This document shows, piece after piece, positions 1 through 64,000 of a stretch of 64,000 nt of DNA; the first letter of the stretch is position 1; every line of letters starts with the position of its first letter. The DNA comes from an uncultured bacterium. GTDB taxonomy: Bacteria; Verrucomicrobiota; Kiritimatiellia; RFP12; UBA1067. The position numbers and the translations under genes were made by a program. Under the pieces are notes generated by a model. That model did not search any database and was not told the DNA's origin. It worked only from the letters and a program-made list of their open reading frames with translations. The DNA is taken from positions 279 through 64,278 of the forward strand of contig CACZHC010000042.1 of assembly GCA_902780865.1 (NCBI GenBank). Direction: 5' to 3'.

Positions 1-829
1 GCGGTGCGAAAGCTTGACGCGGACGATTCGTCCGTCGTAGTCTCTGAGTAGAAGATTGCGTTTTTGCCATACGGCGATGATCTCGCCGCTTATCTTCCGC
101 TTGCCGAGCGAGCGGACGTTCTCGGGCGTCTGGTAGATCTTGCGTTCGAGGAAGGGAATGCTCTGCGGCGGGGGCGGCGGGGAGAGAACCTTGATGTCTT
201 CGATCTGCGACACGATCAAGGGCCTTGCGTAGCGGCGTACGGACGGAAGCGCCCAGTTGAACGTGCCGACCACAGACACCTGGGACTCCAGAAGCTGGTT
301 GACGGCGTCCGGGGCTACTGAAGGGAGGAGAACCGGCATTGTCGTCGGACCGTCTTTGAGGGTAAGGCAGATGAAGTTGGGGTCGTCTTCGCTTGTGCGC
401 CAGTCGATGACGGTTCCAGTAGTCCGTATGAGGAACTGGCTTGACTACGGCGCCGCTCCCGAGAAGCTGAATTTCATGTGCGACTGCGTAGGGCTCGTTG
501 CCGTAGTCGTGTTTCTGGAGGCCGAAGATGCCGGAGATAAAAACGCGGTCTCCCTGCTGCAGCGCGACTGGTGATGGCGCTCTGTTGAACACAGATACGA
601 GCAGTTCGCCGTCGTCGACGACGAAACACGCGATGGTGGACGGATCGCTTTCGGCCTTTTGGATTGTATGGACGGTGCCGGTCAACGCGAAGTAGTTGTG
701 GATTGCCGGCGCAGTGTTGTCCAGGACGTTCATCATCGACCTGATGTCCGTGTTGGTTACGGCACCTGAGAGATCGGCAAACGCGATTGACGTGGCTGCA
801 CATAAAAGCATCCGTGACCATTTCTTCAT
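1..829 (-). pseudogene. secreted hypothetical protein, 3' end outside window, reading frame changes near 410-445
   Basis: Complement ATG at 829 gives MKKWSRMLLCAATSIAFA (signal-peptide-like). This frame stays protein-like to ~420 (..AVAHEIQLLGSGAVVKPVPHTDYW), then turns Arg-rich. The frame one base further is open from 444 to base 1 and reads ..GTVIDWRTSEDDPNFICLTLKDG..FNWALPSVRRYARPLIVSQIEDIKVL..GEIIAVWQKRNLLLRDYDGRIVRVKLSHR. Not in the ORF track because no stop lies in the window; hand translated. Confidence 0.5.
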
Positions 830-836
830 GGCGAGA

Positions 837-845
837 ATTATATCA
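837..845 (-). promoter_or_regulatory. extended -10 box TGATATAAT, 7 nt before the ATG at 829 (leaderless)
   Basis: Complement of attatatca; the 7-nt gap leaves no room for a Shine-Dalgarno. Confidence 0.5.
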
Positions 846-876
846 TATATTGATGAATCGAGCCCGCAAATCCCCA

Positions 877-892
877 CCCTCCAGTTGGAGGG
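877..892. promoter_or_regulatory. 16-bp palindrome CCCTCCAGTTGGAGGG, candidate operator/activator site
   Basis: Identical 16-mer at 6711-6726 and 7688-7703. Each is centred 32-34 nt upstream of the TATAAT of a TGTATAAT box. Confidence 0.55.
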
Positions 893-915
893 GTTTCCAA
901 AAGCGAGTGGTCGGG

Positions 916-923
916 TGTATAAT
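916..923 (+). promoter_or_regulatory. -10 box TGTATAAT for the giant esterase gene
   Basis: Same box and same spacing to the palindrome as at 6749 and 7727. SD aaaggaaag lies before the ATG at 966. Confidence 0.45.
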
Positions 924-965
924 CGTGGTGACGCTGGACATATAACAATCTGCAAAAAGGAAAGC

Positions 966-3900
966 ATGAAAATCAAGACAATGTTGGCGATGGCGCTCGG
1001 CGCTCTGGCAGCGGGCTTTGCGGCGGCGGGAGATCTCGCGGTCTCCGCATACTGGCAGGACCACATGGTCCTCCAGCGAGGGAAGAACATCACCGTCTGG
1101 GGCAAGGACGCCCCGGGCCGCACCGTGACCGTGTCGTTCACCAACCAGACGGCTACCGCCACGACGGGCTCCGACGGATTCTGGGAGACGACGTTCGCGC
1201 AGCCGTTCGCGCTCTCGGCCACGCCGCAGGCGCTGACGATCACCGACAGCGCGAGCGAGTCCATAACGCTTTCGGACGTCCTCGTCGGCGACGTGTACCT
1301 CGCTGCCGGGCAGAGCAACATGGACCGCCGCCTGAAGGACAAGGACAAGGCCTTTGACGAGCCTCAGTCGACGACGACGGCATCCGCTTCCTCCGCATTG
1401 CGCGCAGCGCAGAGGACGCGACGGAGGAGAAGCTCTTCGACTTGCCCCCCATCAAGCCCGTCAACGACACGATCAAGTACTACGGCGAAGGATTCGACTG
1501 GGCTCCGGCGACGATGGGCGGGGCGGCAAGCAACAAGTACCACGTCAGCAGCGTCGCGCTCAACTTCGCCCACTACATCCGCAGGGCGAACGAGGAGAAG
1601 GGGCAGAACATCCCGATCGGCATCATCCATGCCTCGTCCGGCGGAACGTTCATCCGCGAGTGGATCGCCCCGTCGGTCCTCAACGATAACGGCATCTATT
1701 CCCCAGGCTCTGCGTCTTCCTCGGACGGCTGGTTCTGGAACAACATGATGGCCCCGATCCTCCGCGCGAAGATATGCGCCGTTCTTTGGTACCAGGGCTG
1801 CTCTGATTCCAGGCCGGATTGTGTGCCAGTATACAAGACGATGATGGATATCCTCGTGAGGGATCGCCGTGAGCGCTGGGGGGAGAACGGCGATTTGCCG
1901 TTCTATGCCGTGCAGATCGGCGCGCCCAACTACAATTCGGCCTCCGGCACGATTGGCCTTGATCAGTATCCGGCGCCGACCGAGGTCATAGCCGGAGAGA
2001 ACTACGCCACCATCCGCGAATGCCAGCGGCTCTGGAACATGACCGACACGGGCAGGCACGGCCTCGTCACCATCGTCGACTGCGTCGACTGCCTGAGCAA
2101 CGGGGCCCTTCATCCGGCCGACAAGAACTTCGTCGGGCGTCGCCTCTCTCTCCTCGCGCGCAGGGACATCTACGGCGAGACGGACCTTCCGGCGGAAGGG
2201 CCGACCTACACCCGTGCCGTGAGGGAGTTCGACGGGTCCGTCCGGATCTTCTTCAAGCCGGGCACGGCTAAGGGACTTACGGCGGGCCGCATGAAGCCGG
2301 CTACGGACATCACGGTGAGCCGTTGGATCAAGAAGGACACCGACCCGATCCGCGGCTTTGCGGTCTGCGGCGGCGACAGCGTCTGGAAGGACGCGGTCGC
2401 GACAGTCGACGGCGAAACAATCGTCCTGCGCGCGGACGGCGTCGCAACCCCGACGAAGTTCCACTACGGCTACTGGTGCGTTACCCGCGAGACCCTGCAG
2501 GAGGACGGCCAGCGCCTGAACCTCTACAACGACGCCGGGCTCCCGATGTCGCCCGTCGCGCCGCAGATGGTCGAGGACGCGGCAGCGTCGACGAAAGTAG
2601 TGGAACCCGTGATTGTGCCTGGCTCTTGCTTCTTCTCGCCGTCGACCAACGTGACGATCACCTGCGCGACTTCCGGCGCGACGATCCGCTACACGCTCGA
2701 CGGCAGCGAGCCGACCGCGTCGAGCACGGCCTACTCGGCGCCGATCCCGCTCACCGCGACGACGACGGTCAAGGCCCGCGCCTTCGCCGCGAACAAGGAT
2801 CCGAGCGACGTCGTCTTCGCGACATACACGCTTGGCGAGCCTCCGGCGGTGACGGCCGATCCTCAGTGGACCGTATCCTCCTACGACCCGTCCTTGTGGT
2901 CGAAGCTCTCTGGCAACATTCTCGCGGGGAAGACCGGCACGATTTCGGGCAGCGTCGCCTTCACGAGCAGCGGATACAACAACAATCCGGACAACCTGAC
3001 CGACGGTTCAGTGCCGTCCACGCCGGACAACTCCGCCTACGTCGGCTTCCAGGAGAACTCGTCCATCTACTGGACGTTCGACGAACCGCAGACGATCGAG
3101 GCGATCCGCTTCACGACGCAGCGGACCGCCGGTACTGACAGTGATGTGTCGAGGGCCTACGGCGGGCTCCACATCGAGGACGTCTACGTCCGGACGAGCG
3201 GCTCGTCGGAATGGGAGCCGCTGGGCACGCCGATCTACCAGAAGGGCGGGACGGTCGGCGGTTTCATGCTGGCTACCCTCGCGGATGACGGCGTCGGGAT
3301 TCTGGCCCAGAACGTCGTCGCCCTGAAGGTCGTATTCCTCCGGAGCGAATACTTCTGGTTCAACGTCGCGGAAGTTGAGGCGACCGGCTACGATTCGTCG
3401 GGCGGAACCGTCGGACCGGTCGATCCGATAACGCCTGTCGCGGGTTCGCTTGTCGTCGATACGACGATTTCCGACCACTGCGTCCTGCAGCGTGGAACGA
3501 ACAACTGCGTGAAGGGCACTGCGACCGTCGGCTCTACAGTCACGGTGACCTTCGGCGGAGTCTCGGCGTCGGCCGTCGCGGGGTCCGACGGAAGCTTCTC
3601 CGTCTCCATCAATCCCGGCGCCGCGAACGCCACGGGACGCGACCTCGTCGTCTCCGACACCGTCAACACGGTCACGATCACCGACGTCGTCGTGGGTGAC
3701 GTGTGGTACATTTCGGGACAGTCCAACGTCCGCTACACCGTCGATGCACTGGCGAAGTCCAAGGCTCTCGCGGACTGCGACTATCCGAGCCTCCGCATGA
3801 TGATGCTTCCGTCCGCGAACCCGGGACTCATCTCGGCGTCCGATGCGGAACTTCCCTGCGCATGGTCCGTCTGCTCGGCGACGACATGCACTAACATGTC

Positions 3901-6619
3901 CGCCACCGGATTCTTCTTCGGACGTGAATTGGTCAAGGCCGAGAACGTCCCCGTCGGCGTCGTGGTGGCGGCGATCAACGGATCCTACATCGCGAACTGG
4001 CTGCCGAACGCCAGCTGCGACAATTACATGGCCTCGCGCGCGAACCACATCGCGTTGAAGGGCGCGGTCTGGTATCAGGGCGAGTCCGATGCCTTGAACT
4101 ACAGCGACCGTAGCTATCCGAACAGGCTCAAGTCCCTCGTCCGGCACTTGCGCACGCGCCCCGGCAACGAAGGCCTGCCGGTCGTGGTGGTGCAGCTCCC
4201 GCGCTACCGCGACACATACATCAACTGCGGCAACCAGGCCGCGATCAACTGCTGGGGAATCTTCCGCGTCGACCAGGACCTCGCCGCCGCCGACATGGAC
4301 GGCGTCGTCTGCGTGCCGACGATCGAGTACGGCGCGGAATACAACATCCATCCGTCCGACAAGGACCTAATGGGCGCGCGCATAGCGCTCGCGGCCCGCA
4401 ACCTCGCGTACGGCGAGAACGTCGCCTACCGCTGCCCCTATCCGACTAGCGTGGAGAAGAACGAGGCCGGCACGACGGTCACGGTGACGTTCCCAGAAAC
4501 GACGACGCTCGTGGCCACCAACGATACGGCTTCCGTCCTCTTCGGAGAGGACCGGGAGATGTTCTCCGTCAGCGGAGCGAACGTAATGCCGGCAATCTCC
4601 GCCGACGGACATTCCCTCGTCTTCACCGGATCCTTCGCGGACGCCACGAGCGTCGAGTACGGCATCTGCGGATATCCGAAGATCCTCTTCGTGGACGCCA
4701 ACGGATTCCCCATGCCGCCGTTCAGCCTGGAACTCACCGGTGGTGGCAGTGGCGGCGAGCCAGTCGAAACGGCCGCGACACCGACCTTCAGCCCCGCCGC
4801 CTGCAGCTTCTATCCCACGACCAACGTGGCGCTCTCCTGCGCGACGTCCGGCGCGACGATCCGCTACACGCTCGACGGCAGCGATCCAACCGCAGAGAGC
4901 GCTATCTACACTGCTCCGATCGCTCTTTCCACCACGACGACGGTGAAGGCTCGCGCCTTTGCGGGCGGGATGAACGCGAGCGCCGTCGCATCCGCGACAT
5001 ATACACTGACAGAGCCCGTCGATCCGCCGGATCCGCCTCCGTCTGGCGACAAGATGTTCTACGTCGACGGGACGGGGTACGACAGCTGGGCGGCTGCGAT
5101 GAATGCGGCATCTGCCGGCGGCACTGTTTATCTCGGCGCGGATGCGGAAATTTCCGGCACCCAGCTGAAGTCGCTCACGATCGATCTCTGCGGGCATACG
5201 CTGACGGCGAGCAGCTCGGCTAGTCCTTATATCGGCGGCGTCGCCATTACCGTGATCGACAGCTCCGGCAATGGTATGTTCACGGCGCCCAATGGAATGA
5301 ATCTCCAGGGAACCATCGATCTCTCGGCTTTAACCCACGATCAGTTCTCCATTGCCGGCAACCGGTTTTGGACTGGCTCAGGCACTGTCGCGAAATTCCC
5401 CGCAGGCTGGACTCTTGACGAGTGCAAGGCCACGTTCAGGAATTCGGTCGCAGGTGCGAAGATCGTCGTGCAGGGCGTCACATACACTTGGGATGGATCG
5501 AACTGGGTGTCTGATGACCCTGGCCATGCCATTACGATCACGGCGCCTCAGAACGGCACGCTCGAGACGTCTGTGACGAACAATGTTGCGGCGGGAACGA
5601 CTGTGACTGTAACCGCGACCCCGGCGTCGGGATATCAGCTCGTATCGGTGACTACGAATGGCGCGGCGCTTGCGGGCAATTCGTTCACGATGCCCTCCGC
5701 GAATGTGACGGTTGCGGCGACGTTCGAAGAAGTGGAACTTCCGCCGGATCCGCCTCCGTCGGGCGACCATGCGTTCTACATAGGCGAGACGGGCTACGAC
5801 AGCTGGATGGACGTCTATGCCGCGGCGAAGGCCGGCGATACGATTGTCGTTGGTGTAAACGCCGAGATCAGACAGTCGTCCGGGACGTTCAGCAAGTCCG
5901 TCACGATCGATCTCCACGGACATGAGCTGAACTTCATACAGGGATGGCTGACAGGCTGCAGCGTCGACGTTGTCGACACGGGCGCACCGGCCGGACAGTT
6001 TGTGGTTTCGGCCTACTCGATGAATGTCGGCGGCGGCACTCTCGACCTTTCCTCCCTGGCCAGCGGCCAGGTGACCGGAAGGTTCCAGATGTCCGCTACA
6101 ACGCTTCTGTCGTTTCCCAGCGACCGCCCGCTTGCGGACTGCACGTCCGCCATCAATATTAAGGCGGAAGGCTCGCGTATCGTGGTTCAAGGCGTTACAT
6201 ACACCTGGGATGGAACGAACTGGGTGCCCGAGGGCAAAAGCTATCCGGAGTGGATCGATTCGACGAGCCAGACGCTTACGGACAAGTACGACGCGTGGGC
6301 GGCGAAGTTCAACGTCGCCGATCCGACGGCGGCCCAGAAGGACGCGTATCTCCTGAACTGCGCGAACACGGCGGAGGCCGTCGCCGCGGCGAAGGCTTCG
6401 TTCACGGTTACCTCCATTGCGGTCAATGCGGACGGCACGGTGGATGTCGGGCTTCCGGCCGCCCCGGAAGGCGGATTCAACGGAACGGTCACGATCCTCG
6501 GCTGCGAGACGGTTGATGGCGAATATCACGCCATGACGACGGGCAATCTCCTTGATGCCTTGTACCGCATCCCCGCGACATCGAACGTCCATTTCTTCAA
6601 GGCGTCGCTGGATATGTGA
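966..6619 (+). pseudogene. giant secreted multidomain carbohydrate esterase (2x SASA/sialate-O-acetylesterase-like), interrupted by a frameshift at 1358-1385
   Basis: SD plus ATG at 966, signal peptide MKIKTMLAMALGALAAGFAAAG. GQSNM at 1308 and GQSNV at 3716 (SGNH/SASA-type esterase motif). Two near-duplicate SGATIRYTLDGS(E/D)PT..TTTVKARAFA domains (~2620-2830, ~4785-5010). Discoidin-like domain ending AEVEATG (~2860-3390). PASGYQLVSV..VTVAATF B-repeat (~5525-5735). Two copies of an unassigned ~160-aa module (5024-5510, 5741-6226). The start is in the frame of ORF 696..1748 and the remainder in the frame of ORF 1442..6619. Confidence 0.75.
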
Positions 6620-6665
6620 GGCAACCACGAAACACACGAAGCACACGAATAGCTAAGATAACGAT

Positions 6666-6702
6666 TTGGACGGTTGCGCGGCAGAGCCGCGCAACCGTCC
6701 AA
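6666..6702 (+). terminator. intrinsic terminator hairpin (16-bp perfect stem, 5-nt loop)
   Basis: ttggacggttgcgcgg cagag ccgcgcaaccgtccaa, 47 nt after the stop at 6619. Paralogous hairpin at 7643-7679. Confidence 0.7.
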
Positions 6703-6710
6703 CTATTTCA

Positions 6711-6726
6711 CCCTCCAGTTGGAGGG
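6711..6726. promoter_or_regulatory. palindrome CCCTCCAGTTGGAGGG (copy 2)
   Basis: Identical to 877-892 and 7688-7703. Confidence 0.55.
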
Positions 6727-6748
6727 GTTTTCAACGGCGGGGGGCTGA

Positions 6749-6756
6749 TGTATAAT
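6749..6756 (+). promoter_or_regulatory. -10 box TGTATAAT
   Basis: Conserved position relative to the palindrome. Followed by SD aaggag and the ATG at 6820. Confidence 0.45.
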
Positions 6757-6819
6757 TTTGGCAAATAATTTACAGCCCAAAAAGCGATTATTTCAAGCAC
6801 TAAAAAAGGAGTGATTAAA

Positions 6820-7605
6820 ATGAGTAAAAAAATCGTACGTTCCTTGTTGGTCGCAATCGCGAGCGTCTTGGCCCTAGGCCTTCGCGCAGACCCGGAACCG
6901 ATGTTCTATGTCGGCGATACGGGTTACGACACCTGGATGGGCGCATACACCAACGTTGATGCCGGCGGCACGATCTTGGTCGGTGAGAATGCCGCTCTTG
7001 AGCAGACGAATGGGGAAAATGTGGGGGTTATCGGCAAGTCCGTCACGATAGATCTTAACGGACGCAATCTGCGCTACGTCAAAGGATGGCTGACTGGCTG
7101 CACCGTCAAAATTGTCGATACTGGCATGCCGAGCGTGACTGGTCGGTTCGAAATAGCGTCTGGCAGAATGAACATGTCCGGCGGCACGTTGGACCTTTCG
7201 GCTCTTTCCGGCAGTCAAGTCAATGGGAACTTCCAGATGTCCTCCACGTCGCTCTTGAAGTTTCCCAGCGACATGGACCTCGACCAGTGCACAACTCGCA
7301 TCGTGATCGATTCGGTAGACCAGCAGACGCCCAAGGGGAAGGGTGCGCGCATCGTGGTGAAAGGCGTCACGTACGTCTTTGACGGAACGAGCTGGGGCGT
7401 AGCGTTCAAGATCACGAGCATCTCCGTGTTTGACGAGGTGGTCGAGTTCGGTGTGATGGTCCCGGCAGACGGCGAGGTTACGATCCTCGGCAGTGAGTTT
7501 GTCAGCGGCACGTATAACGCGCTGACGACAACTAAGATCAGCGATGGTCTGTATCAAGTTCCGGTGTCGAACGCGCGGTTCTTCAAGGCGGCGATGGAGT
7601 TGTGA
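6820..7605 (+). CDS. secreted protein: one copy of the unassigned R module plus shared C-terminal domain
   Basis: AGGAG 8 nt before the ATG at 6820 (ORF track starts at GTG 6811). Signal peptide MSKKIVRSLLVAIASVLALG. Residues align along their length with residues encoded at 5741-6616 of the giant gene (FY.G.TGYD.WM, KSVTIDL.G, GWLTGC, GGGTLDLS, IVV.GVTY..DGT.W, FFKA). Confidence 0.8.
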   Translation: MSKKIVRSLLVAIASVLALGLRADPEPMFYVGDTGYDTWMGAYTNVDAGGTILVGENAALEQTNGENVGVIGKSVTIDLNGRNLRYVKGWLTGCTVKIVDTGMPSVTGRFEIASGRMNMSGGTLDLSALSGSQVNGNFQMSSTSLLKFPSDMDLDQCTTRIVIDSVDQQTPKGKGARIVVKGVTYVFDGTSWGVAFKITSISVFDEVVEFGVMVPADGEVTILGSEFVSGTYNALTTTKISDGLYQVPVSNARFFKAAMEL

Positions 7606-7642
7606 GGTAACCACGAAATACACGAAAAGCTAAGATAACAAG

Positions 7643-7679
7643 TTGGACGGTTGCGTAGCAGGGTTGCGCAACCGTCCAA
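7643..7679 (+). terminator. intrinsic terminator hairpin (13-bp stem)
   Basis: ttggacggttgcg..cgcaaccgtccaa; paralogue of 6666-6702. Confidence 0.65.
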
Positions 7680-7687
7680 ATCGTATA

Positions 7688-7703
7688 CCCTCCAGTTGGA
7701 GGG
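7688..7703. promoter_or_regulatory. palindrome CCCTCCAGTTGGAGGG (copy 3)
   Basis: Identical 16-mer. Confidence 0.55.
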
Positions 7704-7726
7704 GTTTTCAGTGGTGGGGGTGTGGA

Positions 7727-7734
7727 TGTATAAT
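7727..7734 (+). promoter_or_regulatory. -10 box TGTATAAT
   Basis: Same spacing to the palindrome. SD aaaggag before the ATG at 7794. Confidence 0.45.
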
Positions 7735-7793
7735 CTAAGCGAACAAACAACACGAACTCTACACTGTCATGCCTAGATAAAGGAGTGATAAAA

Positions 7794-9233
7794 ATGAGCA
7801 AGACGATTGTGACTTCCCTGCTGCCCGCCCTCGCGGTCGCCATTACTCTGAACCTCCATGCCGCACCGGCGTGGACAATAGAAGACGTCGCGCCTGGAGA
7901 CTGGACGTCGCTTGCGGGCAATCTGCTCGCCGGACTCACCGGCACGAAAACAGGGACGATATCAACTGGATACGGGACGACTGACATGGGGGTCCTGACG
8001 GACGGCGTGGCCCCTACGGTGAACGGCAACGAATCCAGGGTTGCCTTCCAAAACACTGGCGCGGTCGAATGGTCGTTCACGACGCCGAAGACGCTGGAGC
8101 AGGTTCGCGTGTCGGGTTGCTACCTGGGCGGTTCGACATACACACGCATCTCGATCAGCGCCGTCTACGTGAAACTCTCCGGCTCGGATACATGGACGGA
8201 GCTTGATGGCTCCAGCTTCCTGGACAACAGCGGCAGAAGCCAGAACGTCGTGATTTGCGCGTCTCTTGCCGATCCTGCCACCGGGTATCTCGCCCAGGGC
8301 GTCGCCGGTTTGAAGGTCGCCTTCGGGGCTAACGTCCCGCTCGCCAGTTACATCGTCGAAATAGAGGCCGTCGGTTCCACGGAGGCGACAGGGCCCGTCC
8401 TCGGGTTTTTCGCCGTCGCCCCCGCGAAGACCAAGGCAACCGTCTCCGGCACAATCGCAGATGTCGGTACGGACGCGACCACCTGCGATGTCTATCTCGC
8501 GCTCGACGGCGGTGCGGCGACGAAAATCGCCGAAGACGTGACGGGTGTGTTCGAGTACTTGGTCCAGGGCCTGACTGCGGGAACGACTTATGCCTACGAA
8601 CTCTCGGTCTCCAACAATGCCCCGACATCCAGGGGAACGGTGCAAAGCGGCGACTTCACGACGCTGGCCTCTGATGCGTCGACCGCGTTCTGGACGACGA
8701 GCGAGGGTGTTCCGGGCGACTTTTCGCCGCTTGCGGACAATCTGATTGCGAACAAGACAGGCACTGTGTCTGGGGGGAGCGTCTCGGGATACGGCGGCGG
8801 CGTAGAACTGCTGACGAACGGCGAGGTTTCGGGCGTGACGAAACAGACATGTGGATTAGGTGAAAATCGGGCGATGGAATGGTCTTTTGACGGGCCGAAG
8901 ACGCTGGAGAGAATCAGATTTACGACGTGTGACATTCCCGATGGTCGCCAGTACGACGACATCAAAATCTCCAAGGTCGAGGTGAAGACAGCTGGATCCG
9001 ACTCCTGGGCGGACCTTGGTGTCGTGCCGCTGGACTATGCCGGGAGCAATGCGCAGGGCGGCGCACTCTTCGCGACGCTTGCGGACGCGGAAACCGGATT
9101 CCTTGGTCAAAACGTGACGGCTATCCGCATCACATTCGGCAAACCCAATAATGTTGCGCAGTACTATGCAGAGATCGAAGCCGTTGGGCACGCGGCAGAT
9201 CAGAAAAATGGCGTGATAATTTATGTCTTATAA
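7794..9233 (+). CDS. secreted protein with two discoidin/galactose-binding-like domains
   Basis: Signal peptide MSKTIVTSLLPALAVAITLNLHA. Two internal repeats (..LAGNL.AG.TGT.S...LTDG...WSF..PKTLE.(V/I)R......EIEAVG) resemble the domain at ~2860-3390 of the giant gene. Confidence 0.75.
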   Translation: MSKTIVTSLLPALAVAITLNLHAAPAWTIEDVAPGDWTSLAGNLLAGLTGTKTGTISTGYGTTDMGVLTDGVAPTVNGNESRVAFQNTGAVEWSFTTPKTLEQVRVSGCYLGGSTYTRISISAVYVKLSGSDTWTELDGSSFLDNSGRSQNVVICASLADPATGYLAQGVAGLKVAFGANVPLASYIVEIEAVGSTEATGPVLGFFAVAPAKTKATVSGTIADVGTDATTCDVYLALDGGAATKIAEDVTGVFEYLVQGLTAGTTYAYELSVSNNAPTSRGTVQSGDFTTLASDASTAFWTTSEGVPGDFSPLADNLIANKTGTVSGGSVSGYGGGVELLTNGEVSGVTKQTCGLGENRAMEWSFDGPKTLERIRFTTCDIPDGRQYDDIKISKVEVKTAGSDSWADLGVVPLDYAGSNAQGGALFATLADAETGFLGQNVTAIRITFGKPNNVAQYYAEIEAVGHAADQKNGVIIYVL

Positions 9234-9248
9234 GGACTCCGCTGGCAA

Positions 9249-10325
9249 ATGAAAAACGCCTTGTTTATGGCTGCCGCCGTTGCATGTCAATTTGCAAGCG
9301 CCGCGAGTTCTTACGGGAGCTACATCGGCTCCGGGCCCGGGAAGGTCCCCGGCGCGGTAACGATCGGCTACGCCGACGGAAAGCTCACGACGCAGTGCTT
9401 CGGCTTCGCGGATACCGAGGCCAAGATACCGATGACCGCAGACACTGTTGGATGGCTCGCGTCGAACACGAAGGCCATTGCGTGCGCCCTCGCTCTTTCG
9501 TATGTCGAAGAGGGCAAGCTCGCTTTGGACGAGCCGATCTCCCGCTATCTTCCCGAATGGAAGGGCGAGAAGGTTCCGACGTTGAGGCAGTGCATGTCGC
9601 ACACGTCGGGGCTGAAGTTTTTTCCCGAGATGCCTATCGACAGGCGCCCTGTGCAGCTCCTGTCACGCCTTGCCGCGCAGAGCGAACGCGTGGCGGCGCC
9701 GGGCGAGAAGTACCAGTACTCGAACTGGGGAATCGACGTTGCGATGGCCTGTGTCGAGGCCGTGACGGGACAGCCGTGGGAGGTGCTCTTGAAGGAGAGG
9801 ATCCTCGATCCGCTGGAAATGCGCGACGCTACTTTCTTCCCGACCGAGGAGCAGTGTGCGCGGATGGCGAAGGGGTACGTGCTGACGGACGACAAGCCGG
9901 CGAAAGAAGTCGCTGTCAATCAGTTCCAGTACCCATATTCTCTTCACAGCCGCTATCCTGAGGCTGGCGGGGGGCTATTCGGAAGCCCGATGGACATGAT
10001 CAAGTTCTTCGCCATGGTCGCGAACGGAGGCGTCGGACTGAACGGAAAGCGCGTCCTGAAAGAGGAGACTGTGGCGCTCTGGTTCAAGAAACAGACGCCG
10101 GAATGCGTCGCCGAGAGATATTCCTTCGGAGCGTGGGTGTCCGAGGACGGACAGATGATGTCGCATGGCGGCGCCTGGTCGACATGGGGCTGCGCCTATC
10201 GCGAGAGCGGCGTTGCGCGCGTATTCTTCGTGCAATACGCCGGCGGCGAGTCGAAGGGATACGAGAAATTCAGGTCTTTGGTGGACAAGGATGCGGAGAC
10301 GAGCTATTCTCCGACAAAACTGTAA
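9249..10325 (+). CDS. serine hydrolase, beta-lactamase/esterase family
   Basis: Signal peptide. S-x-x-K motif SNTK and Y-x-N motif YSNWG, typical of class C beta-lactamase-fold hydrolases. Confidence 0.85.
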   Translation: MKNALFMAAAVACQFASAASSYGSYIGSGPGKVPGAVTIGYADGKLTTQCFGFADTEAKIPMTADTVGWLASNTKAIACALALSYVEEGKLALDEPISRYLPEWKGEKVPTLRQCMSHTSGLKFFPEMPIDRRPVQLLSRLAAQSERVAAPGEKYQYSNWGIDVAMACVEAVTGQPWEVLLKERILDPLEMRDATFFPTEEQCARMAKGYVLTDDKPAKEVAVNQFQYPYSLHSRYPEAGGGLFGSPMDMIKFFAMVANGGVGLNGKRVLKEETVALWFKKQTPECVAERYSFGAWVSEDGQMMSHGGAWSTWGCAYRESGVARVFFVQYAGGESKGYEKFRSLVDKDAETSYSPTKL

Positions 10326-13172
10326 ATGGCGGGTGACACTATGAAACGCAGAGCTCTTGTTCTTTCACTTCTGGTTGTCGTGTCGGCCGTTCCGACGCTG
10401 GCCGGCGTGACCTGGTGGTCTGTGCCGGCGATGAGCGGCGTCCAACGTCTGCCGGATGCAATTCCCGCCGATGGCGAGCAGGGAGGGACAGTCAGAATTG
10501 TCGCCGCCCACGATGAATACGAGCCTGGCTCGTTTGTTGTTCGCTCCGACACCGACCTCGGCAAGGTGCAGCCTGTCGTGGAAAAGCTTGTGAACGAGAA
10601 TGGAAACGTCTTCCCCGCCAACGCGCTTGACCTCGTCGTCGTCAAGGTCTGGTATCAGAACAAGAACGGATGGTTCAGCTATTTCGCCGACACGGGCATG
10701 AAGCTCTGCCCCGAACTCCTTCTCCACGACGAGGACCTCATTCGCGTCGACACGGCGAAAGAGGCGAACTACGCGCGGATCACGAGCGCGGACGGCAAGA
10801 TTGCGGAGTGGTGGCTAAACCCGCTTTTCAAGGAGAAGAAGCCGTTCCCCTCGATGCGCCCCGGCTTTGCGGACGCGAAGTCGATACGCCCCGTCGCGCT
10901 CGAGAAGAACGTCAGCAAGCAGTTCATCCTCACCGCGCATGTCACGCCTGACATCCCCGCCGGCCTGTACCGCGGCAAGATATCGTTCTCGACATTCTCT
11001 GTCCCCGTCGCAATCAAGGTCCTTGATTTCGGCTTGCCGAAGCCGATGGCATACATCCATCCCGAGATGGACTTCCGCATCTGCTCCTACGATTATATCG
11101 GAAAGAGTCATATCCTGGAGTTGAACGGCGGCGACGAGAATTTGATGTGGAAGCAGATGGAGGCGATTCTCGCGAATTTCGTCGCGCACGGACAGGACAT
11201 GAAGTGGGTCAGGTGCAAGACTGGTTCGGAGGAGGCCGAGCGTACGATTGAGCTGATGAAAAAAGTCGGCATGCGGACGGACGTCATTGTCGGCCCTGTA
11301 GACTACAAGTGGCAGGAACGCGATGCCAAGGCCGCACGCGAACGCGCAGACAGCATCGTCGCCTACTATGACAAGAAGTACGGACACCACAACGTTTACT
11401 GCGGATACGGCGACGAACCAGGGGTGAGGTTCTTCCCGGAGAACCGTCCAGTCTTCGACGCATATCAGGCCGCGGGGCTCAAGTTCATCATCGCCTCGCA
11501 CGGGCACATTTTCGATCAGGCGGGATACCGCTGGAACTGGCACAACGCCGCGCAGAATCCGGCGGACGCGTCCAGTCCGTCCGTTTGGAACCAGATGGGG
11601 ACGAACACCTACTGCGCATGGTATGCCAATCAGCATGTCGGCGCGGAGGATCCCGAGCTCAACCGCCGTCAGAACGGACTCGCTGCCTACCTGAGCGGCT
11701 ATTCCGCGCTTTGCAACTACGCCCACCACCTGGGACCGTACAACGATGTTTCCGAAACCTACAAGCCGATGGTCTTCGTGTATGGAACTGCGGATGGTGT
11801 CATCGACACGCTTCAGTGGAAGGGTTTCCGCGAGGGCGTCGACGACATCCGCTATGCGACGCTGATGACGGCGCTTGCGCGTGAGGCGGAGATGTCAGCC
11901 GACATCGAGGTGCGCTATCTCGCGGGCAAGGCAAAGCTTCTTCTTGCGCGGTTTGACAAGAAGACTGGCGACCTCAACGCGGCACGCGGCGAAATGATCG
12001 GCTTTATTGAGCATCTCCGCGCGGCGCTTGGCAAGGGAAAGAATAAAGTTGGGAGTTATGAGTTGGGAGTGGGTGAGTCAAACAATCTTAATTCAAAATC
12101 CCAGGTATACAAAACGCCTTTGCCGTCTGACATTTCGTGGGTTCAGGAGGGCCCGAGCGAAGGAGAGGCCGCGCCGAAGGGGTTGCCCGACAAGACATAT
12201 ACTGTCCGTATGAGCCCCGTGCGCATTCTTGGTCTCGGCAGCTGGGATGCGGCCGCGAAAGTTGTGAAACCTGGGACGGAGAAACTTGATCGCGGCTACG
12301 GCGGCGATGCCTCGTGTCTTTGGACGGATGTTGCGACCCAGCGCGGGGCGGTTGGCGCCGATGCTGAGAAACGCTACGCACGCGCACCCGAGTGGCAGGC
12401 GATGGCGGACGAGTGGGGGCTTCATTTCCGGCTTGAGGTCTTTGACGAGAAGGCCGCGGAAATCGCGCAGGGTTTTGGCTCGGTGGGGTCGCTCGAGGCA
12501 TATCTCGCGCCTGGAGCAAACACGCCATACTATGCGTTCATTCACTCTTTCGAGACTGGCGGCATGACCGTCTACAATCCCGTCTACAGCCAGCCGGATC
12601 ACCGCGAGATCGACGAAAAGGACCGTGCGAACTGCCGCGAGGAAGTCATGTGCACCGACAAGTCGGTCGTGCTTTACTTCGCGGTATCCTGGAAGTCCTA
12701 CGCGACGCGCATCCCTACGGCGAAGTCGGTTTGGGATTTCGAGCCGATGTTCTGGGGCCGCAAGGGGAACTGCTCGTGGAATGGACTCAAGACGATTCAC
12801 GGTCGTTCGTCGTGGGGTCATCTGGGCTTTGCGCTGACGGACGCCGAACGTCGCCTGATTTTGCGTTCCGTTATCGTCGCGGCGCGCAAGGCGTATGAGG
12901 CCGAAAAACGCCCGACGGGAGCATGCGGACGCTGGCAGAACGCCGAGGTCGGCGATCCCGCGTTCTACGAAAGCGAGCTGAAGCCGGTCGTGGAGAAGCT
13001 GGATGCGGCGGCAGCGCGGGTTTCGGCGGATATGGACGACGAGACTGTCGACGAACTCGCGAAGACCGCGCTTCCTGCATGGCACAACTTCAAGTTCGAA
13101 GTGCAGCGCCTGCGTGCCGATTACCTGCTGCGTAGGCAGGTGCTTGGCGAGACGAGTGCAAGAATGTTATAA
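10326..13172 (+). CDS. large secreted protein, N part DUF4091/GH123-like (tentative), C part CBM9-like (tentative)
   Basis: 948-aa ORF. ATG at 10326 abuts the previous TAA; alternative ATG at 10341 precedes signal peptide MKRRALVLSLLVVVSAVPTLAG. Family assignment from memory only. Confidence 0.6.
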   Translation: MAGDTMKRRALVLSLLVVVSAVPTLAGVTWWSVPAMSGVQRLPDAIPADGEQGGTVRIVAAHDEYEPGSFVVRSDTDLGKVQPVVEKLVNENGNVFPANALDLVVVKVWYQNKNGWFSYFADTGMKLCPELLLHDEDLIRVDTAKEANYARITSADGKIAEWWLNPLFKEKKPFPSMRPGFADAKSIRPVALEKNVSKQFILTAHVTPDIPAGLYRGKISFSTFSVPVAIKVLDFGLPKPMAYIHPEMDFRICSYDYIGKSHILELNGGDENLMWKQMEAILANFVAHGQDMKWVRCKTGSEEAERTIELMKKVGMRTDVIVGPVDYKWQERDAKAARERADSIVAYYDKKYGHHNVYCGYGDEPGVRFFPENRPVFDAYQAAGLKFIIASHGHIFDQAGYRWNWHNAAQNPADASSPSVWNQMGTNTYCAWYANQHVGAEDPELNRRQNGLAAYLSGYSALCNYAHHLGPYNDVSETYKPMVFVYGTADGVIDTLQWKGFREGVDDIRYATLMTALAREAEMSADIEVRYLAGKAKLLLARFDKKTGDLNAARGEMIGFIEHLRAALGKGKNKVGSYELGVGESNNLNSKSQVYKTPLPSDISWVQEGPSEGEAAPKGLPDKTYTVRMSPVRILGLGSWDAAAKVVKPGTEKLDRGYGGDASCLWTDVATQRGAVGADAEKRYARAPEWQAMADEWGLHFRLEVFDEKAAEIAQGFGSVGSLEAYLAPGANTPYYAFIHSFETGGMTVYNPVYSQPDHREIDEKDRANCREEVMCTDKSVVLYFAVSWKSYATRIPTAKSVWDFEPMFWGRKGNCSWNGLKTIHGRSSWGHLGFALTDAERRLILRSVIVAARKAYEAEKRPTGACGRWQNAEVGDPAFYESELKPVVEKLDAAAARVSADMDDETVDELAKTALPAWHNFKFEVQRLRADYLLRRQVLGETSARML

Positions 13173-13194
13173 CACAACCTTAACAGGAGTTAAA

Positions 13195-14238
13195 ATGAAA
13201 GACGTCAGGATTGGTCTTATAGGATTCGGTTTCATGGGAACGACGCACTGGGGCGTCTACAAGGGCGTCAAGGGCGCGAAGGTAGTTGCGCTTGCCGACG
13301 TCGATCCGGCGAAGCGCAAGGGCGACATCTCCAAGGTCGTCGGCAACATCGGCGGAGGCGACAACTCTAAGCCGGTCGACCTCTCTGGCGTCAAGGTCTA
13401 CAAGGACGCGATGGACCTGATCGCCGATCCCGACGTCGACGTCGTCGACATCTGCGTCCCGACGGCGATGCACATGGCGTATGCCCTGGCGGCGCTGAAG
13501 GCGGGCAAGCACGTCTTCAGCGAGAAGCCGCTCTGCCGCACCGAAGCGGAACTTCGCGCCTTCGTCGCGCAGGCGAAGCGCGCCAAGGGATTCTTCAACG
13601 TTGGCCTCTGCGTCCGCGCATGGCCGGAATACCGCGCCGCCTGGGAATACTTCAAGAGCGGGAAGGCGGGGAAGATGCTCACCGCGACCTTCAAGCGTAT
13701 CTCGCCCGGCGTGGACGGCAACTCGTGGAAGAACTGGTACATGGACGACAAGATGTCCGGCGGCGCGCTTCTCGATTTGCATGTGCACGACACTGACGAG
13801 GTCAACTACTTCTTCGGCAAGCCCAAGGCCGTCCGCTCGGTCGGTTCGAGTGTAGTCTCGAAGAACGGCGGAATCGACCATGTCGTGACGACGTACGACT
13901 TCGGCGACGGGCGGCTCGTCATGGCCGAGGGCGGCTGGGAGCAGGCGAAGGGCGCGACCTTCGAGATGAGCTTCACCATCGTCTGCGAGAAGGCGACCTT
14001 GAAGCTCGACTCGACCGGCTTCAACGTCTTCCTCAAGAACGGAAAGAAAGTGACGCCGAAGCTCGACGTCAAGAACGGTCCAACCGGCTGGCACCAGGAG
14101 CTTGCGTATTTCGTCGGCTGTGTCCGCAAAGGTATCAGGCCTACGAAGTACCAGACGATCGACTCGATTGCCGACACCATGAAGATCATCTTTGCCGAGG
14201 AGAAGTCCGCAAAGTCCCGCAAGACGATGAAGATTTAA
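13195..14238 (+). CDS. Gfo/Idh/MocA family oxidoreductase
   Basis: SD caggag plus ATG at 13195. N-terminal Rossmann motif MKDVRIGLIGFGFMG. The upstream part of ORF 13003 is Arg-rich read-through. Confidence 0.9.
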   Translation: MKDVRIGLIGFGFMGTTHWGVYKGVKGAKVVALADVDPAKRKGDISKVVGNIGGGDNSKPVDLSGVKVYKDAMDLIADPDVDVVDICVPTAMHMAYALAALKAGKHVFSEKPLCRTEAELRAFVAQAKRAKGFFNVGLCVRAWPEYRAAWEYFKSGKAGKMLTATFKRISPGVDGNSWKNWYMDDKMSGGALLDLHVHDTDEVNYFFGKPKAVRSVGSSVVSKNGGIDHVVTTYDFGDGRLVMAEGGWEQAKGATFEMSFTIVCEKATLKLDSTGFNVFLKNGKKVTPKLDVKNGPTGWHQELAYFVGCVRKGIRPTKYQTIDSIADTMKIIFAEEKSAKSRKTMKI

Positions 14239-14261
14239 CCTCAATTCTCCAACTCCAACTT

Positions 14262-14267
14262 TATACT
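14262..14267 (+). promoter_or_regulatory. -10 box TATACT, 9 nt before the ATG at 14277
   Basis: Lies in a 38-nt G-free spacer; no SD present. Confidence 0.35.
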
Positions 14268-14276
14268 CCAACTATT

Positions 14277-15143
14277 ATGTACAAAGCTCTGAACTACTGG
14301 GTTTTCGGCGGGTTTGGTCCGAACAGGACGCCGTACGAATTCATCGACTTCGCGAAGGCGCAGGGCCTCGACGGCGTCGAGCTTACGGTCGGCGACTGTC
14401 TCTCGATCGACATCGACGAGGCGGAGTGCCGCAAGATCGCCGCCTACGCAAAGGAGAAGGGCGTGGGACTTAGGACGCTCGCGAGCGGATACTACGGCGC
14501 CGAGTCGCTTGGCGCGGCGAATGAAGGCGAGCGCATTCGCGCGGTGGACTTCACGAAGAAGTATCTGCAGATTGCCGCGTGGATCGGCGCGGAGACGATT
14601 CTCGTCGTCCCTGGATCGACGCATGTGACGTGGGATCCTTCGCGTCCGGTCGTTCCCTACAAGACGGTCTGGGAAAACTCGACGAAGTCGATCAACGAAT
14701 TAATCCCGCTTGCCGAGAAGCTTGGCGTCAACATCGCTCTTGAGAACGTGTGGATGCGCTTCCTTCTCTCGCCGATGGAATGGAAGCTTTTCATCGACCA
14801 GTTCAAGAGCGATCGCATCGGCATGTATCTTGATATCGGCAACTGCCTCATCTACGCGCCGGCGCAGGACTACGTCGAGACGCTCGGCGCGAAGCGCATC
14901 AAGGCCGTTCACATCAAGAACTGGAAGGGCGGCGACTGCGGCGGCACGCTTCACGGCTTCGGAGACTCGCTGCTGTCCGGCGACGTCGACTACAAGGCCG
15001 TCTTCGCCGCGCTCAAGAAGGTCGGCTACAGCAAGACGTTCACGGCGGAGATGATTCCGTTCTCTCGACTGCCCGATCTGGTCCTTCCAGACCAGGCCCT
15101 TGCCGAGAAGACCGCGGCCGAACTAAGGGAGCTCTGCGTCTGA
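14277..15143 (+). CDS. sugar phosphate isomerase/epimerase (xylose isomerase-like TIM barrel)
   Basis: 288-aa ORF with family-typical LENV, IGMYLDIGN and VHIKN segments. Confidence 0.85.
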   Translation: MYKALNYWVFGGFGPNRTPYEFIDFAKAQGLDGVELTVGDCLSIDIDEAECRKIAAYAKEKGVGLRTLASGYYGAESLGAANEGERIRAVDFTKKYLQIAAWIGAETILVVPGSTHVTWDPSRPVVPYKTVWENSTKSINELIPLAEKLGVNIALENVWMRFLLSPMEWKLFIDQFKSDRIGMYLDIGNCLIYAPAQDYVETLGAKRIKAVHIKNWKGGDCGGTLHGFGDSLLSGDVDYKAVFAALKKVGYSKTFTAEMIPFSRLPDLVLPDQALAEKTAAELRELCV

Positions 15144-15191
15144 AGCGCGTTTGCCGCAAGTGATTCTGTCGTTGCGGCTTTAAGTTCGCTT

Positions 15192-15200
15192 TGATATACT
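15192..15200 (+). promoter_or_regulatory. extended -10 box TGATATACT
   Basis: Followed by SD gaaagggaag and the ATG at 15234. Confidence 0.4.
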
Positions 15201-15233
15201 GCCCAAAACACGAAAGGGAAGTGGTGTAGAACA

Positions 15234-16358
15234 ATGAGATATGGTGTTTTGGGTGTTTCGCTTCTGGCGGCGTTTGCCGCGTCCGTCTGGGCGAACGACG
15301 CGGCGGACGCGCCTTTGGGCGGGGAGCAGCGGTTTCGGAAAGTCTTCGCGTTCACCGACATCGGCGACGACGAACACGCGGCGAAGCTCGCTGAACTGAA
15401 CGTCTTCGCCGCGAACTGCTGCGATGCCGCGAACCGTCCGGACCCTGAGAAGATCGCACGGGCGAAGCGGTTCGGCATCGTGCCCTATGTCGCGTTCGGT
15501 CCGTTCTGCGATTCGCATGTCCAGGTGCTTTCGTCTGAGGAGGCGCGGCTCCAGTCCGAGCTGCAGAGCAGGTTCGTCGCGTCCGAGGCAAAAGGCGAGG
15601 CGGGAGACCGGGGGCGGACCGATCTCTGGCGGACGCGGCACTACCGTCTCGGCGGCGAACCCGAGCCCGGGAACACGGAGGTCTTCGTTGAGAACGTCGG
15701 CTGCTTCGTCGGAACTAACGCCTGCGCGAAAGGGGCCGCCAGTCTCGTGGAGCGGCTCAAGGCGAACCCTGAGGCGAAGGCGGTGTGCCTCGACTACATC
15801 GGTTACGCCAACTACCGTGGCTGCCGCCATCCCGACTGCCTGCGCCTGCTGAAGGCGTGGCTGGAGCGGGAGGGGCTCGCCGACACCGAGGAGAACCGCG
15901 ACCGTTTCTTCGAGGACCAGATCGTCGCGTACTATGCCGCGCTCTACGATGCCGTGAAGGCATACGATCCGTCCGTCGTCGTCTACGCGCACCTCTATCC
16001 CGTGTTCCTGCCGGATCCGCTGTATGGCAGCCGGCTGAAGCTCGACTATTGCGCGCAGACCTGCGCATGGTATTTCCGCTGGCCGGCGGAGAAGGTCCGG
16101 AAATACGCCGAGACGGTCGTTCGCGGCCAGCGCGAACACTGGCCGTTCGCCCACGGCGTGCCGTTCGTCGCCTACGGACCATGGGCGAACGACATCGACC
16201 CCGATTTCAGGAAGACGCCCGAGGACCTCGACCGCGAACTTCGCGCGGTGCTGGAGTCCGGCGCCGAGTACCTTTCCGTCCATGAGATTGATTCGATAAT
16301 CGCCGACCCAGTCGTCTTCGCGGTCTTCAAGAAGTACTGCGCCGACCCAAGTCGCTGA
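15234..16358 (+). CDS. secreted hypothetical protein
   Basis: Signal peptide MRYGVLGVSLLAAFAASVWA. Protein-like composition; no family recognised. Confidence 0.7.
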   Translation: MRYGVLGVSLLAAFAASVWANDAADAPLGGEQRFRKVFAFTDIGDDEHAAKLAELNVFAANCCDAANRPDPEKIARAKRFGIVPYVAFGPFCDSHVQVLSSEEARLQSELQSRFVASEAKGEAGDRGRTDLWRTRHYRLGGEPEPGNTEVFVENVGCFVGTNACAKGAASLVERLKANPEAKAVCLDYIGYANYRGCRHPDCLRLLKAWLEREGLADTEENRDRFFEDQIVAYYAALYDAVKAYDPSVVVYAHLYPVFLPDPLYGSRLKLDYCAQTCAWYFRWPAEKVRKYAETVVRGQREHWPFAHGVPFVAYGPWANDIDPDFRKTPEDLDRELRAVLESGAEYLSVHEIDSIIADPVVFAVFKKYCADPSR

Positions 16359-16388
16359 TGTGTGATTTGACCGCTGTCGGACAGATTC

Positions 16389-16396
16389 TGTATAAT
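16389..16396 (+). promoter_or_regulatory. -10 box TGTATAAT, 9 nt before the ATG at 16406
   Basis: No SD in the gap. Confidence 0.4.
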
Positions 16397-16405
16397 GTTC
16401 GTCAC

Positions 16406-18493
16406 ATGAATCTGAAAATGATTTTGCTGCACGTAAGCGTTCTGCTCGCCTGTTCTGTTGGAGCGGTTCAGTTTGACGCCGCCGAGCCGATCTGGACGAC
16501 GGCGGAGAAGGGCGAGGTCAACTCGTCCGTCGCCTTCACGACGCATTTCGAGTGGGACGGTAGGGCGCCGCTCAAGCTGCGGCTGGCGGGCTGTTCAATC
16601 TTCAAGGTGTTCGTGAATGGCGAGTTTGCCGCGTATGGTCCGGCGCGCGGCCCCCACGGATGGTTCCGGATGGACGAGTGGAACCTTTCCCGCGTCGCGC
16701 GCAAGGGCGACAACCGGCTCAGCATCGTGGGCGTCGCCTACAATACGACGACCTACTACATCGTCGAGCACGAGCCGTTTCTGCAGGCCGAGGTGCTGTC
16801 TGGTGGAAAGGTCGTGCGGGCCACGGGCGACGGGAAGTGGGGCGCCAACTTCACGGAGCGCGTCCGCAAGACCCAGCGCTACAGTCTCCAGCGCGCGCAG
16901 AGCGAAGTCTACGAAGTGCCGCGGCACGACCATTGGGAATGGTGGAAGCGCGACGGGCTTAAGGGCAAGTCTCTCATCATCACAAATGCGCCGTCGGTGA
17001 AGCTTCTCGAACGCGGGGCACCTTATCCGAAGTTTAAAATTGACGGCACCTATCGTCCGACAGACGTTCTCGCCGTCAGTCTGCAAACTGGCAATCTTGG
17101 CGAGGCGCCGCATCTCTGGGACAAGAAGGGGAGCTTTCTTGGACGCACTTATCAGACCGCTGAGTTGAAGTACACCCCGTCGGTCGATTGGTGGAAGCGG
17201 ACGATCGAGTCGAAGGCGAAATTCGAAGGCGGGGCGGCGAGGGTCGATGCGTCGCGCGGCGTCCGCTACGAGGGCGCGATAAACGACACTGGTTTTCTTC
17301 GCCTCAAGGTGAAGGTAACGAAGCCAGGGCGCTTGCTCGTCGGGTTTGACGAGATTCTCGTCGATGGCAAGCTCGATTTTCTAAAACGATTCGGATGCAA
17401 CAACATTGTTCTATGGGATGTTAAGGAGCCGGGCGAGTACGATTTCGAGTCGTTCGAGCCCTACACCTTCAAGTTCGCCGAGGTGATCATGCTGGAGCTG
17501 AAGGATCCGGCGGACCGCAAGATATTCGAGGCCGCGCGCGAGACTTTTGCGCAGAATGCGGTCGACGTGTTTACGGATTGCCCGAGTCGCGAGCGCGCTG
17601 GCTGGCTTTGCGACAGCTACTTCACTGGGCCTGCCGAGCATTTCTTTACGGGGAAGAACGAAATCGAGCGCACGTTCCTTCGAAACTTCGCGCTTGCCGA
17701 GAGGTTCCCGCATCTTCCCGATGGGATGGTGCCGATGTGTTATCCTGGGGACCACATCAACAAGACCTTCATTCCGAACTGGTCGATGTGGTTCATTCTC
17801 GAGCTTGCAAACTATTTCGAGCGTACGGGCGATCGTGAAACCGTCGATCTGCTTCGTCCTCGCGTAGAGGGACTTCTTAAATTCTATTTGCAGTTCTTGA
17901 ACGCGGATGGCGCGCTTGAGAACCTGCCGGGATGGGTGTTCGTGGAATGGAGCCACGCGAACGACACGAAGCTCGTCAAGGACGGTGTGAACTGGCCGTC
18001 GAACATGACGTACGCGGATGTCCTCTCGAAGGCGGCGCGGCTTTACGGACGTCCCGAACTCGCAGAGCAGTCAAAGAAGCTGAAGTCGCTCATCCGCGAA
18101 CGTGCGTACGACGGCGTATGGTTCCGTGACAACGCGAAGCATCCCGACGTTACGGAGACGTGCCAGTACTATGCGTTCTTCCACGGTATCGCGACGCCGA
18201 AGACGCATCCCGAGCTGTGGCGGCGGATTACGGACGAGTTCGGCCCCGAGCGCAAGGCGAAGGGGCTCTACAAGGAAGTCTGGCCGTCGAACGCCTTCAT
18301 CGGGAACCTGATGCGACTCATCGTCCTTAAGCGCGAGGGCCGCGACGCGCAGGTTTCGCGTGAGATACGCGGCTACTATCTCAAGATGGCGGAGACGACT
18401 GGAACGCTGTGGGAGCACGACCGTCCCGAGGCGAGCTGCAACCACGCATTCGCTTCATACTTAGCAATTCTCCTTGACGAGACGAACAAATAG
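16406..18493 (+). CDS. alpha-L-rhamnosidase-like six-hairpin glycosidase (GH78-like)
   Basis: Signal peptide MNLKMILLHVSVLLACSVGA. DCPSRERAGW motif resembles the DCPxR(D)ERxGW signature of the GH78 catalytic domain. Confidence 0.7.
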   Translation: MNLKMILLHVSVLLACSVGAVQFDAAEPIWTTAEKGEVNSSVAFTTHFEWDGRAPLKLRLAGCSIFKVFVNGEFAAYGPARGPHGWFRMDEWNLSRVARKGDNRLSIVGVAYNTTTYYIVEHEPFLQAEVLSGGKVVRATGDGKWGANFTERVRKTQRYSLQRAQSEVYEVPRHDHWEWWKRDGLKGKSLIITNAPSVKLLERGAPYPKFKIDGTYRPTDVLAVSLQTGNLGEAPHLWDKKGSFLGRTYQTAELKYTPSVDWWKRTIESKAKFEGGAARVDASRGVRYEGAINDTGFLRLKVKVTKPGRLLVGFDEILVDGKLDFLKRFGCNNIVLWDVKEPGEYDFESFEPYTFKFAEVIMLELKDPADRKIFEAARETFAQNAVDVFTDCPSRERAGWLCDSYFTGPAEHFFTGKNEIERTFLRNFALAERFPHLPDGMVPMCYPGDHINKTFIPNWSMWFILELANYFERTGDRETVDLLRPRVEGLLKFYLQFLNADGALENLPGWVFVEWSHANDTKLVKDGVNWPSNMTYADVLSKAARLYGRPELAEQSKKLKSLIRERAYDGVWFRDNAKHPDVTETCQYYAFFHGIATPKTHPELWRRITDEFGPERKAKGLYKEVWPSNAFIGNLMRLIVLKREGRDAQVSREIRGYYLKMAETTGTLWEHDRPEASCNHAFASYLAILLDETNK

Positions 18494-18504
18494 CCAGGAG
18501 AGGG

Positions 18505-18774
18505 AACTCCGAGCGTTAGGGCTCCCGCTACCGCTCCGCTGCTTCGCGATGTCTCAACGGTGATTCCGTGCGTTGAATTGTCTTTTGGGCTGCCTTCGGC
18601 AGGCTTTGAAGGCATAGTAACCATTCCGTCACGGCAATGAGGAGGTCTGGAGGACACGTCCTCCAGCTTTAAGACGATCTGTATCATTCAGCGAGACACG
18701 AATGATGGGCGCGAAGCAAATGAGATTCTGCGGAGCGGTAGCGAGAGACCTGCTGATCGGAGTTGAAAATCGGC
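18505..18774. repeat. 270-nt rod-like repeat element (copy A): MITE-like or structured ncRNA
   Basis: The first 119 nt are repeated at 63882-64000 (about 85 percent identity by eye, first 35 nt identical). Termini pair over about 45 nt: 18505-18512/18767-18774, 18521-18539/18730-18749, 18540-18548/18710-18718. Internal hairpins at 18590-18602 and 18647-18666. Confidence 0.7.
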
Positions 18775-18861
18775 GCCTTTTGGCGAGTGTCAGATCTGTG
18801 GAAGTTAAAAATGGATAAACACCAGACCGAACTGTGGCTTGTCCTCGTTGGTGTGTAAATA

Positions 18862-18870
18862 TGGTATACT
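18862..18870 (+). promoter_or_regulatory. extended -10 box TGGTATACT
   Basis: Followed by a ~30-nt leader with SD aaaggag before the ATG at 18906. Confidence 0.45.
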
Positions 18871-18905
18871 ATGTCCACAACTGAAACCTGAAAGGAGATT
18901 CAAAG

Positions 18906-20207
18906 ATGGCGAAGAGAGTGATGCTCATTGGCGCTGGCGGAGTTGCCGGAGTTGCGGCGGCGAAGATGGCCCAGAACCCTGACGTGTTCGGCGAGATCCT
19001 TATCGCCTCGCGCACGCAGTCGCGTTGCGACGCCATCAAGGCGGACATTGACCGTCGCGCGGCCGAAGGAAAGGGCGCGTGGGCAAAGGCGACTACGGCT
19101 CCTGCGAAGATCACGACTGCGCAGATTGACGCGATGGATACGCCGCGTCTCGTCGCGATGATCCGCGAGTTCAAGCCCGACCTCGTCATGAACATCGCGC
19201 TTCCCTATCAGGATCTCGCGATCATGGACGCGTGTCTCGCGGCTGGCGTGAGCTACCTGGACACCGCCAACTACGAGCCGCCGGACGAGGCGCACTTCGA
19301 GTACTCCTGGCAGTGGGCGTACCGCGAGAAGTTTGAGAAGGCGGGACTTACCGCTATCCTCGGTTGCGGTTTCGACCCTGGCGTAACGCAGGTGTTCTCG
19401 GCCTACGCGCAGAAGCACTACTTCGACACTATCGAGACGCTCGACATTCTCGACTGCAACGGCGGCGATCACGGGTATCCTTTCGCGACGAACTTTAACC
19501 CCGAGATCAACATTCGCGAAGTCGCCGCGAAGGGCAGCTACTGGGTAGCCGATCCTAAGGACGACAAGCCCGAGGTCGCCGTCGAGAACAAGAAGGCATT
19601 CGACAAGGGCTATTGGGTCGAGACCGCGCCTATGGCTATCAAGCGCGAGTATGTCTTTGACCAGGTTGGCAAGAAGGACATGTACCTTCTCCACCACGAG
19701 GAGCTCGAGTCGCTCGGCTGCAACTTGAAGGGCATCAAGCGAATCCGCTTCTTCATGACTTTCGGGCAGAGCTACCTCACTCACCTCAAGTGCCTTGAAA
19801 ACGTCGGGCTTACGCGCATCGACCCGATTGACTTCAAGGGCCAGAAGATCGTTCCTATCGAGTTCTTGAAAGCGCTTCTTCCCGACCCCGCGTCGCTTGG
19901 CCCCCGCACGAAGGGCAAGACGAACATCGGCTGCATCTTCCATGGGTTCAAGGACGGCAAGCCGGTCGACTACTACGTGTACAACGTGTGCGACCATCAG
20001 GAGTGCTACGCCGAGGTTGGCTCGCAGGCGATCAGCTACACGACGGGTGTCCCCGCGATGATCGGCGCCAAGATGTTCCTCGAGGGCAAGTGGACGACTA
20101 AGGGCGTCCACACATGCGAGGAGTTCGATCCCGATCCGTTCATGGCCGAGCTCAACGTTCAGGGTCTTCCGTGGCAGGAGACGTTCGATCCCGTCAAGGT
20201 TCCTTGA
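18906..20207 (+). CDS. carboxynorspermidine synthase/dehydrogenase (saccharopine dehydrogenase family)
   Basis: MLIGAGGVAGV Rossmann start. Length and adjacency to nspC fit the alternative spermidine/norspermidine pathway. Confidence 0.85.
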   Translation: MAKRVMLIGAGGVAGVAAAKMAQNPDVFGEILIASRTQSRCDAIKADIDRRAAEGKGAWAKATTAPAKITTAQIDAMDTPRLVAMIREFKPDLVMNIALPYQDLAIMDACLAAGVSYLDTANYEPPDEAHFEYSWQWAYREKFEKAGLTAILGCGFDPGVTQVFSAYAQKHYFDTIETLDILDCNGGDHGYPFATNFNPEINIREVAAKGSYWVADPKDDKPEVAVENKKAFDKGYWVETAPMAIKREYVFDQVGKKDMYLLHHEELESLGCNLKGIKRIRFFMTFGQSYLTHLKCLENVGLTRIDPIDFKGQKIVPIEFLKALLPDPASLGPRTKGKTNIGCIFHGFKDGKPVDYYVYNVCDHQECYAEVGSQAISYTTGVPAMIGAKMFLEGKWTTKGVHTCEEFDPDPFMAELNVQGLPWQETFDPVKVP

Positions 20208-21346
20208 TGCCAAGATACGTCATCGACGAAGCGGCGCTTGTGCGCAATCTGGAGATTCTAAAAAGCGTCTCCGAGCGTGCGGGCGTTCGCATCCTCCTTG
20301 CGCAGAAGGCGTTTTCGTGCACAGCCGTGTATCCGCTCTGTGCGAAGTATCTCGCGGGCACGACGGCAAGTTCGCTTTTCGAGGCGAAGCACGGTCACGA
20401 CAATTTTGGCGGCGAGACACACGTTTTCGCTCCGGCGTTTATTCCCGAGGAGATGGACGAACTCTTTGGGCTCGTAGACCACATCGTCTTCAATTCGCCG
20501 CGCCAGGTTGCGCTCTACGGCGAAATGGCGCGCAAGCGCGGCGTTTCAGTTGGGCTTAGGGTCAATCCTGAGGTTTCCGTCGCGACGACGCCCGCCTACG
20601 ATCCTTGTCGACCCTCGTCGCGGCTTGGCACGACGCGTACGGTGCTGGATGAGTCGGGGCTTTTCTTGGCCGCAAAGGACGCAAAGAGCGCAAAGGTTGA
20701 TGGTCTGCATTTTCACTGTCTCTGCGAGCAAGGACTTGACGAACTAAAGAAAGTCCTTGCCGGTTTTGAGGAGAAGTTTGGCGAGTTCCTCCCGCAGATG
20801 AAGTGGGTGAACTTCGGCGGCGGGCATCATATCACGCGCGAGGGCTACGACGTCGAGGGGCTTGTTGCGCTTTTGAACGATTTCAAGGCGCGTCACCCGC
20901 ATCTCGTCGTCTATCTTGAACCTGGCGAGGCGATTGCGCTCAATGCGGGAACGCTCGAGTCGCGCGTCCTCGAAATCCAGCCGAAGGGTGCGGACGGCAT
21001 TTTCAACGCGATTCTCGACACGAGCGCCGCGTGCCACATGCCCGACGTCATAGAGATGCCATACACCCCGCCACTCGTCGGTGCCGAGAAGGGGGCTGGC
21101 GGGCCATACGCCTACCGTTTCGGCGGGCCGACCTGCCTCGCCGGCGATGAAATCGGAGTATATTCGTTCAAACACGAGCTGCATGAGGGCGATTTCGTGG
21201 TTTTTGGCGACATGGCGATTTACACGATGGTCAAGAACAACACGTTCAACGGCGTAAACCTGCCCGACATAGTCGTGCGTCATGTGGATGGAAGCGAAGA
21301 ACTCGTCCGAAAGTTCGGCTATGACGACTTTGCTTGCCGCCTCTGA
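20207..21346 (+). CDS. nspC: carboxynorspermidine decarboxylase
   Basis: The ATG overlaps the previous stop (TGATG). MPRYVIDEAAL start. PLP-dependent decarboxylase fold III features (GLHFHCLCEQ, NFGGGHH). Confidence 0.85.
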   Translation: MPRYVIDEAALVRNLEILKSVSERAGVRILLAQKAFSCTAVYPLCAKYLAGTTASSLFEAKHGHDNFGGETHVFAPAFIPEEMDELFGLVDHIVFNSPRQVALYGEMARKRGVSVGLRVNPEVSVATTPAYDPCRPSSRLGTTRTVLDESGLFLAAKDAKSAKVDGLHFHCLCEQGLDELKKVLAGFEEKFGEFLPQMKWVNFGGGHHITREGYDVEGLVALLNDFKARHPHLVVYLEPGEAIALNAGTLESRVLEIQPKGADGIFNAILDTSAACHMPDVIEMPYTPPLVGAEKGAGGPYAYRFGGPTCLAGDEIGVYSFKHELHEGDFVVFGDMAIYTMVKNNTFNGVNLPDIVVRHVDGSEELVRKFGYDDFACRL

Positions 21347-21371
21347 TATCCAACAACTGACGCCGTATTTT

Positions 21372-21380
21372 TGGTATAAT
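21372..21380 (+). promoter_or_regulatory. extended -10 box TGGTATAAT
   Basis: tttttggtataat; a ~23-nt leader with gaaagga lies before the GTG at 21410. Confidence 0.5.
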
Positions 21381-21409
21381 TAGTACTTCACATTGAAAGG
21401 ACAAGACAA

Positions 21410-22684
21410 GTGAAGATTGACACACTATGCGTTCAGGGCGGCTGGTACCCCAAATGCGGCGAGCCGCGCCAGGTTCCCGTGTATTCGTCTACGACGTTCA
21501 AGTACGATACGACGCAGCACATGGCGGACCTCTTTGACCTGAAGGCGCCAGGATATTTCTACACTCGACTCGCGAACCCGACGAACGATGCGGTGGCGAA
21601 GAAGATTGCCGCGCTTGAAGGTGGTGTCGCGGCGATTCTCACGAGCTCCGGACAGGCGGCTTCTACGTTCGCGATCCTTAATCTCTGCAACGCTGGCGAC
21701 CATGTCGTCTCCTCGGCACAGATCTACGGCGGCACGTTCAATCTCTTTGCCGTATCGCTCAAGAAGCTCGGCATCGAGTTCACATTCGTCGACCCCGACG
21801 CGACGCCCGCGGAGATACAGAAGGCGTTCCGCCCGAATACGAAGTGCGTTTTCGGCGAGACGGTCGCGAATCCCTCGGGCTGCGTTCTCGACATCGCGAA
21901 GTTCGCCAAGGTCGCGCACAAGAACGGCGTGCCGCTCATCGTAGACAACACCTTCCCCACCCCGATTCTCTGCCGTCCGTTCGAATTCGGCTGCGACATC
22001 GTCACCCACGCGACGACGAAGTACATGGACGGCCACTCCTCGCAGGTTGGCGGCTGCATCGTCGACTCCGGCAACTTCGACTGGTCGAAGCACGCCGACA
22101 AGTTCCCCGGCCTCGTCGAGCCCGACGCCTCCTACCATGGTCTCAGCTACGTGAAGGCGTTCGGCAAGATGGCCTACATCGTGAAGTGCACCGCGCACCT
22201 GATGCGCGACTTCGGCTCGATCCCCTCGCCGTTCAACGCGTTCCTCCTGAACCTCGGCCTCGAGTCGCTGCACCTCAGGATACGTCGCCACGCGGAGTCT
22301 GCGCTCAAGATCGCCAAGTGGCTCAAGACCCAGAAGAAGGTCGCGTGGGTCAACTTCGCCGGTCTCCCCGGCTCGAAGTACAACAAACTCGTCAAGAAGC
22401 AGTTCAACGGCAACTCGCCGTGCGGCGTGATGACGTTCGGCATCAAGGGCGGCAGGAAGGCGTCCATCAAGTTCATGGACTCGCTGAAGCTCATTGGTAT
22501 CGTGACGCACGTTGCCGACGCCTGGAGCTGCGTCCTGCATCCTGCTTCGCACACGCACCGCCAGCTTACGGACGCGCAGCTCAAGGCTGCCGGCATCCCG
22601 CCGGATCTCATCCGCCTTTCGGTGGGCCTCGAGGATCCAGACGATCTCATTGCCGACATTAAGCAGGCACTGGCGAAGGTGTGA
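21410..22684 (+). CDS. metY: O-acetylhomoserine aminocarboxypropyltransferase/sulfhydrylase
   Basis: 424-aa Cys/Met-metabolism PLP enzyme (..STTFKYDT.., HATTKYMDGHS with the PLP lysine). Confidence 0.9.
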   Translation: MKIDTLCVQGGWYPKCGEPRQVPVYSSTTFKYDTTQHMADLFDLKAPGYFYTRLANPTNDAVAKKIAALEGGVAAILTSSGQAASTFAILNLCNAGDHVVSSAQIYGGTFNLFAVSLKKLGIEFTFVDPDATPAEIQKAFRPNTKCVFGETVANPSGCVLDIAKFAKVAHKNGVPLIVDNTFPTPILCRPFEFGCDIVTHATTKYMDGHSSQVGGCIVDSGNFDWSKHADKFPGLVEPDASYHGLSYVKAFGKMAYIVKCTAHLMRDFGSIPSPFNAFLLNLGLESLHLRIRRHAESALKIAKWLKTQKKVAWVNFAGLPGSKYNKLVKKQFNGNSPCGVMTFGIKGGRKASIKFMDSLKLIGIVTHVADAWSCVLHPASHTHRQLTDAQLKAAGIPPDLIRLSVGLEDPDDLIADIKQALAKV

Positions 22685-22742
22685 TGTTTAAAGTTAAAAG
22701 TTTAAAGTCTGAAGTCAAGGAATAACGGAGAGGATTCGTTCT

Positions 22743-25700
22743 ATGGCAGGTTTCAAAAATGCCGACAATCGCAGAGTTGACTGGCTGATCGCGCTTGCGC
22801 TCGGAGGCGTGGCTGCGCTTCTCTACTTCTGCACAATGGCGTCGTGCGCATACCCGGGCGAAGGCGCGCACCTGATGACGTTGTGGAAGGGCCTCGACTC
22901 TGCGGCGGTCAACGTCCATCCCCTGATGGCGATATTCGCGCGCCTGTTCGGGTGCTCGAACGTCCTTGGTCCGCTTTGCGGAATCGTCTCTGTCGTTGCA
23001 CTGTACCACCTGACGTCTTTCTTCGTCAGGGAGCGCATTGGCGGCGAGATGCTTGCCCAGTATGCCGACCCCATGGGGCGATTGGCGGGAATCGTCGCGG
23101 CCGTCGTGTTCATGGCGACTCCAGCCGTCCAGCAGTCGTTCGTGCACTTGAGCTCGTTCTCCTTTGACGCTGCATGGGCTCTTGTCACTGCGACGTTTCT
23201 TATTCCGTATGCCCGTGCCGGAAAGGGGTCTGGGTGGATGTATCCGATCCTCATCGGCGTCTTCGCCGGTCTCGGGTTCGCCGACTCACCGCTTTTCGGT
23301 CTCCTTGCGCCGCTCTACTTCGGCGGTGTCTGGGCCGTTTCGGGCAAGCGCGGCGGCAAGCCCTACGGCGCGGCGTTCGGGTTCCTGCTCGTTGCAATCG
23401 TCACGCTCTTCGTCTACGCTCCCAGCGCCTCAGGCAATTTCACCGAGCACATGCGCGCTCACTGGAACGAGACGAAGATGTGGTTCTCCGCCGAGGGCTG
23501 GTTCCTCGTCGGCGCATTTGCGGTGCTGCCGTTCATCGTGGCGCTCTACTCGAGCTTCGGCGCGTACAACCGCGAGAGCGGGCTTTCCCAGTGGATATAC
23601 CATGTCGCGATGAGCTTCGTTACGATTCTCGCGCTTGCTACTCCGCTTTCTCCTTCGACGCTCATGCGTCCCTACGGGCTTCTCCCCGTGGTGCCCTGCG
23701 CGCTTGCGGCGTTTACCGCCGCCTATCTCGTGACGTACTGGTGGCTTCTTGCCATGGCGAAGGTGCGCAAGAACGAGTCAATTGAAGAGGTGCCCGTTGC
23801 GATGAAGGGCCGCACGCTTGCGCTCGCCGTCCTGCCTGTTCTGTCGCTCGTGATGTTCATTACGATTTTGCTTAACCTGTTTTCATTCGACGGTTCGCGC
23901 GGTGACTTCGCGGACCGCACGGCAGAGAAGCTTCTCGCGGACCTCGGCGACCGCACCTGGTTCATAACGGACGGGCTTCTTGACGACCACCTGCGCCTCG
24001 CCGCGGCCAAGTCCGGAAAGGAACTCAATCTCGTATGCCTCCAGCGCGATCTCGACGAGCTCTATCTCGGCGATCTCGCGAAGCTCGTCGAGAAGAAGGG
24101 GATTGGCGGCGACAAGAACCGCGAGCTTTCGATTTCGCTTTCGCTTGGCGTCCTCGCGTTCGTCCAGGACTGGTTCGCTGCAGATCCCGACATCGCGAAG
24201 AAGGCCGCAATATTCGGCGCTCCTGACCTCTGGTATGCGGCCGGGATAAAGGCGGTGCCCGAGTTCCTCTTCTTTGGCGCCGATCCCGAGCGCAAGCCCG
24301 ACTGGAGCGCGTGGGACGAGTTCGACAAGGTCCTCGCCCCGCCGAAAGACGTAAAGGAATGGGGCAGCTACCGTCTCTGGAAGGAAAACGACCCTATCGA
24401 GCTGATGCGCCTCCGGCTTCGCCGCCATCTCGGACTCGTCGCGAACGACCGCGGCGTATGGCTCCAGGACACAGGCGACGACGATGGCGCGTTCAACATG
24501 TACGAGCTCGTCCTCAACTCGATCGACAAGGACAACGTCTGCGCTCTCTTCAACGAGTTCGAGATGGCGCGCGCCGGACATCCAAAGGCGTCGCGCAGGA
24601 AAAACGACATCGAGAAGGAGTTCAAGGCGATTGTAGAGGACAGGGAGCGCCGCTATGTGCTCTGGAAGCTGGCCAACGTCTACGGCTACATAAGGAACCC
24701 AGAGATATTCGTCCGCCTCGGCTATGCGTGGGCTAAGTCTGGCCGTCCTGGCGAGGCGCTGAACCAGATTCGCCGTGCAATTGACTTTGTCCCGACCGAG
24801 CGCCGCTCGAGCCTGCTCAACATGATGGCCGCGCTCTATGCGAGCGACAGCGACGTGAAGAGGTCGAGGGCGACGTACGAGGAAGTGCTATCCAAGGACT
24901 CCGAGAACCACGACGCTCTCGTAGGCCTCATGCGCCTCGAGCTTCTTGAAGGCAACAGCGCAAGGGCTATAGAGTATCTCGAGCGCGCGACGAAGGCGGC
25001 GCAAGACGATCCTCGCGTTGCGATCGAAGTCGCGATGCTCCACCTCATGAAGAACGAGCTCGCCGAGGCCAAGGCGATGCTCACGAAGTCGACGGACCTC
25101 GATCCGGCGAACCTCCAGGCGTGGTCGCTTCTCGCAGCCGTGTCCTTCCAGCAGTTCGACGCGTCGAAGGATCCTGCCGAAAAGGCGACGCTCCTCAAGA
25201 ACGTCGAGAACGTCATCCTTCCTGAAATGGAGAAAAACGCCAAGGACTCCAACGACTACAACATCCAGTCCACGCGCGCGTTTTTTATGCTGCGCCAGGG
25301 CAACGAGAAGCGCAAGGCCGCGCGCGACATGTTCGCCGCGGCGATCAAGACGCGCCCCGACGTCCAGGCGACGCAGGACATAGTGCTTGGTCTCGACATT
25401 TCCCTCAACGACACGGCTGATGCGGAGTTCCACGCCAAGGAAGTGCTGCGCCGCAACCGCAAGGCCCCGCTTGCCAACTACGTCATGGGCTCGCTCGCGC
25501 TGCAGAAGGGCAAGTACGAGGAGGCCGAGATGTTCCTCAGAAGAGCGTGCGACACCTCGCGTCCAGTCGTGCTTGCGCAGAACGACCTTGCCGAAGTGTT
25601 AAGGCGCACGAAGCGACTCGAAGAGGCAGAGCGCTACGCCCGTCTCGCGGTCCGCACCTCTCCCGAGCTCTATGTCGCGTGGGAGACGCTCGGGTCCATT

Positions 25701-25946
25701 CTCCTTGACGCCAAGGGGGACCTCAACGAAGCCGAGCAGTGCATCTCCAAGGCGTGCGAGCTTTCGAAGTCCGAGTCAGGCAAGGAGGAGGACGTGCGCA
25801 TGCTCATCGCCCTTGCGAGGGTGCAGGTCGCGAAGGGCGATCGCCAGCGCGCCAACATGACGATCCGCAAGGTCAGGGGCCGCGTAAAGGAATTGTCGGA
25901 TTTCGAGCGTGCGGAATTCGAGGAGCTCAGCAAGAGTGTTCGCTGA
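22743..25946 (+). CDS. polytopic membrane protein, GT-C-like (DUF2723/PMT-like, tentative) N domain plus C-terminal TPR repeats
   Basis: 1067 aa. About 10 hydrophobic segments in the first ~380 aa, with YPGEG..VHPLM near the N terminus. Multiple TPR-like repeats in the C half. Confidence 0.6.
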   Translation: MAGFKNADNRRVDWLIALALGGVAALLYFCTMASCAYPGEGAHLMTLWKGLDSAAVNVHPLMAIFARLFGCSNVLGPLCGIVSVVALYHLTSFFVRERIGGEMLAQYADPMGRLAGIVAAVVFMATPAVQQSFVHLSSFSFDAAWALVTATFLIPYARAGKGSGWMYPILIGVFAGLGFADSPLFGLLAPLYFGGVWAVSGKRGGKPYGAAFGFLLVAIVTLFVYAPSASGNFTEHMRAHWNETKMWFSAEGWFLVGAFAVLPFIVALYSSFGAYNRESGLSQWIYHVAMSFVTILALATPLSPSTLMRPYGLLPVVPCALAAFTAAYLVTYWWLLAMAKVRKNESIEEVPVAMKGRTLALAVLPVLSLVMFITILLNLFSFDGSRGDFADRTAEKLLADLGDRTWFITDGLLDDHLRLAAAKSGKELNLVCLQRDLDELYLGDLAKLVEKKGIGGDKNRELSISLSLGVLAFVQDWFAADPDIAKKAAIFGAPDLWYAAGIKAVPEFLFFGADPERKPDWSAWDEFDKVLAPPKDVKEWGSYRLWKENDPIELMRLRLRRHLGLVANDRGVWLQDTGDDDGAFNMYELVLNSIDKDNVCALFNEFEMARAGHPKASRRKNDIEKEFKAIVEDRERRYVLWKLANVYGYIRNPEIFVRLGYAWAKSGRPGEALNQIRRAIDFVPTERRSSLLNMMAALYASDSDVKRSRATYEEVLSKDSENHDALVGLMRLELLEGNSARAIEYLERATKAAQDDPRVAIEVAMLHLMKNELAEAKAMLTKSTDLDPANLQAWSLLAAVSFQQFDASKDPAEKATLLKNVENVILPEMEKNAKDSNDYNIQSTRAFFMLRQGNEKRKAARDMFAAAIKTRPDVQATQDIVLGLDISLNDTADAEFHAKEVLRRNRKAPLANYVMGSLALQKGKYEEAEMFLRRACDTSRPVVLAQNDLAEVLRRTKRLEEAERYARLAVRTSPELYVAWETLGSILLDAKGDLNEAEQCISKACELSKSESGKEEDVRMLIALARVQVAKGDRQRANMTIRKVRGRVKELSDFERAEFEELSKSVR

Positions 25947-27069
25947 ACTTCTCCTTGCCGCAACTTTCCAGGTCGGGCCGTTCTACGAACAGCGACCCGC
26001 CGACGACTATCTCGCCGTACGCCCGTTCTACGCCCACGAGGGCGATGTCGACGACGTCCTCTGGCCGGTCTTTACCTCCCACCGCGACTGGTGGCGGTTT
26101 TGCTTCTTCCTCCACTACCAGAACCAGGACGACGGCGGCTGGCAGTTTGACTTCATGCCGCTTTGGTTCAATGGGCACAAGCCGCAGCGCGGCGAATCTG
26201 CCGCGGAGGACTACTGGGGGCTTTTCCCGATCTACGGCCACCATCCGCATCTTCTCCTGATGTACGACATCGACTTTGCGCTTTGGCCTGTCTGGACGCG
26301 ATACAAGATGCCGCGTCCTTCCGAGGGGAAGTGGCTCACGACGAACACGGTGCTTTTCCCGTTCTTCAGCTGGCGCGACGATGGCGCCTGGAGTTTCTGG
26401 CCGCTCTACGGGATAAACCACCAGCGCGAGAGCGACCATCAGTACGCCCTCTGGCCGATCGTCACTTGGGCTAATTACCGTGAGGATCGCGACACTGCTG
26501 GAGAGGGAAACTCGTGGATGGTCTGGCCGCTTGTCGGGCGCGTTGACCGAGAGCGAGAACGCCAGTGGCTTTTTATCCCGCCGTTTTTCTCGTGGACTGA
26601 GGTTAGGAACAGGGGCTGGCTTGGCGAGCCAGGGGTGCGTCTGCGTTGCCCTTGGCCGATTGTCGACATCGAGGCGACGTCGTCGCGTGATCGCGTGTCG
26701 ATCTTTCCTCTTTATGAGCATGTTACGCTGAACTCATACGCCCAGGAGAGCGGTGGCCAGGTTTCGTCTTCTGTCACGCGCTTTGGCTGGAAGCTTGTAG
26801 AGCTCTATGACGACGAGACGCGCGTCTTTCCTTTCTGGACAAGCCGCAAGGACGATTCGTATTTCCGCCTTTGGCCTTTCTGGGAGACGGAGACCATGAA
26901 AGACGGCTCGTCGAAGTCTAGGCTACTTGCGCTTTTCCCGATGCGCTGGGTTCCTTCTGTAGACCGCAATTGGTCCAAGTTCTGGACGTTCTATGAGAAG
27001 GAGAGCAATCCCGTCTGCACATACCATTCGCTCCTGTGGGGAATCATAAGATGGAGGACGGTCAAGTGA
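25936..27069 (+). CDS. W-P repeat protein of unknown function
   Basis: GTG at 25936 is preceded by gaggag (track start GTG 25909). About ten degenerate repeats of type (L/F)WP(L/V/I)(F/Y/V)...; overlaps both neighbouring genes. Confidence 0.6.
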   Translation: MFAELLLAATFQVGPFYEQRPADDYLAVRPFYAHEGDVDDVLWPVFTSHRDWWRFCFFLHYQNQDDGGWQFDFMPLWFNGHKPQRGESAAEDYWGLFPIYGHHPHLLLMYDIDFALWPVWTRYKMPRPSEGKWLTTNTVLFPFFSWRDDGAWSFWPLYGINHQRESDHQYALWPIVTWANYREDRDTAGEGNSWMVWPLVGRVDRERERQWLFIPPFFSWTEVRNRGWLGEPGVRLRCPWPIVDIEATSSRDRVSIFPLYEHVTLNSYAQESGGQVSSSVTRFGWKLVELYDDETRVFPFWTSRKDDSYFRLWPFWETETMKDGSSKSRLLALFPMRWVPSVDRNWSKFWTFYEKESNPVCTYHSLLWGIIRWRTVK

Positions 27070-27960
27070 CGCAGCGAATCAGTGCGTGGCTTCGAGCCCT
27101 GAGGGTGAACCAGTGGACGAAGAACGGGATCGTCTTCCTCGCGTGGTTCTTTGCCGTCGCAGACCCGTCGCAGGCGGCACTGGCACGCGGCATAAGGCCA
27201 TTCATTCTTGTCGCCGCGATGGCCGTCGCATTTTGCTTTATCTCGAGCGCGTTCTATCTTCTCAATGACGTAGCAGACTTCGAGGCCGACCGTCTCCATC
27301 CGATAAAGCGGCTGCGTCCCGTCGCGGCTGGGCTTGTGTCGCGCATCGACGCGGTCAGGGTCGCGCTTTCGCTTTTTGCCATTGCGCTGATGTTCCCGTG
27401 CTATCTCGTCTTTCGCCATCCCGACCGCACATGGGGCTTTGCGGTAATCCTAATCTACTCCGTGATGCAGTGTGCTTATTCTGGGTTCCTGAAGCGTCTT
27501 CCATACATCGACGTCGTTGTTATCGCGGCGGGCTTTGTCCTTCGCGCGATTGCCGGTGCTGCGGCGATGAACGTGCGAATCTCGCCGTGGCTTCTTGCCT
27601 GCGCGTTTGCGCTTTCGCTCCATCGAGTCGCGCGAGGCGCTCAAGGGCTACCATCCAATTGTGCTTGACGCGCTGATGTTCGCGTCGGCTCTTGCGACGC
27701 TTGTCGTCTATACGTGGTACACTCTTTCGCCCGACACGGTGGCGCGCTTCGGGACGCGCTATCTTGTCGTCACCGCCGTCTTTGTCGCGCTTGGGCTTGT
27801 GCGCTACATACGGCTCGTATACTCGAAAGCCGACGTTGGCCGCCCCGAGAAGATACTCCTTTCCGACTGGCCGATGTGGATTATACTTGCGGGCTACGGC
27901 GTTTCAGCCGTCGTCGTCGTCCTGTTGCGTCACGTCGTTATCGTCTCGAGTGTCGGCTGA
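27051..27960 (+). pseudogene. UbiA-family decaprenyl-phosphate phosphoribosyltransferase-like prenyltransferase, frameshifted near 27615-27622
   Basis: NDVADFEADRLHPIKRLRPVAAG matches the DPPRT-type NDxxDxxxD(R)xHPxKxxRP motif. The first frame ends ..ISPWLLACAFALSL then nonsense and a stop at 27668. The +1 frame continues IESREALKGYHPIVLD..GRPEKILLSDWPMWII to 27960. Confidence 0.75.
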
Positions 27961-28042
27961 TTCCTCGGTGATGCAAGTTTGTGGCATAATGCCGCCATGT
28001 CGAACTTTGGCGAATTCGATGTGGCGGCGGGTGGCTCATATT

Positions 28043-28051
28043 TGGTATAAT
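28043..28051 (+). promoter_or_regulatory. extended -10 box TGGTATAAT, 6 nt before the ATG at 28058 (leaderless)
   Basis: atttggtataat tagcac ATG. Confidence 0.55.
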
Positions 28052-28057
28052 TAGCAC

Positions 28058-29512
28058 ATGAACGAAAATCAAACTTCAAGGATGTCCAATTTTCGCTGGG
28101 CCATCTGTGCGTTGCTGTTTTTTGCAACTACCGTAAACTACCTCGACCGTCAGGTCCTGTCACTCACGTGGAAGGACTTCATCTCGCCCGAGTTCAACTG
28201 GACCGACAACGACTACGGCACGATCACGGCGGTGTTTTCGATCATATACGCCTTGTGCAACCTCTTCGCCGGCAAGTTCATCGACAAGCTCGGGACGAAG
28301 AAGGGGTATCTCTGGGCGATCTTCATCTGGTCGCTCGGTGCGTGCCTCCATGCGGCGTGCGGCGTCGGCACTTCCGCGCTCAAGGCCGCCGGCTTTGTCG
28401 CCATGATGGGCATCACGGCGTCCGTGTGGCTCTTCCTCGCGTGCCGCGCTGTGCTCGCACTCGGCGAAGCGGGCAACTTCCCTGCGGCGATCAAGGTGAC
28501 GGCGGAGTACTTCCCGAAGAAAGACCGCGCGTTCGCGACCTCGATCTTCAACTCCGGCTCTTCCGTCGGCGCACTCGCCGCGCCTCTCACGATTCCGATT
28601 ATCGCGAAGTTCTGGGGCTGGGAGATGGCGTTTATCGTCATCGGCGCCCTTGGCTTTGTGTGGATGGGCTTCTGGATTTGGCTCTACAAGAAACCCGCCG
28701 AGAACCCGCGCGTCACGGCAGAGGAGCTCAAGTACATCGAGTCGGACGATGCAACGGACGGGGCCTCGGGCGGCCCCGCACCCTCGCCCGAGGAAAAGAA
28801 AATCTCTTATGGCAAGGCGTTTTCGCTTCGCCAGACGTGGTCGCTCGTCTTCGGCCGATTCCTCACCGACGGCGTGTGGTGGTTCTTCCTCTTCTGGACC
28901 CCTGGGTACTTCTCCGACCAGTTCGGCTACAAGAGCGACACCCTTGCGGGCATGGCGCTGATCTTCTCCCTCTACGCGATCGTCACTTTCGTCTCGATAG
29001 GGCTCTGCAAGATTCCGACGTACATGGTCGACAAGCGCGGCATGAACGCCTACGAGGGTCGCATGGTCGCGATGTTCATCTTCGCGTGCTTCCCGCTTCT
29101 CGCGCTCGGCGCACAGCCCCTCGGTGTGTTCGGCAGCTCCCTCGCGGTCAACGCTCAGAAATTCCTCGCCGCCATGGGTGTTGCGATCTTGATCGGCCTC
29201 GCTTGCGCTGGTCACCAGGCGTGGAGCGCGAACGTCTACTCCGTCGTCGGCGACATGTTCCCGAAGTCGACGATCGGTACCTTGACCGGCATCGCGCAGT
29301 TCGCGGCGGGCTGCGGCAGCTTCATGGTGAACAAGTGCGCGGGCAAGCTCTTTACATACGCGGCGGAACAGGGCGATGCGTTCGCGTTCTGCGGCTACAC
29401 CGGCAAGCCCGCCGGATACATGATTCTCTTTAGCTATTGCGCCGTCGCCTACATTGTCGGCTGGTGCTTTATGAAGGGCCTCGTGCCGCACTACAAGAAG
29501 GTTGAGCTGTAA
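28058..29512 (+). CDS. MFS transporter, hexuronate/sugar-acid (ExuT-like) type
   Basis: 484 aa, 12 TM-like segments, N terminus FRWAICALLFFATTVNYLDRQVLS typical of the anion:cation symporter branch. Confidence 0.85.
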   Translation: MNENQTSRMSNFRWAICALLFFATTVNYLDRQVLSLTWKDFISPEFNWTDNDYGTITAVFSIIYALCNLFAGKFIDKLGTKKGYLWAIFIWSLGACLHAACGVGTSALKAAGFVAMMGITASVWLFLACRAVLALGEAGNFPAAIKVTAEYFPKKDRAFATSIFNSGSSVGALAAPLTIPIIAKFWGWEMAFIVIGALGFVWMGFWIWLYKKPAENPRVTAEELKYIESDDATDGASGGPAPSPEEKKISYGKAFSLRQTWSLVFGRFLTDGVWWFFLFWTPGYFSDQFGYKSDTLAGMALIFSLYAIVTFVSIGLCKIPTYMVDKRGMNAYEGRMVAMFIFACFPLLALGAQPLGVFGSSLAVNAQKFLAAMGVAILIGLACAGHQAWSANVYSVVGDMFPKSTIGTLTGIAQFAAGCGSFMVNKCAGKLFTYAAEQGDAFAFCGYTGKPAGYMILFSYCAVAYIVGWCFMKGLVPHYKKVEL

Positions 29513-29522
29513 AGGAGAGAGC

Positions 29523-30596
29523 ATGAAAGTCAAGAAAAACGCAAAATACGCCGTGGCATGCGTGTCTTCCATGGGGCTTCGCATAACCCCCGAAAACCGC
29601 ATGGCGGTCCACAACTCGAATCGTTTCTACCTTCAGGCGACGAGTGCCGAGACGAATGTCCTCAACGTGACCAGCTCCCTCGGGCGCGAATGCCTTGTGC
29701 TGACGCGTTTCGTCGAGGGTTCGCCGATGGCGGCGTTCATCAAGGCGCAGCTGCGCTCGCGCAACATCGCGTACGTCGGGCCCGACGTGCCGCAGGGCGG
29801 GCCGTGGGGCTTCCGCCACCAGTTCAACATCGCAGACTCCGGCTTTGGTCTCCGTGCGCCTCGCGTCTGGAACGACCGCGCCGGTGAAGTCGGCCGCACG
29901 CTTGACGCGAAGGACTACGACACGAAGAAGCTCTTCGGCAAGGACGGGGTTCAGGTTCTGCACCTCTCCGGCCTCATCGCCGCGATGTCGCCCGAGACGA
30001 CGAAGTGCTGCCTCAAGCTCGCCGCCGAAGCGAAGAAATACGGCGTACTGGTTAGCTTCGACCTCAACTACCGCGCGACGTTCTGGAAGGGTCGCGAGGC
30101 GGAACTTTCCAAGGCGTTCCACAAGATCGCTTCGGTCGCCGACATCCTCGTCGGAAACGAGGAGGACTTCCAGCTCTGCCTGGGATTCAAAGGTCCTGAG
30201 GCCGGCGGCAAGGACCTCAAGGGCAAGATCGACCGTTTCAAGGAGATGATACTCCAGGTGACGAAGAAGTATCCGAACGCGAAGATGTACGGCACGACGC
30301 TTCGCCAGGTCGTTGCGGCTGACGAGCACCTTTGGGGCGCGATCGTCTACGCCGGCGGAAGGTTCTACGTCGAGGAGCCGCGCACGATCCAGGTGCTGGA
30401 CCGCATCGGCGGCGGCGACGGCTTCACGGGCGGGCTCCTCTACGGCGTCGTCAACGGCTGGAGCGCCGAGAAGTGCCTCCAGTTCGGCTGGGCGTCCGGC
30501 GTGATGGCGGCGAGCTCGCTGAACGACTATGCGGAACCTGCAGACGAGAAGCAGGTGTGGGATGTGTACGCGGGGAACGCGCGCGTCCAGCGCTGA
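29523..30596 (+). CDS. PfkB-family sugar kinase (2-keto-3-deoxygluconate kinase-like)
   Basis: SD aaaggagagag plus ATG at 29523. C-terminal DRIGGGDGFTGGLLYG motif of ribokinase-like kinases. Confidence 0.8.
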   Translation: MKVKKNAKYAVACVSSMGLRITPENRMAVHNSNRFYLQATSAETNVLNVTSSLGRECLVLTRFVEGSPMAAFIKAQLRSRNIAYVGPDVPQGGPWGFRHQFNIADSGFGLRAPRVWNDRAGEVGRTLDAKDYDTKKLFGKDGVQVLHLSGLIAAMSPETTKCCLKLAAEAKKYGVLVSFDLNYRATFWKGREAELSKAFHKIASVADILVGNEEDFQLCLGFKGPEAGGKDLKGKIDRFKEMILQVTKKYPNAKMYGTTLRQVVAADEHLWGAIVYAGGRFYVEEPRTIQVLDRIGGGDGFTGGLLYGVVNGWSAEKCLQFGWASGVMAASSLNDYAEPADEKQVWDVYAGNARVQR

Positions 30597-30617
30597 CAAT
30601 ACAAGGCAAGGAAAAAC

Positions 30618-32069
30618 ATGAAAAAAGCAGACATTGGTTTGATCGGGCTCGCCGTCATGGGTGAGAACCTCATCATGAACATGGAGTCGAAGGGCTTCAC
30701 GGTTGCATGCTTCAACCGCACCGTGGAGAAGGTCGACAACTTCGTGAACGGACGCGCGAAGGGCAAGAACATCATCGGCTGCCATTCCATCCAGGAACTC
30801 GCCGACAGTCTGGAGAAGCCGCGCAAGGTGTTCTGCATGGTCAAGGCCGGTGCCGCGGTTGACGCGATGATCGAGCAGCTGCTCGGCGTCTTGGAGCCTG
30901 GCGACATCATCATCGACGGCGGCAACAGCCACTTCCCCGACACGATCCGGCGCACCAAATACGTCGAGTCGAAGGGCCTTCTCTACGTCGGCACGGGGGT
31001 TTCCGGCGGCGAGGAAGGCGCACTTAAGGGGCCTTCGTTGATGCCGGGCGGCTCGCCTGCGGCGTGGCCGTTCGTCAAGCCGATCTTCCAGGGGATCTGC
31101 GCAAAGGTCGAGGACGGCTCACCGTGCTGCGACTGGGTCGGGGAGAACGGAGCCGGACACTTCGTCAAGATGGTGCACAACGGCATCGAGTACGGCGACA
31201 TGCAGCTCATCTGCGAGAGCTACCAGCTCATGCGCGACCTCCTCGGGATGTCCGACGACGAGATGCACGAGGTCTTCAAGAAGTGGAACACCACCGAGCT
31301 TGACTCGTATCTCATCGAGATTACGCGCGACATCCTCGCGTTCAAGGACGAAGACGGCTCGCCGATCGTCGAGAAGATCCTCGACACGGCGGGGCAGAAG
31401 GGCACGGGCAAGTGGACGGGCATCGCGGCGCTTGACGAGGGCGTGCCGCTCACGCTCATCGGCGAGGCCGTGTTCGCGCGTTGCCTGTCGGCGATGAAGG
31501 CCGACCGCGTGGAGGCCGCCAAGGCGTACGGCCGCAAGATTCCGGCGTTCACCGGCGACAAGGCGGAGTTCGTAGATGCCATACGCCAGGCTCTCTACGC
31601 CTCGAAGATCGTGTCCTACGCACAGGGCTACACGCTCATGCGCACTGCGGCGAAGACGTACGGATGGAACCTCAACTACGGCGGCATCGCGCTCATGTGG
31701 CGCGGCGGCTGCATCATACGCTCGGTCTTCCTTGGCAAGATCAAGGAGGCGTACGACAAGAACCCGCAGCTTTCGAACCTGCTTCTGGACCCGTACTTCA
31801 AGGGGACGGTGGAAAAGCTCGTCCCGGCGTGGCGCAAGGTCGCGTCCGCGGCGCTCCAGTACGGCATTCCGGCGCCGACCATGACTTCGGCGCTTAGCTA
31901 CTTCGACGGCTACACGACCGAGCGCCTTCCGGCGAACCTCCTGCAGGCGCAGCGCGACTACTTCGGCGCACACACGTACGAGCGCCTCGACAAGCCGCGC
32001 GGCGAGTTCTTCCACACAAACTGGACGGGACATGGCGGCAGCACTTCTGCCGCAACCTACAATGCATAA
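30618..32069 (+). CDS. gnd: 6-phosphogluconate dehydrogenase, decarboxylating
   Basis: MKKADIGLIGLAVMGENL..GAGHFVKMVHNGIEYGDMQLI; full-length 483 aa. Confidence 0.95.
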   Translation: MKKADIGLIGLAVMGENLIMNMESKGFTVACFNRTVEKVDNFVNGRAKGKNIIGCHSIQELADSLEKPRKVFCMVKAGAAVDAMIEQLLGVLEPGDIIIDGGNSHFPDTIRRTKYVESKGLLYVGTGVSGGEEGALKGPSLMPGGSPAAWPFVKPIFQGICAKVEDGSPCCDWVGENGAGHFVKMVHNGIEYGDMQLICESYQLMRDLLGMSDDEMHEVFKKWNTTELDSYLIEITRDILAFKDEDGSPIVEKILDTAGQKGTGKWTGIAALDEGVPLTLIGEAVFARCLSAMKADRVEAAKAYGRKIPAFTGDKAEFVDAIRQALYASKIVSYAQGYTLMRTAAKTYGWNLNYGGIALMWRGGCIIRSVFLGKIKEAYDKNPQLSNLLLDPYFKGTVEKLVPAWRKVASAALQYGIPAPTMTSALSYFDGYTTERLPANLLQAQRDYFGAHTYERLDKPRGEFFHTNWTGHGGSTSAATYNA

Positions 32070-32086
32070 GCGGGGTGGACGCAACG

Positions 32087-32962
32087 ATGAAAGGTTCTGA
32101 CGGCATGGGAGAGATACGCATCATCGCGCTCGACCTTGACGGCACGTTGCTCGATTCCGAGAAGAATCTGCCTGCCGCCAACCGCGCCGCGCTTGAACGC
32201 GCGGCGGCGGCCGGCATCCACGTCGTCCCCACGACGGGGAGGTTCTTCGGCATGATGCCGCAGGCCATACGCGACCTTCCGTTCGTCCGCTACGCGATAA
32301 CAATAAACGGGGCCCAGGTGTACGACCGCGAGACAGACTCGGCGATCGTGCGCGACGAGATACCCCTTGCGACGGCGCTTGAGGTAATGGAGATACTCGA
32401 CGGATGCGACGTTGTGTACGACTGCTACCGCGGCAACTGGGGGTGGATGACGGCGTCGCATCAGGACAGAGCCGAGGCGTACGCCACGAACGTCCACTAC
32501 CTCAAGATGGTGCGCGAGTTCCGCAATCCCGTCCCGGACCTCAAGACGCACCTCCGCAGCACTACTGCGGACGGAGACGTCCAGAAGATCATGCTGTTCG
32601 CGAGGAAGGACGATCCGGAAGCGGCGGCTGCGACGCTTGACGCCGTGAGGCGGGCCGTGGCTGGGCGCTTCCCGGAGATACGGGCTACGTCTTCGACGTG
32701 GAACAACATCGAGCTGAACATAGCCTCCGCCCACAAGGGCAATGCGCTCAGGCGTTTTGCGCAGCATCTTGGGCTCGGGCTCGAGAACTGCATGGCGTTC
32801 GGCGACGGCATGAACGACTTTACGATGGTGGAGGCGGCGGGCCTTGGAGTGGCGATGGAGAACGCCGATCCCGAGGTGAAGCGCGTCGCCAAGTACGTTG
32901 CGCCGTCGAACGACGACTGCGGCGTGGCGAAGGGAATCGAAAAATGGATATTTTCAAGATAG
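32087..32962 (+). CDS. Cof-type HAD-IIB phosphatase
   Basis: IIALDLDGTLL and GDGMND motifs. Start uncertain (GTG 32075, ATG 32087 or ATG 32105). Confidence 0.85.
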   Translation: MKGSDGMGEIRIIALDLDGTLLDSEKNLPAANRAALERAAAAGIHVVPTTGRFFGMMPQAIRDLPFVRYAITINGAQVYDRETDSAIVRDEIPLATALEVMEILDGCDVVYDCYRGNWGWMTASHQDRAEAYATNVHYLKMVREFRNPVPDLKTHLRSTTADGDVQKIMLFARKDDPEAAAATLDAVRRAVAGRFPEIRATSSTWNNIELNIASAHKGNALRRFAQHLGLGLENCMAFGDGMNDFTMVEAAGLGVAMENADPEVKRVAKYVAPSNDDCGVAKGIEKWIFSR

Positions 32963-34248
32963 CCGAAGAGGGAAGCGTCATTTCCGACGAGGAGATTGCG
33001 AAGCTGCTGGAACAGGCGCTCCGCGACTGGGAGTCGCGCAGGGGCGCGGTGAAGAACGCGCTCGTCATTCCGCCGGACTTCACGCGCTTCCACTCCAACG
33101 CCGGCTTCATAACTCAGGTGTTCTACCGGCTTCTGACGGCGAAAGGCGCGAACGTCGACGTCCTTCCGGCGCTCGGCACGCACGTGCCGGTGTCGGAGTC
33201 GCAGTGGAAGACGATGTTCGGCGACATCCCGTACGGGAAGATGCTCGTCCACAACTGGCGCACCGACGTAGTCCGCCTCGGCGAAGTGCCTGCGGCGGAG
33301 GTCGAGCGCATTTCCGAGGGACTTTGGAAGGATCCGGTGTCAGTCGAGGTCAACCGCAGGCTGATGGACGACAAGTACGACTTGATCGTCTCGCCTGGGC
33401 AGGTCGTCCCGCACGAGGTGATCGGAATGGCCAACCACGCGAAGAACATCTTCGTCGGCATAGGCGGCAGCGACATGATAAACAAGTCGCACATGATAGG
33501 CGCCGTGTGCGGGATGGAGAAGGCGATGGGACGCGACCACACGCCGGTCAGGCAGCTGTTCGACTATGCGTTCGACCACTATGTCTCGCACCGCCCGATT
33601 CTCTGGGTGCTGACCGTCAACACCGCCCCCGGCGGCAGGATCGCGAGCCACGGCCTCTTCATCGGCGAGGGGCGCAACTGCCTCACCGAGGCGGTGAAGC
33701 TCGCGCAGCAGCGCAACATCGACTACGTGGAGCACGGCCTGCGGAAGTGCGTCGTGTACCTCGACCCGTCCGAGTTTTCGTCTACCTGGCTTGGAAACAA
33801 GGCGATCTACCGCACGCGCATGGCGATGGCCGACGGCGGAGAGCTGATAGTCCTCGCGCCGGGCGTGAAGCAGTTCGGGGAGGACAAGGCGGTCGACGGG
33901 CTCATCCGCAAGTACGGCTACCGCGGGCGGCTCCACACGCTCGAGGTGTTCAAGCGCCCGGATGCTGACGACCTGCGCGCGAACATGGGCGCGGCCGCGC
34001 ACCTTATCCACGGCTCGTCCGACGGCCGCTTTTCGATTACCTACTGCGTGAGGGAAATATCACGCGAGGAAGTGGAAGGTGTCGGCTTCAAGGCCGCCTC
34101 GTACGACGAGATGTCCGCCAAGTACGATCCGACGAAGCTGAAGTATGGCTACAACGTAGTGGACGGGGAGGAAATCTACTTCATCCCGAACCCTGCGCTC
34201 GGACTTTGGATCAACAGGGAGAAGTTCAATGAGCAGAAAGGAGCATGA
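32944..34248 (+). CDS. LarA-like (DUF2088) nickel-pincer-dependent racemase/epimerase family protein
   Basis: ATG at 32944 (MDIFKIAEEG) follows the Arg-rich read-through part of ORF 32698. ~434 aa with a GQVVPHEVIGMANHAK..GIGG core. Assignment from memory of the family. Confidence 0.6.
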   Translation: MDIFKIAEEGSVISDEEIAKLLEQALRDWESRRGAVKNALVIPPDFTRFHSNAGFITQVFYRLLTAKGANVDVLPALGTHVPVSESQWKTMFGDIPYGKMLVHNWRTDVVRLGEVPAAEVERISEGLWKDPVSVEVNRRLMDDKYDLIVSPGQVVPHEVIGMANHAKNIFVGIGGSDMINKSHMIGAVCGMEKAMGRDHTPVRQLFDYAFDHYVSHRPILWVLTVNTAPGGRIASHGLFIGEGRNCLTEAVKLAQQRNIDYVEHGLRKCVVYLDPSEFSSTWLGNKAIYRTRMAMADGGELIVLAPGVKQFGEDKAVDGLIRKYGYRGRLHTLEVFKRPDADDLRANMGAAAHLIHGSSDGRFSITYCVREISREEVEGVGFKAASYDEMSAKYDPTKLKYGYNVVDGEEIYFIPNPALGLWINREKFNEQKGA

Positions 34249-34252
34249 GACA

Positions 34253-35566
34253 ATGAGGAGCATACTGTTCTTTGCCTTTGCCGCGCTGTTTGCGGCACCG
34301 GCTATTTCCGCCGCGCGCCCGGTCGCGCATTGGGACGTCATACCATGCCAGCGCCTCAAGGAGCCGTTCAAGGCGGGCGTAGTCGCGTTCTACGACAAGC
34401 CGTTCTACGTCGAGTTCACCGTAAACGGCAAGAAGGCCGCGAAGGTGACCGAGCCCACCATGAACGACAGGACAAAGGTCGTCGAGCACTGGTTCACGAT
34501 CGATCCTGCGTCGTTCGATCCCTCGAAGTTAAAGGACTACAAATTAGTCGTCGGTGCGAAGGCGGTTGCCGAGGACGGCACGAGCCACAAGCTCCCCGAC
34601 TTGCTGCTTTACTGGGACAAAAACGACAACCTCGGCTCGAAGAAAGTCGTCTGGATCGACCAGGCCGATGGAATCGACTACAACGACGGTTCCAAGGAGG
34701 CGCCTGTCAAGACGCTTAAGCAGGCGGTCAAGAGAGCTGGCGACGGCGGAACGGTATACCTCGCGAAGCCGGGCGTCTACACGGCCGAGCGCATTGGCGG
34801 CGGCAACGACCGCAAGTACTGGACGACTATCATGCCGGCACCTGGGCTCGCGCGCAAGGACGTCCGCATAAAGGGCGGGCGTACGGGTTGCGACAAGCTC
34901 AGGTTCAAGGACGTGAACGTATTCTGTGACTGCGAGGGTGGTCAGGGATATGCGCTCGCTGGTGTAGACGGAAACTCGAGCTGCTGGCTTGATGACTGCA
35001 TTGTCCGCAACAAGGGAGGCCGCTCTGTCGCACGCACGTTCGTTTTCGGCAACAAGCTCGTCGGCTACGTGACGGGCGGCGCGACTACCGAGATGGCGAA
35101 CGGCCCGTGCTGCAAGCTCGTCCGCAACCACATCATCAAGTCGATTTCTGCAGACGCGTTTACCGCCGACGACTGCCTTGCCATCAACTGCAAGGTGATC
35201 GACGTCGAGTCGTCAGGCGTCGTCGATGAGCCGGCGTTCCACCGCTCGCAGGGCCTGGGCGGCGCGTGGGTGCACGACGTGATTCTCGCGAACATCACTG
35301 CGACCGACTGCGGCTGCAACGGCTTCATCGGGCTCAAGCTCCGCGACTCGGTGTTCTCGAACATTACTCTCGAGACGACCGGGCCCGAGCGCCGCTTCGT
35401 GTCCCGCTACGCGTGGGAGATGGAGAACGTCTGGTTCGACCGCGTGAAGGTAACGGGTCAGGAATGGGTCTGGTTCAAGGCAGAGAACCACAACGGCGAC
35501 TTCACGCCGACGGACGTCCGCGTGACAGACTGCTCGTTCGAGCTGCCCAAGCCAGAGGAGGAGTGA
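34253..35566 (+). CDS. secreted right-handed beta-helix (pectate-lyase-fold-like) protein
   Basis: SD aaaggag plus ATG at 34253. Signal peptide MRSILFFAFAALFAAPAISA. Repetitive N/D/G-rich beta-helix-like turns. Confidence 0.6.
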   Translation: MRSILFFAFAALFAAPAISAARPVAHWDVIPCQRLKEPFKAGVVAFYDKPFYVEFTVNGKKAAKVTEPTMNDRTKVVEHWFTIDPASFDPSKLKDYKLVVGAKAVAEDGTSHKLPDLLLYWDKNDNLGSKKVVWIDQADGIDYNDGSKEAPVKTLKQAVKRAGDGGTVYLAKPGVYTAERIGGGNDRKYWTTIMPAPGLARKDVRIKGGRTGCDKLRFKDVNVFCDCEGGQGYALAGVDGNSSCWLDDCIVRNKGGRSVARTFVFGNKLVGYVTGGATTEMANGPCCKLVRNHIIKSISADAFTADDCLAINCKVIDVESSGVVDEPAFHRSQGLGGAWVHDVILANITATDCGCNGFIGLKLRDSVFSNITLETTGPERRFVSRYAWEMENVWFDRVKVTGQEWVWFKAENHNGDFTPTDVRVTDCSFELPKPEEE

Positions 35567-35656
35567 CGCACACTTCACGCGAACGGGTGGAACACGCGGA
35601 AATTCTACACGATCTACACGTTCTACACGGCTAAAAAAATTACAACTAACTCATAA

Positions 35657-36841
35657 GACAAGACAAAGGAGGACCTCGGCAAGATCGCGATCTCCCTCCA
35701 TTGCTGGCAGGGCGACGACGTCGGGGGCTTCGAGACTACGGGCGGAGCATCCGGCGGCATCGCGACGACCGGCAACTACCCCGGCAAGGCGAGGACGCCC
35801 GAGGAGCTCATGAAGGACCTCGAGTTCGCGCTCGCGCTGATCCCAGGGAAGCACCGCGTCAACCTGCACGCCTGTTACGGCATCCACAAGGGGCATATCG
35901 ACGACCGCGACAAGCTCACCGCAAAGAACTTCGAGCCGTGGGTGAAGTGGGCGAAGAAGACCGGCGTAAAGCTCGACTTCAACCCGACGTTCTTTTCCCA
36001 CAAGAACGTCAAGGACGGCCTCACGCTCTCCTCGCCCGACAAGAAGATCCGCAGCTTCTGGATCAAGCACGGCATCCAGTGCCTCAAGATCGCCGAGTAC
36101 TTCGCGAAGGAGCTCAAGAGCCCGTGCGGCATAAACTTTTGGATGCCCGACGGCTACAAGGACGAACCTTCCGACCGCCTCGGGCCGCGCCAGCGCATGG
36201 CCGACTCGCTTGACAAGATCTTCAAGTACAAGTACAACAAGAAGGCGGTGATTCCGTTCCTCGAATCGAAGCTCTTCGGCATCGGCGTCGAAAGCTACAC
36301 CGTCTGCTCGCACGAGTTCGTGATGGGCTACGCGATGAAGCAGAAGATCCTCGCGCTTCTCGACATGGGCCATTTCCATCTCTCCGAGTCGGTCGCCGAC
36401 AAGATCAGCTCGTTCCTCATGACGTTTGGCAAGGTCGCGTTCCACATCTCGCGCCCCGTGCGCTGGGATTCCGACCATGTCATCCGCCAGAACGACGACC
36501 TCCGCGCCTGTGCGCAGGAAATCGTCAAGATGGGCCCTGAGAACTTCATCATCGCGCTCGACTACTTCGACGCGTCCATCAACCGCGTCGCGGCGTGGGT
36601 GCTCGGCATGCGCAACATGCAGAAGGAGCTCCTCAAGGCGATGCTCGTTCCGTGGAAGGCGCTCAAGGCCGAGCAGGAGACCGGCAACTTCACGGCGCAG
36701 CTCGTCCTCCAGGAAGAGTACAAGAACTATCCAGTCGACGAGGTCTGGGCTGAGTTCTGCAGGCGCAACGGAGTCGTTGCAGACGAAGCGTGGTTCAAGC
36801 AGGTCGAGAAGTACGAGAAGGACGTTCTGCTCAAGCGGTAA
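35657..36841 (+). pseudogene. rhaA: L-rhamnose isomerase lacking about 20-25 N-terminal residues and any canonical start before 35810
   Basis: The frame opens after TAA 35654-35656 and reads DKTKEDLGKIAISLHCWQGDDVGGFE..GNYPGKARTPEEL, matching the RhaA region that follows its first helix. No ATG/GTG/TTG occurs until M at 35810. Confidence 0.7.
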
Positions 36842-36855
36842 CGCCTGGAGGTAAA

Positions 36856-37653
36856 TTGGGAAATTACCAGAATACACGGCACCACAAGGGCCCGCGCGAG
36901 CTGGTGACCGGCGGCGAGTGGATCTACGGGAGAAATCCCGTTGAGGAAGCTCTCGCCGCCGCTCGCCGCACCGCGTCCGAGATCATCTTGCCGCCCGCGT
37001 TCCCCGACGAGGACGACCAGATCGCGCGCATCCGCGCCGAGGCGCAGTCGCGGCGGCTGATGATCCGCACGATGGACCGCGACCAGCTAGACCGCCTGAC
37101 GCGCTTCGGCCACCACCAGGGTGTCGCGCTAAAGACGACGGGCTACCCGTATGTCGGCATCGAGGACATAGTCCGCGACGTCGAAGCGGACGAAAACGCC
37201 CTTGTCCTCGTCCTTGACCATCTCGAGGACCCGCAAAACGTCGGCGCGATTCTCCGCACGGCCGCGGCAGTCGGCGCGACAGGAGTCGTGATTCCCGAAG
37301 ACCGCGCGTGCGGCATCACGCCCGCGGCCGTCCGTGCTTCGGCTGGCGGCGCGGAGCACATAAAGGTCGCCCATGTCGTCAATCTGCCGCGTGCGATTGA
37401 AGAGCTAAAGGAGGCCGGGCTCTGGTTCACTGGGCTTGACTGGGGCGAGGACGCGAAGAACTACACGGACATCGACTTCAAGGGGCGCGTCGGTCTCGTC
37501 GTAGGCGCTGAGGGGAACGGCATCTCGCGTCTCGTGCGCGAGAAGTGCGACTTCATAGCGGTCCTCCCGATGCCCGGCGGCTTCGAGTCGCTGAACGCGG
37601 CGACGGCCGCATCTGTCGCCATGTACGAAATCCTAAGGCAGAGGGGTAAATGA
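36856..37653 (+). CDS. rlmB: 23S rRNA (guanosine-2'-O)-methyltransferase, TrmH/SpoU family
   Basis: GGAGG then TTG at 36856. LVLDHLEDPQNVGAILRTAAAVG and SLNAATAASVAMYE SpoU motifs. Confidence 0.85.
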   Translation: MGNYQNTRHHKGPRELVTGGEWIYGRNPVEEALAAARRTASEIILPPAFPDEDDQIARIRAEAQSRRLMIRTMDRDQLDRLTRFGHHQGVALKTTGYPYVGIEDIVRDVEADENALVLVLDHLEDPQNVGAILRTAAAVGATGVVIPEDRACGITPAAVRASAGGAEHIKVAHVVNLPRAIEELKEAGLWFTGLDWGEDAKNYTDIDFKGRVGLVVGAEGNGISRLVREKCDFIAVLPMPGGFESLNAATAASVAMYEILRQRGK

Positions 37654-38774
37654 TGTTGCGGGCCATAGCTGTTTTACTCGTGCTTGCGGCGCTTGCGGGG
37701 TGCAAGTCGTCCGGTGAGAAGTCTGACGTTCCGCAGGATCCTTTCGAGCAGTCGTTGAACGTCGAGGAGCGCGAGCTCTACTGGCATCAGCGCGGGGCCG
37801 ATGCGACAAAGGCGATATGGGAAAAGTTCCGGCTGCGCGACGACACCGCCCTGATTGGCGACGGCGTGCGCGGCATGCAGCCTTCTTATGCATTCTCCAC
37901 CCATACGTTCAACCTTCTTCTCGACAACGTGTCGATTTTTTGGCGAAAGGATCTTGCCGCAGAGGCGGTGAGCGCGTTTTTCTACGACTTCTCCAAGGTG
38001 TATCCAGACCGTTCGGCCAATTGCAGCAACGAAGAGGTGCTTCGCTGGGCAATCGTATGCACGCGCGCCTCCCGTGTCACGGGAAACAAGGTGTATCTCG
38101 AAGAGGCGCGGACTCTCTACGACTCCCTTTGGCAGTCGCAGGTTGACAACGCCCTTGACGGCGGCATGTGGCACAGAAGCGACGAGAAGGTGTCTAAAAG
38201 CGCGGCGGCCAACCTTTGCGCAGTCGTTGCTGCGCTCAACCTGTACCAGGCCACGCAGGACCTCAAGTATCTCCTTCAGGGCACCCGTCTCTACAAGTGG
38301 ACGGAAAAGCACCTTTTCGACAAGGCGACTGGTGCGATAAACACTGCGATCGACGCCGAGGGCGTTCGCTCCGCCGATGCCGAGTCCGTAGGCGATGTAG
38401 GCGTTTTTATCTGTGCGTCGATGCGGCTCTATAGGGCCACGGGGAAGGGCGCATACCTTGTGAATGCGAAGAAGGCGGCCGAGAAGCTTGTCGGGCAGTC
38501 TGCCGCAATACGCGTTGCCGAAAACTCCGAAGAGAGTCTTGCAAATGGCGTTGCCATGCGCTATCTCGCGGAGCTTGCGAGCCGTCCGGGCTGCGAACGG
38601 TATCGCGAGTACATTCTTTCCAACGCCAGGTCTGCCTGGACGTCCCGCCGTCTTTCCGACGGGCTTAACGGCCCTGACTGGGCCAAGGTGCCCCTTGCCA
38701 CCGATAGCGTGAAGCCGCAGACTGCGCTTTCCGCGGCAATTCTCTACTTCGCCGCTTCCCGCGCCTGCCGGTAA
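37650..38774 (+). CDS. lipoprotein, GH76-like (alpha-1,6-mannanase family, tentative)
   Basis: ATGATG overlap with the rlmB stop. Lipobox LAALAGC. Alpha/alpha-toroid-like repeats (AANLCAVVAALNLYQATQDLKYL). Confidence 0.55.
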   Translation: MMLRAIAVLLVLAALAGCKSSGEKSDVPQDPFEQSLNVEERELYWHQRGADATKAIWEKFRLRDDTALIGDGVRGMQPSYAFSTHTFNLLLDNVSIFWRKDLAAEAVSAFFYDFSKVYPDRSANCSNEEVLRWAIVCTRASRVTGNKVYLEEARTLYDSLWQSQVDNALDGGMWHRSDEKVSKSAAANLCAVVAALNLYQATQDLKYLLQGTRLYKWTEKHLFDKATGAINTAIDAEGVRSADAESVGDVGVFICASMRLYRATGKGAYLVNAKKAAEKLVGQSAAIRVAENSEESLANGVAMRYLAELASRPGCERYREYILSNARSAWTSRRLSDGLNGPDWAKVPLATDSVKPQTALSAAILYFAASRACR

Positions 38775-38822
38775 TGGCGCTGCGCGCGACCACAGAAATC
38801 CTACCCGTGCGGGCGTTCTTTT

Positions 38823-38831
38823 TGGTATAAT
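38823..38831 (+). promoter_or_regulatory. extended -10 box TGGTATAAT, 7 nt before the ATG at 38839 (leaderless)
   Basis: ttttggtataat acaaaga ATG. Confidence 0.55.
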
Positions 38832-38838
38832 ACAAAGA

Positions 38839-40209
38839 ATGAAATTCAAATATAAGTCGATGTCGGAGTACTGCTCCGAATACGTGCGCTATCTGGGGAT
38901 CGCGAAGACCGAACGCCGCAGCTATGCCGAGAGCGTTCGGCTTCTCGAAAAAAGGGGATTCAAGGACATCTCCAAGTTCAAGACGCTGAAGCCCGGCGAC
39001 AAGGTGTATCGCGGCTACGAAGGTCGCACCGTCATGGCCGCGGTGATCGGCAAGAAGAAGATTTCCGAAGTCGGTCTCAAGGTCGTCGGCGGCCATACCG
39101 ATGCGCCGCGTCTCGACCTCAAGCCGAGGCCACTCTACGAGAAAGGCGGCTACGTCTACTTCGACTGCCATATCTACGGCGGCATCAAGAAGTACCAGTG
39201 GCTCGTCCTTCCGCTCGCGCTCTACGGAACAGTCGTCCGCAAGGACGGCAAGAAGATCGACATCGCTGTGGGCGACGCGCCCGGCGACCCCGTCTTCATG
39301 ATTAGCGACATCCTGCCCCATCTCGGCAAGGATCAGGCGAAGCAGACGCGCGACGAGTTCTTCCCCGCCGAAGATCTCGATGTCTTTGCGTGGACGACTT
39401 ACGCGAAGCCCGAGAAGGGCGCGAAGCCAGGCGAAGAGCCCAAGGCCGGCAAGTCCGATTTCGTCGCCTATTTGAAGAAGACCTACAAGATCGACGAAGA
39501 GGATCTTCTCTCGGCCGAGCTCGAGATCGTCCCCGCGGGAATGCCGCGCGAAGTCGGCTTCGACCGCGCTCTCATCGCCGGCTACGGCCATGACGACCGC
39601 GTCTGCTCGTTCGCCGGCCTCCAGGCGCTTATCGACGCTTCCGACCACATCCCCGACGTCACCGCGTCGATTCTCATGTGCGACAAGGAGGAGATCGGCT
39701 CTATGGGCTCCACCGGCATGCAGTCGAGCTTCTTCGAGAACACCGTCGCCGAGATGGTCGAGCGCCAGGAGAAGAACGCGCGCGACATCCTCGTGCGCCG
39801 CGCGCTCGAGCACTCCACGATGCTCTCCGCCGACGTGTCGGCCGCGTCCGATCCCCACTTCCCCGACGTCGACTCGACCGGCAACCGTGCGCGCTTCCAC
39901 GCAGGCCCCGTCGCCTCTAAGTACACCGGCGGCACGACAAAGGGCGGCGCGAGCGACTGCGGCCCCGAGTTCATCGCCGAGATTCGCCGCATTATGGACG
40001 AAGGCGACGTCACATGGCAGATGTGCGAGCTTGGCCGCATGGAGAAGGGCGGCGGCGGCACGATCTCCCAGTACATGGCGAGGTTCGGCATGAAGGTGCT
40101 CGACATGGGCACACCTCTTCTCAACATGCACGCCCCGTGGGAGCTCGCATCGAAATTTGACTGTTGGCAAACATACCGCGCATACAGCGCATACCTAAGG
40201 AGTAAATAA
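38839..40209 (+). CDS. M18-family aminopeptidase
   Basis: VGGHTDAPRLDLKPRP, GYGHDDRVC, DKEEIGS motifs. Confidence 0.9.
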   Translation: MKFKYKSMSEYCSEYVRYLGIAKTERRSYAESVRLLEKRGFKDISKFKTLKPGDKVYRGYEGRTVMAAVIGKKKISEVGLKVVGGHTDAPRLDLKPRPLYEKGGYVYFDCHIYGGIKKYQWLVLPLALYGTVVRKDGKKIDIAVGDAPGDPVFMISDILPHLGKDQAKQTRDEFFPAEDLDVFAWTTYAKPEKGAKPGEEPKAGKSDFVAYLKKTYKIDEEDLLSAELEIVPAGMPREVGFDRALIAGYGHDDRVCSFAGLQALIDASDHIPDVTASILMCDKEEIGSMGSTGMQSSFFENTVAEMVERQEKNARDILVRRALEHSTMLSADVSAASDPHFPDVDSTGNRARFHAGPVASKYTGGTTKGGASDCGPEFIAEIRRIMDEGDVTWQMCELGRMEKGGGGTISQYMARFGMKVLDMGTPLLNMHAPWELASKFDCWQTYRAYSAYLRSK

Positions 40210-40210
40210 A

Positions 40211-41743
40211 ATGATCGACATCAACCGCAGGAGTTTTCTTTTTGGTTCGGCCGCGGCCGCAACGCTCGCCGGCTGCTCGACTGCAAAGGTCGGGGCTCGC
40301 GAACTCAAGCCGGGCGAGAAGCGCAACGTCGCCATGATCGGCATCGGCATCCAGGGGCGCTTCCTCCTCACCGAGTTCCTGAGGCAGCCCAACGTCCGCG
40401 TCGTCGCCATCTGCGACGTCGACAAGACGCGCCGCGAGGACAGCGCGGGGAAGGTCAATGCCCACTACAAGGACGGCTCCAAGTGTGCGACTTACGCAGA
40501 CTTCCGCGAAGTGCTCGCCAATCCCGAGATCGACGCCGTCTGCATCGCGACGCCTGACCACTGGCATGCGTACATCTCCGTCGAGGCGATGAAGCACGGC
40601 AAGGACGTCTACTGCGAAAAGCCGCTTACCTACTCGATCGACGAGGCGAAGAAGGTGATCGAGGCCCAGAAGAAGTACGGTCGCGTCTTCCAGACGGGCT
40701 CGATGCAGCGTTCGTGGCGCGTCTTCCGCATGGCGGCATCGCTCGTTCGCGGCGGCGTCATCGGCGACGTCAGGTACGTCGACGCCAACTACGGCATCGG
40801 CGGCAAGAAGCTCGGCGGTCCTTCCCACCCGATCCGTTTCTTCGACGATCCCAAGAACGCCGCCAAGGAGTCCGAGGGGTACGACAAGCTCGGAGAGTGG
40901 GGCTGGGACATGTGGCTTGGGCCTGCCAAGTGGCGCCCCTATTCCAACCAGCTTGCGCCTGTCGGCGTAAACACGTTCTACCCGATGTTCTGGCGCTTCG
41001 ACGACGACATCGGCTCGGGCTACAACGGCGACTGGGGTGCACATCACCTCGACATCGCGCAGTGGGGTCTTGACATGGACGACTCCGGCCCTTACAAGAT
41101 CATCCGCTCCGACGAGCCCTACTCGACCGACCTCTTCCACGGCGGCCGCCGCCAGTTCGGCATGAGGATGCTCTTCAAGTCGAAGAAGGACGGCAAGGAC
41201 ATCGAGCTCTACCACGGGCCGTTCGGCGTGTGGGGAACCGTGTTCTACGGCACCAAGGGCGTCGTCGCCGTCAACCGCGGCAAGATCGCCGTCTGGGCCG
41301 GCTTTGACGCAACGACCGTCCGTCCGACCGAGGACATCCGCAAGTCGCTTCAGGACGTCACCTACATGAAGGACCACATCGTCGCGGAGTCCGTCGGCAA
41401 GGACTACGGCACCGACGCCGCGGTCAAGAAGGACAACAAGCTTGACTCGGCCCTCGACCTCCTTGAGAAGAAGTACGCCGCCGAGATCAAGAAGGCCGGC
41501 CTCTACGAGAGCCCCAACCAGATCCAGAACTTCTGCGAGTGCATCGACTCCCGCAAGATCACGATCTCGCCTGCCGAGGTCGGCGGCCGCAGCTGCACGC
41601 TGTGCCTCCTCTGCAACATGTCGTACATCTACGACACCGGCTTCGACTGGGATCCCAAGAACATGCAGCTCGCCGAGGGCGAGAAGAAGGGCATCTCCAC
41701 CAAGCGCGAAGTCTACCGCAACGGATGGGAGATCGTCGTCTGA
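40211..41743 (+). CDS. Tat-exported lipoprotein, Gfo/Idh/MocA oxidoreductase (GH109-like architecture)
   Basis: NRRSFLFGSAAAATLAGC twin-arginine signal with lipobox, then VAMIGIGIQG Rossmann start. Confidence 0.8.
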   Translation: MIDINRRSFLFGSAAAATLAGCSTAKVGARELKPGEKRNVAMIGIGIQGRFLLTEFLRQPNVRVVAICDVDKTRREDSAGKVNAHYKDGSKCATYADFREVLANPEIDAVCIATPDHWHAYISVEAMKHGKDVYCEKPLTYSIDEAKKVIEAQKKYGRVFQTGSMQRSWRVFRMAASLVRGGVIGDVRYVDANYGIGGKKLGGPSHPIRFFDDPKNAAKESEGYDKLGEWGWDMWLGPAKWRPYSNQLAPVGVNTFYPMFWRFDDDIGSGYNGDWGAHHLDIAQWGLDMDDSGPYKIIRSDEPYSTDLFHGGRRQFGMRMLFKSKKDGKDIELYHGPFGVWGTVFYGTKGVVAVNRGKIAVWAGFDATTVRPTEDIRKSLQDVTYMKDHIVAESVGKDYGTDAAVKKDNKLDSALDLLEKKYAAEIKKAGLYESPNQIQNFCECIDSRKITISPAEVGGRSCTLCLLCNMSYIYDTGFDWDPKNMQLAEGEKKGISTKREVYRNGWEIVV

Positions 41744-42936
41744 TGAAACCTGTAAGGGCCATAATACTCGGCTACGGCATACGCGGACGCGCGTACGCGT
41801 CCTATGCGAAGACCCATCCCGACGAGTTCGAGATCGCGGGCCTTGCCGACCCCGTGGCCGAGTTCCCCGCAGACGCGACTTATCCGACGTGGAAGAGCTG
41901 GGAAGCGGCGCTTGACGCCGGCGTCGACGCTGATGCCGTCGTCATCTCGCTCCCCGACCGGCTTCACCACAAGTCGTGCCTCAAGGCGCTCGAGAAGGGC
42001 TACCACGTCCTTCTCGAGAAGCCGATCGGGTGCACTTGGCAGGAGTGCGTCGACATTGCGGAGGCCCAGAAGCGCACAAAGCGCCTCGTCCTCACGGGCT
42101 ACGTCCTCAGATATGCGCCGTTCTACAAGAAGCTCCGCGAGGTGATCGCCTCGGGTGCGATCGGCGAGCTTACGAGCGTCCATCACCTCGCGGCCATTTC
42201 ATACGGCAAGGCGGCCCACGCCTACTGCCGCGGCAACTGGTCGGTCGAGGCGAAGGGCACCGGCATGCTCGTCAACAAGTGTACGCACGACTTCGACCTC
42301 ATCGAATGGTGGACGAAGGGCAAGCGCTGCAAGAAGATATCGAGCTTCGGCTCGCTCATGCACTGGCGGCCCGAGAACAAGCCGGCAGGAGCTGCGGACC
42401 ACTGTAAGGACTGCCCCGCGTCCGTCCGCGAGAAGTGCCCGTTTGACGCGTACAAGATCTACTACGAGCGCACCGATCTGAGATATCACTTCGCCGACGA
42501 GTCCGACGAGGCGATACTGAACATGATAGAGAAGTCTCCGTACGGCCGCTGCGTCTATGCCTGCGGCAACGATTCCGTCGACCACCAGACGGTGCTCATG
42601 GAGTACGACGGCGGGCTTACGATCATCCTTGAGATGGAGAGCTACTCGCAGCAGCGCACGCGCGTCACGCATTTCTACGGTACGCGCGGCGAGGTGATTG
42701 CCGACGAGCACAAGATCGAGATACTTCCGTTCCTCGGCGACTCGACGACGATCATCCCGCAACAGTACGGCCATCACGGCGGCGGCGACCGCGAGATCAT
42801 GACCGAGTTCGTGAAGCTCGTGAGGACCGCGTCGCCTGAACGCTATTCCGCGGTGCTCGACGCCGCTCTGGAGTCTCACAGGATCGCCTTCCTCGCCGAA
42901 GAGTCCCGCAAGACCGCCCGCACGATCTGCGATTGA
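41743..42936 (+). CDS. Gfo/Idh/MocA family oxidoreductase
   Basis: TGATG stop/start overlap. MKPVRAIILGYGIRG start; upstream ORF extension is Arg-rich. Confidence 0.85.
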   Translation: MKPVRAIILGYGIRGRAYASYAKTHPDEFEIAGLADPVAEFPADATYPTWKSWEAALDAGVDADAVVISLPDRLHHKSCLKALEKGYHVLLEKPIGCTWQECVDIAEAQKRTKRLVLTGYVLRYAPFYKKLREVIASGAIGELTSVHHLAAISYGKAAHAYCRGNWSVEAKGTGMLVNKCTHDFDLIEWWTKGKRCKKISSFGSLMHWRPENKPAGAADHCKDCPASVREKCPFDAYKIYYERTDLRYHFADESDEAILNMIEKSPYGRCVYACGNDSVDHQTVLMEYDGGLTIILEMESYSQQRTRVTHFYGTRGEVIADEHKIEILPFLGDSTTIIPQQYGHHGGGDREIMTEFVKLVRTASPERYSAVLDAALESHRIAFLAEESRKTARTICD

Positions 42937-42960
42937 GGTTGTCAACCACGGAATACACTG

Positions 42961-42986
42961 AACACACGGAAGCGATTCCGTGTGTT
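42961..42986. terminator. intrinsic terminator (11-bp stem, GCGA loop, T tract) between convergent genes
   Basis: aacacacggaa gcga ttccgtgtgtt ttgtttt. Confidence 0.75.
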
Positions 42987-42991
42987 TTGTT

Positions 42992-43927
42992 TTATGCCGG
43001 CAGCAATAGCTTTAGGATGCCGACAACTGTGCCTTTCAGGTAAGACCAGGCAATGTCTGGGCGCTTGTTTTTGATTGCTACAAGTCCGTAGTAGACGGCA
43101 GACAGCGGAGCGAAGGCTAGTGCAACGGAAGCAATCTGCAGCAACGAGAAGTGTTTGCGCGCAAATCTAAGACGGTTGCGCGCAAAACAGTAGGTGCGAT
43201 AAGGCTTTTCTATGCCGAGCTGCCGAAGCTCTGGCACGCAGCCAGGCTCAAGAAAGCCGTGGTGTGCTGTTCGTGCCGTTGTAAGGACGATTTCCTCGTA
43301 GCCGGCTTCGCCGATTTTCCAACCAAAATCGGATTCTTCGAATATCTGGACATACTTCTCGTCAAATCCGCCGACGGCATCGAAGACCTTTCGCGGGACC
43401 ATGAAGCCGTTTGGATAATAAGACGTCGGATATGACGCTGGATTTTCTGGAAGTTCGGCGATTGGAAGGTTTGGGCAGTGGTCTTTTGGCTGAGATGTCC
43501 ATCTATTGAAGTTGCTTCCGAGAGACCAGATGACGTTGTTCTTCCCCGGCCGCGTGTGGATTGCCATTGGCGCGACGAGTCCAAGTTTTGCGTTCTCGCT
43601 GAACGCCTGAGTCATCTCAATGAAGATTCGCCTGTCAACGACATTGTCGTCATCAAGGAAGAAGAGATAGTCGCCAGTCGCAATCTTCGCGCCGTTGTTG
43701 CGCGACACCGCCTGAAAGGAATTACGTTCGTTACGAATGTATTTTACCTTGTCGCCAAACAGCTCCTTGATTCTTGTTCCCGTGTCGTCTGGCGAACAGT
43801 CGTCGACGACAATGACCTCAAGCTCAGGCCATTCCGTGTCCAGCACGCTCTGGACGCAGCGGCAGACCATCTCCGCGCGGTTGAACGTCGGGATTATGAC
43901 GGAGATTATATTGGATGACCTCATCAT
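42992..43927 (-). CDS. family 2 glycosyltransferase
   Basis: ISVIIPTFNRAE..VVDDCSPDDT..LFFLDDDN. Confidence 0.9.
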   Translation of the reverse strand: MMRSSNIISVIIPTFNRAEMVCRCVQSVLDTEWPELEVIVVDDCSPDDTGTRIKELFGDKVKYIRNERNSFQAVSRNNGAKIATGDYLFFLDDDNVVDRRIFIEMTQAFSENAKLGLVAPMAIHTRPGKNNVIWSLGSNFNRWTSQPKDHCPNLPIAELPENPASYPTSYYPNGFMVPRKVFDAVGGFDEKYVQIFEESDFGWKIGEAGYEEIVLTTARTAHHGFLEPGCVPELRQLGIEKPYRTYCFARNRLRFARKHFSLLQIASVALAFAPLSAVYYGLVAIKNKRPDIAWSYLKGTVVGILKLLLPA

Positions 43928-43933
43928 GTATGA

Positions 43934-44944
43934 TTATGATTTGCTATGAAGATACAACATAAGCTCTTTCAGCGGAGGGATACGAACAATGGTCTTGAAA
44001 ATTACTTTGTCTGAGACTTTCCGTATCCGTGAAATCTGTCTTCTAGCGGCACTGATTCTTGCGCGTTCGTTATGGGTAATGAAAATGGCGTGCCAATCCC
44101 CCTTGAATATGTCGATATGTCCCTTCAGAAGATGCAGAAGCGAATGGCAAAGCAAAAGGGTTTTGCAGACTGTTAGAATTCGCAGCCTACTCCCAAACGA
44201 CAAATTTGCACTTAGAGAGAACAAAACATTCTTTAGATATCTTGCCATCACATCGGAATGTCGGAATTGATTAGTTGTAGCTCCGCATAGGTGATCGATG
44301 GGAGGTGTCTTAACATACCAAACCTCGTTGCCCGATAGCCAAATCCTGTGGCAAAGGTCTGTCTCTTCGTAGTAACACCAGAAGTGCGACCTAAAGAGGA
44401 ATCCACCAACACATGTCAGAAGTGATCGGCGAAATAGCAAAAAGAATCCACTGACGGTATAGCATGGATGTGTCTCGTCAAAGATAGATTCTTTTTGATT
44501 AAACCCAGGGGACCACATAAAGCCTATTGGAGTAAGAAAACTTCCGCAGCCGGCGAGGGTGTTTCCTTCGCGCGGAAGTTGGCCAGACCCCTGTGCTGCT
44601 CCGCATCGTGGATTGTTGTCGAGGAAGGCGATGAGTTGATCGATGGACTCGCGTGTATGGACGATTGTATCGTTGTTGAGAAACAGGATGTATTCTCTGT
44701 CGCAGTATGGAAGTGCGCGGTTGTTTCCTCCTGCGAAGCCAGGATTGCCAGCGCTTGGCAGATATATTGCGTTAGAATGAGACGCGACGATTCGCCGTGT
44801 TGCTTCGGAAGGGGAATTGTCTACGACTATGATTTGTGGAGCTTGCCCACATGTTTCTTTCAATGAATCTAGACAAAGTCTTATCAACTCGTCGCCTTTA
44901 TAGGTGACAAGTATTATTGAAACATCATTCAAAGTATGTGTCAC
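43934..44944 (-). CDS. family 2 glycosyltransferase (rhamnosyltransferase-like)
   Basis: GTG start. VSIILVTYKG..VVDNSPSE..FLNNDT. Confidence 0.85.
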   Translation of the reverse strand: MTHTLNDVSIILVTYKGDELIRLCLDSLKETCGQAPQIIVVDNSPSEATRRIVASHSNAIYLPSAGNPGFAGGNNRALPYCDREYILFLNNDTIVHTRESIDQLIAFLDNNPRCGAAQGSGQLPREGNTLAGCGSFLTPIGFMWSPGFNQKESIFDETHPCYTVSGFFLLFRRSLLTCVGGFLFRSHFWCYYEETDLCHRIWLSGNEVWYVKTPPIDHLCGATTNQFRHSDVMARYLKNVLFSLSANLSFGSRLRILTVCKTLLLCHSLLHLLKGHIDIFKGDWHAIFITHNERARISAARRQISRIRKVSDKVIFKTIVRIPPLKELMLYLHSKS

Positions 44945-45003
44945 TATTGTTGATTATCGGAATTTGGAGAAGCTGCTATGGCAATCAAATATGGCTTTTT
45001 CAT
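44944..45003 (-). CDS. 19-codon leader ORF coupled to the GT2 operon (MKKPYLIAIAASPNSDNQQ)
   Basis: GGGAGG 6 nt before the ATG at 45003. Its TAG overlaps the GTG of the next gene (TAGTG). Below the ORF-track size cut-off. Confidence 0.3.
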   Translation of the reverse strand: MKKPYLIAIAASPNSDNQQ

Positions 45004-45026
45004 ATTGTGCCTCCCTTTGCGTAAAT

Positions 45027-45035
45027 ATTATACCA
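45027..45035 (-). promoter_or_regulatory. extended -10 box TGGTATAAT (minus strand)
   Basis: Complement of attatacca; faces the minus-strand GT operon. Confidence 0.5.
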
Positions 45036-45113
45036 TAAAGAGAGGAGGGATGTGAGCGCGTTATATGCGCCTCCTTTGACGAAGTGCGGTGAATTACGAA
45101 CGGGCGTTTAATT

Positions 45114-45122
45114 TGGTATAAT
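45114..45122 (+). promoter_or_regulatory. extended -10 box TGGTATAAT, 6 nt before the ATG at 45129
   Basis: atttggtataat atccgc ATG. Confidence 0.5.
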
Positions 45123-45128
45123 ATCCGC

Positions 45129-45272
45129 ATGGACAATGAGATGTTTGAGCGAAACCTACCGCCATATCTGGTGCACGAACGCGATGCCAGGAAGAAGGGC
45201 GTTCGGCTGCAGCTCTACAGGATCTATCTCGCAGCCAGGCAAGACGTGATGTTTAAAAGGACTGGAGTATGA
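45129..45272 (+). CDS. 47-codon leaderless small ORF coupled (ATGA) to the next gene
   Basis: MDNEMFERNLPPYLVHERDARKKGVRLQLYRIYLAARQDVMFKRTGV. Its stop TGA at 45270 overlaps the ATG at 45269. Below the ORF-track cut-off. Confidence 0.35.
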   Translation: MDNEMFERNLPPYLVHERDARKKGVRLQLYRIYLAARQDVMFKRTGV

Positions 45273-46297
45273 GTGGGAAATCTGCGGATTTTGTTGAGGA
45301 TCGTTTTGGATATCCGATGAATCTTCGAGCGTATGTGACGCGCGGAATCATATGGGGTCAGCGCATAGTCTTTTCTCGTGTCCTTAACGGGATAAACGAT
45401 CATCGCCCTATTCCGCCTGATTATGTTGGACAAGCTGCTAATGACATCATCCGTGAACTGCTTGAACGAGATGCCCCATGCCTGATTGCGCGTTTCGGAT
45501 GTGTGGAACTTGATGCAATTCTTCGTGGTTATGACATTGCAATCAGGAAAAATAACTTGATTAAGTTCGTTAGGCTCTTTACAGGCGCGTCGGGGCCATT
45601 TTGGTGGGATAATTCAATCCGAAAAAATATGCTTTGCACAACCGGCGTATTTCCTGTTGATGATGATACGTTGATGCGGTTCTCTAAACGATGCTTGGAG
45701 GATTGTGCGCAATTAGATGTATTGGGATCGTGGAATGCACGAGAACTTGAACTGAAACGTGGTTTTTTCCCCCATGTAAAAGGAATTTCGCTCATTGATC
45801 TGGAACCGTTTTTCAGGAACGAGCCATGGACGCAGGCACTTAAAGGGAAAAAGGTGCTTGTCGTGCATCCGTTTGACGCAACCATCCGGGAACAGTATGC
45901 GCGGCGGGAACGGCTGTTCAACGATGCGCGAATACTCCCGGCATTTGAACTTATCACTTACAGGCCGGTGCAGTCATTTCTTGGGTTAAAGACGCCGTAT
46001 CACGATTGGTTTGAAGCTCTCGGCAAGATGTGTGACGATATTGCCAAGATCGATTTTGATGTTGCCTTGCTCGGCTGCGGGGCTTATGGCATGTCGCTGG
46101 GCGCGTTCATCAAGCGCGACATGGGGCGCAAAGCCGTCCATCTTGGCGGGGTGACGCAAGTCCTTTTCGGGATTAAAGGTGGCCGCTATGACCCGAATCC
46201 GTATTACAATCGACTGTACAACGAATTCTGGGTGCGACCAAATGACAGAGAGCGTCCGATAAATTTTAGACAGCATGAAGGTGGTGCTTATTGGTAA
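45269..46297 (+). CDS. hypothetical glycan-biosynthesis protein, possibly GT-D/DUF1792-like glycosyltransferase
   Basis: 342-aa ORF in the glycan island. IARFGCVELD and LLGCGAYG segments are reminiscent of DUF1792. Weak assignment. Confidence 0.45.
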   Translation: MSGKSADFVEDRFGYPMNLRAYVTRGIIWGQRIVFSRVLNGINDHRPIPPDYVGQAANDIIRELLERDAPCLIARFGCVELDAILRGYDIAIRKNNLIKFVRLFTGASGPFWWDNSIRKNMLCTTGVFPVDDDTLMRFSKRCLEDCAQLDVLGSWNARELELKRGFFPHVKGISLIDLEPFFRNEPWTQALKGKKVLVVHPFDATIREQYARRERLFNDARILPAFELITYRPVQSFLGLKTPYHDWFEALGKMCDDIAKIDFDVALLGCGAYGMSLGAFIKRDMGRKAVHLGGVTQVLFGIKGGRYDPNPYYNRLYNEFWVRPNDRERPINFRQHEGGAYW

Positions 46298-47036
46298 TGG
46301 TATGTATAAGCAAGTAACAATCTTGATCTACACGTTTCCCGAGAAAGGGAACGAAGCGACTGCATTTACAAAGATTGTAGCCTCCATAGAACGCACTTGG
46401 GAAAATGTCGGGAAGCTAAAAACGGTCATTGTGGCAAGTCATCACTTCGCTGATGTGGACAACTTCGCATCGCAGCATTCCAATGTAGAGCTTCAGATAG
46501 AGCCATCGCTCGTCTACGGCAGCATCACCACTATGTCGATGGACTGCATCAAGCGACTTTATACAAGATTTACCACGCCTTATGTCCTCATTATCCAGGA
46601 TGACGGCTATCCGGTTCGCCCGGGTCTTGAGCAGTTTGTGGGCAAATGGGATTTCATCGGCGCGCCGTCGGTGCGTGACGGCCGTCGCCGCTTGATGAAC
46701 TTGCTTGGCTTTCCTTGCCTGAACGGAGGGTTCTCGCTGCGTTCTAAGCGCATCTGCATTCGCGCCGCAAACGCATGGAACAGATGGTGGCGTTTCTTTT
46801 TGAATCCTAAATCACGCTTCTTTTTTGAAGATACATTCTACACTCTGACTGCATGCCTAGGATGGGGCTATCGGCATGGGCTAAAGTTTGCGGGTGAAAA
46901 AGACGCCTTCGCATTTGCCTTTGATTCGCTTAAGGGCCTGATAGTAAAGCCGAAGGACATTGACTCTTTTGGCATTCATGGACGTTCTACAGTTGATATG
47001 TTGAGGCGCGGGATAGAAAACACAACAGTAGGATAG
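46275..47036 (+). CDS. DUF5672-like protein (paralogue of 48081..48914)
   Basis: YVLIIQDDGYP..DFIGAP..NGGFSLRS shared with the paralogue. Alternative start ATG at 46302. Confidence 0.7.
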   Translation: MKVVLIGNGMYKQVTILIYTFPEKGNEATAFTKIVASIERTWENVGKLKTVIVASHHFADVDNFASQHSNVELQIEPSLVYGSITTMSMDCIKRLYTRFTTPYVLIIQDDGYPVRPGLEQFVGKWDFIGAPSVRDGRRRLMNLLGFPCLNGGFSLRSKRICIRAANAWNRWWRFFLNPKSRFFFEDTFYTLTACLGWGYRHGLKFAGEKDAFAFAFDSLKGLIVKPKDIDSFGIHGRSTVDMLRRGIENTTVG

Positions 47037-47047
47037 GAGTCCGGTTG

Positions 47048-48076
47048 ATGAAAGTAACTGTAATTATCCCATGCTTTCACAATGAGTCGACGATATCTGA
47101 TGTGCTTGCGGACATTAGATGCCAGACCTGTTCCGATTGGGAATTGCTGGTTGTTGGAAATGGTTCTTGTCAAGAAGCACAGCGGAAGATTGTGGAGGCC
47201 GCCGCATCTAAAGATGGCCGCATAAAATACTTGTCCATAGAAGAGGCTGGTGTCAGTCGGGCACGAAATTTAGGAATTGAAAAGGCATCTGGCGAATGGA
47301 TCGCCTTTGTTGATGCGGATGACCGAGTGCCGCCGCAGTGGTTGGGTAATTTTCTTTCTCATGTTTCCCTGGAGCCGGATGTTGTCGCTGGCGGTATCAG
47401 CTATAGAGACGAGCGCTCTTCGAATGTGCATCGTACTGACTTGAAGCTCGACTCGGAAGAAGTGTATTGCACTGATGCCAAAGAGTTTGTCTCTGTATTT
47501 TTAAGCGATATGGCGGTAACTTATTCGCCGTGTACAAAAATATTCAGAACTCAATTTCTCAAGAATTCGGGCATAATGTTTCGAGAGGATATATCTGTCT
47601 ATGAAGACGGCATATTCAACCTTGAAATTGCCATGGCCTGTAGCTCGATGTGCTTCATAAGGCAAACGGGATATGAATATTGCCTGCATCCTTCGACATC
47701 TGCCATAGGTCGTTATCATGCATGTATGAAAGAGGCTGTCGATGCGAGAAGAAAGCTAATTGAATCCGTCATGCGGCGTGGCGGGCTCAAGCAGAATGAC
47801 ATAGAGCGGCGCATGTCTGTGCAGCTTGAAGCCGACATGCTCGATGTTTTTCTCAATCTCTACAGACCTGGTTCATCAACGAAATTCTCTGGCAAGGTCA
47901 AACTAGCCAGGGAGATTTTTGCAAATGAAGACATTGCACGTGCTTGGAGAGTATCACGTCCGACAATGAAGAACCTGCCTCTACTGGCGTTTTGGTCCTT
48001 CTATGTCATGCGGTCGCCATTCTTGTGCGTTATGGCGTTCCATTTTCTTTTTCTTCTACGAAAGCTTTGGAGGTGA
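47048..48076 (+). CDS. family 2 glycosyltransferase
   Basis: MKVTVIIPCFHNE..LLVVGNGS..FVDADD. Confidence 0.9.
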   Translation: MKVTVIIPCFHNESTISDVLADIRCQTCSDWELLVVGNGSCQEAQRKIVEAAASKDGRIKYLSIEEAGVSRARNLGIEKASGEWIAFVDADDRVPPQWLGNFLSHVSLEPDVVAGGISYRDERSSNVHRTDLKLDSEEVYCTDAKEFVSVFLSDMAVTYSPCTKIFRTQFLKNSGIMFREDISVYEDGIFNLEIAMACSSMCFIRQTGYEYCLHPSTSAIGRYHACMKEAVDARRKLIESVMRRGGLKQNDIERRMSVQLEADMLDVFLNLYRPGSSTKFSGKVKLAREIFANEDIARAWRVSRPTMKNLPLLAFWSFYVMRSPFLCVMAFHFLFLLRKLWR

Positions 48077-48080
48077 GGCC

Positions 48081-48914
48081 GTGAGACGTCCCGATTCACC
48101 AGAAGACCTGAAGCTTCTTTCCTTGCATCTGGAAAAAAGCAACGCGCTCGGAATGGCTGGGCTTGGAGATGTCACGCCAAGGAAAGACGTCACGGTGCTG
48201 ATGTACTTCTTCTGGGCAGAAGACAAAGCCGCAGAAAAGTGGCCTGAGTTCAAAGGTGCCATCCTGGAGACGTGGAGAAAATGCGGATTACTTAAGACTG
48301 TCATTGTAACAAATGCCTTGTGCCAATGTCTAAGCGATTTTGCTGGAGTCTTTGATAATGTTGAGATTCAGGTAGAGAAGCGTCTCGTTCCCGGTGATAT
48401 TGTTTCAATGAGCTATGATTGCAACTCACATCTTCACGAACGATTCTCAACTGACTATGTGCTCATAATCCAGAATGACGGTTTCCCGCTCCGCACGGGA
48501 TTAGATGAATTCATTGAGGCTGGATACGATTTCATTGGGGCGCCGCACTGCAGGCCGTTATTTATACCGAGTCTTTTGACTCGTCTGCTGCGCTACTGTC
48601 CGTCTAACGGCGGCTTTTCTCTGCGGTCAAGACGCCTTTGTCGGCTTGCCGCCAAGCTTTGGGAATCTGGGCATTTCGCTTCAAAGCCGTATGTTGAGGA
48701 TGTCATTGCAGAAGACTACTTCTATACAAAGACATTGCCTTTGTCCGGCTTAGGGAATTGGCTTCGTCGCAGCCAGGCGTCCAGTGCTTTGTCGGACCGG
48801 TTTTCGTATGGCGCGGCATTCCCATTGACTGCGAAGTCATTGCCATTTGGATTTCATACTGCAACTGCATTTGGCGAGCTGAACCGGAAGCTTGGATTTG
48901 TTGGTGCAGGATAG
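48081..48914 (+). CDS. DUF5672-like protein
   Basis: GGAGGTGA then GTG at 48081, just after the stop at 48076. YVLIIQNDGFP..DFIGAP..NGGFSLRS. Confidence 0.7.
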   Translation: MRRPDSPEDLKLLSLHLEKSNALGMAGLGDVTPRKDVTVLMYFFWAEDKAAEKWPEFKGAILETWRKCGLLKTVIVTNALCQCLSDFAGVFDNVEIQVEKRLVPGDIVSMSYDCNSHLHERFSTDYVLIIQNDGFPLRTGLDEFIEAGYDFIGAPHCRPLFIPSLLTRLLRYCPSNGGFSLRSRRLCRLAAKLWESGHFASKPYVEDVIAEDYFYTKTLPLSGLGNWLRRSQASSALSDRFSYGAAFPLTAKSLPFGFHTATAFGELNRKLGFVGAG

Positions 48915-49027
48915 ACGGCTAGTTATTCCTATAAGAGTTTATAGACTTTAGAGAATGATAATTCAAGTTCGGTGCAAGATGTTGGGACAGTTGAATATCA
49001 TCGTGATCTCATGTAGCATGGAGTGCT

Positions 49028-49666
49028 TTAGGGGCACTTGCGCAATCGAAAGGCAATTTGCATAGACTTAATCTCAGGGATGAATAGCTTGATGCAGTTC
49101 AAAATAAGATTCTTTATTGGCTTGAATGGCATTGGGGGCAGTGGTCTGCACAACTCAACGTGCCATCTGCTTTCCTCGGCCATTCGCGCAAAGCTTTTCT
49201 TCGTGAAGAGATGAAGATGCGTATAGTCAAGAACGCCGGCATCTACGTATTGAAAGTCGCCTTTGATCAGCAGCTCAAAAAGCGTGACTGCGTTTCTCAC
49301 GTTTGGCACAGAGACAATCATCGCGCCATTATCGCAAAGCTTTTCACGGACATTTCTGAGAAAACTTTTCGGGTCCGGCATATGCTCAATGACGTCGTTG
49401 CAGACAATTAGATCGAAGTGGCGGTCGGGAATCTGTGCGCTTACATCGTCATAAGCTCCGTTGAGCACATGCGTGAGCGACGAAGCTGCCAATGCGGCGG
49501 CGGATGAACATGGTTCTATTCCCCAGTACTCTATTCCATCCTTGAAATTGTCTCTAAATCTCCCTGCTCCACAACCGATTTCGAGAATGCGCTGTGGAGT
49601 GCCATTGATGAACGCTGCCATTTCTGGACGCAAATTGTTATAGTAGGACAAAACGTTGTCATTCAT
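49028..49666 (-). CDS. class I SAM-dependent methyltransferase
   Basis: ILEIGCGAGRF motif I. Start taken at MNDNVLSYY (49666), 12 nt after the flippase stop. Confidence 0.85.
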   Translation of the reverse strand: MNDNVLSYYNNLRPEMAAFINGTPQRILEIGCGAGRFRDNFKDGIEYWGIEPCSSAAALAASSLTHVLNGAYDDVSAQIPDRHFDLIVCNDVIEHMPDPKSFLRNVREKLCDNGAMIVSVPNVRNAVTLFELLIKGDFQYVDAGVLDYTHLHLFTKKSFARMAEESRWHVELCRPLPPMPFKPIKNLILNCIKLFIPEIKSMQIAFRLRKCP

Positions 49667-49677
49667 AGGGGGTGCCG

Positions 49678-50997
49678 CTAGTTGCGTGTTGTAATGTTTA
49701 ATAGGCAAGGCACGGCTCTCAGCGCATTGATACCTGTCATACACCAGAGCATGGTGTCAAGGGATCGGATGTTGTGCGCGTCGAGAAACGCTGCCCATGA
49801 GGCAGGAATATAGGCGGCGTAATAGCCGTAGCCCGTAACGAGAAGGAGCAGCGCGGGATATGCTAGGTCAAGAGGCATCATCCATTTCATAAAACCGAAT
49901 CTGTTGGCTGAAATCTCAGTTGTCGTGAAGAACCCGATGATTGATACGAGGAAAGATATTCCGATGAGCCAAGGGACAGCCCACCAATAGGCCGCATACT
50001 GGTCTCCATGTGGTAGCAGAGACAATATCCACTTCCCGCAAAACAGGAAGGGCACGGACAACGCGAGGCAAAAAAGGGCGTTTGCACCGATAACTTTCAG
50101 CAAAAGAGGACGAGTATCTTCACCTGCGGCGGATTTCTCTGCTGTAAACGGGAAGATGGTGAACGCGAGAGTAGCTGACAGAAAGCTGGCGATCTCCGAG
50201 AATCGCGTTGCCATGTAATAACCGGCAGAATCTAGATCGGGCAACCGCTGTCTAAGCACCATTGATTCGACGAGAAGGAAGAATCCGCCGGTAAGTCCGC
50301 TTGCCAAAAATACAGCGAGCAGTGCGGAGAATTGCTTGACTGTGGCGCGGTTCCAGTAAGGAGCGGCTTTTACGGAAAGTTCTTTGCGGAGAGCGACGAC
50401 GGAGGCGGCGATGGAGAATGCGGGCGTCGCGGCCTGACCTACGAAGTAGCCGGTTATGGCGCGAAAGGGCATCGCGAGAAGCATTGCTATCAGGCGCACG
50501 GGCGCGCCAACGATGCTAAGGAGCGATTGTGCCTTGAACTTCTTCAGTGCTTGTAGCGCGTTCGAGTAGATTGGCGCGACTGCTCCAACGAACGACGCGG
50601 CGATGATGACTAGGCCGAGCGAGCCTTCGACGATGCGGATGCGCTCGAGAAAGGCGGGGAGAAGGAATCGCGCGACGACGATAGCGACGAAGAGAAAAAC
50701 TGCAGTCGCGGCAAATACGCCGCGCATTAGGGTTTTGAGCTTGCCGAATTCCTTGCCGATGGAAAGACGAGTCAGTTCATTGCGGAATGTGTTGGCGAAC
50801 GCGGCGACGGGAATTGCGAGAAAGTTGGCGAACTGCGTGAGCGGCATTACTGCGCCGAGTTCCGTCGGGTCGACGTACTTCGGGACAAGCCACAGACCGA
50901 CAAAGGCGTTGAGCAAGTCCGCCGCGCGGCAGGCGCAGAAGAGCATCAGCGAATACCACCAGAAGTCGCCGAGCCGGGCATGGAGTTTTGCAAGCAT
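49678..50997 (-). CDS. Wzx-like polysaccharide flippase (MOP superfamily)
   Basis: 439 aa, about 12 hydrophobic segments, island context. Confidence 0.75.
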   Translation of the reverse strand: MLAKLHARLGDFWWYSLMLFCACRAADLLNAFVGLWLVPKYVDPTELGAVMPLTQFANFLAIPVAAFANTFRNELTRLSIGKEFGKLKTLMRGVFAATAVFLFVAIVVARFLLPAFLERIRIVEGSLGLVIIAASFVGAVAPIYSNALQALKKFKAQSLLSIVGAPVRLIAMLLAMPFRAITGYFVGQAATPAFSIAASVVALRKELSVKAAPYWNRATVKQFSALLAVFLASGLTGGFFLLVESMVLRQRLPDLDSAGYYMATRFSEIASFLSATLAFTIFPFTAEKSAAGEDTRPLLLKVIGANALFCLALSVPFLFCGKWILSLLPHGDQYAAYWWAVPWLIGISFLVSIIGFFTTTEISANRFGFMKWMMPLDLAYPALLLLVTGYGYYAAYIPASWAAFLDAHNIRSLDTMLWCMTGINALRAVPCLLNITTRN

Positions 50998-51005
50998 TGA
51001 CGCGT

Positions 51006-51014
51006 ATTATACCA
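51006..51014 (-). promoter_or_regulatory. extended -10 box TGGTATAAT, 8 nt before the ATG at 50997 (leaderless)
   Basis: Complement of attatacca. Confidence 0.5.
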
Positions 51015-51072
51015 AAATACCCGCTGGTAAGCATTGCGCGATGCGGACCCGATTCCAACGGCGGCGAGAATT

Positions 51073-51081
51073 TGGTATAAT
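51073..51081 (+). promoter_or_regulatory. extended -10 box TGGTATAAT, 7 nt before the ATG at 51089 (leaderless)
   Basis: atttggtataat atgcagc ATG. Confidence 0.55.
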
Positions 51082-51088
51082 ATGCAGC

Positions 51089-51967
51089 ATGAAGCTTTCA
51101 GGTACGATTACAGCCCTTATAACGCCGTTCTCTGGCGACGGCTCGGTTGACTATGGGGCGTTGCGCTCTTTGGTTGAGCGCCAGACACAGGCCGGCATCG
51201 AGGGCATCTGCTCCGTCGGCACGAGCGGAGAGTCGCCGACTCTCTCGCACGAGGAACACCACAAGGTCATCGAGAAGACGATCGAATTTGCCGCGGGGAA
51301 GTGCAAGATCATCGCCGGCACGGGCGCCAACTCCACATCCGAGGCCGTGTCTCTCACAAAGGCCGCGATAGCGGCTGGCGGCGCGGACGCATGCCTTCAG
51401 GTGACGCCATACTACAACAAGCCGAACCCAGAAGGGCTTTACCGCCACTTCATGACGGTCGCCGACCTCGGGCTTCCCGTCGTCCTCTACAACGTGCCTG
51501 GCCGCACCGGACGCGAGATACCGCTCGACGTCGTCGTGCGCCTCGCGAAGCATCCCAACATCGTCGCGATCAAGGAGGCCGCGGGCTCTGTCGAGAGGGT
51601 GAGCGCCATCAAGAATCGGCTTCCCGACTTCACCGTCCTCTCCGGCGACGATTCGCTCGCGCTCCCGATGGCCTCGGTCGGCGCGGAAGGCGTAATCTCC
51701 GTCGCGTCGAACGTCATCCCGAAGGAGATGGGCGACATGATCCGCCTCGCGCTCGCCGGCGACTTCGTTGGCGCCCGTGCGATTCACGCGAAATTCTATC
51801 CGCTCTTCCACGACCTCTTCATCGACGTAAATCCCGTCATGGTCAAGGAGGCGCTTTGGCTCATGGGCATCATTGAGCGCGCGTTCCGTCTACCTCTCTG
51901 CGAGACCGACGACGCAAAGCTCGCGCAGCTCAAGTCGACCCTGTCGGCCTTAAAGTTAATTGGCTGA
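51089..51967 (+). CDS. dapA: 4-hydroxy-tetrahydrodipicolinate synthase
   Basis: MKLSGTITALITPF..GTSGESPTLSHEEH..YNKP. The 162-codon upstream part of ORF 50603 is antisense to the flippase and Arg/Ser-rich. Confidence 0.95.
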   Translation: MKLSGTITALITPFSGDGSVDYGALRSLVERQTQAGIEGICSVGTSGESPTLSHEEHHKVIEKTIEFAAGKCKIIAGTGANSTSEAVSLTKAAIAAGGADACLQVTPYYNKPNPEGLYRHFMTVADLGLPVVLYNVPGRTGREIPLDVVVRLAKHPNIVAIKEAAGSVERVSAIKNRLPDFTVLSGDDSLALPMASVGAEGVISVASNVIPKEMGDMIRLALAGDFVGARAIHAKFYPLFHDLFIDVNPVMVKEALWLMGIIERAFRLPLCETDDAKLAQLKSTLSALKLIG

Positions 51968-52029
51968 CCCCTGACTCCTGACTCCTGACTCCTGGCCCCT
52001 AACCCCTGACTCCTGCCCCCTGACCCCTA
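51968..52029 (+). repeat. C-rich, G-poor degenerate CCTGACT heptamer array filling the dapA-ispF spacer
   Basis: cccctgactcctgactcctgactcctggcccctaacccctgactcctgccccctgaccccta. The reverse complement motif recurs inside hrpB (60106-60131, 60197-60225). Confidence 0.8.
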
Positions 52030-52497
52030 ATGCGCATCGGCTTTGGCTATGATTCACACATCTTCGAGAGCGGGAAGCCGCTTGTCCTCGGTGGCGTGAT
52101 CATTCCCGAATGCGACGGCCTTAAGGCGCATTCCGACGGCGATGTCGTAATCCACGCGGTGATCGACTCGCTCCTCGGCGCGGCGGCGCTTGGCGACATC
52201 GGCTCACATTTCCCCGACACTGACGACCGCTGGAAGGGCGCCGATTCCGGTGAGCTTCTGAAGAGCGTCGTCTACGAGCTTCGCGGTGCCGGCTACGCGA
52301 TCGAGAACATCGACGTCACCGTTATCTGCGAGCGTCCGAAACTGAGGCCGTTCGTCGAGCTCATCCGCTCGTCACTCGCCGAACTCATGAGCGTCGGCAT
52401 CGGCAGAATATCGGTGAAGGGGAAGACTAACGAGGGCATGGACGCAGTCGGCGCCGGGAAGGGCATCGCCGTCCACGCGGTCGCGCTGCTCAAGTAA
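52030..52497 (+). CDS. ispF: 2-C-methyl-D-erythritol 2,4-cyclodiphosphate synthase
   Basis: MRIGFGYDSH..HSDGDVVIHA..GDIGSHFPDTD. Confidence 0.95.
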   Translation: MRIGFGYDSHIFESGKPLVLGGVIIPECDGLKAHSDGDVVIHAVIDSLLGAAALGDIGSHFPDTDDRWKGADSGELLKSVVYELRGAGYAIENIDVTVICERPKLRPFVELIRSSLAELMSVGIGRISVKGKTNEGMDAVGAGKGIAVHAVALLK

Positions 52498-52502
52498 TGC
52501 GA

Positions 52503-52871
52503 CTACTCTTCGACTGACTTCGGCTTTACGTCGAGATAGCCCGCGACGCCCGTCGTGTTGGTGGGGAATACGACTTCGACACCTTTGCTCTGGATAAGCA
52601 TCCTGATGTTCGTCTGTGCGATTTTCATCGAGTCGTATTTCATTGTCAGCGTCTTCTTGTCGAAGTCGAATTTGAAAGAGTCGGTGAAGATGCCTTCGTA
52701 GACGCGTGGAGGGCGGCCCGGGCTGCGGATGGTAAAAGCGTCGACGACTTTCGACTTGTCGGCTTCTGTCAGCGACGGCATCTCTACGGTGAATTCGCGT
52801 ATGTCCTCGCGGCGGCACCCGCAAAGAACCGCCAGGGATACGATTGCAATCAAGGACAAAGTGTTTTTCAT
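52503..52871 (-). CDS. small lipoprotein of unknown function
   Basis: MKNTLSLIAIVSLAVLCGC lipobox; 122 aa. Confidence 0.7.
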   Translation of the reverse strand: MKNTLSLIAIVSLAVLCGCRREDIREFTVEMPSLTEADKSKVVDAFTIRSPGRPPRVYEGIFTDSFKFDFDKKTLTMKYDSMKIAQTNIRMLIQSKGVEVVFPTNTTGVAGYLDVKPKSVEE

Positions 52872-52951
52872 GGTGTTTGCTGGTTGTTTCAGACAGGATT
52901 TACAAGATTTACAGGATTTCCTGATATTTCAGAGCGCTGAATGATTTTTGA

Positions 52952-54148
52952 TTACTGAAATGTGCTAACGTCCTTGTCGGGACCGAAAGGCGAGAGGTCG
53001 CGAAGCCCCTTGATGATGGGCGGCAGCTTCTCAAGCACGTAGTCGACTTCTTCATCGGTCGAGTAGCGGCTTAGCGAGAGGCGCACCGAGCCGTGAATCG
53101 CGGTAAAGGGAACTCCCATCGCCCGTATTACGTGGCTCGGGTCGAGCGAGCCCGACGCGCATGCGGAGCCAGTCGAGATGCAGATCCCGATATCGCTAAG
53201 GCGATAGGCGATCGCCTCGCCCTCGATGTACTCGAAAGAGACGTTGAGCGTGTTCGGGAGTCGGTGCGCCTTGTCGCCGTTTACGCGGACGTTCGGGCAG
53301 GACGCGAGGATCCCCGCCTCGAGCCGGTCGCGGAGGGCCGTCAGCTTCTTCGCCTCGTCGGCCATGCCGAGGCGCGCGAGTTCGCACGCCTTTGCAAGCC
53401 CGATGATGTACGGGACGTTCTCCGTTCCCGCACGGCGACCGCCTTCCTGGTGCCCGCCGAGCATGAAGGGCTTGACCTTCGTTCCCTTGCGGACGTAGAA
53501 GATTCCGATTCCCTTCGGCGCGTGGAACTTGTGGCCCGACATTGCAAGCATGTCGACGGGAACTTTTTTCACGTCCACGGGAATCTTGCCGGCGACCTGC
53601 ACCGCGTCGGTGTGGAAGATCGCGCCGCGCGCCTTGCAGATTTCGGCGATCTTCTCGATCGGGAAGACGGTTCCAGTCTCGTTATTCGCCCACATCGTCG
53701 AGACGAGGACGGGGCGGTTCGCCGCCTTTGCGGAGTCGATTTCAGAGGAAAGCTGGTCGAGGTCGATCTGTCCGACGCCGTTGACGGGAAGCTCGACAGT
53801 CTCGAAGCCGAGCGCCTTGAGTCGGCGGACGGGCTGGAGGACCGCGGGGTGCTCCACGGCCGTCGTGATTACCTTCAGGTCCTTGCCGAACCAGTCGGCC
53901 GTGCCGCGGATCGCGGAGTTGTCGGACTCCGTCGCACAAGAAGTGAAGATGACTTCCTCTGGCGAGCAGTTGAGGAATGCCGCGACCTCTTCTCTCGACC
54001 GGTCGACAAATTTTGCGACTTGTCCGCCGAAAGCGTGCATCGAGCTTGGGTTGCCGTAGAGCTTGTCGAAAAACGGCAGCATAACGTCCCTCACCTCTGG
54101 CGCGATTGCAGACGTGGCGTTGTTGTCAAAGTAGACTGTCTTTTCCAT
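52952..54148 (-). CDS. cysteine desulfurase (NifS/IscS class)
   Basis: SGHKFHAPKGIG PLP-lysine motif and C-terminal TGSACASG active-site loop. Confidence 0.92.
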   Translation of the reverse strand: MEKTVYFDNNATSAIAPEVRDVMLPFFDKLYGNPSSMHAFGGQVAKFVDRSREEVAAFLNCSPEEVIFTSCATESDNSAIRGTADWFGKDLKVITTAVEHPAVLQPVRRLKALGFETVELPVNGVGQIDLDQLSSEIDSAKAANRPVLVSTMWANNETGTVFPIEKIAEICKARGAIFHTDAVQVAGKIPVDVKKVPVDMLAMSGHKFHAPKGIGIFYVRKGTKVKPFMLGGHQEGGRRAGTENVPYIIGLAKACELARLGMADEAKKLTALRDRLEAGILASCPNVRVNGDKAHRLPNTLNVSFEYIEGEAIAYRLSDIGICISTGSACASGSLDPSHVIRAMGVPFTAIHGSVRLSLSRYSTDEEVDYVLEKLPPIIKGLRDLSPFGPDKDVSTFQ

Positions 54149-54156
54149 CGGCGCAT

Positions 54157-54165
54157 ATTATACCA
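54157..54165 (-). promoter_or_regulatory. extended -10 box TGGTATAAT, 8 nt before the ATG at 54148 (leaderless)
   Basis: Complement of attatacca. Confidence 0.5.
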
Positions 54166-54212
54166 CAATCCGCTGTCCGATAGGAGAATCGCAAGTCGTC
54201 GCGCTAGATTTT

Positions 54213-54221
54213 TGGTATAAT
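54213..54221 (+). promoter_or_regulatory. extended -10 box TGGTATAAT, 6 nt before the ATG at 54228
   Basis: ttttggtataat ttacgc ATG. Confidence 0.5.
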
Positions 54222-54227
54222 TTACGC

Positions 54228-54278
54228 ATGGACATGACCGTGATTTTCGCAATGGGCGGGACTGTATGGCCCTATTGA
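54228..54278 (+). CDS. 16-codon leaderless uORF (MDMTVIFAMGGTVWPY) overlapping the hydF start
   Basis: Starts at the predicted TSS. Its TGA (54276) lies 10 nt past the hydF ATG in another frame. Confidence 0.25.
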   Translation: MDMTVIFAMGGTVWPY

Positions 54279-55402
54279 ACGAGACTCCTCAGGCAAATCG
54301 CGTTCGCATCGCCTTCTTCGGGCTGCGCAACGCGGGAAAGTCTACGCTCGTAAACGCCTTTACGGGCCAGGATCTCGCAATCGTCTCGGACACTCCCGGC
54401 ACGACGACAGACCCTGTCTCGAAGGCGATGGAGATTCTTCCTCTTGGACCCTGCCTTATCACCGATACGGCTGGTCTCGACGACGAGGGCGAGCTTGGCG
54501 AACTTCGCGTAAAGAAGACTCTGGGCGTTCTCGAAATCACCGACATCGCAATCTGGGTAGAGACGCCGCATGACGCCGATCGCGCCGACTTGCGCGAGCT
54601 TTTCCTCGGGGAGTGCCGTCGCCGCAACGTCGTCGTGCTTGACTACAGGCGCGGCGATTCTGTCGACGAACTCAAGCGCAAGATCGCCGACATCAAGCTT
54701 GTTGATGTCGTTCCTGGTCTTCTCGACGGCCTTGTCGAAAAAGGTGACCGCGTTGTGGCCGTATGCCCTATCGACGAGTCTGCGCCGAAGGGGCGAATTA
54801 TCCTCCCGCAAGTGCAGCTTATCCGCGATTGCCTCGACCGCCATGCGACGAGTATAGTCTGCCAGCCAGCGGAACTTCCCGACGCGCTTGATCGCGCAGG
54901 AGCAGGTGCGCTCGTTGTCACAGACTCGCAGGCGTTTGGCGAGGTGCGGCGAGCGGTTGCGGGACGCGATGTCCGCCTGACTTCATTTTCGATTCTCTTT
55001 GCGAGGCAGAAGGGTGATCTTGCCGAGTTCCTGAAAGGCGTCGCGGCGGTGAAGAATCTCAAGGACGGCGACACGGTGCTGATAGCCGAGGGCTGCACGC
55101 ACCATCGCCAGTGCAATGACATTGGCGCTGTGAAGATTCCGAAAGCGCTCACGAAGCTCTCAGGAGGGAAGAAGCTCAACTTCGTCTTTTCGTCTGGGGC
55201 GACATTCAGTTTGCGCGAACACGCAAATGTCGCGCTTGTCGTCCACTGCGGCGGCTGCATGCTGACGCGGCGAGAAGTCTTGCGACGCATCGACTGCGCG
55301 AAGGAAGCGAGAGTTCCCATCGTGAACTACGGCATCCTGCTCGCCGCCGCAAACGGTCTTTCCGATGTCTCCGAAATCGGAATCGTCGCTTCTTCTACAT
55401 AA
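54266..55402 (+). CDS. hydF: [FeFe]-hydrogenase H-cluster maturation GTPase
   Basis: P-loop GLRNAGKST, DTPG, and C-terminal EGCTHH..HCGGC cluster-binding motif. Confidence 0.88.
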   Translation: MALLNETPQANRVRIAFFGLRNAGKSTLVNAFTGQDLAIVSDTPGTTTDPVSKAMEILPLGPCLITDTAGLDDEGELGELRVKKTLGVLEITDIAIWVETPHDADRADLRELFLGECRRRNVVVLDYRRGDSVDELKRKIADIKLVDVVPGLLDGLVEKGDRVVAVCPIDESAPKGRIILPQVQLIRDCLDRHATSIVCQPAELPDALDRAGAGALVVTDSQAFGEVRRAVAGRDVRLTSFSILFARQKGDLAEFLKGVAAVKNLKDGDTVLIAEGCTHHRQCNDIGAVKIPKALTKLSGGKKLNFVFSSGATFSLREHANVALVVHCGGCMLTRREVLRRIDCAKEARVPIVNYGILLAAANGLSDVSEIGIVASST

Positions 55403-55417
55403 TCTACACTGTTCAAA

Positions 55418-55532
55418 TTTTAACGCAGAGACGCAAAGTACGCAGAGAAAGGTGGGATTTTAACGGAGATAACTTCAAAAAAGCTATAATGCAACTCAGC
55501 GTTCTCTGCGCCTCCGCGTCTCTGCGTTAAAA
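55418..55532. repeat. 115-nt imperfect long palindrome (15-17 bp + 9 bp arms, ~52-nt loop)
   Basis: ttttaacgcagagacgc (55418-55434) pairs with gcgtctctgcgttaaaa (55516-55532). cgcagagaa (55441-55449) pairs with ttctctgcg (55502-55510). Confidence 0.7.
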
Positions 55533-55578
55533 ACTATACACACTTTTGGTGAATTTGGCTAAAAATGAAAGGCGACAA

Positions 55579-56394
55579 ATGAAAGACCTTAATGAGATTT
55601 TAGAAGGTGTCCGCGGCAAAATCGCCGCGGCGTGTGCGCGTGTCGGACGCGACCCAAGCGAAGTCGAAATCATCGCCGTTACCAAGACCCACGGCGCTGA
55701 GGTCGTGAAGGAAGCGTGGGACGCGGGGCTTACGATCGTCGGCGAAAACAAGGTGCAGGAGGCGGCGTGGAAAAAGCCGGCGAGTGTCTCCGGGCCGTCG
55801 TGGCACCTGATAGGCCACCTCCAGTCGAACAAGGTTCGCCACGCGCTTGAGATCTTCGACTTCATCCACTCCGTCGATTCGATAAAGCTCGCGGACAGGA
55901 TCAACTTCATTGCCGACGAGATTGGCGCGTCGCCTCACATCCTTCTCGAAGTCAATGTCTCCGGCGAGAAGTCTAAGAGCGGCATGAAGCCCGAAGAGGT
56001 CGAGCCGACTGTCAAGCACATCGCCGAGTCGTGCCCGCGAATCACTCTTGAGGGGCTTATGACTATGGCTCCGTTCAGCGAGAATCCCGAAGACGCGAGG
56101 CCGTATTTCCGCAGGCTGCGCGAAATGCGCGACGACCTCGAGTCGCGGCTTGGCGTGGGGCTGCCGCGGCTTTCGATGGGCATGAGCGGCGACTACGAAG
56201 TTGCTGTCGAAGAGGGTGCGACATGGGTCAGGCTCGGCACGGTGCTCTTTGGCGAGAGGCCAAAGGTCAAGCGCGTCGCCGCGTCCGAAGGAGACGACGG
56301 CACGACGCCGTGCGGCGACTCCGATACATACGCTGGCTTCGGCGGCCTTGATTCTTACTCTGGCGCCGGCCCGACGGCAAAGGTTCTGGACTGA
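55579..56394 (+). CDS. yggS: YggS-family pyridoxal-phosphate homeostasis protein with C-terminal low-complexity tail
   Basis: gaaagg then ATG at 55579 (MKDLNEIL). AVTKTH PLP-lysine motif, HLIGHLQSNK. Confidence 0.88.
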   Translation: MKDLNEILEGVRGKIAAACARVGRDPSEVEIIAVTKTHGAEVVKEAWDAGLTIVGENKVQEAAWKKPASVSGPSWHLIGHLQSNKVRHALEIFDFIHSVDSIKLADRINFIADEIGASPHILLEVNVSGEKSKSGMKPEEVEPTVKHIAESCPRITLEGLMTMAPFSENPEDARPYFRRLREMRDDLESRLGVGLPRLSMGMSGDYEVAVEEGATWVRLGTVLFGERPKVKRVAASEGDDGTTPCGDSDTYAGFGGLDSYSGAGPTAKVLD

Positions 56395-56413
56395 CAAGAA
56401 AGGAGAGAACATC

Positions 56414-57547
56414 ATGCAGGCAATAACAACGAGAAGGTCGTTCATCGCTTCGTCTGTCGCTTTTGCGGCCGCGGCTGGATGCGTTTCCACATACGAGATG
56501 TTCGGCGCGGCAAATGCGCCGCGCTTCGAGTTTGGCCCCGACGGGACGTTCACATTCTTTCATCTCACAGATCTCCACCTCAACCCGAACGGTAGGAAGC
56601 TTCATCCGAGTGTCGAGCGCATAATTCGCGCGGCGCTCGAGAAGTACCGTCCGTCGCTTCTCGTCCTCACCGGCGACAACGTCAACGGACAGAACGGCGA
56701 TGTCAACGCGCGCGGGAAGTTCGAGGAAACCGTGGATCCGCTGATCGAGCTTTTCAATTCCAAGGAAGTGCCGTTCTGCGTGACGTTCGGCAACCACGAT
56801 TCGGAGAAGAAGGGTCCGGACAGGTTTTCAAGGCAGGAGCAGTACGACTACTACAAGGCGAAGGGCGGGAAGTTCTTCGTAGACCACGATGTTCCTGAGC
56901 TTTATGGCGTTGGAAGCGGCGTCGTGCGGATATTCAAGCGTGCTGCGCGCAAGCCATCGTTCAACCTTTTCGTAATGGATTCTGGCGACTATCCCGAGGC
57001 GACAGGCGCGGGATGGCCGGGATACGAGGGATGCCATACCGACCAGATCGCGTGGTATGAGCGCGTTTCAGGCAGCACGCCATGCCTTTGGTTCCAGCAC
57101 ATAATTGTGCCGGACGTCAATGTTGGGGGACTTTTCGTCGATGCTCCGCCATGCAGCGATCCCAAGGCGAAGGAGAACGACGAGAATGGGTACAAGATGG
57201 ACTGCCCCGATGGCGAGCGGCGAATGCTGCTGTCGAAAGGCGTCGCGGGAGTTCTCAAGGAGCACACGTGTCCGCCTTACTGGAAGACGTACCGCGACGA
57301 AGCGCACACGTTCGAGGGTCGGACGCTCTATGACAGCTGGAAGAAGATGGGCAACTTGAAAGGCGCCTACTTCGGCCATGACCACATGAATACCTTCGAC
57401 GGAACCGACGCAAACGGAATTCGCCTCGGAATGACGAAGTGCTGTACGTACTGGAGCTACAACGACGGCAATCCGGGGCTCCGTGTGTTCAAGGTCTCTG
57501 CCGACGGCACATACTCGACCGAGATATTCGCCGAGTCAATGGTATAA
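56414..57547 (+). CDS. Tat-exported lipoprotein, calcineurin-like metallophosphoesterase
   Basis: SD aaaggagag plus ATG at 56414. TRRSFIASSVAFAAAAGC. LTDLH, GDNVNG, GNHD motifs. Confidence 0.85.
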   Translation: MQAITTRRSFIASSVAFAAAAGCVSTYEMFGAANAPRFEFGPDGTFTFFHLTDLHLNPNGRKLHPSVERIIRAALEKYRPSLLVLTGDNVNGQNGDVNARGKFEETVDPLIELFNSKEVPFCVTFGNHDSEKKGPDRFSRQEQYDYYKAKGGKFFVDHDVPELYGVGSGVVRIFKRAARKPSFNLFVMDSGDYPEATGAGWPGYEGCHTDQIAWYERVSGSTPCLWFQHIIVPDVNVGGLFVDAPPCSDPKAKENDENGYKMDCPDGERRMLLSKGVAGVLKEHTCPPYWKTYRDEAHTFEGRTLYDSWKKMGNLKGAYFGHDHMNTFDGTDANGIRLGMTKCCTYWSYNDGNPGLRVFKVSADGTYSTEIFAESMV

Positions 57548-57580
57548 TCTGCTGTCGAAAAACGGCGTTGGCCCGCGGCG

Positions 57581-58693
57581 TCAGCGCAGACGGCAGCCGG
57601 AGATGTCTTCGCCGATGTGCGGGATTCGCGCGAGGGCGAGGACGGCGAGCGTCGAGATCGCGAACGTCGCGACGGCCGAGGCGATGATGCATACTGGCGT
57701 CGTCATTCCGGCGCGCCACGAGTCTACGACGCGCGGCAAGATTAGCATGTGGACGAGATAGACGCCGTAGCTCGCCTTTGCGCACGGCTGCACGACGCGG
57801 CGGTAGAATGCGCCGTTCCAGTTGAACTTGCGCAAGACGAGAATGTATGCGAACACCGTAAGCGCGACGCCAAACGATGTAAAGCCCCATGTCGTTTCCA
57901 TGTTGACGGCGAGCTGGATGTCAGTCTTGACGGGATAGCCCGTGCCGAATGTCGCAAGATACTTGTCGAGCGTCGCCCAGAAGCCGCCCGCTACAATCGA
58001 CCAGCCGGCGGCGAAGAGGAGAAGGGCTCGGACGAGCGTCCTCGTCCATGACCAGTACTTCAGGAATCGCCTCATGTAGAGTCCGAGGAAGAGGTAGCCA
58101 ATGAAGCCGCTCACGTAGTAGAATGCGTCAAAGGCGTTCCACGCTGCCTCACCGTACAGCTCCCCGGAAAAACCGGTCTTTCTGGCGAGCACGCGGATAA
58201 ACGGCAGAAGCGTCGTGAAAAGCCAGAGAAGGATCCAGCCGCGCAGTTCTTTCTCCGACACCTTTTCCGCCCACGGCGAAAGAAGCGGCATGAGAAGGTA
58301 GACGCCGACGAGCATCCATACGAACCAGAGGTGGCCGTAGTCTGTCGGAAAATTGAATAGGAGCTGTCGCCAGTCGCCGCCTTGAACCGCCATGTAGACG
58401 CATGTCCAGATGCCGAAGGGAATGAGGACGCGCGCGAGACGGCGCTTTAGGAAGTCGCCTGTTGCGCGGCGGACTGGGAAGAGGAGAAACGCAGAGGCGA
58501 TAACGAAGAGCGGTACCGCGGCGCGCATGGCGCTATCGATGATCGTCACCCATACGGCGTCGAATTTCGATGCGATGGCCGTTCCCTCTGCGTCGAGGTA
58601 GAACGGTTCGCAGGCGTGAATCAAGAGGACCATGAAGATGGCGATTGCGCGCAGCCAGTCGAGGAATACAATCCTGTCAGCGTCGGAGTTCAT
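57581..58693 (-). CDS. acyltransferase family 3 membrane protein (O-acyltransferase)
   Basis: SD aaaggaaag plus ATG at 58693. FLDWLRAIAIFMVLLIH family start. The upstream 119 codons of the track ORF overlap hrpB and are Arg-rich. Confidence 0.85.
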   Translation of the reverse strand: MNSDADRIVFLDWLRAIAIFMVLLIHACEPFYLDAEGTAIASKFDAVWVTIIDSAMRAAVPLFVIASAFLLFPVRRATGDFLKRRLARVLIPFGIWTCVYMAVQGGDWRQLLFNFPTDYGHLWFVWMLVGVYLLMPLLSPWAEKVSEKELRGWILLWLFTTLLPFIRVLARKTGFSGELYGEAAWNAFDAFYYVSGFIGYLFLGLYMRRFLKYWSWTRTLVRALLLFAAGWSIVAGGFWATLDKYLATFGTGYPVKTDIQLAVNMETTWGFTSFGVALTVFAYILVLRKFNWNGAFYRRVVQPCAKASYGVYLVHMLILPRVVDSWRAGMTTPVCIIASAVATFAISTLAVLALARIPHIGEDISGCRLR

Positions 58694-58715
58694 CGATCTT
58701 TCCTTTCTTGCGCAC

Positions 58716-58724
58716 AGTTTACCA
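58716..58724 (-). promoter_or_regulatory. extended -10-like box TGGTAAACT
   Basis: aatttggtaaact on the minus strand, ~16-nt leader with SD. Confidence 0.4.
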
Positions 58725-58773
58725 AATTCCCGTCGTCGTGTAAAAGCGCAACCGTTCGATGGCGGGCAATATT

Positions 58774-58782
58774 TGGTATAAT
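58774..58782 (+). promoter_or_regulatory. extended -10 box TGGTATAAT
   Basis: atttggtataat, ~25-nt leader to the ATG at 58815. Confidence 0.5.
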
Positions 58783-58814
58783 GTGCGCGTAATTTTTCTG
58801 GTGCAATAGAAAGC

Positions 58815-61436
58815 ATGGCGTTCCCAGTTGAAGAGAGGATCGGCGAGATTCGCCGCGCGCTCGCGGCGAACAGGGATGTTGTCCTCACCGCGCCTCCCGG
58901 GAGCGGCAAGACTACTTGCGTGCCGCCCGCGCTTCTTGACGAGCCGTGGATTAAGGGAAAGAAAATCGTCATGCTCGAGCCGCGGCGGCTTGCCGCGCGC
59001 AATTGCGCGGCATACATTGCGCGTAGACGCGGCGAGGCGGTTGGAGGCACCGTCGGTTACCAGGTGCGGCTTGAGCGCAAGATTTCCGCGGCGACTCGGC
59101 TTGAGATCGTGACGGAAGGGCTGCTTACACAGCGGCTTCTTTCAGACCCGGAGCTTTCGGATGTCGGGCTTGTGATCTTCGATGAATTCCACGAGCGCTC
59201 GCTCCCCTGCGATACGGCGTTTGCGCTCGCGCTCGAAGTGCGGCGCGCGCTTCGGCCGGATCTTCGCATCCTTGTCATGTCCGCGACGCTCGACGCCGAT
59301 GAGGTCGCCGCGCATCTCGGAGACGCCGACATCATTCGCGCCGAGGGGCGCATGTTCCCCGTCGAGACGAACTACTTGGGCGACATGTCGATGACGGCCG
59401 CTATCTCGAAGGCGCTCAAAGAGACAGACGGCGACATTCTCTGCTTCCTTCCTGGCGAGGGAGAGATTAGGCGAGTGCAGGACACGGTAGGGACGTCTTT
59501 CCAAGACGTCCGCGGGCGCCTGGGGACAGGCGCCCCTACCAATGTCGATATAGATGTCCTACCGCTTTACGGCAGTCTCCCCAAGGAGGAGCAGGACAGG
59601 GTGTTCGAGCGCGGCGGACGGCGCAAGGTAATTCTCGCGACGTCGATCGCCGAGACTTCGGTTACGATCGAGGGTATTTCGACTGTGATCGACTCGGGGC
59701 TTATGCGCGTGCCGAGGTTTCGCCCAGCGTCCGGCATGTCGGGGCTTGTCACGCTTCCGCTGACGCAGGACCGCGCAGAACAGCGCAGAGGCCGCGCCGG
59801 GCGCGTTCGCGCAGGCGTATGCTATCGCCTCTGGAGCGAGGGGGAGCAGCAGTCGCGTCCGAAGAAGATGATGCCCGAGATTCTTGACGCCGATCTCTGT
59901 TCGCTCGTTCTGACAAGCGCGGCGTGGGGTGCGCTTGGGCGCGAGGATCTGCCGTGGATGACACCGCCACCTGCGTCGAACTGGGATCAGGCGGTAGGGC
60001 TTCTTAAGATGCTTGGTGCGCTTGACGGCGATGGGCGTCTCACGAAGAAGGGTGAGGCGATGGCGAAGCTCCCGATGCATCCGAGGTTGGCGAATATGAT
60101 TATATGGGTCAGGGGTCAGGAGTCAGGAGTCGTAACCGCCCCTTGCGGGTGGGCGCGACCCTTGGGGAAGCGACCGAGCCGAGCGGAGCGAGTGCCGAGG
60201 AGTCAGGAGGTAGGAGTCAGGGGGGATGTGGCTTCGCTGCTGGCGGCGATTGTAGAAGAGGGGAACAGAAGCCGCGAGACGGACATCAGGAAGATTGCCG
60301 AGGAGATAAGAGAGACGCCGAACAGACCGTTTTCGAAAAGGGTGCTGCAGTTGGCGCGGAAGTTTAAAAAAGGGTCAGACCCCTCTGACACAGTAGCTGA
60401 TACAGCTAAAGCTGCAATCAGCTACTGCAGTCAGAAAGGTCTGACCCTAGAAGGCTCTCTTCTTGCGCTTGCGTATCCTGACAGGGTTGCGAAGAACCGA
60501 GGGAATGGAACATTCCGCATGGTGTCTGGGCGCGGCGCATTTGTCGACGAAACCGATCCTCTCGCGAAGTCGCCGTACCTCGTCTGCTGTGAACTCGATG
60601 ATCGCCCGGGCGATGCGAAGGTCTTTCTTGGCTGTCCCATTGGCGAGGACGAGATCGAAGACCTTTTCGGCGATCGCATTGTCGAGGAACCGTACTGCGC
60701 ATGGGACAGGCAGAACGACCGCGTGAAGAGCGTCGTTCGCCGCAAGCTTGGGGAGATGACTCTTGGGGAGAAGCCGCTCGTTGCTTCGTCGCACAACGCG
60801 CATCTTCAGGACGGCGTCGATGCAGAAATTGCGACGGCGCTTCTCGAAGGCATCCGCCAGAAGGGAGTCGAGAATCTGCCCTGTTGGACGAAGGAGTCGC
60901 GCCAATTTCGCGCAAGAATGACGTTTTTATCGCGTATTAATGGGGGTGAGTGGCCTAATCCGACCGATGAGGCGATTCTTGCCGCATTGCCTGGTTTCAT
61001 CGGCGGGATGACGAAGTGGAAGGATTTGGAGCGGCTTGACCTCTTTTCGGTCTTTGACTTTATGCTCGCGGAAGCGGGGCATGATAGGCGCGAGCTCGAT
61101 CGTCTTGCGCCTACGCGCATGGAGGTTCCGAGCGGCAGCCACATGCTTATCCACTACGAGGGTGACGAGCCGACGTGTGAGGTTCGTCTTCAGGAATGTT
61201 TCGGGCTTATGGAGACGCCGAAGGTCGCTGGCGGAAAGGTGCCCGTCGTGATGACGCTTCTTTCGCCTGCACAGAGGCCGATACAGATAACGAAAGACCT
61301 TGCTGGCTTCTGGCGCGAAGGGTATCAGCTCGTCCGCAAGGATATGCGCGGACGCTATCCGAAGCACTATTGGCCGGAAGACCCGTTCACCGCCGTCGCG
61401 ACACGTCGCACCGTCAAACGTGCTGGGCAGACCTGA
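58815..61436 (+). CDS. hrpB: ATP-dependent RNA helicase HrpB (DEAH box) carrying two in-frame repeat insertions
   Basis: TAPPGSGKTT, DEFHER, SATL, TSIAETS, QRRGRAGR motifs and C-terminal RYPKHYWPEDP. Confidence 0.92.
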   Translation: MAFPVEERIGEIRRALAANRDVVLTAPPGSGKTTCVPPALLDEPWIKGKKIVMLEPRRLAARNCAAYIARRRGEAVGGTVGYQVRLERKISAATRLEIVTEGLLTQRLLSDPELSDVGLVIFDEFHERSLPCDTAFALALEVRRALRPDLRILVMSATLDADEVAAHLGDADIIRAEGRMFPVETNYLGDMSMTAAISKALKETDGDILCFLPGEGEIRRVQDTVGTSFQDVRGRLGTGAPTNVDIDVLPLYGSLPKEEQDRVFERGGRRKVILATSIAETSVTIEGISTVIDSGLMRVPRFRPASGMSGLVTLPLTQDRAEQRRGRAGRVRAGVCYRLWSEGEQQSRPKKMMPEILDADLCSLVLTSAAWGALGREDLPWMTPPPASNWDQAVGLLKMLGALDGDGRLTKKGEAMAKLPMHPRLANMIIWVRGQESGVVTAPCGWARPLGKRPSRAERVPRSQEVGVRGDVASLLAAIVEEGNRSRETDIRKIAEEIRETPNRPFSKRVLQLARKFKKGSDPSDTVADTAKAAISYCSQKGLTLEGSLLALAYPDRVAKNRGNGTFRMVSGRGAFVDETDPLAKSPYLVCCELDDRPGDAKVFLGCPIGEDEIEDLFGDRIVEEPYCAWDRQNDRVKSVVRRKLGEMTLGEKPLVASSHNAHLQDGVDAEIATALLEGIRQKGVENLPCWTKESRQFRARMTFLSRINGGEWPNPTDEAILAALPGFIGGMTKWKDLERLDLFSVFDFMLAEAGHDRRELDRLAPTRMEVPSGSHMLIHYEGDEPTCEVRLQECFGLMETPKVAGGKVPVVMTLLSPAQRPIQITKDLAGFWREGYQLVRKDMRGRYPKHYWPEDPFTAVATRRTVKRAGQT
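59491..59535. repeat. 45-nt double perfect hairpin inside hrpB (in frame, 15 codons)
   Basis: ggacgtctt tcc aagacgtcc gc gggcgcct ggggac aggcgccc. Confidence 0.75.
60104..60225. repeat. ~120-nt in-frame insertion inside hrpB, bounded by GGAGTCA heptamer arrays
   Basis: gggtcaggggtcaggagtcaggagtc ... gaggagtcaggaggtaggagtcaggggg. Encodes WVRGQESGVVTAPCGWARPLGKRPSRAERVPRSQEVGVRG between the conserved HPRLANMI and AAIVEE segments. Confidence 0.7.
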
Positions 61437-61446
61437 CAACGGAACT

Positions 61447-62538
61447 CTATACGAGCTCTTCGAGGATCGAGTCGCAGACTTCGGTGCCGCGCTCGGTGAG
61501 GCGATAGACGGATTCGCCAATTTTGACGAGAAGTCCCTTGGTGACGAATCGGTCGAGAGCCGGTTGCCATTCGGGGAAGTGCGACGAGTCGATTCCGTCG
61601 CGAGTCCTCAATCGGAAAAGCGTGCGCTCCTTGATGTCTTCCTTTTCGCTCACCGTTTCGACGGAAGTGGCCGAACCGCAATGTTTATTTGGGTTTTGCG
61701 GGGTCTGTCCCCACCAGTTTCGGGTTCGGGATAGGCCAACGCGTCCGCATGCGCCTTCGCCAAGACCTATGTAGTCTTCGCCGCGCCAGACCGCGAGGTT
61801 GTGGCGGCACTCGAAACCGGGGACGGCGTAGTTGGAGATCTCGTAACGCTCAAGGCCGATTGATTTCAGGAACCGCGCTGCAGATCGTATGCCGTCCAGA
61901 ACCGTGTCGTCGTCGGGAACGTTTTTGAGGCCGCGCTCGTTCTGGAGCGAGTAGACGGAACAGTGGCGGAGTCCCCAGGTCGCGAGCGGCGCGAGAAGGG
62001 CTTCGGCGTTCTTGGTCGTCGGGTCGCCGGGATAGCCGAGAATCAGGTCGATTCCGGCGTTGTCGAAGCGAGACTTCACGAGCTCGAAGGCGCGCGCCGC
62101 TTCGTCAGCAGTGTAGCCGCGTCCCATCGCACGCAGCGTCGCGTCGTTGAGCGACTGGACTCCCATTGAGATGCGGTTGACGCCGATTGACTTAAGCTCG
62201 TCGAGCTTGGCGGGCGTGACGTCGAGCGGGTGGAGCTCAACGGTGAATTCAAACAGTGGAAAACAGGTCTGACCTTTTTTCCACTGTTTGAGCGGGGCAC
62301 GCAGGGGCGAGAGGTCGCAGAGAGCTGGCGAGCCGCCGCCGAAGTAAACAGTGTTTAGGGTCGGCGCAGGGTCGGTGTGAGTTCGGGTGAAGTCGTGCAC
62401 AAGAGCATCTAACTCGACCCTAAGCGACTCTACATACTCCGCTCGCGCTGCAGGGGACGAGCCCGCGCGCGAGTAGAGCGAACAGTAGGAGCATCTGCTC
62501 CTGCAGAATGGAAAGTGGACGTAGAGGTTAGCGGCCAA
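61447..62538 (-). CDS. hemW: radical SAM heme chaperone HemW / oxygen-independent coproporphyrinogen oxidase-like
   Basis: [18 protein letters not shown] CxxxCxxC motif; 363 aa. Confidence 0.88.
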
Positions 62539-63730
62539 TCTTGAAGAACTTCTTCAGAGCCGCGACCTTGTCCAGCTTCTCCCACGGGAATGCGCTGCGG
62601 CCGAAGTGACCGTAGGCCGCCGTGTCCTCGTACTTCCAGCCCTTTGGCTTGAGAAGCCCGAGGTCCTTGATGAGCTCGTAGGGACGGAAGTCGAATACTT
62701 TCCCCGACGCGAGCATCTTCTCAAGCTGCTCGTTCGTGACGCCGTGCGCGGACTTGAACGTCTTGACGCAGAAGCTCACGGGCTTATCGACGCCAATCGC
62801 GTATGCGACCTGGATCTGGCAGCGGTCGGCGAGCCCGGCGGCGACGATGTTCTTCGCCGCATAGCGCGCGTAGTACGCGGCCGAGCGGTCGACTTTCGAC
62901 GGATCCTTGCCCGAGAAAGCGCCGCCGCCGTGTGCGGCCATTCCGCCGTAGGTGTCGACGATGATCTTGCGGCCTGTGAGCCCCGAGTCGCCGCACGGCC
63001 CGCCGATGACGAACTTGCCTGTCGGGTTGATGAAGAACTTCGTCTTTGGCGTGAGAAGGCCAGTCTTCGAGAGGTAGCCCTTTGCAAGCTTCTTGATCTC
63101 TTCGTAGTGCGCCTTAGTCGCTCCCGCCTCGGTAGTTTGGTGGGAGATGACTACGGTGTCGATTGCGACAGGACGGCCGTTTTCGTAGACGACTGAAAGC
63201 TGGCTCTTCGAGTCGGGGCGAAGCCAAGAGTACTTCTTGTCAGTCTTGCGGAGCTTCGCGAACATCTTGAGTAGTTCATGCGAATAGACGATCGCGGCGG
63301 GCATGAGCGACTTTGTTTCGTTCGTCGCGTAGCCGAACATCATGCCCTGGTCGCCTGCTCCCTGTTTTTCCTTCTTCCTGCGCGAGACGCCCTGGTTGAT
63401 GTCGGGCGACTGGCCATGGAGGAAATTGTAGTACTTGAACGTCGCGTCGGCGAAATGTTCTTCGGGGATCGTGTAGCCGATTTTCTTTGCTACGCGGCGC
63501 GCAATTGCCTCGGTGTCGATTTTCTTGAAGTCCTTGCACGTTATTTCGCCCACGTTGACGACAACATCGGGGCCAACTGTCGTCTCGCATGCGACGTGGG
63601 CGCCTTTGTCTTTTGCGAGGCACGCGTCGAGGATTGCATCGGATATCTGGTCTGCCACTTTGTCAGGATGTCCTTCCGAAACGGACTCAGACGTAAAAAC
63701 GTGGCGATGGTTCTTCTTGGTCATTTTCAT
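62528..63730 (-). CDS. metK: S-adenosylmethionine synthetase
   Basis: [56 protein letters not shown]. Confidence 0.97.
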
Positions 63731-63801
63731 TCCCTGTAGACTCAGCTTGTCACACGCCGAGCACCATGCCCAGACGTCACAGACTGAAATGAGTGCCGCA
63801 T

Positions 63802-63810
63802 ATTATATCA
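63802..63810 (-). promoter_or_regulatory. extended -10 box TGATATAAT upstream of metK (~65-nt leader)
   Basis: Complement of attatatca. Confidence 0.45.
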
Positions 63811-63881
63811 TAAATACCGCCGCCTTAATGATAGCTCCACCGCCAACTTCGCCGCGCCGCCCGATGAATAAAGGAAGAAGA

Positions 63882-64000
63882 AACTCCGAGCGTTAGGGCT
63901 CCCGCTACCGCTCCGCAGCTTCGCTATGTCCCAACGGCAATTCAGTGCGTCGAATTGTCTTCTTGAGCTGCCTTCGGCAGGGTTGGAAGACATGACAACC
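63882..64000. repeat. copy B (5' part, truncated by window end) of the 270-nt element
   Basis: Aligns without gaps to 18505-18623. First 35 nt identical; the gctgccttcggcagg hairpin is conserved. Confidence 0.7.

What the first reader, a model, noticed from the sequence alone, without database searches (positions are those of the whole stretch)
6620..6819. Duplicated intergenic cassette: ACACGAA-rich tail, strong terminator, 16-bp palindrome, TGTATAAT box, SD and signal-peptide start
Regions 6620-6830 and 7606-7805 are recognisably the same cassette. It consists of tgtgagg(c/t)aaccacgaaa(c/t)acacgaa..agctaagataac, a hairpin ttggacggttgcg..cgcaaccgtccaa, ccctccagttggaggggttttca, a (c/g)tg(a/g)atgtataat segment, aaaggagtgat(t/a)aaaATGag, and a protein start MSK(K/T)IV. 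The palindrome is centred about 44 nt upstream of the inferred start site, where a dimeric activator or repressor overlapping the -35 region would bind. No regulator gene is visible nearby. Three adjacent secreted-protein genes therefore look like one regulon generated by tandem duplication or gene conversion.
Basis: seen in the sequence. Interest (0 to 1): 0.65.

Follow-up and report, generated by a model that had tools for sequence, protein, structure and literature searches.

The report
Response-regulator operator in duplicated promoter cassette
The repeated intergenic cassette is real: it combines a 3' hairpin with a promoter that carries a conserved 16-bp "7-2-7" palindrome, most likely the binding site of a two-component response regulator encoded next door, so it is an ordinary kind of switch in an uncultured rumen bacterium.

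Summary
Observation confirmed and extended. CCCTCCAGTTGGAGGG occurs three times in 64 kb (877, 6711, 7688; expected 0.01). Each copy lies 24-25 nt upstream of a TATAAT box, in front of three consecutive signal-peptide genes.

In related rumen Kiritimatiellia contigs the arms stay invariant while the flanks, the spacer and the central 2 nt vary. The only arm change, GGCGGG, is uncompensated. The neighbouring large hairpin, in contrast, evolves by compensatory changes. The element reads as a 7-2-7 inverted repeat, CCCTCCA-NN-TGGAGGG, centred at about -44.5/-45.5 and abutting a weak -35. E. coli NarL uses the same geometry at yeaR and ogt.

The divergent gene at 829→1 is the sensor part of a HisKA_3 histidine kinase. 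In same-strain contigs a NarL/LuxR-type response regulator follows it, just outside the window.

Best explanation (confidence 0.6): the adjacent two-component system activates three or more promoters of a secreted glycan-esterase cluster through this operator. These promoters lack the extended -10 TG of the organism's mostly leaderless housekeeping promoters. A terminator role for the palindrome is at most secondary.

Cassettes A and B descend from an old duplication (39% protein identity) and their functional blocks were kept by selection. New member of a known kind. No binding or transcript-start data exist.

The parts
1..829 (-). N-terminal (signal peptide plus extracytoplasmic sensor) part of a HisKA_3/HATPase_c histidine kinase. 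It is cut by the window edge, and its frame is broken by a 43-nt gap at 432/433 relative to same-strain contigs.
   Evidence: tblastn against the L007 kinase. Pfam on the L007 and L037 orthologues. The window is 100%/99.9% identical to L037 on either side of the gap.
837..845 (-). Extended -10 (TGATATAAT) of the kinase/regulator operon. The ATG at 829 lies about 7 nt downstream, so the mRNA is leaderless. The hexamer is 34 nt from the operator, which places the operator centre at about -54.5.
   Evidence: Sequence. The same 34-nt spacing is seen in L001, L007, L014 and L034.
877..892 (.). Operator O1, CCCTCCA-GT-TGGAGGG (7-2-7), shared by the divergent promoters.
894..923 (+). Core promoter P1: -35-like TTTCCA (894-899), 18-nt spacer, TATAAT (918-923). 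Inferred start about 930.
   Evidence: 10 of 12 matches. The start site is inferred, not mapped.
966..6619 (+). Gene 1: secreted multidomain protein with two SASA esterase domains plus CHB_HEX_C, Fn3_assoc and InlB-B-like domains. The window copy has a frame break after 1369 (19 nt missing). It is intact (1890 aa) in L037.
6623..6649 (+). CA-rich 9-nt direct repeats (CACGAAAYA, 2.7 copies) in the 3'UTR of gene 1.
6666..6702 (+). Hairpin-1 of cassette A: 16-17 bp stem with no U-tract. Candidate 3'-end or terminator structure.
   Evidence: compensatory changes in orthologues.
6711..6726 (.). Operator O2 (7-2-7 palindrome).
6728..6756 (+). Core promoter P2: TTTTCA, 17-nt spacer, TATAAT (6751-6756). 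Inferred start about 6763, operator centre -44.5.
6806..6822 (+). Shine-Dalgarno AAGGAG and the ATG of gene 2.
6820..7605 (+). Gene 2: 261-aa secreted protein with no Pfam or NCBIfam match. It is a paralogue of the last module of gene 1 (39% identity).
7609..7626 (+). CA-rich 9-nt repeats (2 copies) in the 3'UTR of gene 2. One RNA contig from another strain has 3 copies.
7643..7679 (+). Hairpin-1 of cassette B.
7688..7703 (.). Operator O3 (7-2-7 palindrome).
7705..7734 (+). Core promoter P3: TTTTCA, 18-nt spacer, TATAAT (7729-7734). Inferred start about 7741, operator centre -45.5.
   Evidence: RNA contigs of gene 3 begin at about 7755-7767.
7780..7796 (+). Shine-Dalgarno AAGGAG and the ATG of gene 3.
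7794..9233 (+). Gene 3: 479-aa secreted two-repeat protein with no family match. It is the first gene of a tightly packed run of genes: beta-lactamase-fold hydrolase, a 943-948 aa protein, a GFO/IDH/MocA oxidoreductase and a TIM-barrel protein.

Best explanation
The cassette has two functional halves. The first is a 3'-end module for the upstream gene: CA-rich repeats followed by a large stem-loop. The second is a regulated promoter for the next gene.

The 16-bp palindrome is a DNA operator of the 7-2-7 type, CCCTCCA-NN-TGGAGGG. I propose that a dimer of the NarL/LuxR-family response regulator binds it. That regulator is encoded, together with its HisKA_3 sensor kinase, divergently from the first operator.

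Proposed mechanism: the kinase's large extracytoplasmic domain senses an unknown signal, probably glycan-derived. The phosphorylated regulator then binds at -44.5/-45.5, abutting a weak -35, and recruits sigma-70-type RNA polymerase to three promoters in this locus, and to more promoters in relatives, including a second locus. The genes switched on encode a secreted sialate-O-acetylesterase-like multidomain protein and secreted proteins of unknown function.

Shown:
- the motif, its statistics, and its fixed spacing to the -10;
- its sequence-level conservation across lineages;
- the adjacency and family of the two-component system.

Inferred:
- the start sites;
- that this particular regulator binds the site;
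- that the effect is activation rather than repression.
For: 1. The palindrome is placed with a promoter, not with a gene end. There are three exact copies, each 24-25 nt upstream of TATAAT and facing a gene with an SD and a signal peptide. O1 lies in a divergent region with no co-directional upstream gene.

2. An unbiased sample found by protein homology. In about 24 modules from about 12 lineages (45-84% protein identity) the arms CCCTCC/GGAGGG are unchanged. The upstream flanks carry about 0.1-0.9 bits per column. The -35 region, the spacer and even the -10 vary (TATAAT, TATAAA, CATAAT, TAGCAT, TAGAGT, TAGAAT). The operator-to-hexamer distance stays at 24-25 nt (23 nt once).

3. The centre variants ATTT, ACTT and AAAT change only the 2-nt spacer of the 7-2-7 reading. 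A7 and T10 are each kept in 97% of modules, although in an RNA hairpin they would be loop bases.

4. The only arm variant, GGCGGG, is uncompensated and persists in 5 loci (L004, L006, L018, L020, L022).

5. Internal control: hairpin-1 in the same intergenic regions shows 4 pairs with changes on both sides and 95.5% of cells paired.

6. The regulator is adjacent.
- Window 829→1 is the kinase N-terminus.
- Same-strain contigs L037/L038 show the response regulator (Response_reg + GerE, 206 aa) and the kinase (HisKA_3 + HATPase_c, 704 aa) divergent from gene 1.
- The same kinase/regulator pair sits next to a palindrome promoter in L001, L007, L010, L014, L015 and L027. In L027 the adjacent target is a gene-3-type gene instead.
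- The regulator's closest solved relatives are VraR, ChrA, NarL, DesR and DevR, with E-values from 6e-37 to 4e-26. NCBIfam gives NarL-family hits.
- The HTH recognition helix is nearly invariant among the orthologues and differs in a 41% paralogue.

7. Precedent for the geometry. NarL dimers bind 16-bp 7-2-7 sites abutting the -35, centred at -43.5 (yeaR) and -44.5 (ogt), and a single dimer can activate (PMC7419079 and PMC10853779).

8. These promoters lack the TGn extended -10 that the organism's mostly leaderless housekeeping promoters carry (TTTGGTATAAT), and their -35 hexamers are weak and unconserved. This fits dependence on an activator.

9. In MAG202 the exact 20-mer motif is also at a second locus on another contig; the 8 kb held around it (L005) have no kinase or regulator match. 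This is as expected for a trans-acting factor.
Against: - There is no binding, footprint or start-site data. The RNA contigs are sparse and may contain DNA.
- The half-site CCCTCCA is unrelated to the NarL consensus TACYYMT, so specificity cannot be transferred from NarL.
- In L002, L016 and L036 no response regulator lies next to the palindrome promoter. Adjacency is therefore frequent but not universal.
- -35 hexamers with 3-4 of 6 matches plus a perfect -10 could give constitutive activity, in which case the site could equally serve a repressor.
- Most modules carry GTTTTC after the stem, so the RNA form could also terminate upstream transcripts.
- Arm conservation is inflated for loci L001-L016, which were found with the motif itself.
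Confidence: 0.6

Rival explanations
1. The palindrome is mainly an RNA element: a short GC-rich hairpin plus U-tract, that is, an intrinsic terminator for the upstream gene. Its closeness to the promoter would be incidental, or the U-tract would merely double as the -35.
For: - The stem has 6 pairs (5 G-C), -11.9 kcal/mol, followed by GUUUUC.
- The terminator scan flags 7688-7703.
- In cassettes A and B, and in L006, L011 and L018, it follows a stop codon. In L018/L020/L022 no other hairpin precedes it.
- An RNA(?) contig runs from the 3' end of gene 2 to 7718, just past the U-tract.
Against: - O1 and its orthologues lie in divergent regions with nothing to terminate.
- The U-tract is absent in L017/L024/L031 (TATCCA), L025/L026 (GTTCCC) and L032 (TTCTCG).
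- There are no compensatory arm changes, and the one uncompensated change persists, whereas hairpin-1 does covary.
- The fixed 24-25 nt distance to the -10 is not explained.
- A canonical terminator in this genome has a stem of at least 10 pairs (the scan counts 12) and a long T-run (42960-42987).
Confidence: 0.12
2. The palindrome is an operator, but for repression. A dimeric repressor, either the same regulator or another factor, occludes the -35 until an inducer is present.
For: - It has the same sequence-level conservation and the same fixed position abutting the -35.
- The -10 is a perfect TATAAT and the -35 matches 4 of 6 at the window's three promoters, which could support basal activity.
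Against: - The promoters lack the extended -10 TG that the housekeeping promoters have.
- The -35 is unconserved between lineages.
- A centre at -44.5/-45.5 leaves the -35 hexamer free. It is the position from which NarL activates.
Confidence: 0.15
3. The palindrome is an operator for a transcription factor encoded elsewhere, and the adjacent two-component system controls something else.
For: - In L002, L016 and L036 no response regulator lies beside the palindrome promoter.
- L013 and L004 carry a second, paralogous NarL-type regulator near the cluster.
Against: - The kinase/regulator pair sits beside a palindrome promoter in at least 7 lineages, even where the neighbouring target gene differs (L027).
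- The 7-2-7 geometry fits this regulator family.
- The spacing to the kinase promoter is a conserved 34 nt.
- No other DNA-binding protein is encoded in the 64 kb window.
Confidence: 0.08
4. The repeat has no function of its own. It is a relic of duplication or gene conversion, or a small dispersed repeat (REP/MITE-like).
For: - A and B are 84% identical.
- Gene 2 is a duplicate of the end of gene 1.
Against: - Similarity is block-wise: loops, linkers and the 5'UTR have diverged.
- O1 shares only the operator and promoter.
- The motif is kept in orthologous positions across many species, always in the same orientation and at the same distance from a -10, and never inside genes.
Confidence: 0.03

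Closest known systems
E. coli NarX/NarL: 7-2-7 operators at the yeaR (-43.5) and ogt (-44.5) promoters
   Same: - A 16-bp inverted repeat of two 7-bp half-sites separated by 2 bp.
- It abuts a weak -35.
- One dimer of a Response_reg + GerE regulator, partnered with a HisKA_3 kinase, can activate sigma-70 RNA polymerase from this position (PMC7419079, PMC10853779).
   Different: - The half-site is CCCTCCA rather than TACYYMT.
- The kinase has a much larger, unrelated extracytoplasmic domain with no Pfam match.
- The targets are secreted glycan-active proteins rather than respiration genes.
- Nothing has been tested biochemically.
- The host is an uncultured PVC-group bacterium.
VraSR / LiaSR-type systems of Firmicutes (closest solved homologues of the regulator)
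   Same: - Best sequence match of the regulator (VraR, E = 6e-37) and of the kinase core (LiaS model).
- From general knowledge, regulators of this type bind inverted repeats just upstream of their target promoters and autoregulate.
   Different: - Those systems sense cell-envelope stress through small sensor domains or accessory proteins.
- Here the sensor domain is about 450-500 aa and the regulon is a glycan-degradation-like locus.
Glycan-sensing regulators beside polysaccharide utilisation loci (for example the hybrid two-component systems of Bacteroides)
   Same: Works alike: a sensor with a large extracytoplasmic domain is encoded next to the secreted-enzyme cluster it presumably controls (established knowledge; not tested here).
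   Different: - This is a classical two-protein system with a GerE-type output, not a hybrid AraC-type protein.
- No SusC/SusD genes are present.
Rho-independent terminators
   Same: A GC-rich stem followed by T residues. Hairpin-1 and the palindrome both lie behind stop codons in cassettes A and B.
   Different: - Hairpin-1 has no U-tract.
- The palindrome's U-tract is short and not conserved.
- The palindrome also occurs where there is nothing to terminate.

Membership tests
NarL/LuxR-family response-regulator operator (7-2-7 type) | Two 7-bp half-sites in inverted orientation, separated by 2 bp | tested here: met
   CCCTCCA-GT-TGGAGGG: the reverse complement of the left heptamer equals the right heptamer. 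The lineage variants ATTT, ACTT and AAAT alter only the 2-nt spacer.
NarL/LuxR-family response-regulator operator (7-2-7 type) | Position compatible with direct activation: abutting the -35, centred at about -43.5 to -45.5 | tested here: inconclusive
   A 24-25 nt gap to the -10 hexamer gives -44.5/-45.5 if transcription starts 7 nt after the hexamer. Start sites are not mapped. RNA contigs beginning at 7755-7767 are only compatible with this.
NarL/LuxR-family response-regulator operator (7-2-7 type) | A cognate Response_reg + GerE regulator with a HisKA_3 kinase is present | tested here: met
   L037 1236-1856 (regulator) and 1859-3973 (kinase) lie directly beside O1 in contigs 99.9-100% identical to the window. 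Family assignment.
NarL/LuxR-family response-regulator operator (7-2-7 type) | The regulator binds the site, and binding depends on phosphorylation | not testable with these tools
   Needs EMSA or footprinting.
NarL regulon proper (E. coli-type NarL box) | Half-site consensus TACYYMT | tested here: not met
   The half-site is CCCTCCA. This is a different specificity, so it is not a NarL box.
Intrinsic (Rho-independent) terminator, for the palindrome | Stable GC-rich stem-loop | tested here: met
   -11.9 kcal/mol, 6-bp stem and 4-nt loop.
Intrinsic (Rho-independent) terminator, for the palindrome | U-tract directly after the stem, conserved among relatives | tested here: not met
   GTTTTC in most modules, but TATCCA, GTTCCC and TTCTCG in L017/L024/L031, L025/L026 and L032.
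Intrinsic (Rho-independent) terminator, for the palindrome | Lies at the 3' end of a co-directional transcription unit | tested here: not met
   O1 and its orthologues lie between divergent genes.
Structured RNA 3'-end element or terminator, for hairpin-1 | Base pairing maintained by compensatory substitutions | tested here: met
   4 of 16 pairs changed on both sides, 95.5% of cells paired, against at most 35% when the partners are slid. Only 7 sequences. In other lineages an unrelated hairpin, or none, occupies the place.
Structured RNA 3'-end element or terminator, for hairpin-1 | U-tract after the stem | tested here: not met
   It is followed by CTATTTCA or ATCGTATA, so at best it is an 'I-shaped' terminator or a stabiliser.
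Known RNA families (Rfam) | Match to a curated covariance model | tested here: not met
   No relevant hit in 1-12000 at E up to 1.
Dispersed repeat (REP/MITE-like) | Many copies in varied contexts and orientations, including inside or between unrelated genes | tested here: not met
   There are 3 copies in 64 kb, all promoter-associated. Across 185,579 species genomes, 15 of 16 hits are the same promoter type.

The most novel reading that the evidence does not exclude
The palindrome is a deliberately bifunctional, portable element. As DNA it is the response-regulator operator. As RNA it is the terminator hairpin of the preceding gene, and its U-tract doubles as the -35. This would make a compact 'stop and regulated restart' cassette that recruits new genes into the regulon by duplication: gene 2, the extra genes found in relatives, and a second locus in MAG202. 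A further possibility is that the single operator O1 co-ordinates both divergent promoters from the same helical face, being centred at -45.5 from the gene 1 start and -54.5 from the kinase start.
Probability: 0.2. Interest if true: 0.5.

Novelty: new member of a known kind. Interest (0 to 1): 0.38.

Why it matters
Kiritimatiellia are abundant but uncultured glycan degraders of the rumen and hindgut, and I found no literature on their promoters or regulons.

This locus gives a concrete, testable cis/trans pair: a 16-bp operator, a defined NarL-family regulator and kinase, and at least three target promoters. It also gives a contrast between two promoter classes. Housekeeping promoters are leaderless with an extended -10, while the regulated promoters have a leader and a Shine-Dalgarno sequence.

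This could be used to annotate regulons in MAGs and to look for the kinase's ligand. It also offers a small orthogonal inducible promoter system. Conceptually it is standard two-component regulation.

Tried and rejected
- **Rfam scan of 1-12000.** Nothing relevant.
- **Terminator reading of the palindrome.** Considered and demoted, for the reasons given under the rival explanations.
- **Alternative-sigma promoter.** Rejected. The -10 is the same GTATAAT as in the housekeeping promoters, and the conserved left arm lies too far upstream to be a -35.
- **Inverton or recombinase site.** Rejected. The arms are 7 bp and adjacent, and there is no second distant repeat.
- **RNA evidence for start and end sites.** Three read-laying runs on metatranscriptome contigs gave only sparse contigs, possibly from mixed strains or DNA. 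They are compatible with a start just before about 7755 but not decisive. Raw-read runs were not available.
- **A regulator inside the window.** Pfam on the main ORFs of each stretch found none. The regulator was found only by annotating related loci and fetching same-strain contigs.
- **Function of genes 2 and 3.** No match in Pfam, NCBIfam or PDB sequences. I ran no further search on them.
- **Literature on Kiritimatiellia promoters.** Nothing found.

Full report
**1. What is in the sequence**

The window is GC-rich DNA from a rumen bacterium. DNA runs holding it are bovine, sheep and goat gut metagenomes. The related genome records are Kiritimatiellia MAGs, or MAGs labelled Verrucomicrobia or Lentisphaerae.

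After the stop codons of gene 1 (6617-6619) and gene 2 (7603-7605) come, in order:
- 9-nt CA-rich direct repeats (6623-6649; 7609-7626);
- a long stem-loop with 13-bp identical arms that extends to 16-17 bp (6666-6702; 7643-7679);
- 8 nt of unconserved linker;
- CCCTCCAGTTGGAGGG (6711-6726; 7688-7703);
- GTTTTCA;
- a G-rich spacer;
- TGTATAAT (6749-6756; 7727-7734);
- a diverged 5'UTR of about 55 nt;
- AAGGAGTGAT(T/A)AAAATGAG and a signal peptide beginning MSK(K/T)IV.

The two copies align at 84%. The counts are far above chance.

A third copy of the palindrome plus -10 module sits at 877-923 in front of gene 1 (ATG 966). It has no hairpin and no CA-rich tail, and it lies in a divergent intergenic region. 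The promoter scan picks out exactly these three sites as the best sigma-70-like promoters in 500-9500: TTT(T/C)CA, 17-18 nt, TATAAT, 10 of 12 matches.

**2. Which elements are constrained, and how**

I collected relatives in two ways.
- An exact search for the 20-mer CCCTCCAGTTGGAGGGGTTT in 185,579 species genomes gave 16 loci. Fifteen of them have TATAAT 24-25 nt after the palindrome, followed by an SD, an ATG and a signal peptide. The sixteenth (L008) is an unrelated AT-rich terminator-like site.
- A protein-based search with gene 3 in metagenome contigs gave 20 loci at 39-84% identity. This sample is unbiased with respect to the palindrome.

Findings in the unbiased set:
- The arms CCCTCC and GGAGGG are unchanged in about 20 of 24 modules. 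The single variant, GGCGGG, is uncompensated and is found in L018/L020/L022, and also in L004 and L006.
- The upstream flanks carry almost no information.
- The sequence after the palindrome varies (GTTTTC, TATCCA, GTTCCC, TTTTCT, TTCTCG), and so does the -10 hexamer.
- The distance from the palindrome to the hexamer stays at 24-25 nt (23 nt once).
- The centre varies as AGTT, ATTT, ACTT, AAAT, GGTT and ATCC. Read as CCCTCCA-NN-TGGAGGG, three of the five variants touch only the 2-nt spacer.
- One orthologue has lost the promoter by deletion (L023). A distant one (L029) has a housekeeping-type promoter and no palindrome.

Hairpin-1 behaves in the opposite way. Among 7 distinct versions, 4 of 16 pairs carry changes on both sides with 95.5% pairing. 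In other lineages an unrelated GC-rich hairpin, or none, occupies the place.

So in the same intergenic regions one inverted repeat is constrained as a structure and the other as a sequence. This argues that the palindrome is read by a protein on DNA.

**3. The regulator**

Annotation of the related loci showed otherwise.
- The gene divergent from O1 is a 704-786 aa histidine kinase. It has a signal peptide, an extracytoplasmic domain of about 450-500 aa with no family match, then HisKA_3 and HATPase_c.
- A 206-aa Response_reg + GerE regulator follows it directly.
- Window 829→1 is the N-terminal part of this kinase.
- Contigs from two other samples (L037, L038) are 99.9-100% identical to the window. 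They extend 3.1 kb further and show the regulator and kinase intact and adjacent.
- The pair lies next to a palindrome promoter in L001, L007, L010, L014, L015 and L027. In L027 the neighbouring target is a gene-3-type gene.
- L002, L016 and L036 lack an adjacent regulator.
- The regulator is a NarL/FixJ-family protein. Its closest solved relatives are VraR (6e-37), ChrA, NarL (8e-28), DesR and DevR. The kinase core matches LiaS, NarQ, NarX and UhpB models.
- The recognition helix is nearly invariant among the orthologues, matching the invariant operator arms, and differs in a 41% paralogue.

**4. Mechanism**

If transcription starts 7 nt after each hexamer, the operators are centred at -45.5 (P1), -44.5 (P2) and -45.5 (P3). 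E. coli NarL binds 16-bp 7-2-7 sites that abut the -35, at -43.5 (yeaR) and -44.5 (ogt). One dimer suffices, acting through the alpha C-terminal domain on an intrinsically weak -35 (PMC7419079; PMC10853779).

The present promoters fit dependence on an activator. The organism's other promoters read TTTGGTATAAT, a TGn extended -10. About eight of the eleven in the window (nine TTTGGTATAAT-type plus the variants at 54163 and 16390) lie 6-9 nt before the start codon, which implies leaderless mRNAs. The cassette promoters instead read GGTG-TATAAT, have unconserved -35 hexamers, and carry 36-57 nt leaders with a strong SD.

The kinase operon itself has a leaderless TGATATAAT promoter (845-837). Its hexamer lies 34 nt from O1 in the window, L001, L007, L014 and L034, despite sequence divergence. 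This puts the operator centre at -54.5, about one helical turn from -44.5, which hints at autoregulation. That step is inference.

In MAG202 the exact 20-mer motif also occurs at a second locus on another contig; the 8 kb held around it (L005) have no kinase or regulator match. This is as expected for a trans-acting factor.

**5. The 3' half of the cassette**

Hairpin-1 has no U-tract. The palindrome hairpin (-11.9 kcal/mol) followed by GUUUUC could add some termination in cassettes A and B. The RNA contigs are too sparse to decide.
- Two contigs run from the 3' end of gene 2 through hairpin-1 and end at 7718 and 7734.
- Three contigs covering gene 3 begin at about 7755-7767.
- One begins at 7729.

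The CA-rich repeat has a third relative at 42944-42958. It lies directly after the stop codon of an unrelated gene and in front of a canonical terminator. Its role is unknown.

**6. Origin**

Gene 2 is 39% identical to the last module of gene 1, so the duplication is old. Both cassette types exist in other species (L004, L023, L033). Between A and B the loop, linker and 5'UTR have diverged while the stems, operator, -10 and SD are kept. This indicates purifying selection. Local gene conversion cannot be excluded for the identical hairpin arms.

**7. Verdict**

The operator idea is supported by comparative evidence. The regulator is in fact next door. The system is a new, untested member of the NarL-type two-component class, in a lineage where no regulation has been described. 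Interest is moderate.

Noticed in passing
window 21374, 28045, 38825, 45116, 51075, 54215, 58776 (+); 54163, 51012, 45033 (-); 16390 (+): The housekeeping promoters read (T)TTGGTATAAT (extended -10; variants GTGGTATAAT at 54163, TATGGTATAAT at 45033, CTGTATAAT at 16390). In about eight of these eleven the hexamer ends 6-9 nt before the start codon, so this bacterium appears to use leaderless mRNAs widely. The operator-controlled genes instead have 36-57 nt leaders with AAGGAG.
   Followed up: partly
window 432/433 and after 1369: Relative to two independent same-strain contigs (L037, L038), the window lacks 43 nt in the kinase gene and 19 nt in gene 1. Each gap breaks the reading frame. An RNA contig (X23) also carries the 19 nt. 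These are either assembly errors or a strain in which both the sensor and the main target are inactivated.
   Followed up: partly
window 6623-6649, 7609-7626, 42944-42958: The CA-rich, G-poor motif AACCACGRAAYACAC lies directly after stop codons (3 copies against 0.23 expected). It is made of 9-nt direct repeats whose copy number differs between strains (2-4). At 42944 it precedes a canonical terminator whose left arm repeats CACGGAA. RNA contigs of run X22 carry the motif in both orientations in other contexts. Its function is unknown.
   Followed up: partly
window 1-432 versus 432-2849: Window 1-432 (kinase residues about 224-367) is about 99% identical at the DNA level to L007, L009, L010 and L015, but from 432 onwards (the N-terminal sensor part and gene 1) identity drops to 83-90%. 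This mosaic suggests recombination, or a fast-evolving sensor domain.
   Followed up: no
L023 about 2900-3000; L005 2049-2207: Natural variants of the module. In L023 a deletion fuses the left half of the palindrome to the 5'UTR and removes the gene-3 promoter. In L005 two complete modules are 158 nt apart and enclose only a 16-codon remnant of a gene-3-type signal peptide.
   Followed up: no
window 9243-9271: A contig of run X34 has 1220 nt in place of these 29 nt, that is, an extra gene between gene 3 and the beta-lactamase-fold gene in another strain. Relatives (L003, L018, L021, L027) carry a further palindrome-driven signal-peptide gene at this place.
   Followed up: no
window 9210-9233 and the C-termini of gene-3 relatives (L006, L011, L025, L027): Gene-3-family proteins end in a K/R-G followed by a short hydrophobic tail (KNGVIIYVL*, KRGMIIIAR*, KRGLIILAR*, KKGGIVIVY*). 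This may be a C-terminal sorting signal.
   Followed up: no
window 2643-2784 and 4818-4959: An internal 142-nt repeat at 83% identity within gene 1, matching the duplicated SASA / CHB_HEX_C / Fn3_assoc domain block.
   Followed up: no
L013 4770-5366; L004 7807-7995: A second, paralogous NarL-type response regulator (41-51% identity) lies downstream of the cluster in two relatives. It is absent from the window.
   Followed up: no

Follow-up and report, generated by a model that had tools for sequence, protein, structure and literature searches.

The gap between the rhamnosidase gene and the downstream polyamine gene in the window, i.e., the whole 64-kb stretch of DNA that was analysed, is occupied by a rod at positions 18505–18764 (plus strand), a 260-bp long imperfect palindrome with internal hairpins, which on balance probably belongs, as a non-coding and MITE-like form, to a family of palindrome-bracketed elements in the DNA of gut and rumen Kiritimatiellia. 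At full length such an element would measure ~650 bp, and two inverted arms of ~45 nt would enclose one gene with its own promoter, encoding a GxxExxY PD-(D/E)XK nuclease of ~130 aa. The nuclease may recognise the arms, either as duplex DNA or as an extruded hairpin or cruciform, and gene-less rods would persist and spread at the DNA level, relying on nuclease made by a gene-carrying copy at another place in the genome. The route would be break-and-repair or recombination and not DDE transposition, which is disfavoured because there is no target duplication.

The rod begins with AACTCCGAGCGTTAGGGCTCCCGCTACCGCTCCGC and ends with GCGGAGCGGTAGCGAGAGACCTGCTGATCGGAGTT in the window, and its extent from AACTCCGA to TCGGAGTT is defined by the fold, by the pairing of the arms and by alignment to copies with unrelated flanks, where the likeness starts and stops exactly at 18505 and 18764. 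The first-pass annotation had described a paired rod with two complementary ends, and these are present: 18505–18539 pairs with 18730–18764, with 83% complementarity over the 35 nt of the rod arms. The terminal tcggagtt had been placed at 18767 and is found at 18757–18764, so that the unit stops at 18764 and the earlier 3′ end at 18774 was 10 nt too long. The 5′ arm (18505–18550, plus strand) includes the near-invariant core GCTCCCGCTACCGCTCCGC, which is invariant in the alignments, and is recovered by an nhmmer arm profile with an E-value of 6e-13; the 3′ arm (18718–18764, plus strand) is an inverted copy of the 5′ arm, running from GCGGAGCGGTAGCGAGAG to TCGGAGTT, and is recovered on the minus strand with an E-value of 2.7e-13. 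All hairpins named earlier are present, including ctggaggacacgtcctccag (18647–18666) and ctgccttcggcag (18590–18602, plus strand), the latter with a C(UUCG)G-type loop, seen in 13 of 13 aligned W-type rods and with equivalents in the other families. The 296-nt stretch that was folded has a predicted folding energy of −133.3 kcal/mol on the plus strand (z −5.5 relative to dinucleotide shuffles) and −119.3 kcal/mol on the minus strand (z −6.5), values that none of 200 shuffles matched for either strand. The gap around the rod measures 412 nt (18494–18905), exactly as first reported, and the rhamnosidase stop codon lies 11 nt upstream of the rod.

Three arms, making up two rod copies, are detected in the 64-kb window by the nhmmer arm profile, and no others. 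The second W-type copy, recognised by sequence match to the window rod at 63882–64000 (plus strand), is cut by the window end; the 5′ part of the rod recurs at 63876–63993 with 88% identity over 118 nt, close to the ~85% estimated earlier for a copy at 63882. The full second copy is found at L001 9849–9590 (minus strand; source contig ENA ERZ28614175 scaffold_99), with metK on one side and a HydG-like radical-SAM gene on the other. Another locus, L011, was rejected as an orthologue of this copy, as tblastn found no window flanking genes there, and the left flank that is shared must accordingly belong to the element.

The likeness between the two window copies runs ~60 nt past the 3′ arm, to 18825, and comparison with two other loci, L100 and L098, identifies 18765–18825 (plus strand) as the right side of a shell common to other W-type copies. 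Some of these lie inside a larger asymmetric shell of ~440 bp (L100 150–580; L098 5627–6057) with outer inverted repeats CTGGAGTTTACCCATTTTTT, whose two sides measure 126 nt and 81 nt. In L100 a perfect 8-bp duplication, CAGGCGGA, brackets the shell, and in L098 the duplication is GGACATGA, with an offset of one base; having outer terminal inverted repeats and 8-bp duplications, the shell is therefore a classical MITE carrying a rod. Both window copies have the 81-nt shell side only (18765–18825 in the first copy, where the left shell is missing), with a diverged outer inverted-repeat motif, aaaaatggataaacaccag, as its terminus at 18807–18825. The 81-nt shell end abuts a host promoter in L100, in L098 and in both window copies.

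The first-pass annotation knew of the two window copies and allowed that there might be no others; at least 114 stretches in at least 37 assemblies were found, among the matches listed, when species-representative genomes were scanned with one 20-nt arm pattern, CTCYCGCTACCGCTCCGCWG. Nearly all the matches listed are in metagenome-assembled genomes (MAGs) labelled Kiritimatiellia, 'Verrucomicrobia' or Lentisphaerae, or in unlabelled rumen or gut MAGs, the richest of which holds at least 23 arms, and the few single matches in other phyla are either at chance level or on short, probably mis-binned contigs. The organism of the window is itself placed among the Kiritimatiellae by a named protein with 98% identity. 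From the matches listed, 66 complete units were extracted, with rods of 160–280 bp that belong to families S (~160 bp), T (~220 bp, range 210–280 bp) and W (~260 bp) and to a small fourth group, family counts that derive from short and possibly mis-binned MAG contigs and take in related, non-independent copies. All families have the same arm layout, AACTCCGA(T) followed by ~7 family-specific bases and GCTCYCGCTACCGCTCCGC(AG), with the mirror image at the other end, and hardly any variation is seen in the arms of 24 S and 13 W copies, which come from many species. The interiors differ between families and contain small hairpins, one of which has the loop C(UUCG)G or C(UUUG)G. Where the flanks are unrelated, the likeness between copies extends precisely from AACTCCGA to TCGGAGTT, and near-identical S rods occur at unrelated sites in one MAG. 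Multiple copies and a near-invariant arm sequence are established for the family. Tandem arrays of rods, repeating every ~260 nt, are also present, as in L009 3393–4388, where four units directly adjoin a gene-carrying element, and in L028, L039 and L086.

Elements of ~650 bp with the same arms as the rods enclose one ORF of ~130 aa, which matches PF13366 (PDDEXK_3) with an E-value of 1e-31 and TIGR04256 ('GxxExxY protein') with an E-value of 4e-34. At the level of sequence, the arms are linked to this gene by two independent routes, arm-first and protein-first. In loci selected by their arms, 7 of 7 full and 6 of 6 fragmentary GxxExxY copies (≥70% amino-acid identity) lie at most 170 nt from an arm, and all four homologues picked by protein similarity alone are bracketed by AACTCCGA arms. 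One of these four is a clean gene-carrying element of 645 bp at L127 2339–2984, in a contig of 355 kb. A promoter of the TGGTATAAT type belongs to the gene itself. Some MAGs, e.g., RUG14632, UBA1629 and LOHA06_bin.047, contain both a rod type and the gene type that matches it. Hundreds of database homologues at ≥67% identity are found mostly on contigs of ~1 kb, as expected of repeats that break assemblies.

No GxxExxY gene is present within the 64-kb window, and the window rod is a W-type copy without gene that is collinear with both ends of a gene-carrying element. Positions 2–126 of its reverse complement match L093 1–125 (88.8%) and positions 122–234 match L093 640–752 (86%), leaving one gap of 514 bp, a stretch that in L093 holds the promoter and the ORF. 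The corresponding junction in the window is at 18639–18643, where alignment to L093 places the ~514-bp cassette of gene-carrying relatives, containing the promoter, the GxxExxY ORF and part of the 3′ region. The adjoining hairpin GAGGAGGT-CTGGAGGA..TCCTCCAG (18641–18666, plus strand), assigned by alignment to gene-carrying relatives (L127 2438–2480), has its counterpart there immediately 5′ of the nuclease TGGTATAAT promoter, on the opposite strand. Collinearity alone would fit loss of the gene from the rods as well as its insertion into them.

A different arrangement is seen at four loci (L103 4254–5058; L046 7107–7630, in mirror image; L061; L096), where the GxxExxY ORF of one element has a further rod nested in it, in place of approximately codons 24–86, a composite that recurs in three MAGs. 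The ORF fragments in these loci were considered as simple deletion intermediates, an interpretation that was dropped in view of the nested rod. An S-type gene-carrying element occupies the same place in a T3SS operon in four MAGs (L136 1280–2055; L137 1395–2030; L008 2272–2905; L110 1400–2249), after the YscJ/SctJ gene and with its ORF co-oriented with the operon, and an additional complete rod is present in two of the four.

The nuclease is under purifying selection, with a dN/dS of 0.05–0.15, and looks functional judging from this value, from the invariance of Glu29, Asp69 and the Glu80-x-Lys82 pair in 30 homologues and from an AF2 model with a PD-(D/E)XK fold (pLDDT 94.8). Its nearest Foldseek neighbours are PD-(D/E)XK nucleases of a generic kind, Cas4 SSO0001, RecE, the AddAB nuclease and tRNA-splicing endonuclease, all of them weak at E-values of 2e-3 or worse. 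Searches of PADLOC and PHROGs and a PDB sequence search gave no match to the nuclease; a search for phage association gave a single match in 2.9 million viral contigs, and phage records contained no GxxExxY matches. A survey from 2012 lists the function of the family as unknown and reports multiple transfers (PMC3424549), and a literature search on GxxExxY/PF13366 and on Kiritimatiellae repeats returned nothing relevant.

Copies are found in new contexts with junctions at AACTCCGA, as illustrated by an identical gene-carrying element that has two different left flanks in L127 and L131, with the junction exactly at AACTCCGA. The flanks are A/T-rich and mirror-symmetric, and a check for target-site duplications, which the first-pass annotation had proposed, detected none at the rod ends: the length distribution of direct repeats in 63 rods equals the shuffled null. 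Some elements are old and hold conserved positions across species, with intact arms and diverged interiors (L099/L111 and the T3SS-operon element of the four MAGs), which could reflect host-level function or gene conversion and not mobility.

For the window copies, no contig with an identical downstream protein has an empty site, and all keep the 412-nt spacer; BLAST of the flanks against the loci likewise returned orthologous pairs and no empty site. Orthologues of the downstream gene with 86–91% identity lie in another gene order, and therefore the window copy marks a synteny break, not a simple insertion. In the related species represented by L134 and L135, the downstream gene is part of a polyamine operon with a 19-nt spacer. 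In L133–L135 (~3400–3500) this gene, of the saccharopine-dehydrogenase family (carboxynorspermidine synthase-like), comes after the agmatinase gene, and in the window (18829–18905) it stands apart, immediately behind the repeat, and is served by a TGGTATACT promoter of its own. Most probably the window copy is a passenger that sits where a rearrangement has joined the rhamnosidase gene to the relocated polyamine gene, and a putative effect on neighbouring transcripts, with the stem as processing site or barrier, would be secondary.

The extended −10-like promoter of the downstream gene, TATGGTATACT at 18860–18870 (plus strand), lies outside the repeat and matches the window TTTGGTATAAT family; it is not called by a simple sigma-70 scan, and a promoter and terminator scan of 18300–19000 reported no sites. 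A recurrent ATTTTTGGTATAAT motif at window positions 21367, 28038, 45109, 54208 and 58769 is probably the extended −10 promoter consensus of the organism, sites of a kind that a generic sigma-70 scan misses. Elsewhere in the window, runs of CTGACTCC/CTGACCCC-like units are found at 51964–52028, 60103–60131 and 60191–60223, with inverted partners ~8 kb away, and a repeated module, a ACCCTCCAGTTGGAGGGGTTT hairpin followed by TGTATAAT, occurs at 876–924, 6710–6758 and 7687–7735, and in 2600–7700, together with several paralogous gene segments. The latter has the look of related genes arranged in tandem, every member of the family having a terminator and a promoter to itself.

The main rival to the proposed relationship holds that the rods are an independent host repeat, either REP/ERIC-like or spread within the shell MITE, that as a multi-copy conserved target is repeatedly invaded by a separate, selfish gene of the homing-endonuclease kind, the window rod being an uninvaded target. 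We consider this possible but rather unlikely. It would fit the observation that the ORF keeps one relative place and one orientation throughout the S-, T- and W-type units, as well as the presence of distant GxxExxY genes in other phyla as single extra ORFs wedged between housekeeping genes (fabD/fabG, radA). Moreover, rods draw other insertions, i.e., IS110-family elements in the arms and a DDE insertion sequence inside a rod, and W rods are found inside a shell with its own terminal inverted repeats and 8-bp duplications; however, most rods have no shell. The cassette boundary, furthermore, is not conserved across families: the promoter and the 3′ region of the GxxExxY gene differ from family to family and run collinear with the rods. 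GxxExxY protein similarity follows the rod family, so that rods and genes diverge in parallel, and with saturated dS the protein tree gives no sign of recent horizontal sweeps between families. Distant GxxExxY genes, finally, have their own bracketing inverted repeats, which suggests that the repeats belong to the element of the gene. Taken together, the lack of a conserved cassette boundary, the parallel divergence and the distant homologues with their own repeats make the rod as a gene-less form of the nuclease element the best-supported reading of these comparisons.

RNA-level roles of stems have been proposed for intervening sequences (IVS), REP/BIME, ERIC and Correia elements, and the rod might likewise act mainly as RNA, as a long stem in 3′ untranslated or intercistronic regions that serves as an RNase III cleavage site, a barrier to exonucleases or a transcription terminator, or as a free non-coding RNA. 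This is the weaker rival and, in our judgment, improbable, even though several observations are in line with it: the fold is very stable, hairpins have C(UUCG)G-type loops, and in the short family some interior stems vary with pairing kept, for which single-stranded DNA or a cruciform would be another explanation. Many rods lie 2–30 nt after a stop codon or 7–30 nt before a start codon and must therefore be co-transcribed with their neighbours. Where neighbouring genes are in tandem, sense rods outnumber antisense rods 25:10, and 4 of the 25 form one array, and the ratio of divergent to convergent contexts is 8:1, both counts being based on gene calls from a home-made codon model and including related, non-independent copies; the 25:10 bias is not predicted by purely selfish DNA. 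The gene-carrying form, too, is kept in the T3SS operon in four MAGs. Against an RNA role, Rfam searches of the window at the gathering threshold, of the region at E-values up to 10 and of six related loci gave nothing but a sub-threshold, chance-level JUMPstart match (14 bits, cut-off 35), in agreement with the initial view that no tRNA-like or known riboswitch core is recognisable. Double changes of any kind are confined to 3 of 66 pairs in the W family, with a positive covariation term (+0.74), and in the S family, with double changes in 3 of 40 pairs, the arms never covary. The arm core is identical between families while dS of the enclosed gene is saturated; the arm is thus constrained as sequence, which points to protein recognition. 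Sense and antisense strands win the fold comparison in 8:7 (W), 11:13 (S) and 18:1 (T) cases, and this strand asymmetry gives no consistent signal. Rods stand beside genes in both orientations, and the window rod was rejected as an intrinsic terminator, given that its 3′ flank, gaaaatcgg, has no U-tract and that 18300–19000 contains no terminator-like site. The structured non-coding RNA suggested in the first-pass annotation thus finds no backing in Rfam, in W-family covariation or in strand preference, as the strands fold alike in two of three families. The termini are conserved as sequence and not just in their pairing. A reading of the 412-nt gap as a riboswitch or new regulatory RNA is not supported and was set aside, the gap consisting of the repeat and a native-looking promoter. 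That the palindrome arose by chance or as an artefact of assembly has a negligible probability; the source is a metagenome assembly, but assemblies and samples that are independent of each other contain the identical sequence, the repeat is found at >100 loci from at least 37 assemblies, and its fold beats all shuffles.

Rods and arms also carry other insertions. IS110-family insertion sequences (DEDD_Tnp_IS110/Transposase_20, 363–413 aa) are located inside the conserved arm in L081 (~503–2150) and L128 (~520 onward), at different insertion points (GTAGCGAG^AGAGCC and GCGGAG^), and the arms seem to serve as IS110 targets, like REPs elsewhere. An identical DDE_Tnp_1 gene (438 aa) is present in the rod interior in two different MAGs (L069 186–1502; L084 2657–3973).

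In other phyla the GxxExxY gene is found on plasmids and chromids, as one additional ORF with housekeeping genes on either side. Three of nine distant genes are tightly bracketed by inverted repeats of 25–30 nt, with scores of 21, 19 and 16 compared with 5–12 for neighbouring genes, and the nine include one further weak case and one gene with a 21-nt direct repeat, a small sample that provides only a lead. The inverted repeats hug the genes in Bacteroides, Sphingomonas (fabD/fabG) and Bernardetia, and the copy with the 21-nt direct repeat is from Fusobacteria (L121 1413–1884; L123 1453–1889; L126 1436–1886; L141 1441–1900). We tentatively propose, as an idea that is somewhat doubtful at present, that GxxExxY proteins might be the nucleases of a new class of minimal selfish elements, consisting of a ~130-aa gene in inverted repeats without transposase or target-site duplication, from which the gene-less, REPIN-like rods of Kiritimatiellia would be derived and whose architecture would recur in other phyla. 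For the window alone the significance is modest, in that a 412-nt gap is accounted for by a repeat and a native-looking promoter. If the link between arms and nuclease is functional, it would assign a role to the widespread orphan family PF13366/TIGR04256, provide a nuclease-based counterpart to REPIN/RAYT and account for part of the poor assembly of Kiritimatiellia MAGs, in which the gene is mostly on ~1-kb contigs; the invariant arm offers a concrete substrate for biochemical tests.

Dispersed palindromic repeats have been described in bacteria, and to our knowledge the protein that mobilises them is mostly not known, REP/RAYT being the main exception. Bacterial MITEs and palindromic repeats such as Correia/NEMIS, ERIC/IRU, RUP and BOX are small and non-coding, with conserved inverted termini and modular interiors, and, like the rods, they lie near gene ends and have a strong predicted hairpin when transcribed. 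The rods differ from them in having no target-site duplication at their ends and no DDE-transposase parent, and in an arm sequence that is invariant across many species where synonymous sites are saturated. The novel MITE of the first-pass annotation therefore stands in part: the rod is short, non-coding and multi-copy, has conserved terminal inverted repeats, turns up at unrelated sites and shares its termini with longer relatives that carry a gene, but the duplication expected of a classical MITE is absent from the rod ends and the sole gene of those relatives encodes a PD-(D/E)XK nuclease and no known transposase. PD-(D/E)XK homing endonucleases, of which I-Ssp6803I is a free-standing or intron-borne example, share with the present family a small nuclease gene that exists alongside gene-less versions of the same site; here, however, the site is a dispersed palindromic repeat and not a single host gene, and there is no intron or intein.

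By analogy, the closest likeness in appearance is to the IVS of 23S rRNA, and the closest working likeness is to REPIN/RAYT. The IVS of Coxiella burnetii has 428 nt, a terminal stem of 28 bp and an internal S23p ORF, and is excised by RNase III (PMC4990558). Both systems place one small ORF inside a long stem made by terminal inverted repeats, both include forms whose ORF is decaying or missing, and both are viewed as selfish. The present elements are, however, intergenic or intercistronic, at many loci between protein genes; Rfam detects no rRNA in the window or the loci, and hence no helix 25/45 location in 23S rRNA, and the ORF encodes a PD-(D/E)XK nuclease under strong purifying selection, not the four-helix-bundle S23p. 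REPINs are REP doublets that form hairpins and are associated with the REP-associated tyrosine transposase, RAYT (Bertels & Rainey 2011, PMC3116915). As in that system, the rods are short extragenic units with two inverted conserved sequences around a variable spacer, present in many copies per genome that are sometimes clustered or in tandem, without target duplication; the repeat also flanks the gene dedicated to it, and IS110-family elements target the repeat. In contrast to REPIN/RAYT, the arm-flanked gene belongs to PF13366/TIGR04256 and encodes a 130-aa GxxExxY nuclease, not a RAYT, i.e., a Y1 (IS200/IS605-like) transposase; the arms, at ~45 nt, are not themselves palindromic REPs, the units measure 160–260 bp compared with ~70–110 bp, and the gene resides inside the hairpin unit.

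Follow-up and report, generated by a model that had tools for sequence, protein, structure and literature searches.

Extended -10 promoters, exemplified by TGnTATAAT in E. coli and by the TRTG '-16 region' class in Bacillus, carry a TG one base 5' of the -10 hexamer and have a weak or absent -35 element; in these bacteria they form a minority promoter class and rarely lie on a start codon. Transcription starts themselves usually follow a pyrimidine-purine rule. In the group C genomes of the GeneMarkS-2 classification, a Pribnow box is found 6-8 nt before the start of the first genes of operons (PMC6028130), and in this group (Actinobacteria and Deinococcus-Thermus, including M. tuberculosis, M. 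smegmatis and D. deserti) leaderless mRNAs are estimated to make up 25-50% of transcripts (PMC6028130, PMC3160421). Of the transcription starts mapped by Cappable-seq in Akkermansia muciniphila, 10% fall on annotated start codons; these leaderless starts display a TATAAT box and the pyrimidine-purine rule (PMC4782308). In archaeal leaderless genes (group D) the promoter box precedes the start by about 26 nt, and the Bacteroidota of group B have an AT-rich ribosome-binding site before every gene, operon-internal genes included (PMC6028130). No paper linking leaderless mRNAs with the Kiritimatiellota was found in the literature searched.

The window analyzed here is a 64,000-nt stretch of DNA whose host is an uncultured gut or rumen member of the Kiritimatiellia (PVC superphylum). 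It contains 11 exact matches to TGGTATAAT, whereas shuffled sequences gave an expectation of 0.02 and none reached 11, and 17 matches with at most one mismatch (2.3 expected). The original prediction had listed ten intergenic copies and one further copy at 57540, and all were found where it had placed them; every exact box is intergenic and faces a gene, as it had proposed, except the one at 57540, which overlaps a stop codon. Its list of close variants stood in the main, as 837(-) and 63802(-) (both TGATATAAT), 18862 (TGGTATACT), 15192 (TGATATACT), 58716(-) (TGGTAAACT) and 16389 (TGTATAAT, in which the TG abuts TATAAT directly) are variants of the box, but 14262 is a bare TATACT without the TG. 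The boxes share the consensus W-T-W-T-G-g-TATAAT-a, i.e., TRTGnTATAAT. Most likely they are extended -10 elements recognized by the housekeeping sigma-70 factor, many of them situated on or near an ATG so as to yield leaderless mRNAs, alongside genes that are led by a Shine-Dalgarno (SD) sequence. The sites in which an ATG closely follows the box are as follows.

28043-28060, plus strand: the focal site, with TGGTATAAT at 28043-28051, a 6-nt gap and ATG 28058 of a gene for an MFS sugar-acid transporter (484 aa), an in-frame TAG lying two codons 5' of this ATG
827-845, minus strand: TGATATAAT at 845-837, a 7-nt gap and ATG 829 of a gene for a HisKA_3 histidine kinase
38823-38841, plus strand: TGGTATAAT, a 7-nt gap and ATG 38839 of a gene for an M18 aminopeptidase (456 aa)
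50995-51014, minus strand: TGGTATAAT at 51014-51006, an 8-nt gap and ATG 50997 of a gene for a 439-aa membrane protein that leads a two-gene operon
51073-51091, plus strand: TGGTATAAT, a 7-nt gap and ATG 51089 of dapA (292 aa)
54146-54165, minus strand: TGGTATAAT at 54165-54157, an 8-nt gap and ATG 54148 of a nifS/iscS-like cysteine desulfurase gene (398 aa)
45114-45272, plus strand: TGGTATAAT, a 6-nt gap and ATG 45129 of a 47-codon ORF, the first cistron of a low-GC glycan operon
54213-54278, plus strand: TGGTATAAT, a 6-nt gap and ATG 54228 of a 16-codon ORF (MDMTVIFAMGGTVWPY and stop)
14262-14279, plus strand: a weaker candidate, with TATACT lacking the TG, a 9-nt gap and ATG 14277 of a gene for a xylose-isomerase-like TIM barrel protein
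16389-16408, plus strand: a weaker candidate, with TGTATAAT, a 9-nt gap and ATG 16406 of a gene for a rhamnosidase-like protein with a signal-peptide-like N-terminus

All ten ATG codons that had been proposed to lie 6-9 nt past the last T of the box are thus present, but those at 45129 and 54228 open short ORFs rather than the main genes, and 14277 and 16406 are the weaker cases; at 16406 a rival start, ATG 16358, overlaps the upstream stop codon and is the one chosen by the public gene call. Eight of the 13 TGnTATAAT boxes in the window have an ATG at a gap of 6-8 nt (binomial p = 1e-8 against the window's own ATG frequency), and six of these eight open ORFs of at least 100 aa (p = 6e-9). Five divergent intergenic regions do carry back-to-back boxes, and the gap between box and ATG is indeed devoid of an SD, with an SD-like 4-mer in the gap of only 2 of 69 box-proximal genes. 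Clear SD sites were confirmed at 6820, 7794, 13195, 18906, 29523 and 34253. More generally, SD-like 4-mers peak 5-10 nt ahead of most other genes, and operon-internal genes lack the box and use an SD of the AAAGGAG type. Since most other genes use an AAAGGAG-type SD, two modes of initiation coexist, as had been proposed.

The box was then sought in a comparison set of 867 kb from related Kiritimatiellia, in which loci centered on one gene over-sample the neighborhood of that gene; weighting by protein family lessens this bias and does not remove it. A perfect box occurs about once per 6.7 kb in this DNA, where about 7 were expected by chance, and 66 of 129 boxes are followed, at a gap of 6-12 nt, by the ATG of an ORF of 100 aa or more. 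The distances from box to start codon in the window and the 867 kb form a sharp peak at 6-10 nt (6-8 nt in the window); the modal gap in the relatives is 8 nt, with a range that extends to 10-12 nt. In close Kiritimatiellia loci, 52 of 382 ORFs had this arrangement versus 3 at a control offset, while Planctomycetota-type control loci lacked a peak (2 of 193 ORFs versus 6 at the control offset) and low-GC (Bacteroidota-like) control loci gave a flat profile. The sites with box and ATG span 33-41 distinct protein families, among them SecA, LysS, MnmA, Rpe and KdsA with canonical N-termini. The box-proximal start codons are almost always ATG, with GTG and TTG almost absent, and A makes up 41% of the first five codons of these genes versus 19% of gene bodies. 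This ATG preference and the A-rich first codons are consistent with translation of leaderless mRNA.

A family-weighted logo of 41 families has T (80%) and G (77%) at -15/-14, one base 5' of the -10 hexamer, and these positions had played no part in site selection. An A/T-rich stretch lies upstream of the TG. The absence of a TTGACA-like -35 element was borne out: information content in the -35 region is below 0.2 bits throughout, TTGnnn is found 16-18 nt away at 6.8 of the 41 sites, and a two-hexamer promoter scan misses most boxes for want of a -35. Both the TG at -15/-14 and the weak or absent -35 are thus those of an extended -10 promoter. The base preceding the ATG is C or T in 32.5 of the 41 families (79%), which lends indirect support to a predicted 5' end near the start codon.

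The same box also precedes genes at a greater distance, in most cases with a well-placed SD in the intervening leader, and one box has no gene of its own.

21372-21412, plus strand: TGGTATAAT, a 29-nt gap with GAAAGGA and GTG 21410 of a MetY-like gene
18862-18908, plus strand: TGGTATACT, a 35-nt gap with GAAAGGAG and ATG 18906
15192-15236, plus strand: TGATATACT, a 33-nt gap with GAAAGGGAAG and ATG 15234
58774-58817, plus strand: TGGTATAAT, a 32-nt gap and ATG 58815 of hrpB
58691-58724, minus strand: TGGTAAACT, a 22-nt gap with GAAAGGAAAG and ATG 58693 of an acyltransferase-3 gene
63728-63810, minus strand: TGATATAAT, a 71-nt leader and ATG 63730 of metK
44942-45035, minus strand: TGGTATAAT at 45035-45027, a 23-nt leader with AAGGGAGG and a 19-codon ORF (45003-44944)
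916-968, plus strand: TGTATAAT at 916-923, a 42-nt leader with AAAGGAAAG and ATG 966 of a gene for a 1890-aa SASA/CBM protein
57540-57548, plus strand: an orphan TGGTATAAT that overlaps the TAA stop of a metallophosphoesterase gene, has no ATG at 6-10 nt and faces the 3' end of a convergent acyltransferase gene

The 19-codon ORF ends in a TAG that shares bases with the GTG start codon of a GT2 gene (TAGTG). A search of the whole window against Rfam at gathering thresholds gave no matches, so no riboswitch or known leader RNA accounts for leadered cases such as metK. As a separate observation, a palindrome (CCCTCCAGTTGGAGGG) precedes the promoter module of the SASA/CBM gene; no further copies of a 120-nt intergenic repeat or of the palindrome promoter module were found outside the same organism in any of the comparison loci.

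Both arrangements occur among orthologues of a single gene. In about 25 Kiritimatiellia nifS orthologues both box and ATG are retained, with a gap of 7-12 nt, and in 6 others the box is followed by a leader with an SD; the orthologues form three classes (box and ATG; box, about 22 nt with GAGG or AGGA, then ATG; SD only), and the N-terminus of the protein is constant across all three. Orthologues that have the box, a short leader, an SD and then the ATG indicate that the box is the -10 element of a promoter. Box and ATG are likewise retained, with 6-10 nt between them, in the MFS orthologues L085-L087, L089, L092 and L094, and in the NifS and MFS series the bases between box and ATG vary while the box and ATG do not. 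The arrangement also recurs at the M18 orthologue L025, at the syntenic dapA of L003 (TGATATAAT at gap 10) and at the L012 and L013 orthologues of the 439-aa membrane protein (TGATATAAT at gap 10).

How might such promoters give rise to leaderless mRNAs? Where the TG is contacted, the -35 hexamer should be dispensable, and RNA polymerase would start about 7 nt past the last T of the box. This position would be the A of the ATG, or 1-3 nt 5' of it, for about 40-50% of the window's recognizable promoters and for about 12-14% of genes in the Kiritimatiellia comparison set. The resulting mRNA would have neither a 5' UTR nor an SD, and a ribosome carrying initiator tRNA would bind the 5'-terminal AUG directly and begin translation, while operon-internal genes and the other half of the first genes would rely on a canonical AAAGGAG SD 6-9 nt before the start. 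The point at which transcription starts, its independence from a -35 and the way the ribosome engages are carried over from what is established for extended -10 promoters and for leaderless translation (E. coli, mycobacteria, Deinococcus); the motif, its enrichment, geometry and lineage conservation, the proximal ATG of several genes and the coexistence with SD sites come directly from the present analysis. As the modal gap of 8 nt, and gaps of up to 10-12 nt, exceed the canonical 6-7 nt, many transcripts may carry a 5' UTR of 1-5 nt; the modal gap by itself leaves room for 1-3 nt. The sequence-level predictions of widespread leaderless expression all hold, and we strongly infer that this mode of expression operates in the window host.

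An alternative is that the boxes are promoters but translation mostly begins at a downstream in-frame AUG, or independently of an SD on a short leader, with the proximal ATG being incidental or a minor start. Counting in its favor, three of the eight strongest sites (829, 28058 and 38839) have a further in-frame ATG 18-24 nt downstream that the public gene caller prefers, such that the public calls start 6-8 codons past the box-proximal ATG, at 811, 28082 and 38860, respectively. Moreover, the promoter at 54213 serves hydF through a 38-nt leader in which the first AUG opens only the 16-codon ORF. The protein evidence favors the proximal starts, however. The Pfam DHDPS match of DapA begins at residue 3 and the Aminotran_5 match of NifS at residue 5, and the next in-frame start of either gene would cut into a conserved domain. 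The MFS orthologues L087, L089 and L092 have no second, downstream Met. The N-terminal extensions of the MFS and M18 proteins are conserved as protein, with the L025 M18 orthologue sharing an MK.KY N-terminus. The public call for the M18 gene gives a 449-aa product, and that for the kinase loses the basic MKKWSR N-terminal region. Downstream initiation also leaves unexplained the sharp, ATG-specific peak at 6-10 nt in more than 30 families, and we consider it unlikely as the general explanation.

Less likely still, and highly improbable in our view, is that the motif is no promoter: it would then act on longer mRNAs as an AT-rich element for translation initiation or standby, or be a TATAAT-like site bound by a global regulator. 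The motif does sit where a ribosome-binding site would, and non-SD AT-rich ribosome-binding sites occur in Bacteroidota (GeneMarkS-2 group B, PMC6028130). Yet the motif matches the sigma-70 extended -10 consensus in full, an identical box occurs 22-71 nt upstream of genes with a well-placed SD, operon-internal genes have an SD and lack the motif, and a two-hexamer scan of the 91-nt and 117-nt divergent regions gave no alternative promoter or other promoter-like element. A promoter and ribosome-binding site of the Bacteroidota type (a -7 TAnnTTTG with an AT-rich non-SD site) was discarded, as its motif elements come in a different order, TTTG here being 5' of TATAAT, and internal genes carry AAAGGAG. 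Leaderless genes of the archaeal type, with a TATA box about 26 nt upstream, do not fit either, with the last base of the box only 6-10 nt before the ATG and no peak near 20-30 nt. Coding DNA is less AT-rich than intergenic DNA, and chance or base composition in a GC-rich genome could in principle produce the boxes, or they could be copied from a dispersed repeat, but this has a negligible likelihood given 11 matches where 0.02 were expected, the box-to-ATG spacing (p about 1e-8) and the retention of the arrangement at orthologous genes as the surrounding bases change. A repeat or mobile element was rejected because only about 13 nt are common to the sites, and the flanks are unrelated.

Extended -10 promoters with leaderless mRNAs thus remain the preferred reading; the two ATGs that open only short ORFs count against it. 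The stop of the 47-codon ORF overlaps (ATGA) the ATG of a 342-aa gene at 45269, and the 16-codon ORF overlaps the hydF start at 54266 in a different frame. The SD of hydF is weak at best; among the relatives, hydF is carried only by L012 and L013, where it is operon-internal and without a box. We raise tentatively, as a rather doubtful possibility, that a -35-less TRTGnTATAAT is the main promoter type of gut and rumen Kiritimatiellia, that leaderless frequency there rivals that of Actinobacteria and Deinococcus, and that some transcripts open with leaderless ORFs of 16-47 codons overlapping the next start (hydF at 54266; the glycan-island gene at 45269), the enzymes being translated through termination-reinitiation.

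Frequent leaderless expression would be extended by these findings to the Kiritimatiellota, a PVC phylum of glycan degraders from gut and rumen, almost all of them uncultured. Should translation truly begin at the proximal ATG, public annotation is trimming N-termini and signal peptides in these metagenome-assembled genomes (MAGs). Gene callers that model leaderless starts are advisable for the Kiritimatiellia lineage. As a promoter marker, the near-consensus box is simple and highly specific, and it can serve to define operons in these MAGs. Moreover, orthologue series that switch between box and ATG and box, leader, SD and ATG offer natural material on how genes change their mode of initiation.

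Leaderless expression is a known mode; what appears to be new is Kiritimatiellota as the host phylum. In comparison with the extended -10 promoters of E. coli and Bacillus, the boxes are alike in the placement of the TG, the weak or absent -35 and the A/T-rich upstream stretch, and differ in that the extended -10 is here apparently the dominant recognizable promoter form. Groups D and B also express genes without an SD, but neither group's pattern occurs here. The architecture matches that of group C: a -10-like box lies about 6-8 nt before first genes, there is no SD in the gap while other genes use an SD at about the same distance, and the box-proximal codon is, judged by Pfam domain starts and orthologue N-termini, the true start for NifS, DapA, MFS and M18. 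It differs from group C in that the degenerate TANNNT is replaced by a near-perfect TATAAT that is extended by a TG and preceded by a TRTG-like stretch, the starts are almost exclusively ATG, the gap in the Kiritimatiellia relatives has a mode of 8 nt and reaches 10-12 nt, and the phylum belongs to the PVC superphylum. Akkermansia muciniphila (Verrucomicrobiota) shares this superphylum and the gut habitat; leaderless starts were measured directly in that cultured species and are deduced here from sequence, and box-based counts suggest a higher share of promoters here. Taken together with Akkermansia, our findings suggest that the trait is broader in the PVC superphylum than surveys focused on Actinobacteria and Deinococcus imply.

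What kind of initiation would be expected where a start codon lies a few nucleotides behind a promoter box? The original prediction was leaderless expression from extended -10 boxes (TGnTATAAT), i.e., from mRNAs that start at, or a few nucleotides before, their ATG, and this reading is supported at the sequence level. In the proposed mechanism, the sigma-70 holoenzyme would recognize the extended -10 promoter with no need for a -35 element, transcription would begin about 7 nt downstream of the box, either on the A of the ATG or 1-3 nt ahead of it, and ribosomes would initiate on the leaderless mRNA at its 5'-terminal AUG. What is established for extended -10 promoters and leaderless mRNAs elsewhere is the model for the proposed start position, for -35 independence and for how the ribosome would bind.

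The 64-kb window has 11 copies of the 9-mer TGGTATAAT compared with a mean of 0.02 in dinucleotide-preserving shuffles, none of which reached 11, and with up to one mismatch 17 sites were found against 2.3 expected. The G+C content of the window is ~60%, except for a low-GC island at 44-49 kb. The ten intergenic TGGTATAAT sites listed in the prediction are correctly placed and each faces a gene, and the close variants are all real:
837(-) and 63802(-): TGATATAAT
14262: bare TATACT, without TG
15192: TGATATACT
16389: TGTATAAT
18862: TGGTATACT
58716(-): TGGTAAACT
The hit at 57540, described as intragenic, is present but overlaps the TAA stop of its own gene. This perfect TGGTATAAT (57540-57548) overlaps the metallophosphoesterase stop and is directed into the 3' end of a convergent acyltransferase gene on the minus strand (57581-58693); it could serve to transcribe an antisense or small RNA.

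Approximately 20 promoter-like boxes are assignable in the window from curation and public gene calls (existing predictions on public contigs of the same organism):
Strong box and ATG sites (n = 8): 829(-), 28058, 38839, 45129, 50997(-), 51089, 54148(-), 54228
Weaker box and ATG sites (n = 2): 14277, 16406
Leadered boxes (n of about 10; leaders of 22-71 nt, mostly with a Shine-Dalgarno (SD) sequence): 966, 6820, 7794, 15234, 18906, 21410, 45003(-), 58693(-), 58815, 63730(-)
An ATG begins 6-9 nt past the last T of the box in all ten cases that had been named. The window has 13 TGnTATAAT boxes, eight of them with an ATG at a gap of 6-8 nt (binomial p = 1e-8 against the window's own ATG frequency), and at six of these eight the ORF reaches 100 aa or more (p = 6e-9).

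Several of the proximal ATGs require qualification. ATG 45129 is present but opens a 47-codon ORF, which is in the public gene call and whose stop overlaps ATG 45269, the start of the 342-aa gene, as ATGA. Similarly, ATG 54228 exists but opens a 16-codon ORF (MDMTVIFAMGGTVWPY) that is out of frame with hydF, whose own start, judged by its GTPase domain, is at 54266. ATG 16406 gives a signal-peptide-like N-terminus, but the public call chose a rival, ATG 16358, which overlaps the upstream stop codon. At 14277 the ATG lies at the predicted distance, but its box at 14262 lacks the TG. The low-GC island (44000-49000; 0.47 versus 0.60) carries GT2 glycosyltransferases and DUF5672 proteins, and a small ORF opens each of its two divergent operons: on the minus strand an SD-led 19-codon ORF (45003-44944), ending in a TAG that overlaps the first codon (GTG) of a GT2 gene, and on the plus strand the putatively leaderless 47-codon ORF (45129-45272), with its ATGA overlap with the next gene.

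The family-weighted logo of the element reads W-T-W-T-G-g-T-A-T-A-A-T-a, with T at 80% and G at 77% at -15/-14, neither of which was used in site selection. As had been proposed, there is no TTGACA-like -35: the region is essentially information-free, and TTGnnn occurs at 16-18 nt in only 6.8 of 41 families. Most boxes in 44-64 kb escape a two-hexamer scan because they lack a -35; the scan gave no other plausible promoter in the divergent regions 50998-51088 (91 nt) and 54149-54265 (117 nt). Transcription starts usually follow a pyrimidine(-1)/purine(+1) rule, and the C or T found directly before the ATG in 32.5 of 41 families matches it. An SD-like 4-mer occurs in the gap of only 2 of 69 box-proximal genes; the first five codons of these 69 genes are 41% A compared with 19% in gene bodies.

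Proteins of the window are found on ENA metagenome contigs. One genome per GTDB species was scanned with the minus-strand NifS-like protein (52952-54148), which extended the comparison to rumen and gut MAGs labelled Kiritimatiellia/Kiritimatiellae (L003-L052; 62-96% identity) and to Planctomycetota and other phyla (L053-L082; ~60%). These matches assign the window to an uncultured Kiritimatiellota bacterium (PVC superphylum) of the gut or rumen. Pooling the window with L003-L052 and with the high-GC loci that carry MFS orthologues gave 867 kb, in which there are 129 TGnTATAAT boxes, versus roughly 7 expected from base composition. At 66 of the 129, an ATG at a gap of 6-12 nt (mode, 8) opens an ORF of 100 aa or more; only three GTG and TTG starts fall in that range. 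The modal gap of 8 and the range to 10-12 suggest that a share of the transcripts carries a few 5' nucleotides. In the window and L003-L052, box and ATG sites belong to 33 unrelated protein families, including SecA, LysS, MnmA, Rpe, KdsA and PyrD-like proteins, with canonical-looking N-termini. When coding-like ORFs were taken from the 5'-most ATG, with no box presupposed, a -10-like hexamer ended 5-11 nt before that ATG in 74 of 613 (12%; 41 families). Most ORFs without a proximal hexamer show an SD-like 4-mer peak 5-10 nt upstream, in agreement with the two coexisting initiation modes that had been proposed. AAAGGAG-type SD sites at operon-internal genes in the window are consistent with CCUCCUUU, the anti-SD listed for Kiritimatiellae (PMC10783764).

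ORFs with a box at a gap of 6-10 nt, and the count at a control offset
Close Kiritimatiellia loci: 52/382; control, 3
Deeper Kiritimatiellia loci: 5/111; control, 1
Planctomycetota-type loci: 2/193; control, 6

Low-GC, Bacteroidota-like loci gave a flat box-to-start profile with no peak in the same test.

An alternative is that translation begins further downstream, as the public gene calls have it at three strong sites (811 for 829, 28082 for 28058 and 38860 for 38839). Orthologue evidence points to the proximal ATGs as the genuine starts there, in which case the called N-termini would be 6-8 residues too short. That proximal start codons are correct is shown for several genes: the Pfam match starts at residue 5 in NifS, 3 in DapA and 22 in the M18 peptidase, and the next in-frame start would truncate the conserved domain of NifS and DapA. 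At the focal site (28043-28060), an in-frame TAG two codons upstream of ATG 28058 prevents 5' extension of the MFS ORF. Among its orthologues, drawn from metagenomes, TGGTATAAT with the ATG at gap 6 is retained in L085 and L086, and the box is kept in L087 (gap 7), L089 (8), L092 (10) and L094 (7); the proximal ATG is the sole available start in L087, L089 and L092, which lack a second Met. L088 and L095-L098 have a GGAG-type SD before the start instead. Might the box itself act like a ribosome-binding site? About 25 Kiritimatiellia NifS orthologues have the box and ATG at gaps of 7-12 nt, six have ~22 nt with GAGG or AGGA between the box and the ATG, and some ten, with all outgroups, have an SD only, while the N-terminus M-x-K/R-T/I-V-Y-F/L-DNNAT is unchanged across the whole series. 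Since the box comes first in both the leaderless and short-leader forms, it behaves as a promoter -10 and not as an RBS-like element. In the syntenic locus L003 (85% nucleotide identity), the dapA gap is 10 nt versus 7 in the window, with unrelated sequence between box and ATG.

The focal box has an imperfect counterpart (TGGCATAAT) 61 nt upstream, also with an ATG at gap 6 (27982-28051). This ATG opens a 17-codon ORF (MSNFGEFDVAAGGSYLV) that ends inside the focal box, and its first four residues equal the MSNF following the transporter's second Met; this may be what is left of a former start region. The transporter (28058-29512) shares 58-65% identity with homologues from low-GC Bacteroidota-like contigs (L099-L164), many from human gut, and the N-terminal MN..QT..MSNFRW extension common to them suggests transfer of the gene between gut phyla.

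Other features of the window may be recorded here. It matches three public contigs from this organism (L165, L083, L084) at 100% identity apart from six short deletions, which could be strain variants or assembly artefacts and leave the promoter boxes untouched:
432: 43 nt
1370: 19 nt, frameshifting the 1890-aa gene that starts at 966
17496: 69 nt
27619: 41 nt, frameshifting UbiA
35670: 69 nt, with loss of the SD-led ATG and first 23 codons of the next gene
52945: ~40 nt
A 49-nt promoter module (876-924, 6710-6758, 7687-7735) precedes genes 966, 6820 and 7794 and consists of a perfect palindrome, CCCTCCA-GT-TGGAGGG, ~25 nt upstream of TGTATAAT; it is probably a shared transcription-factor site, and it adjoins a HisKA_3 kinase gene. 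The regions upstream of 6820 and 7794 are paralogous, with a common 15-bp-stem hairpin (6661-6704, 7641-7684). A 120-nt intergenic sequence with a terminal GCTGCCTTCGGCAGC hairpin is present twice (18496-18615, 63872-63993; 88-90% identity) and could be a small RNA or conserved UTR element; Rfam gave no match to it, and further copies were absent from the other loci compared. Nine C-rich heptamers (CTGACCC/CCTGACT) fill the dapA-ispF spacer (51964-52028), ispF lacking an SD, and three copies of ACAGGATTT (52893-52919) lie upstream of the 122-aa gene 52871(-).

The literature searched gave no report tying leaderless expression to Kiritimatiellota or to the PVC superphylum as such; in the PVC member Akkermansia muciniphila, 10% of transcription starts were leaderless by Cappable-seq (PMC4782308). 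The closest likeness is to GeneMarkS-2 group C genomes, in which a Pribnow box lies 6-8 nt before the start of first genes and an SD at the same distance elsewhere, with 25-50% leaderless transcripts, and which are concentrated in Actinobacteria and Deinococcus-Thermus (PMC6028130; PMC3160421). The window has the same architecture, as read from its sequence, but differs in phylum (Kiritimatiellota), in a near-perfect TRTGnTATAAT rather than TANNNT, and in starts that are nearly all ATG. The kind of leaderless system is one already known, and the lineage is new.
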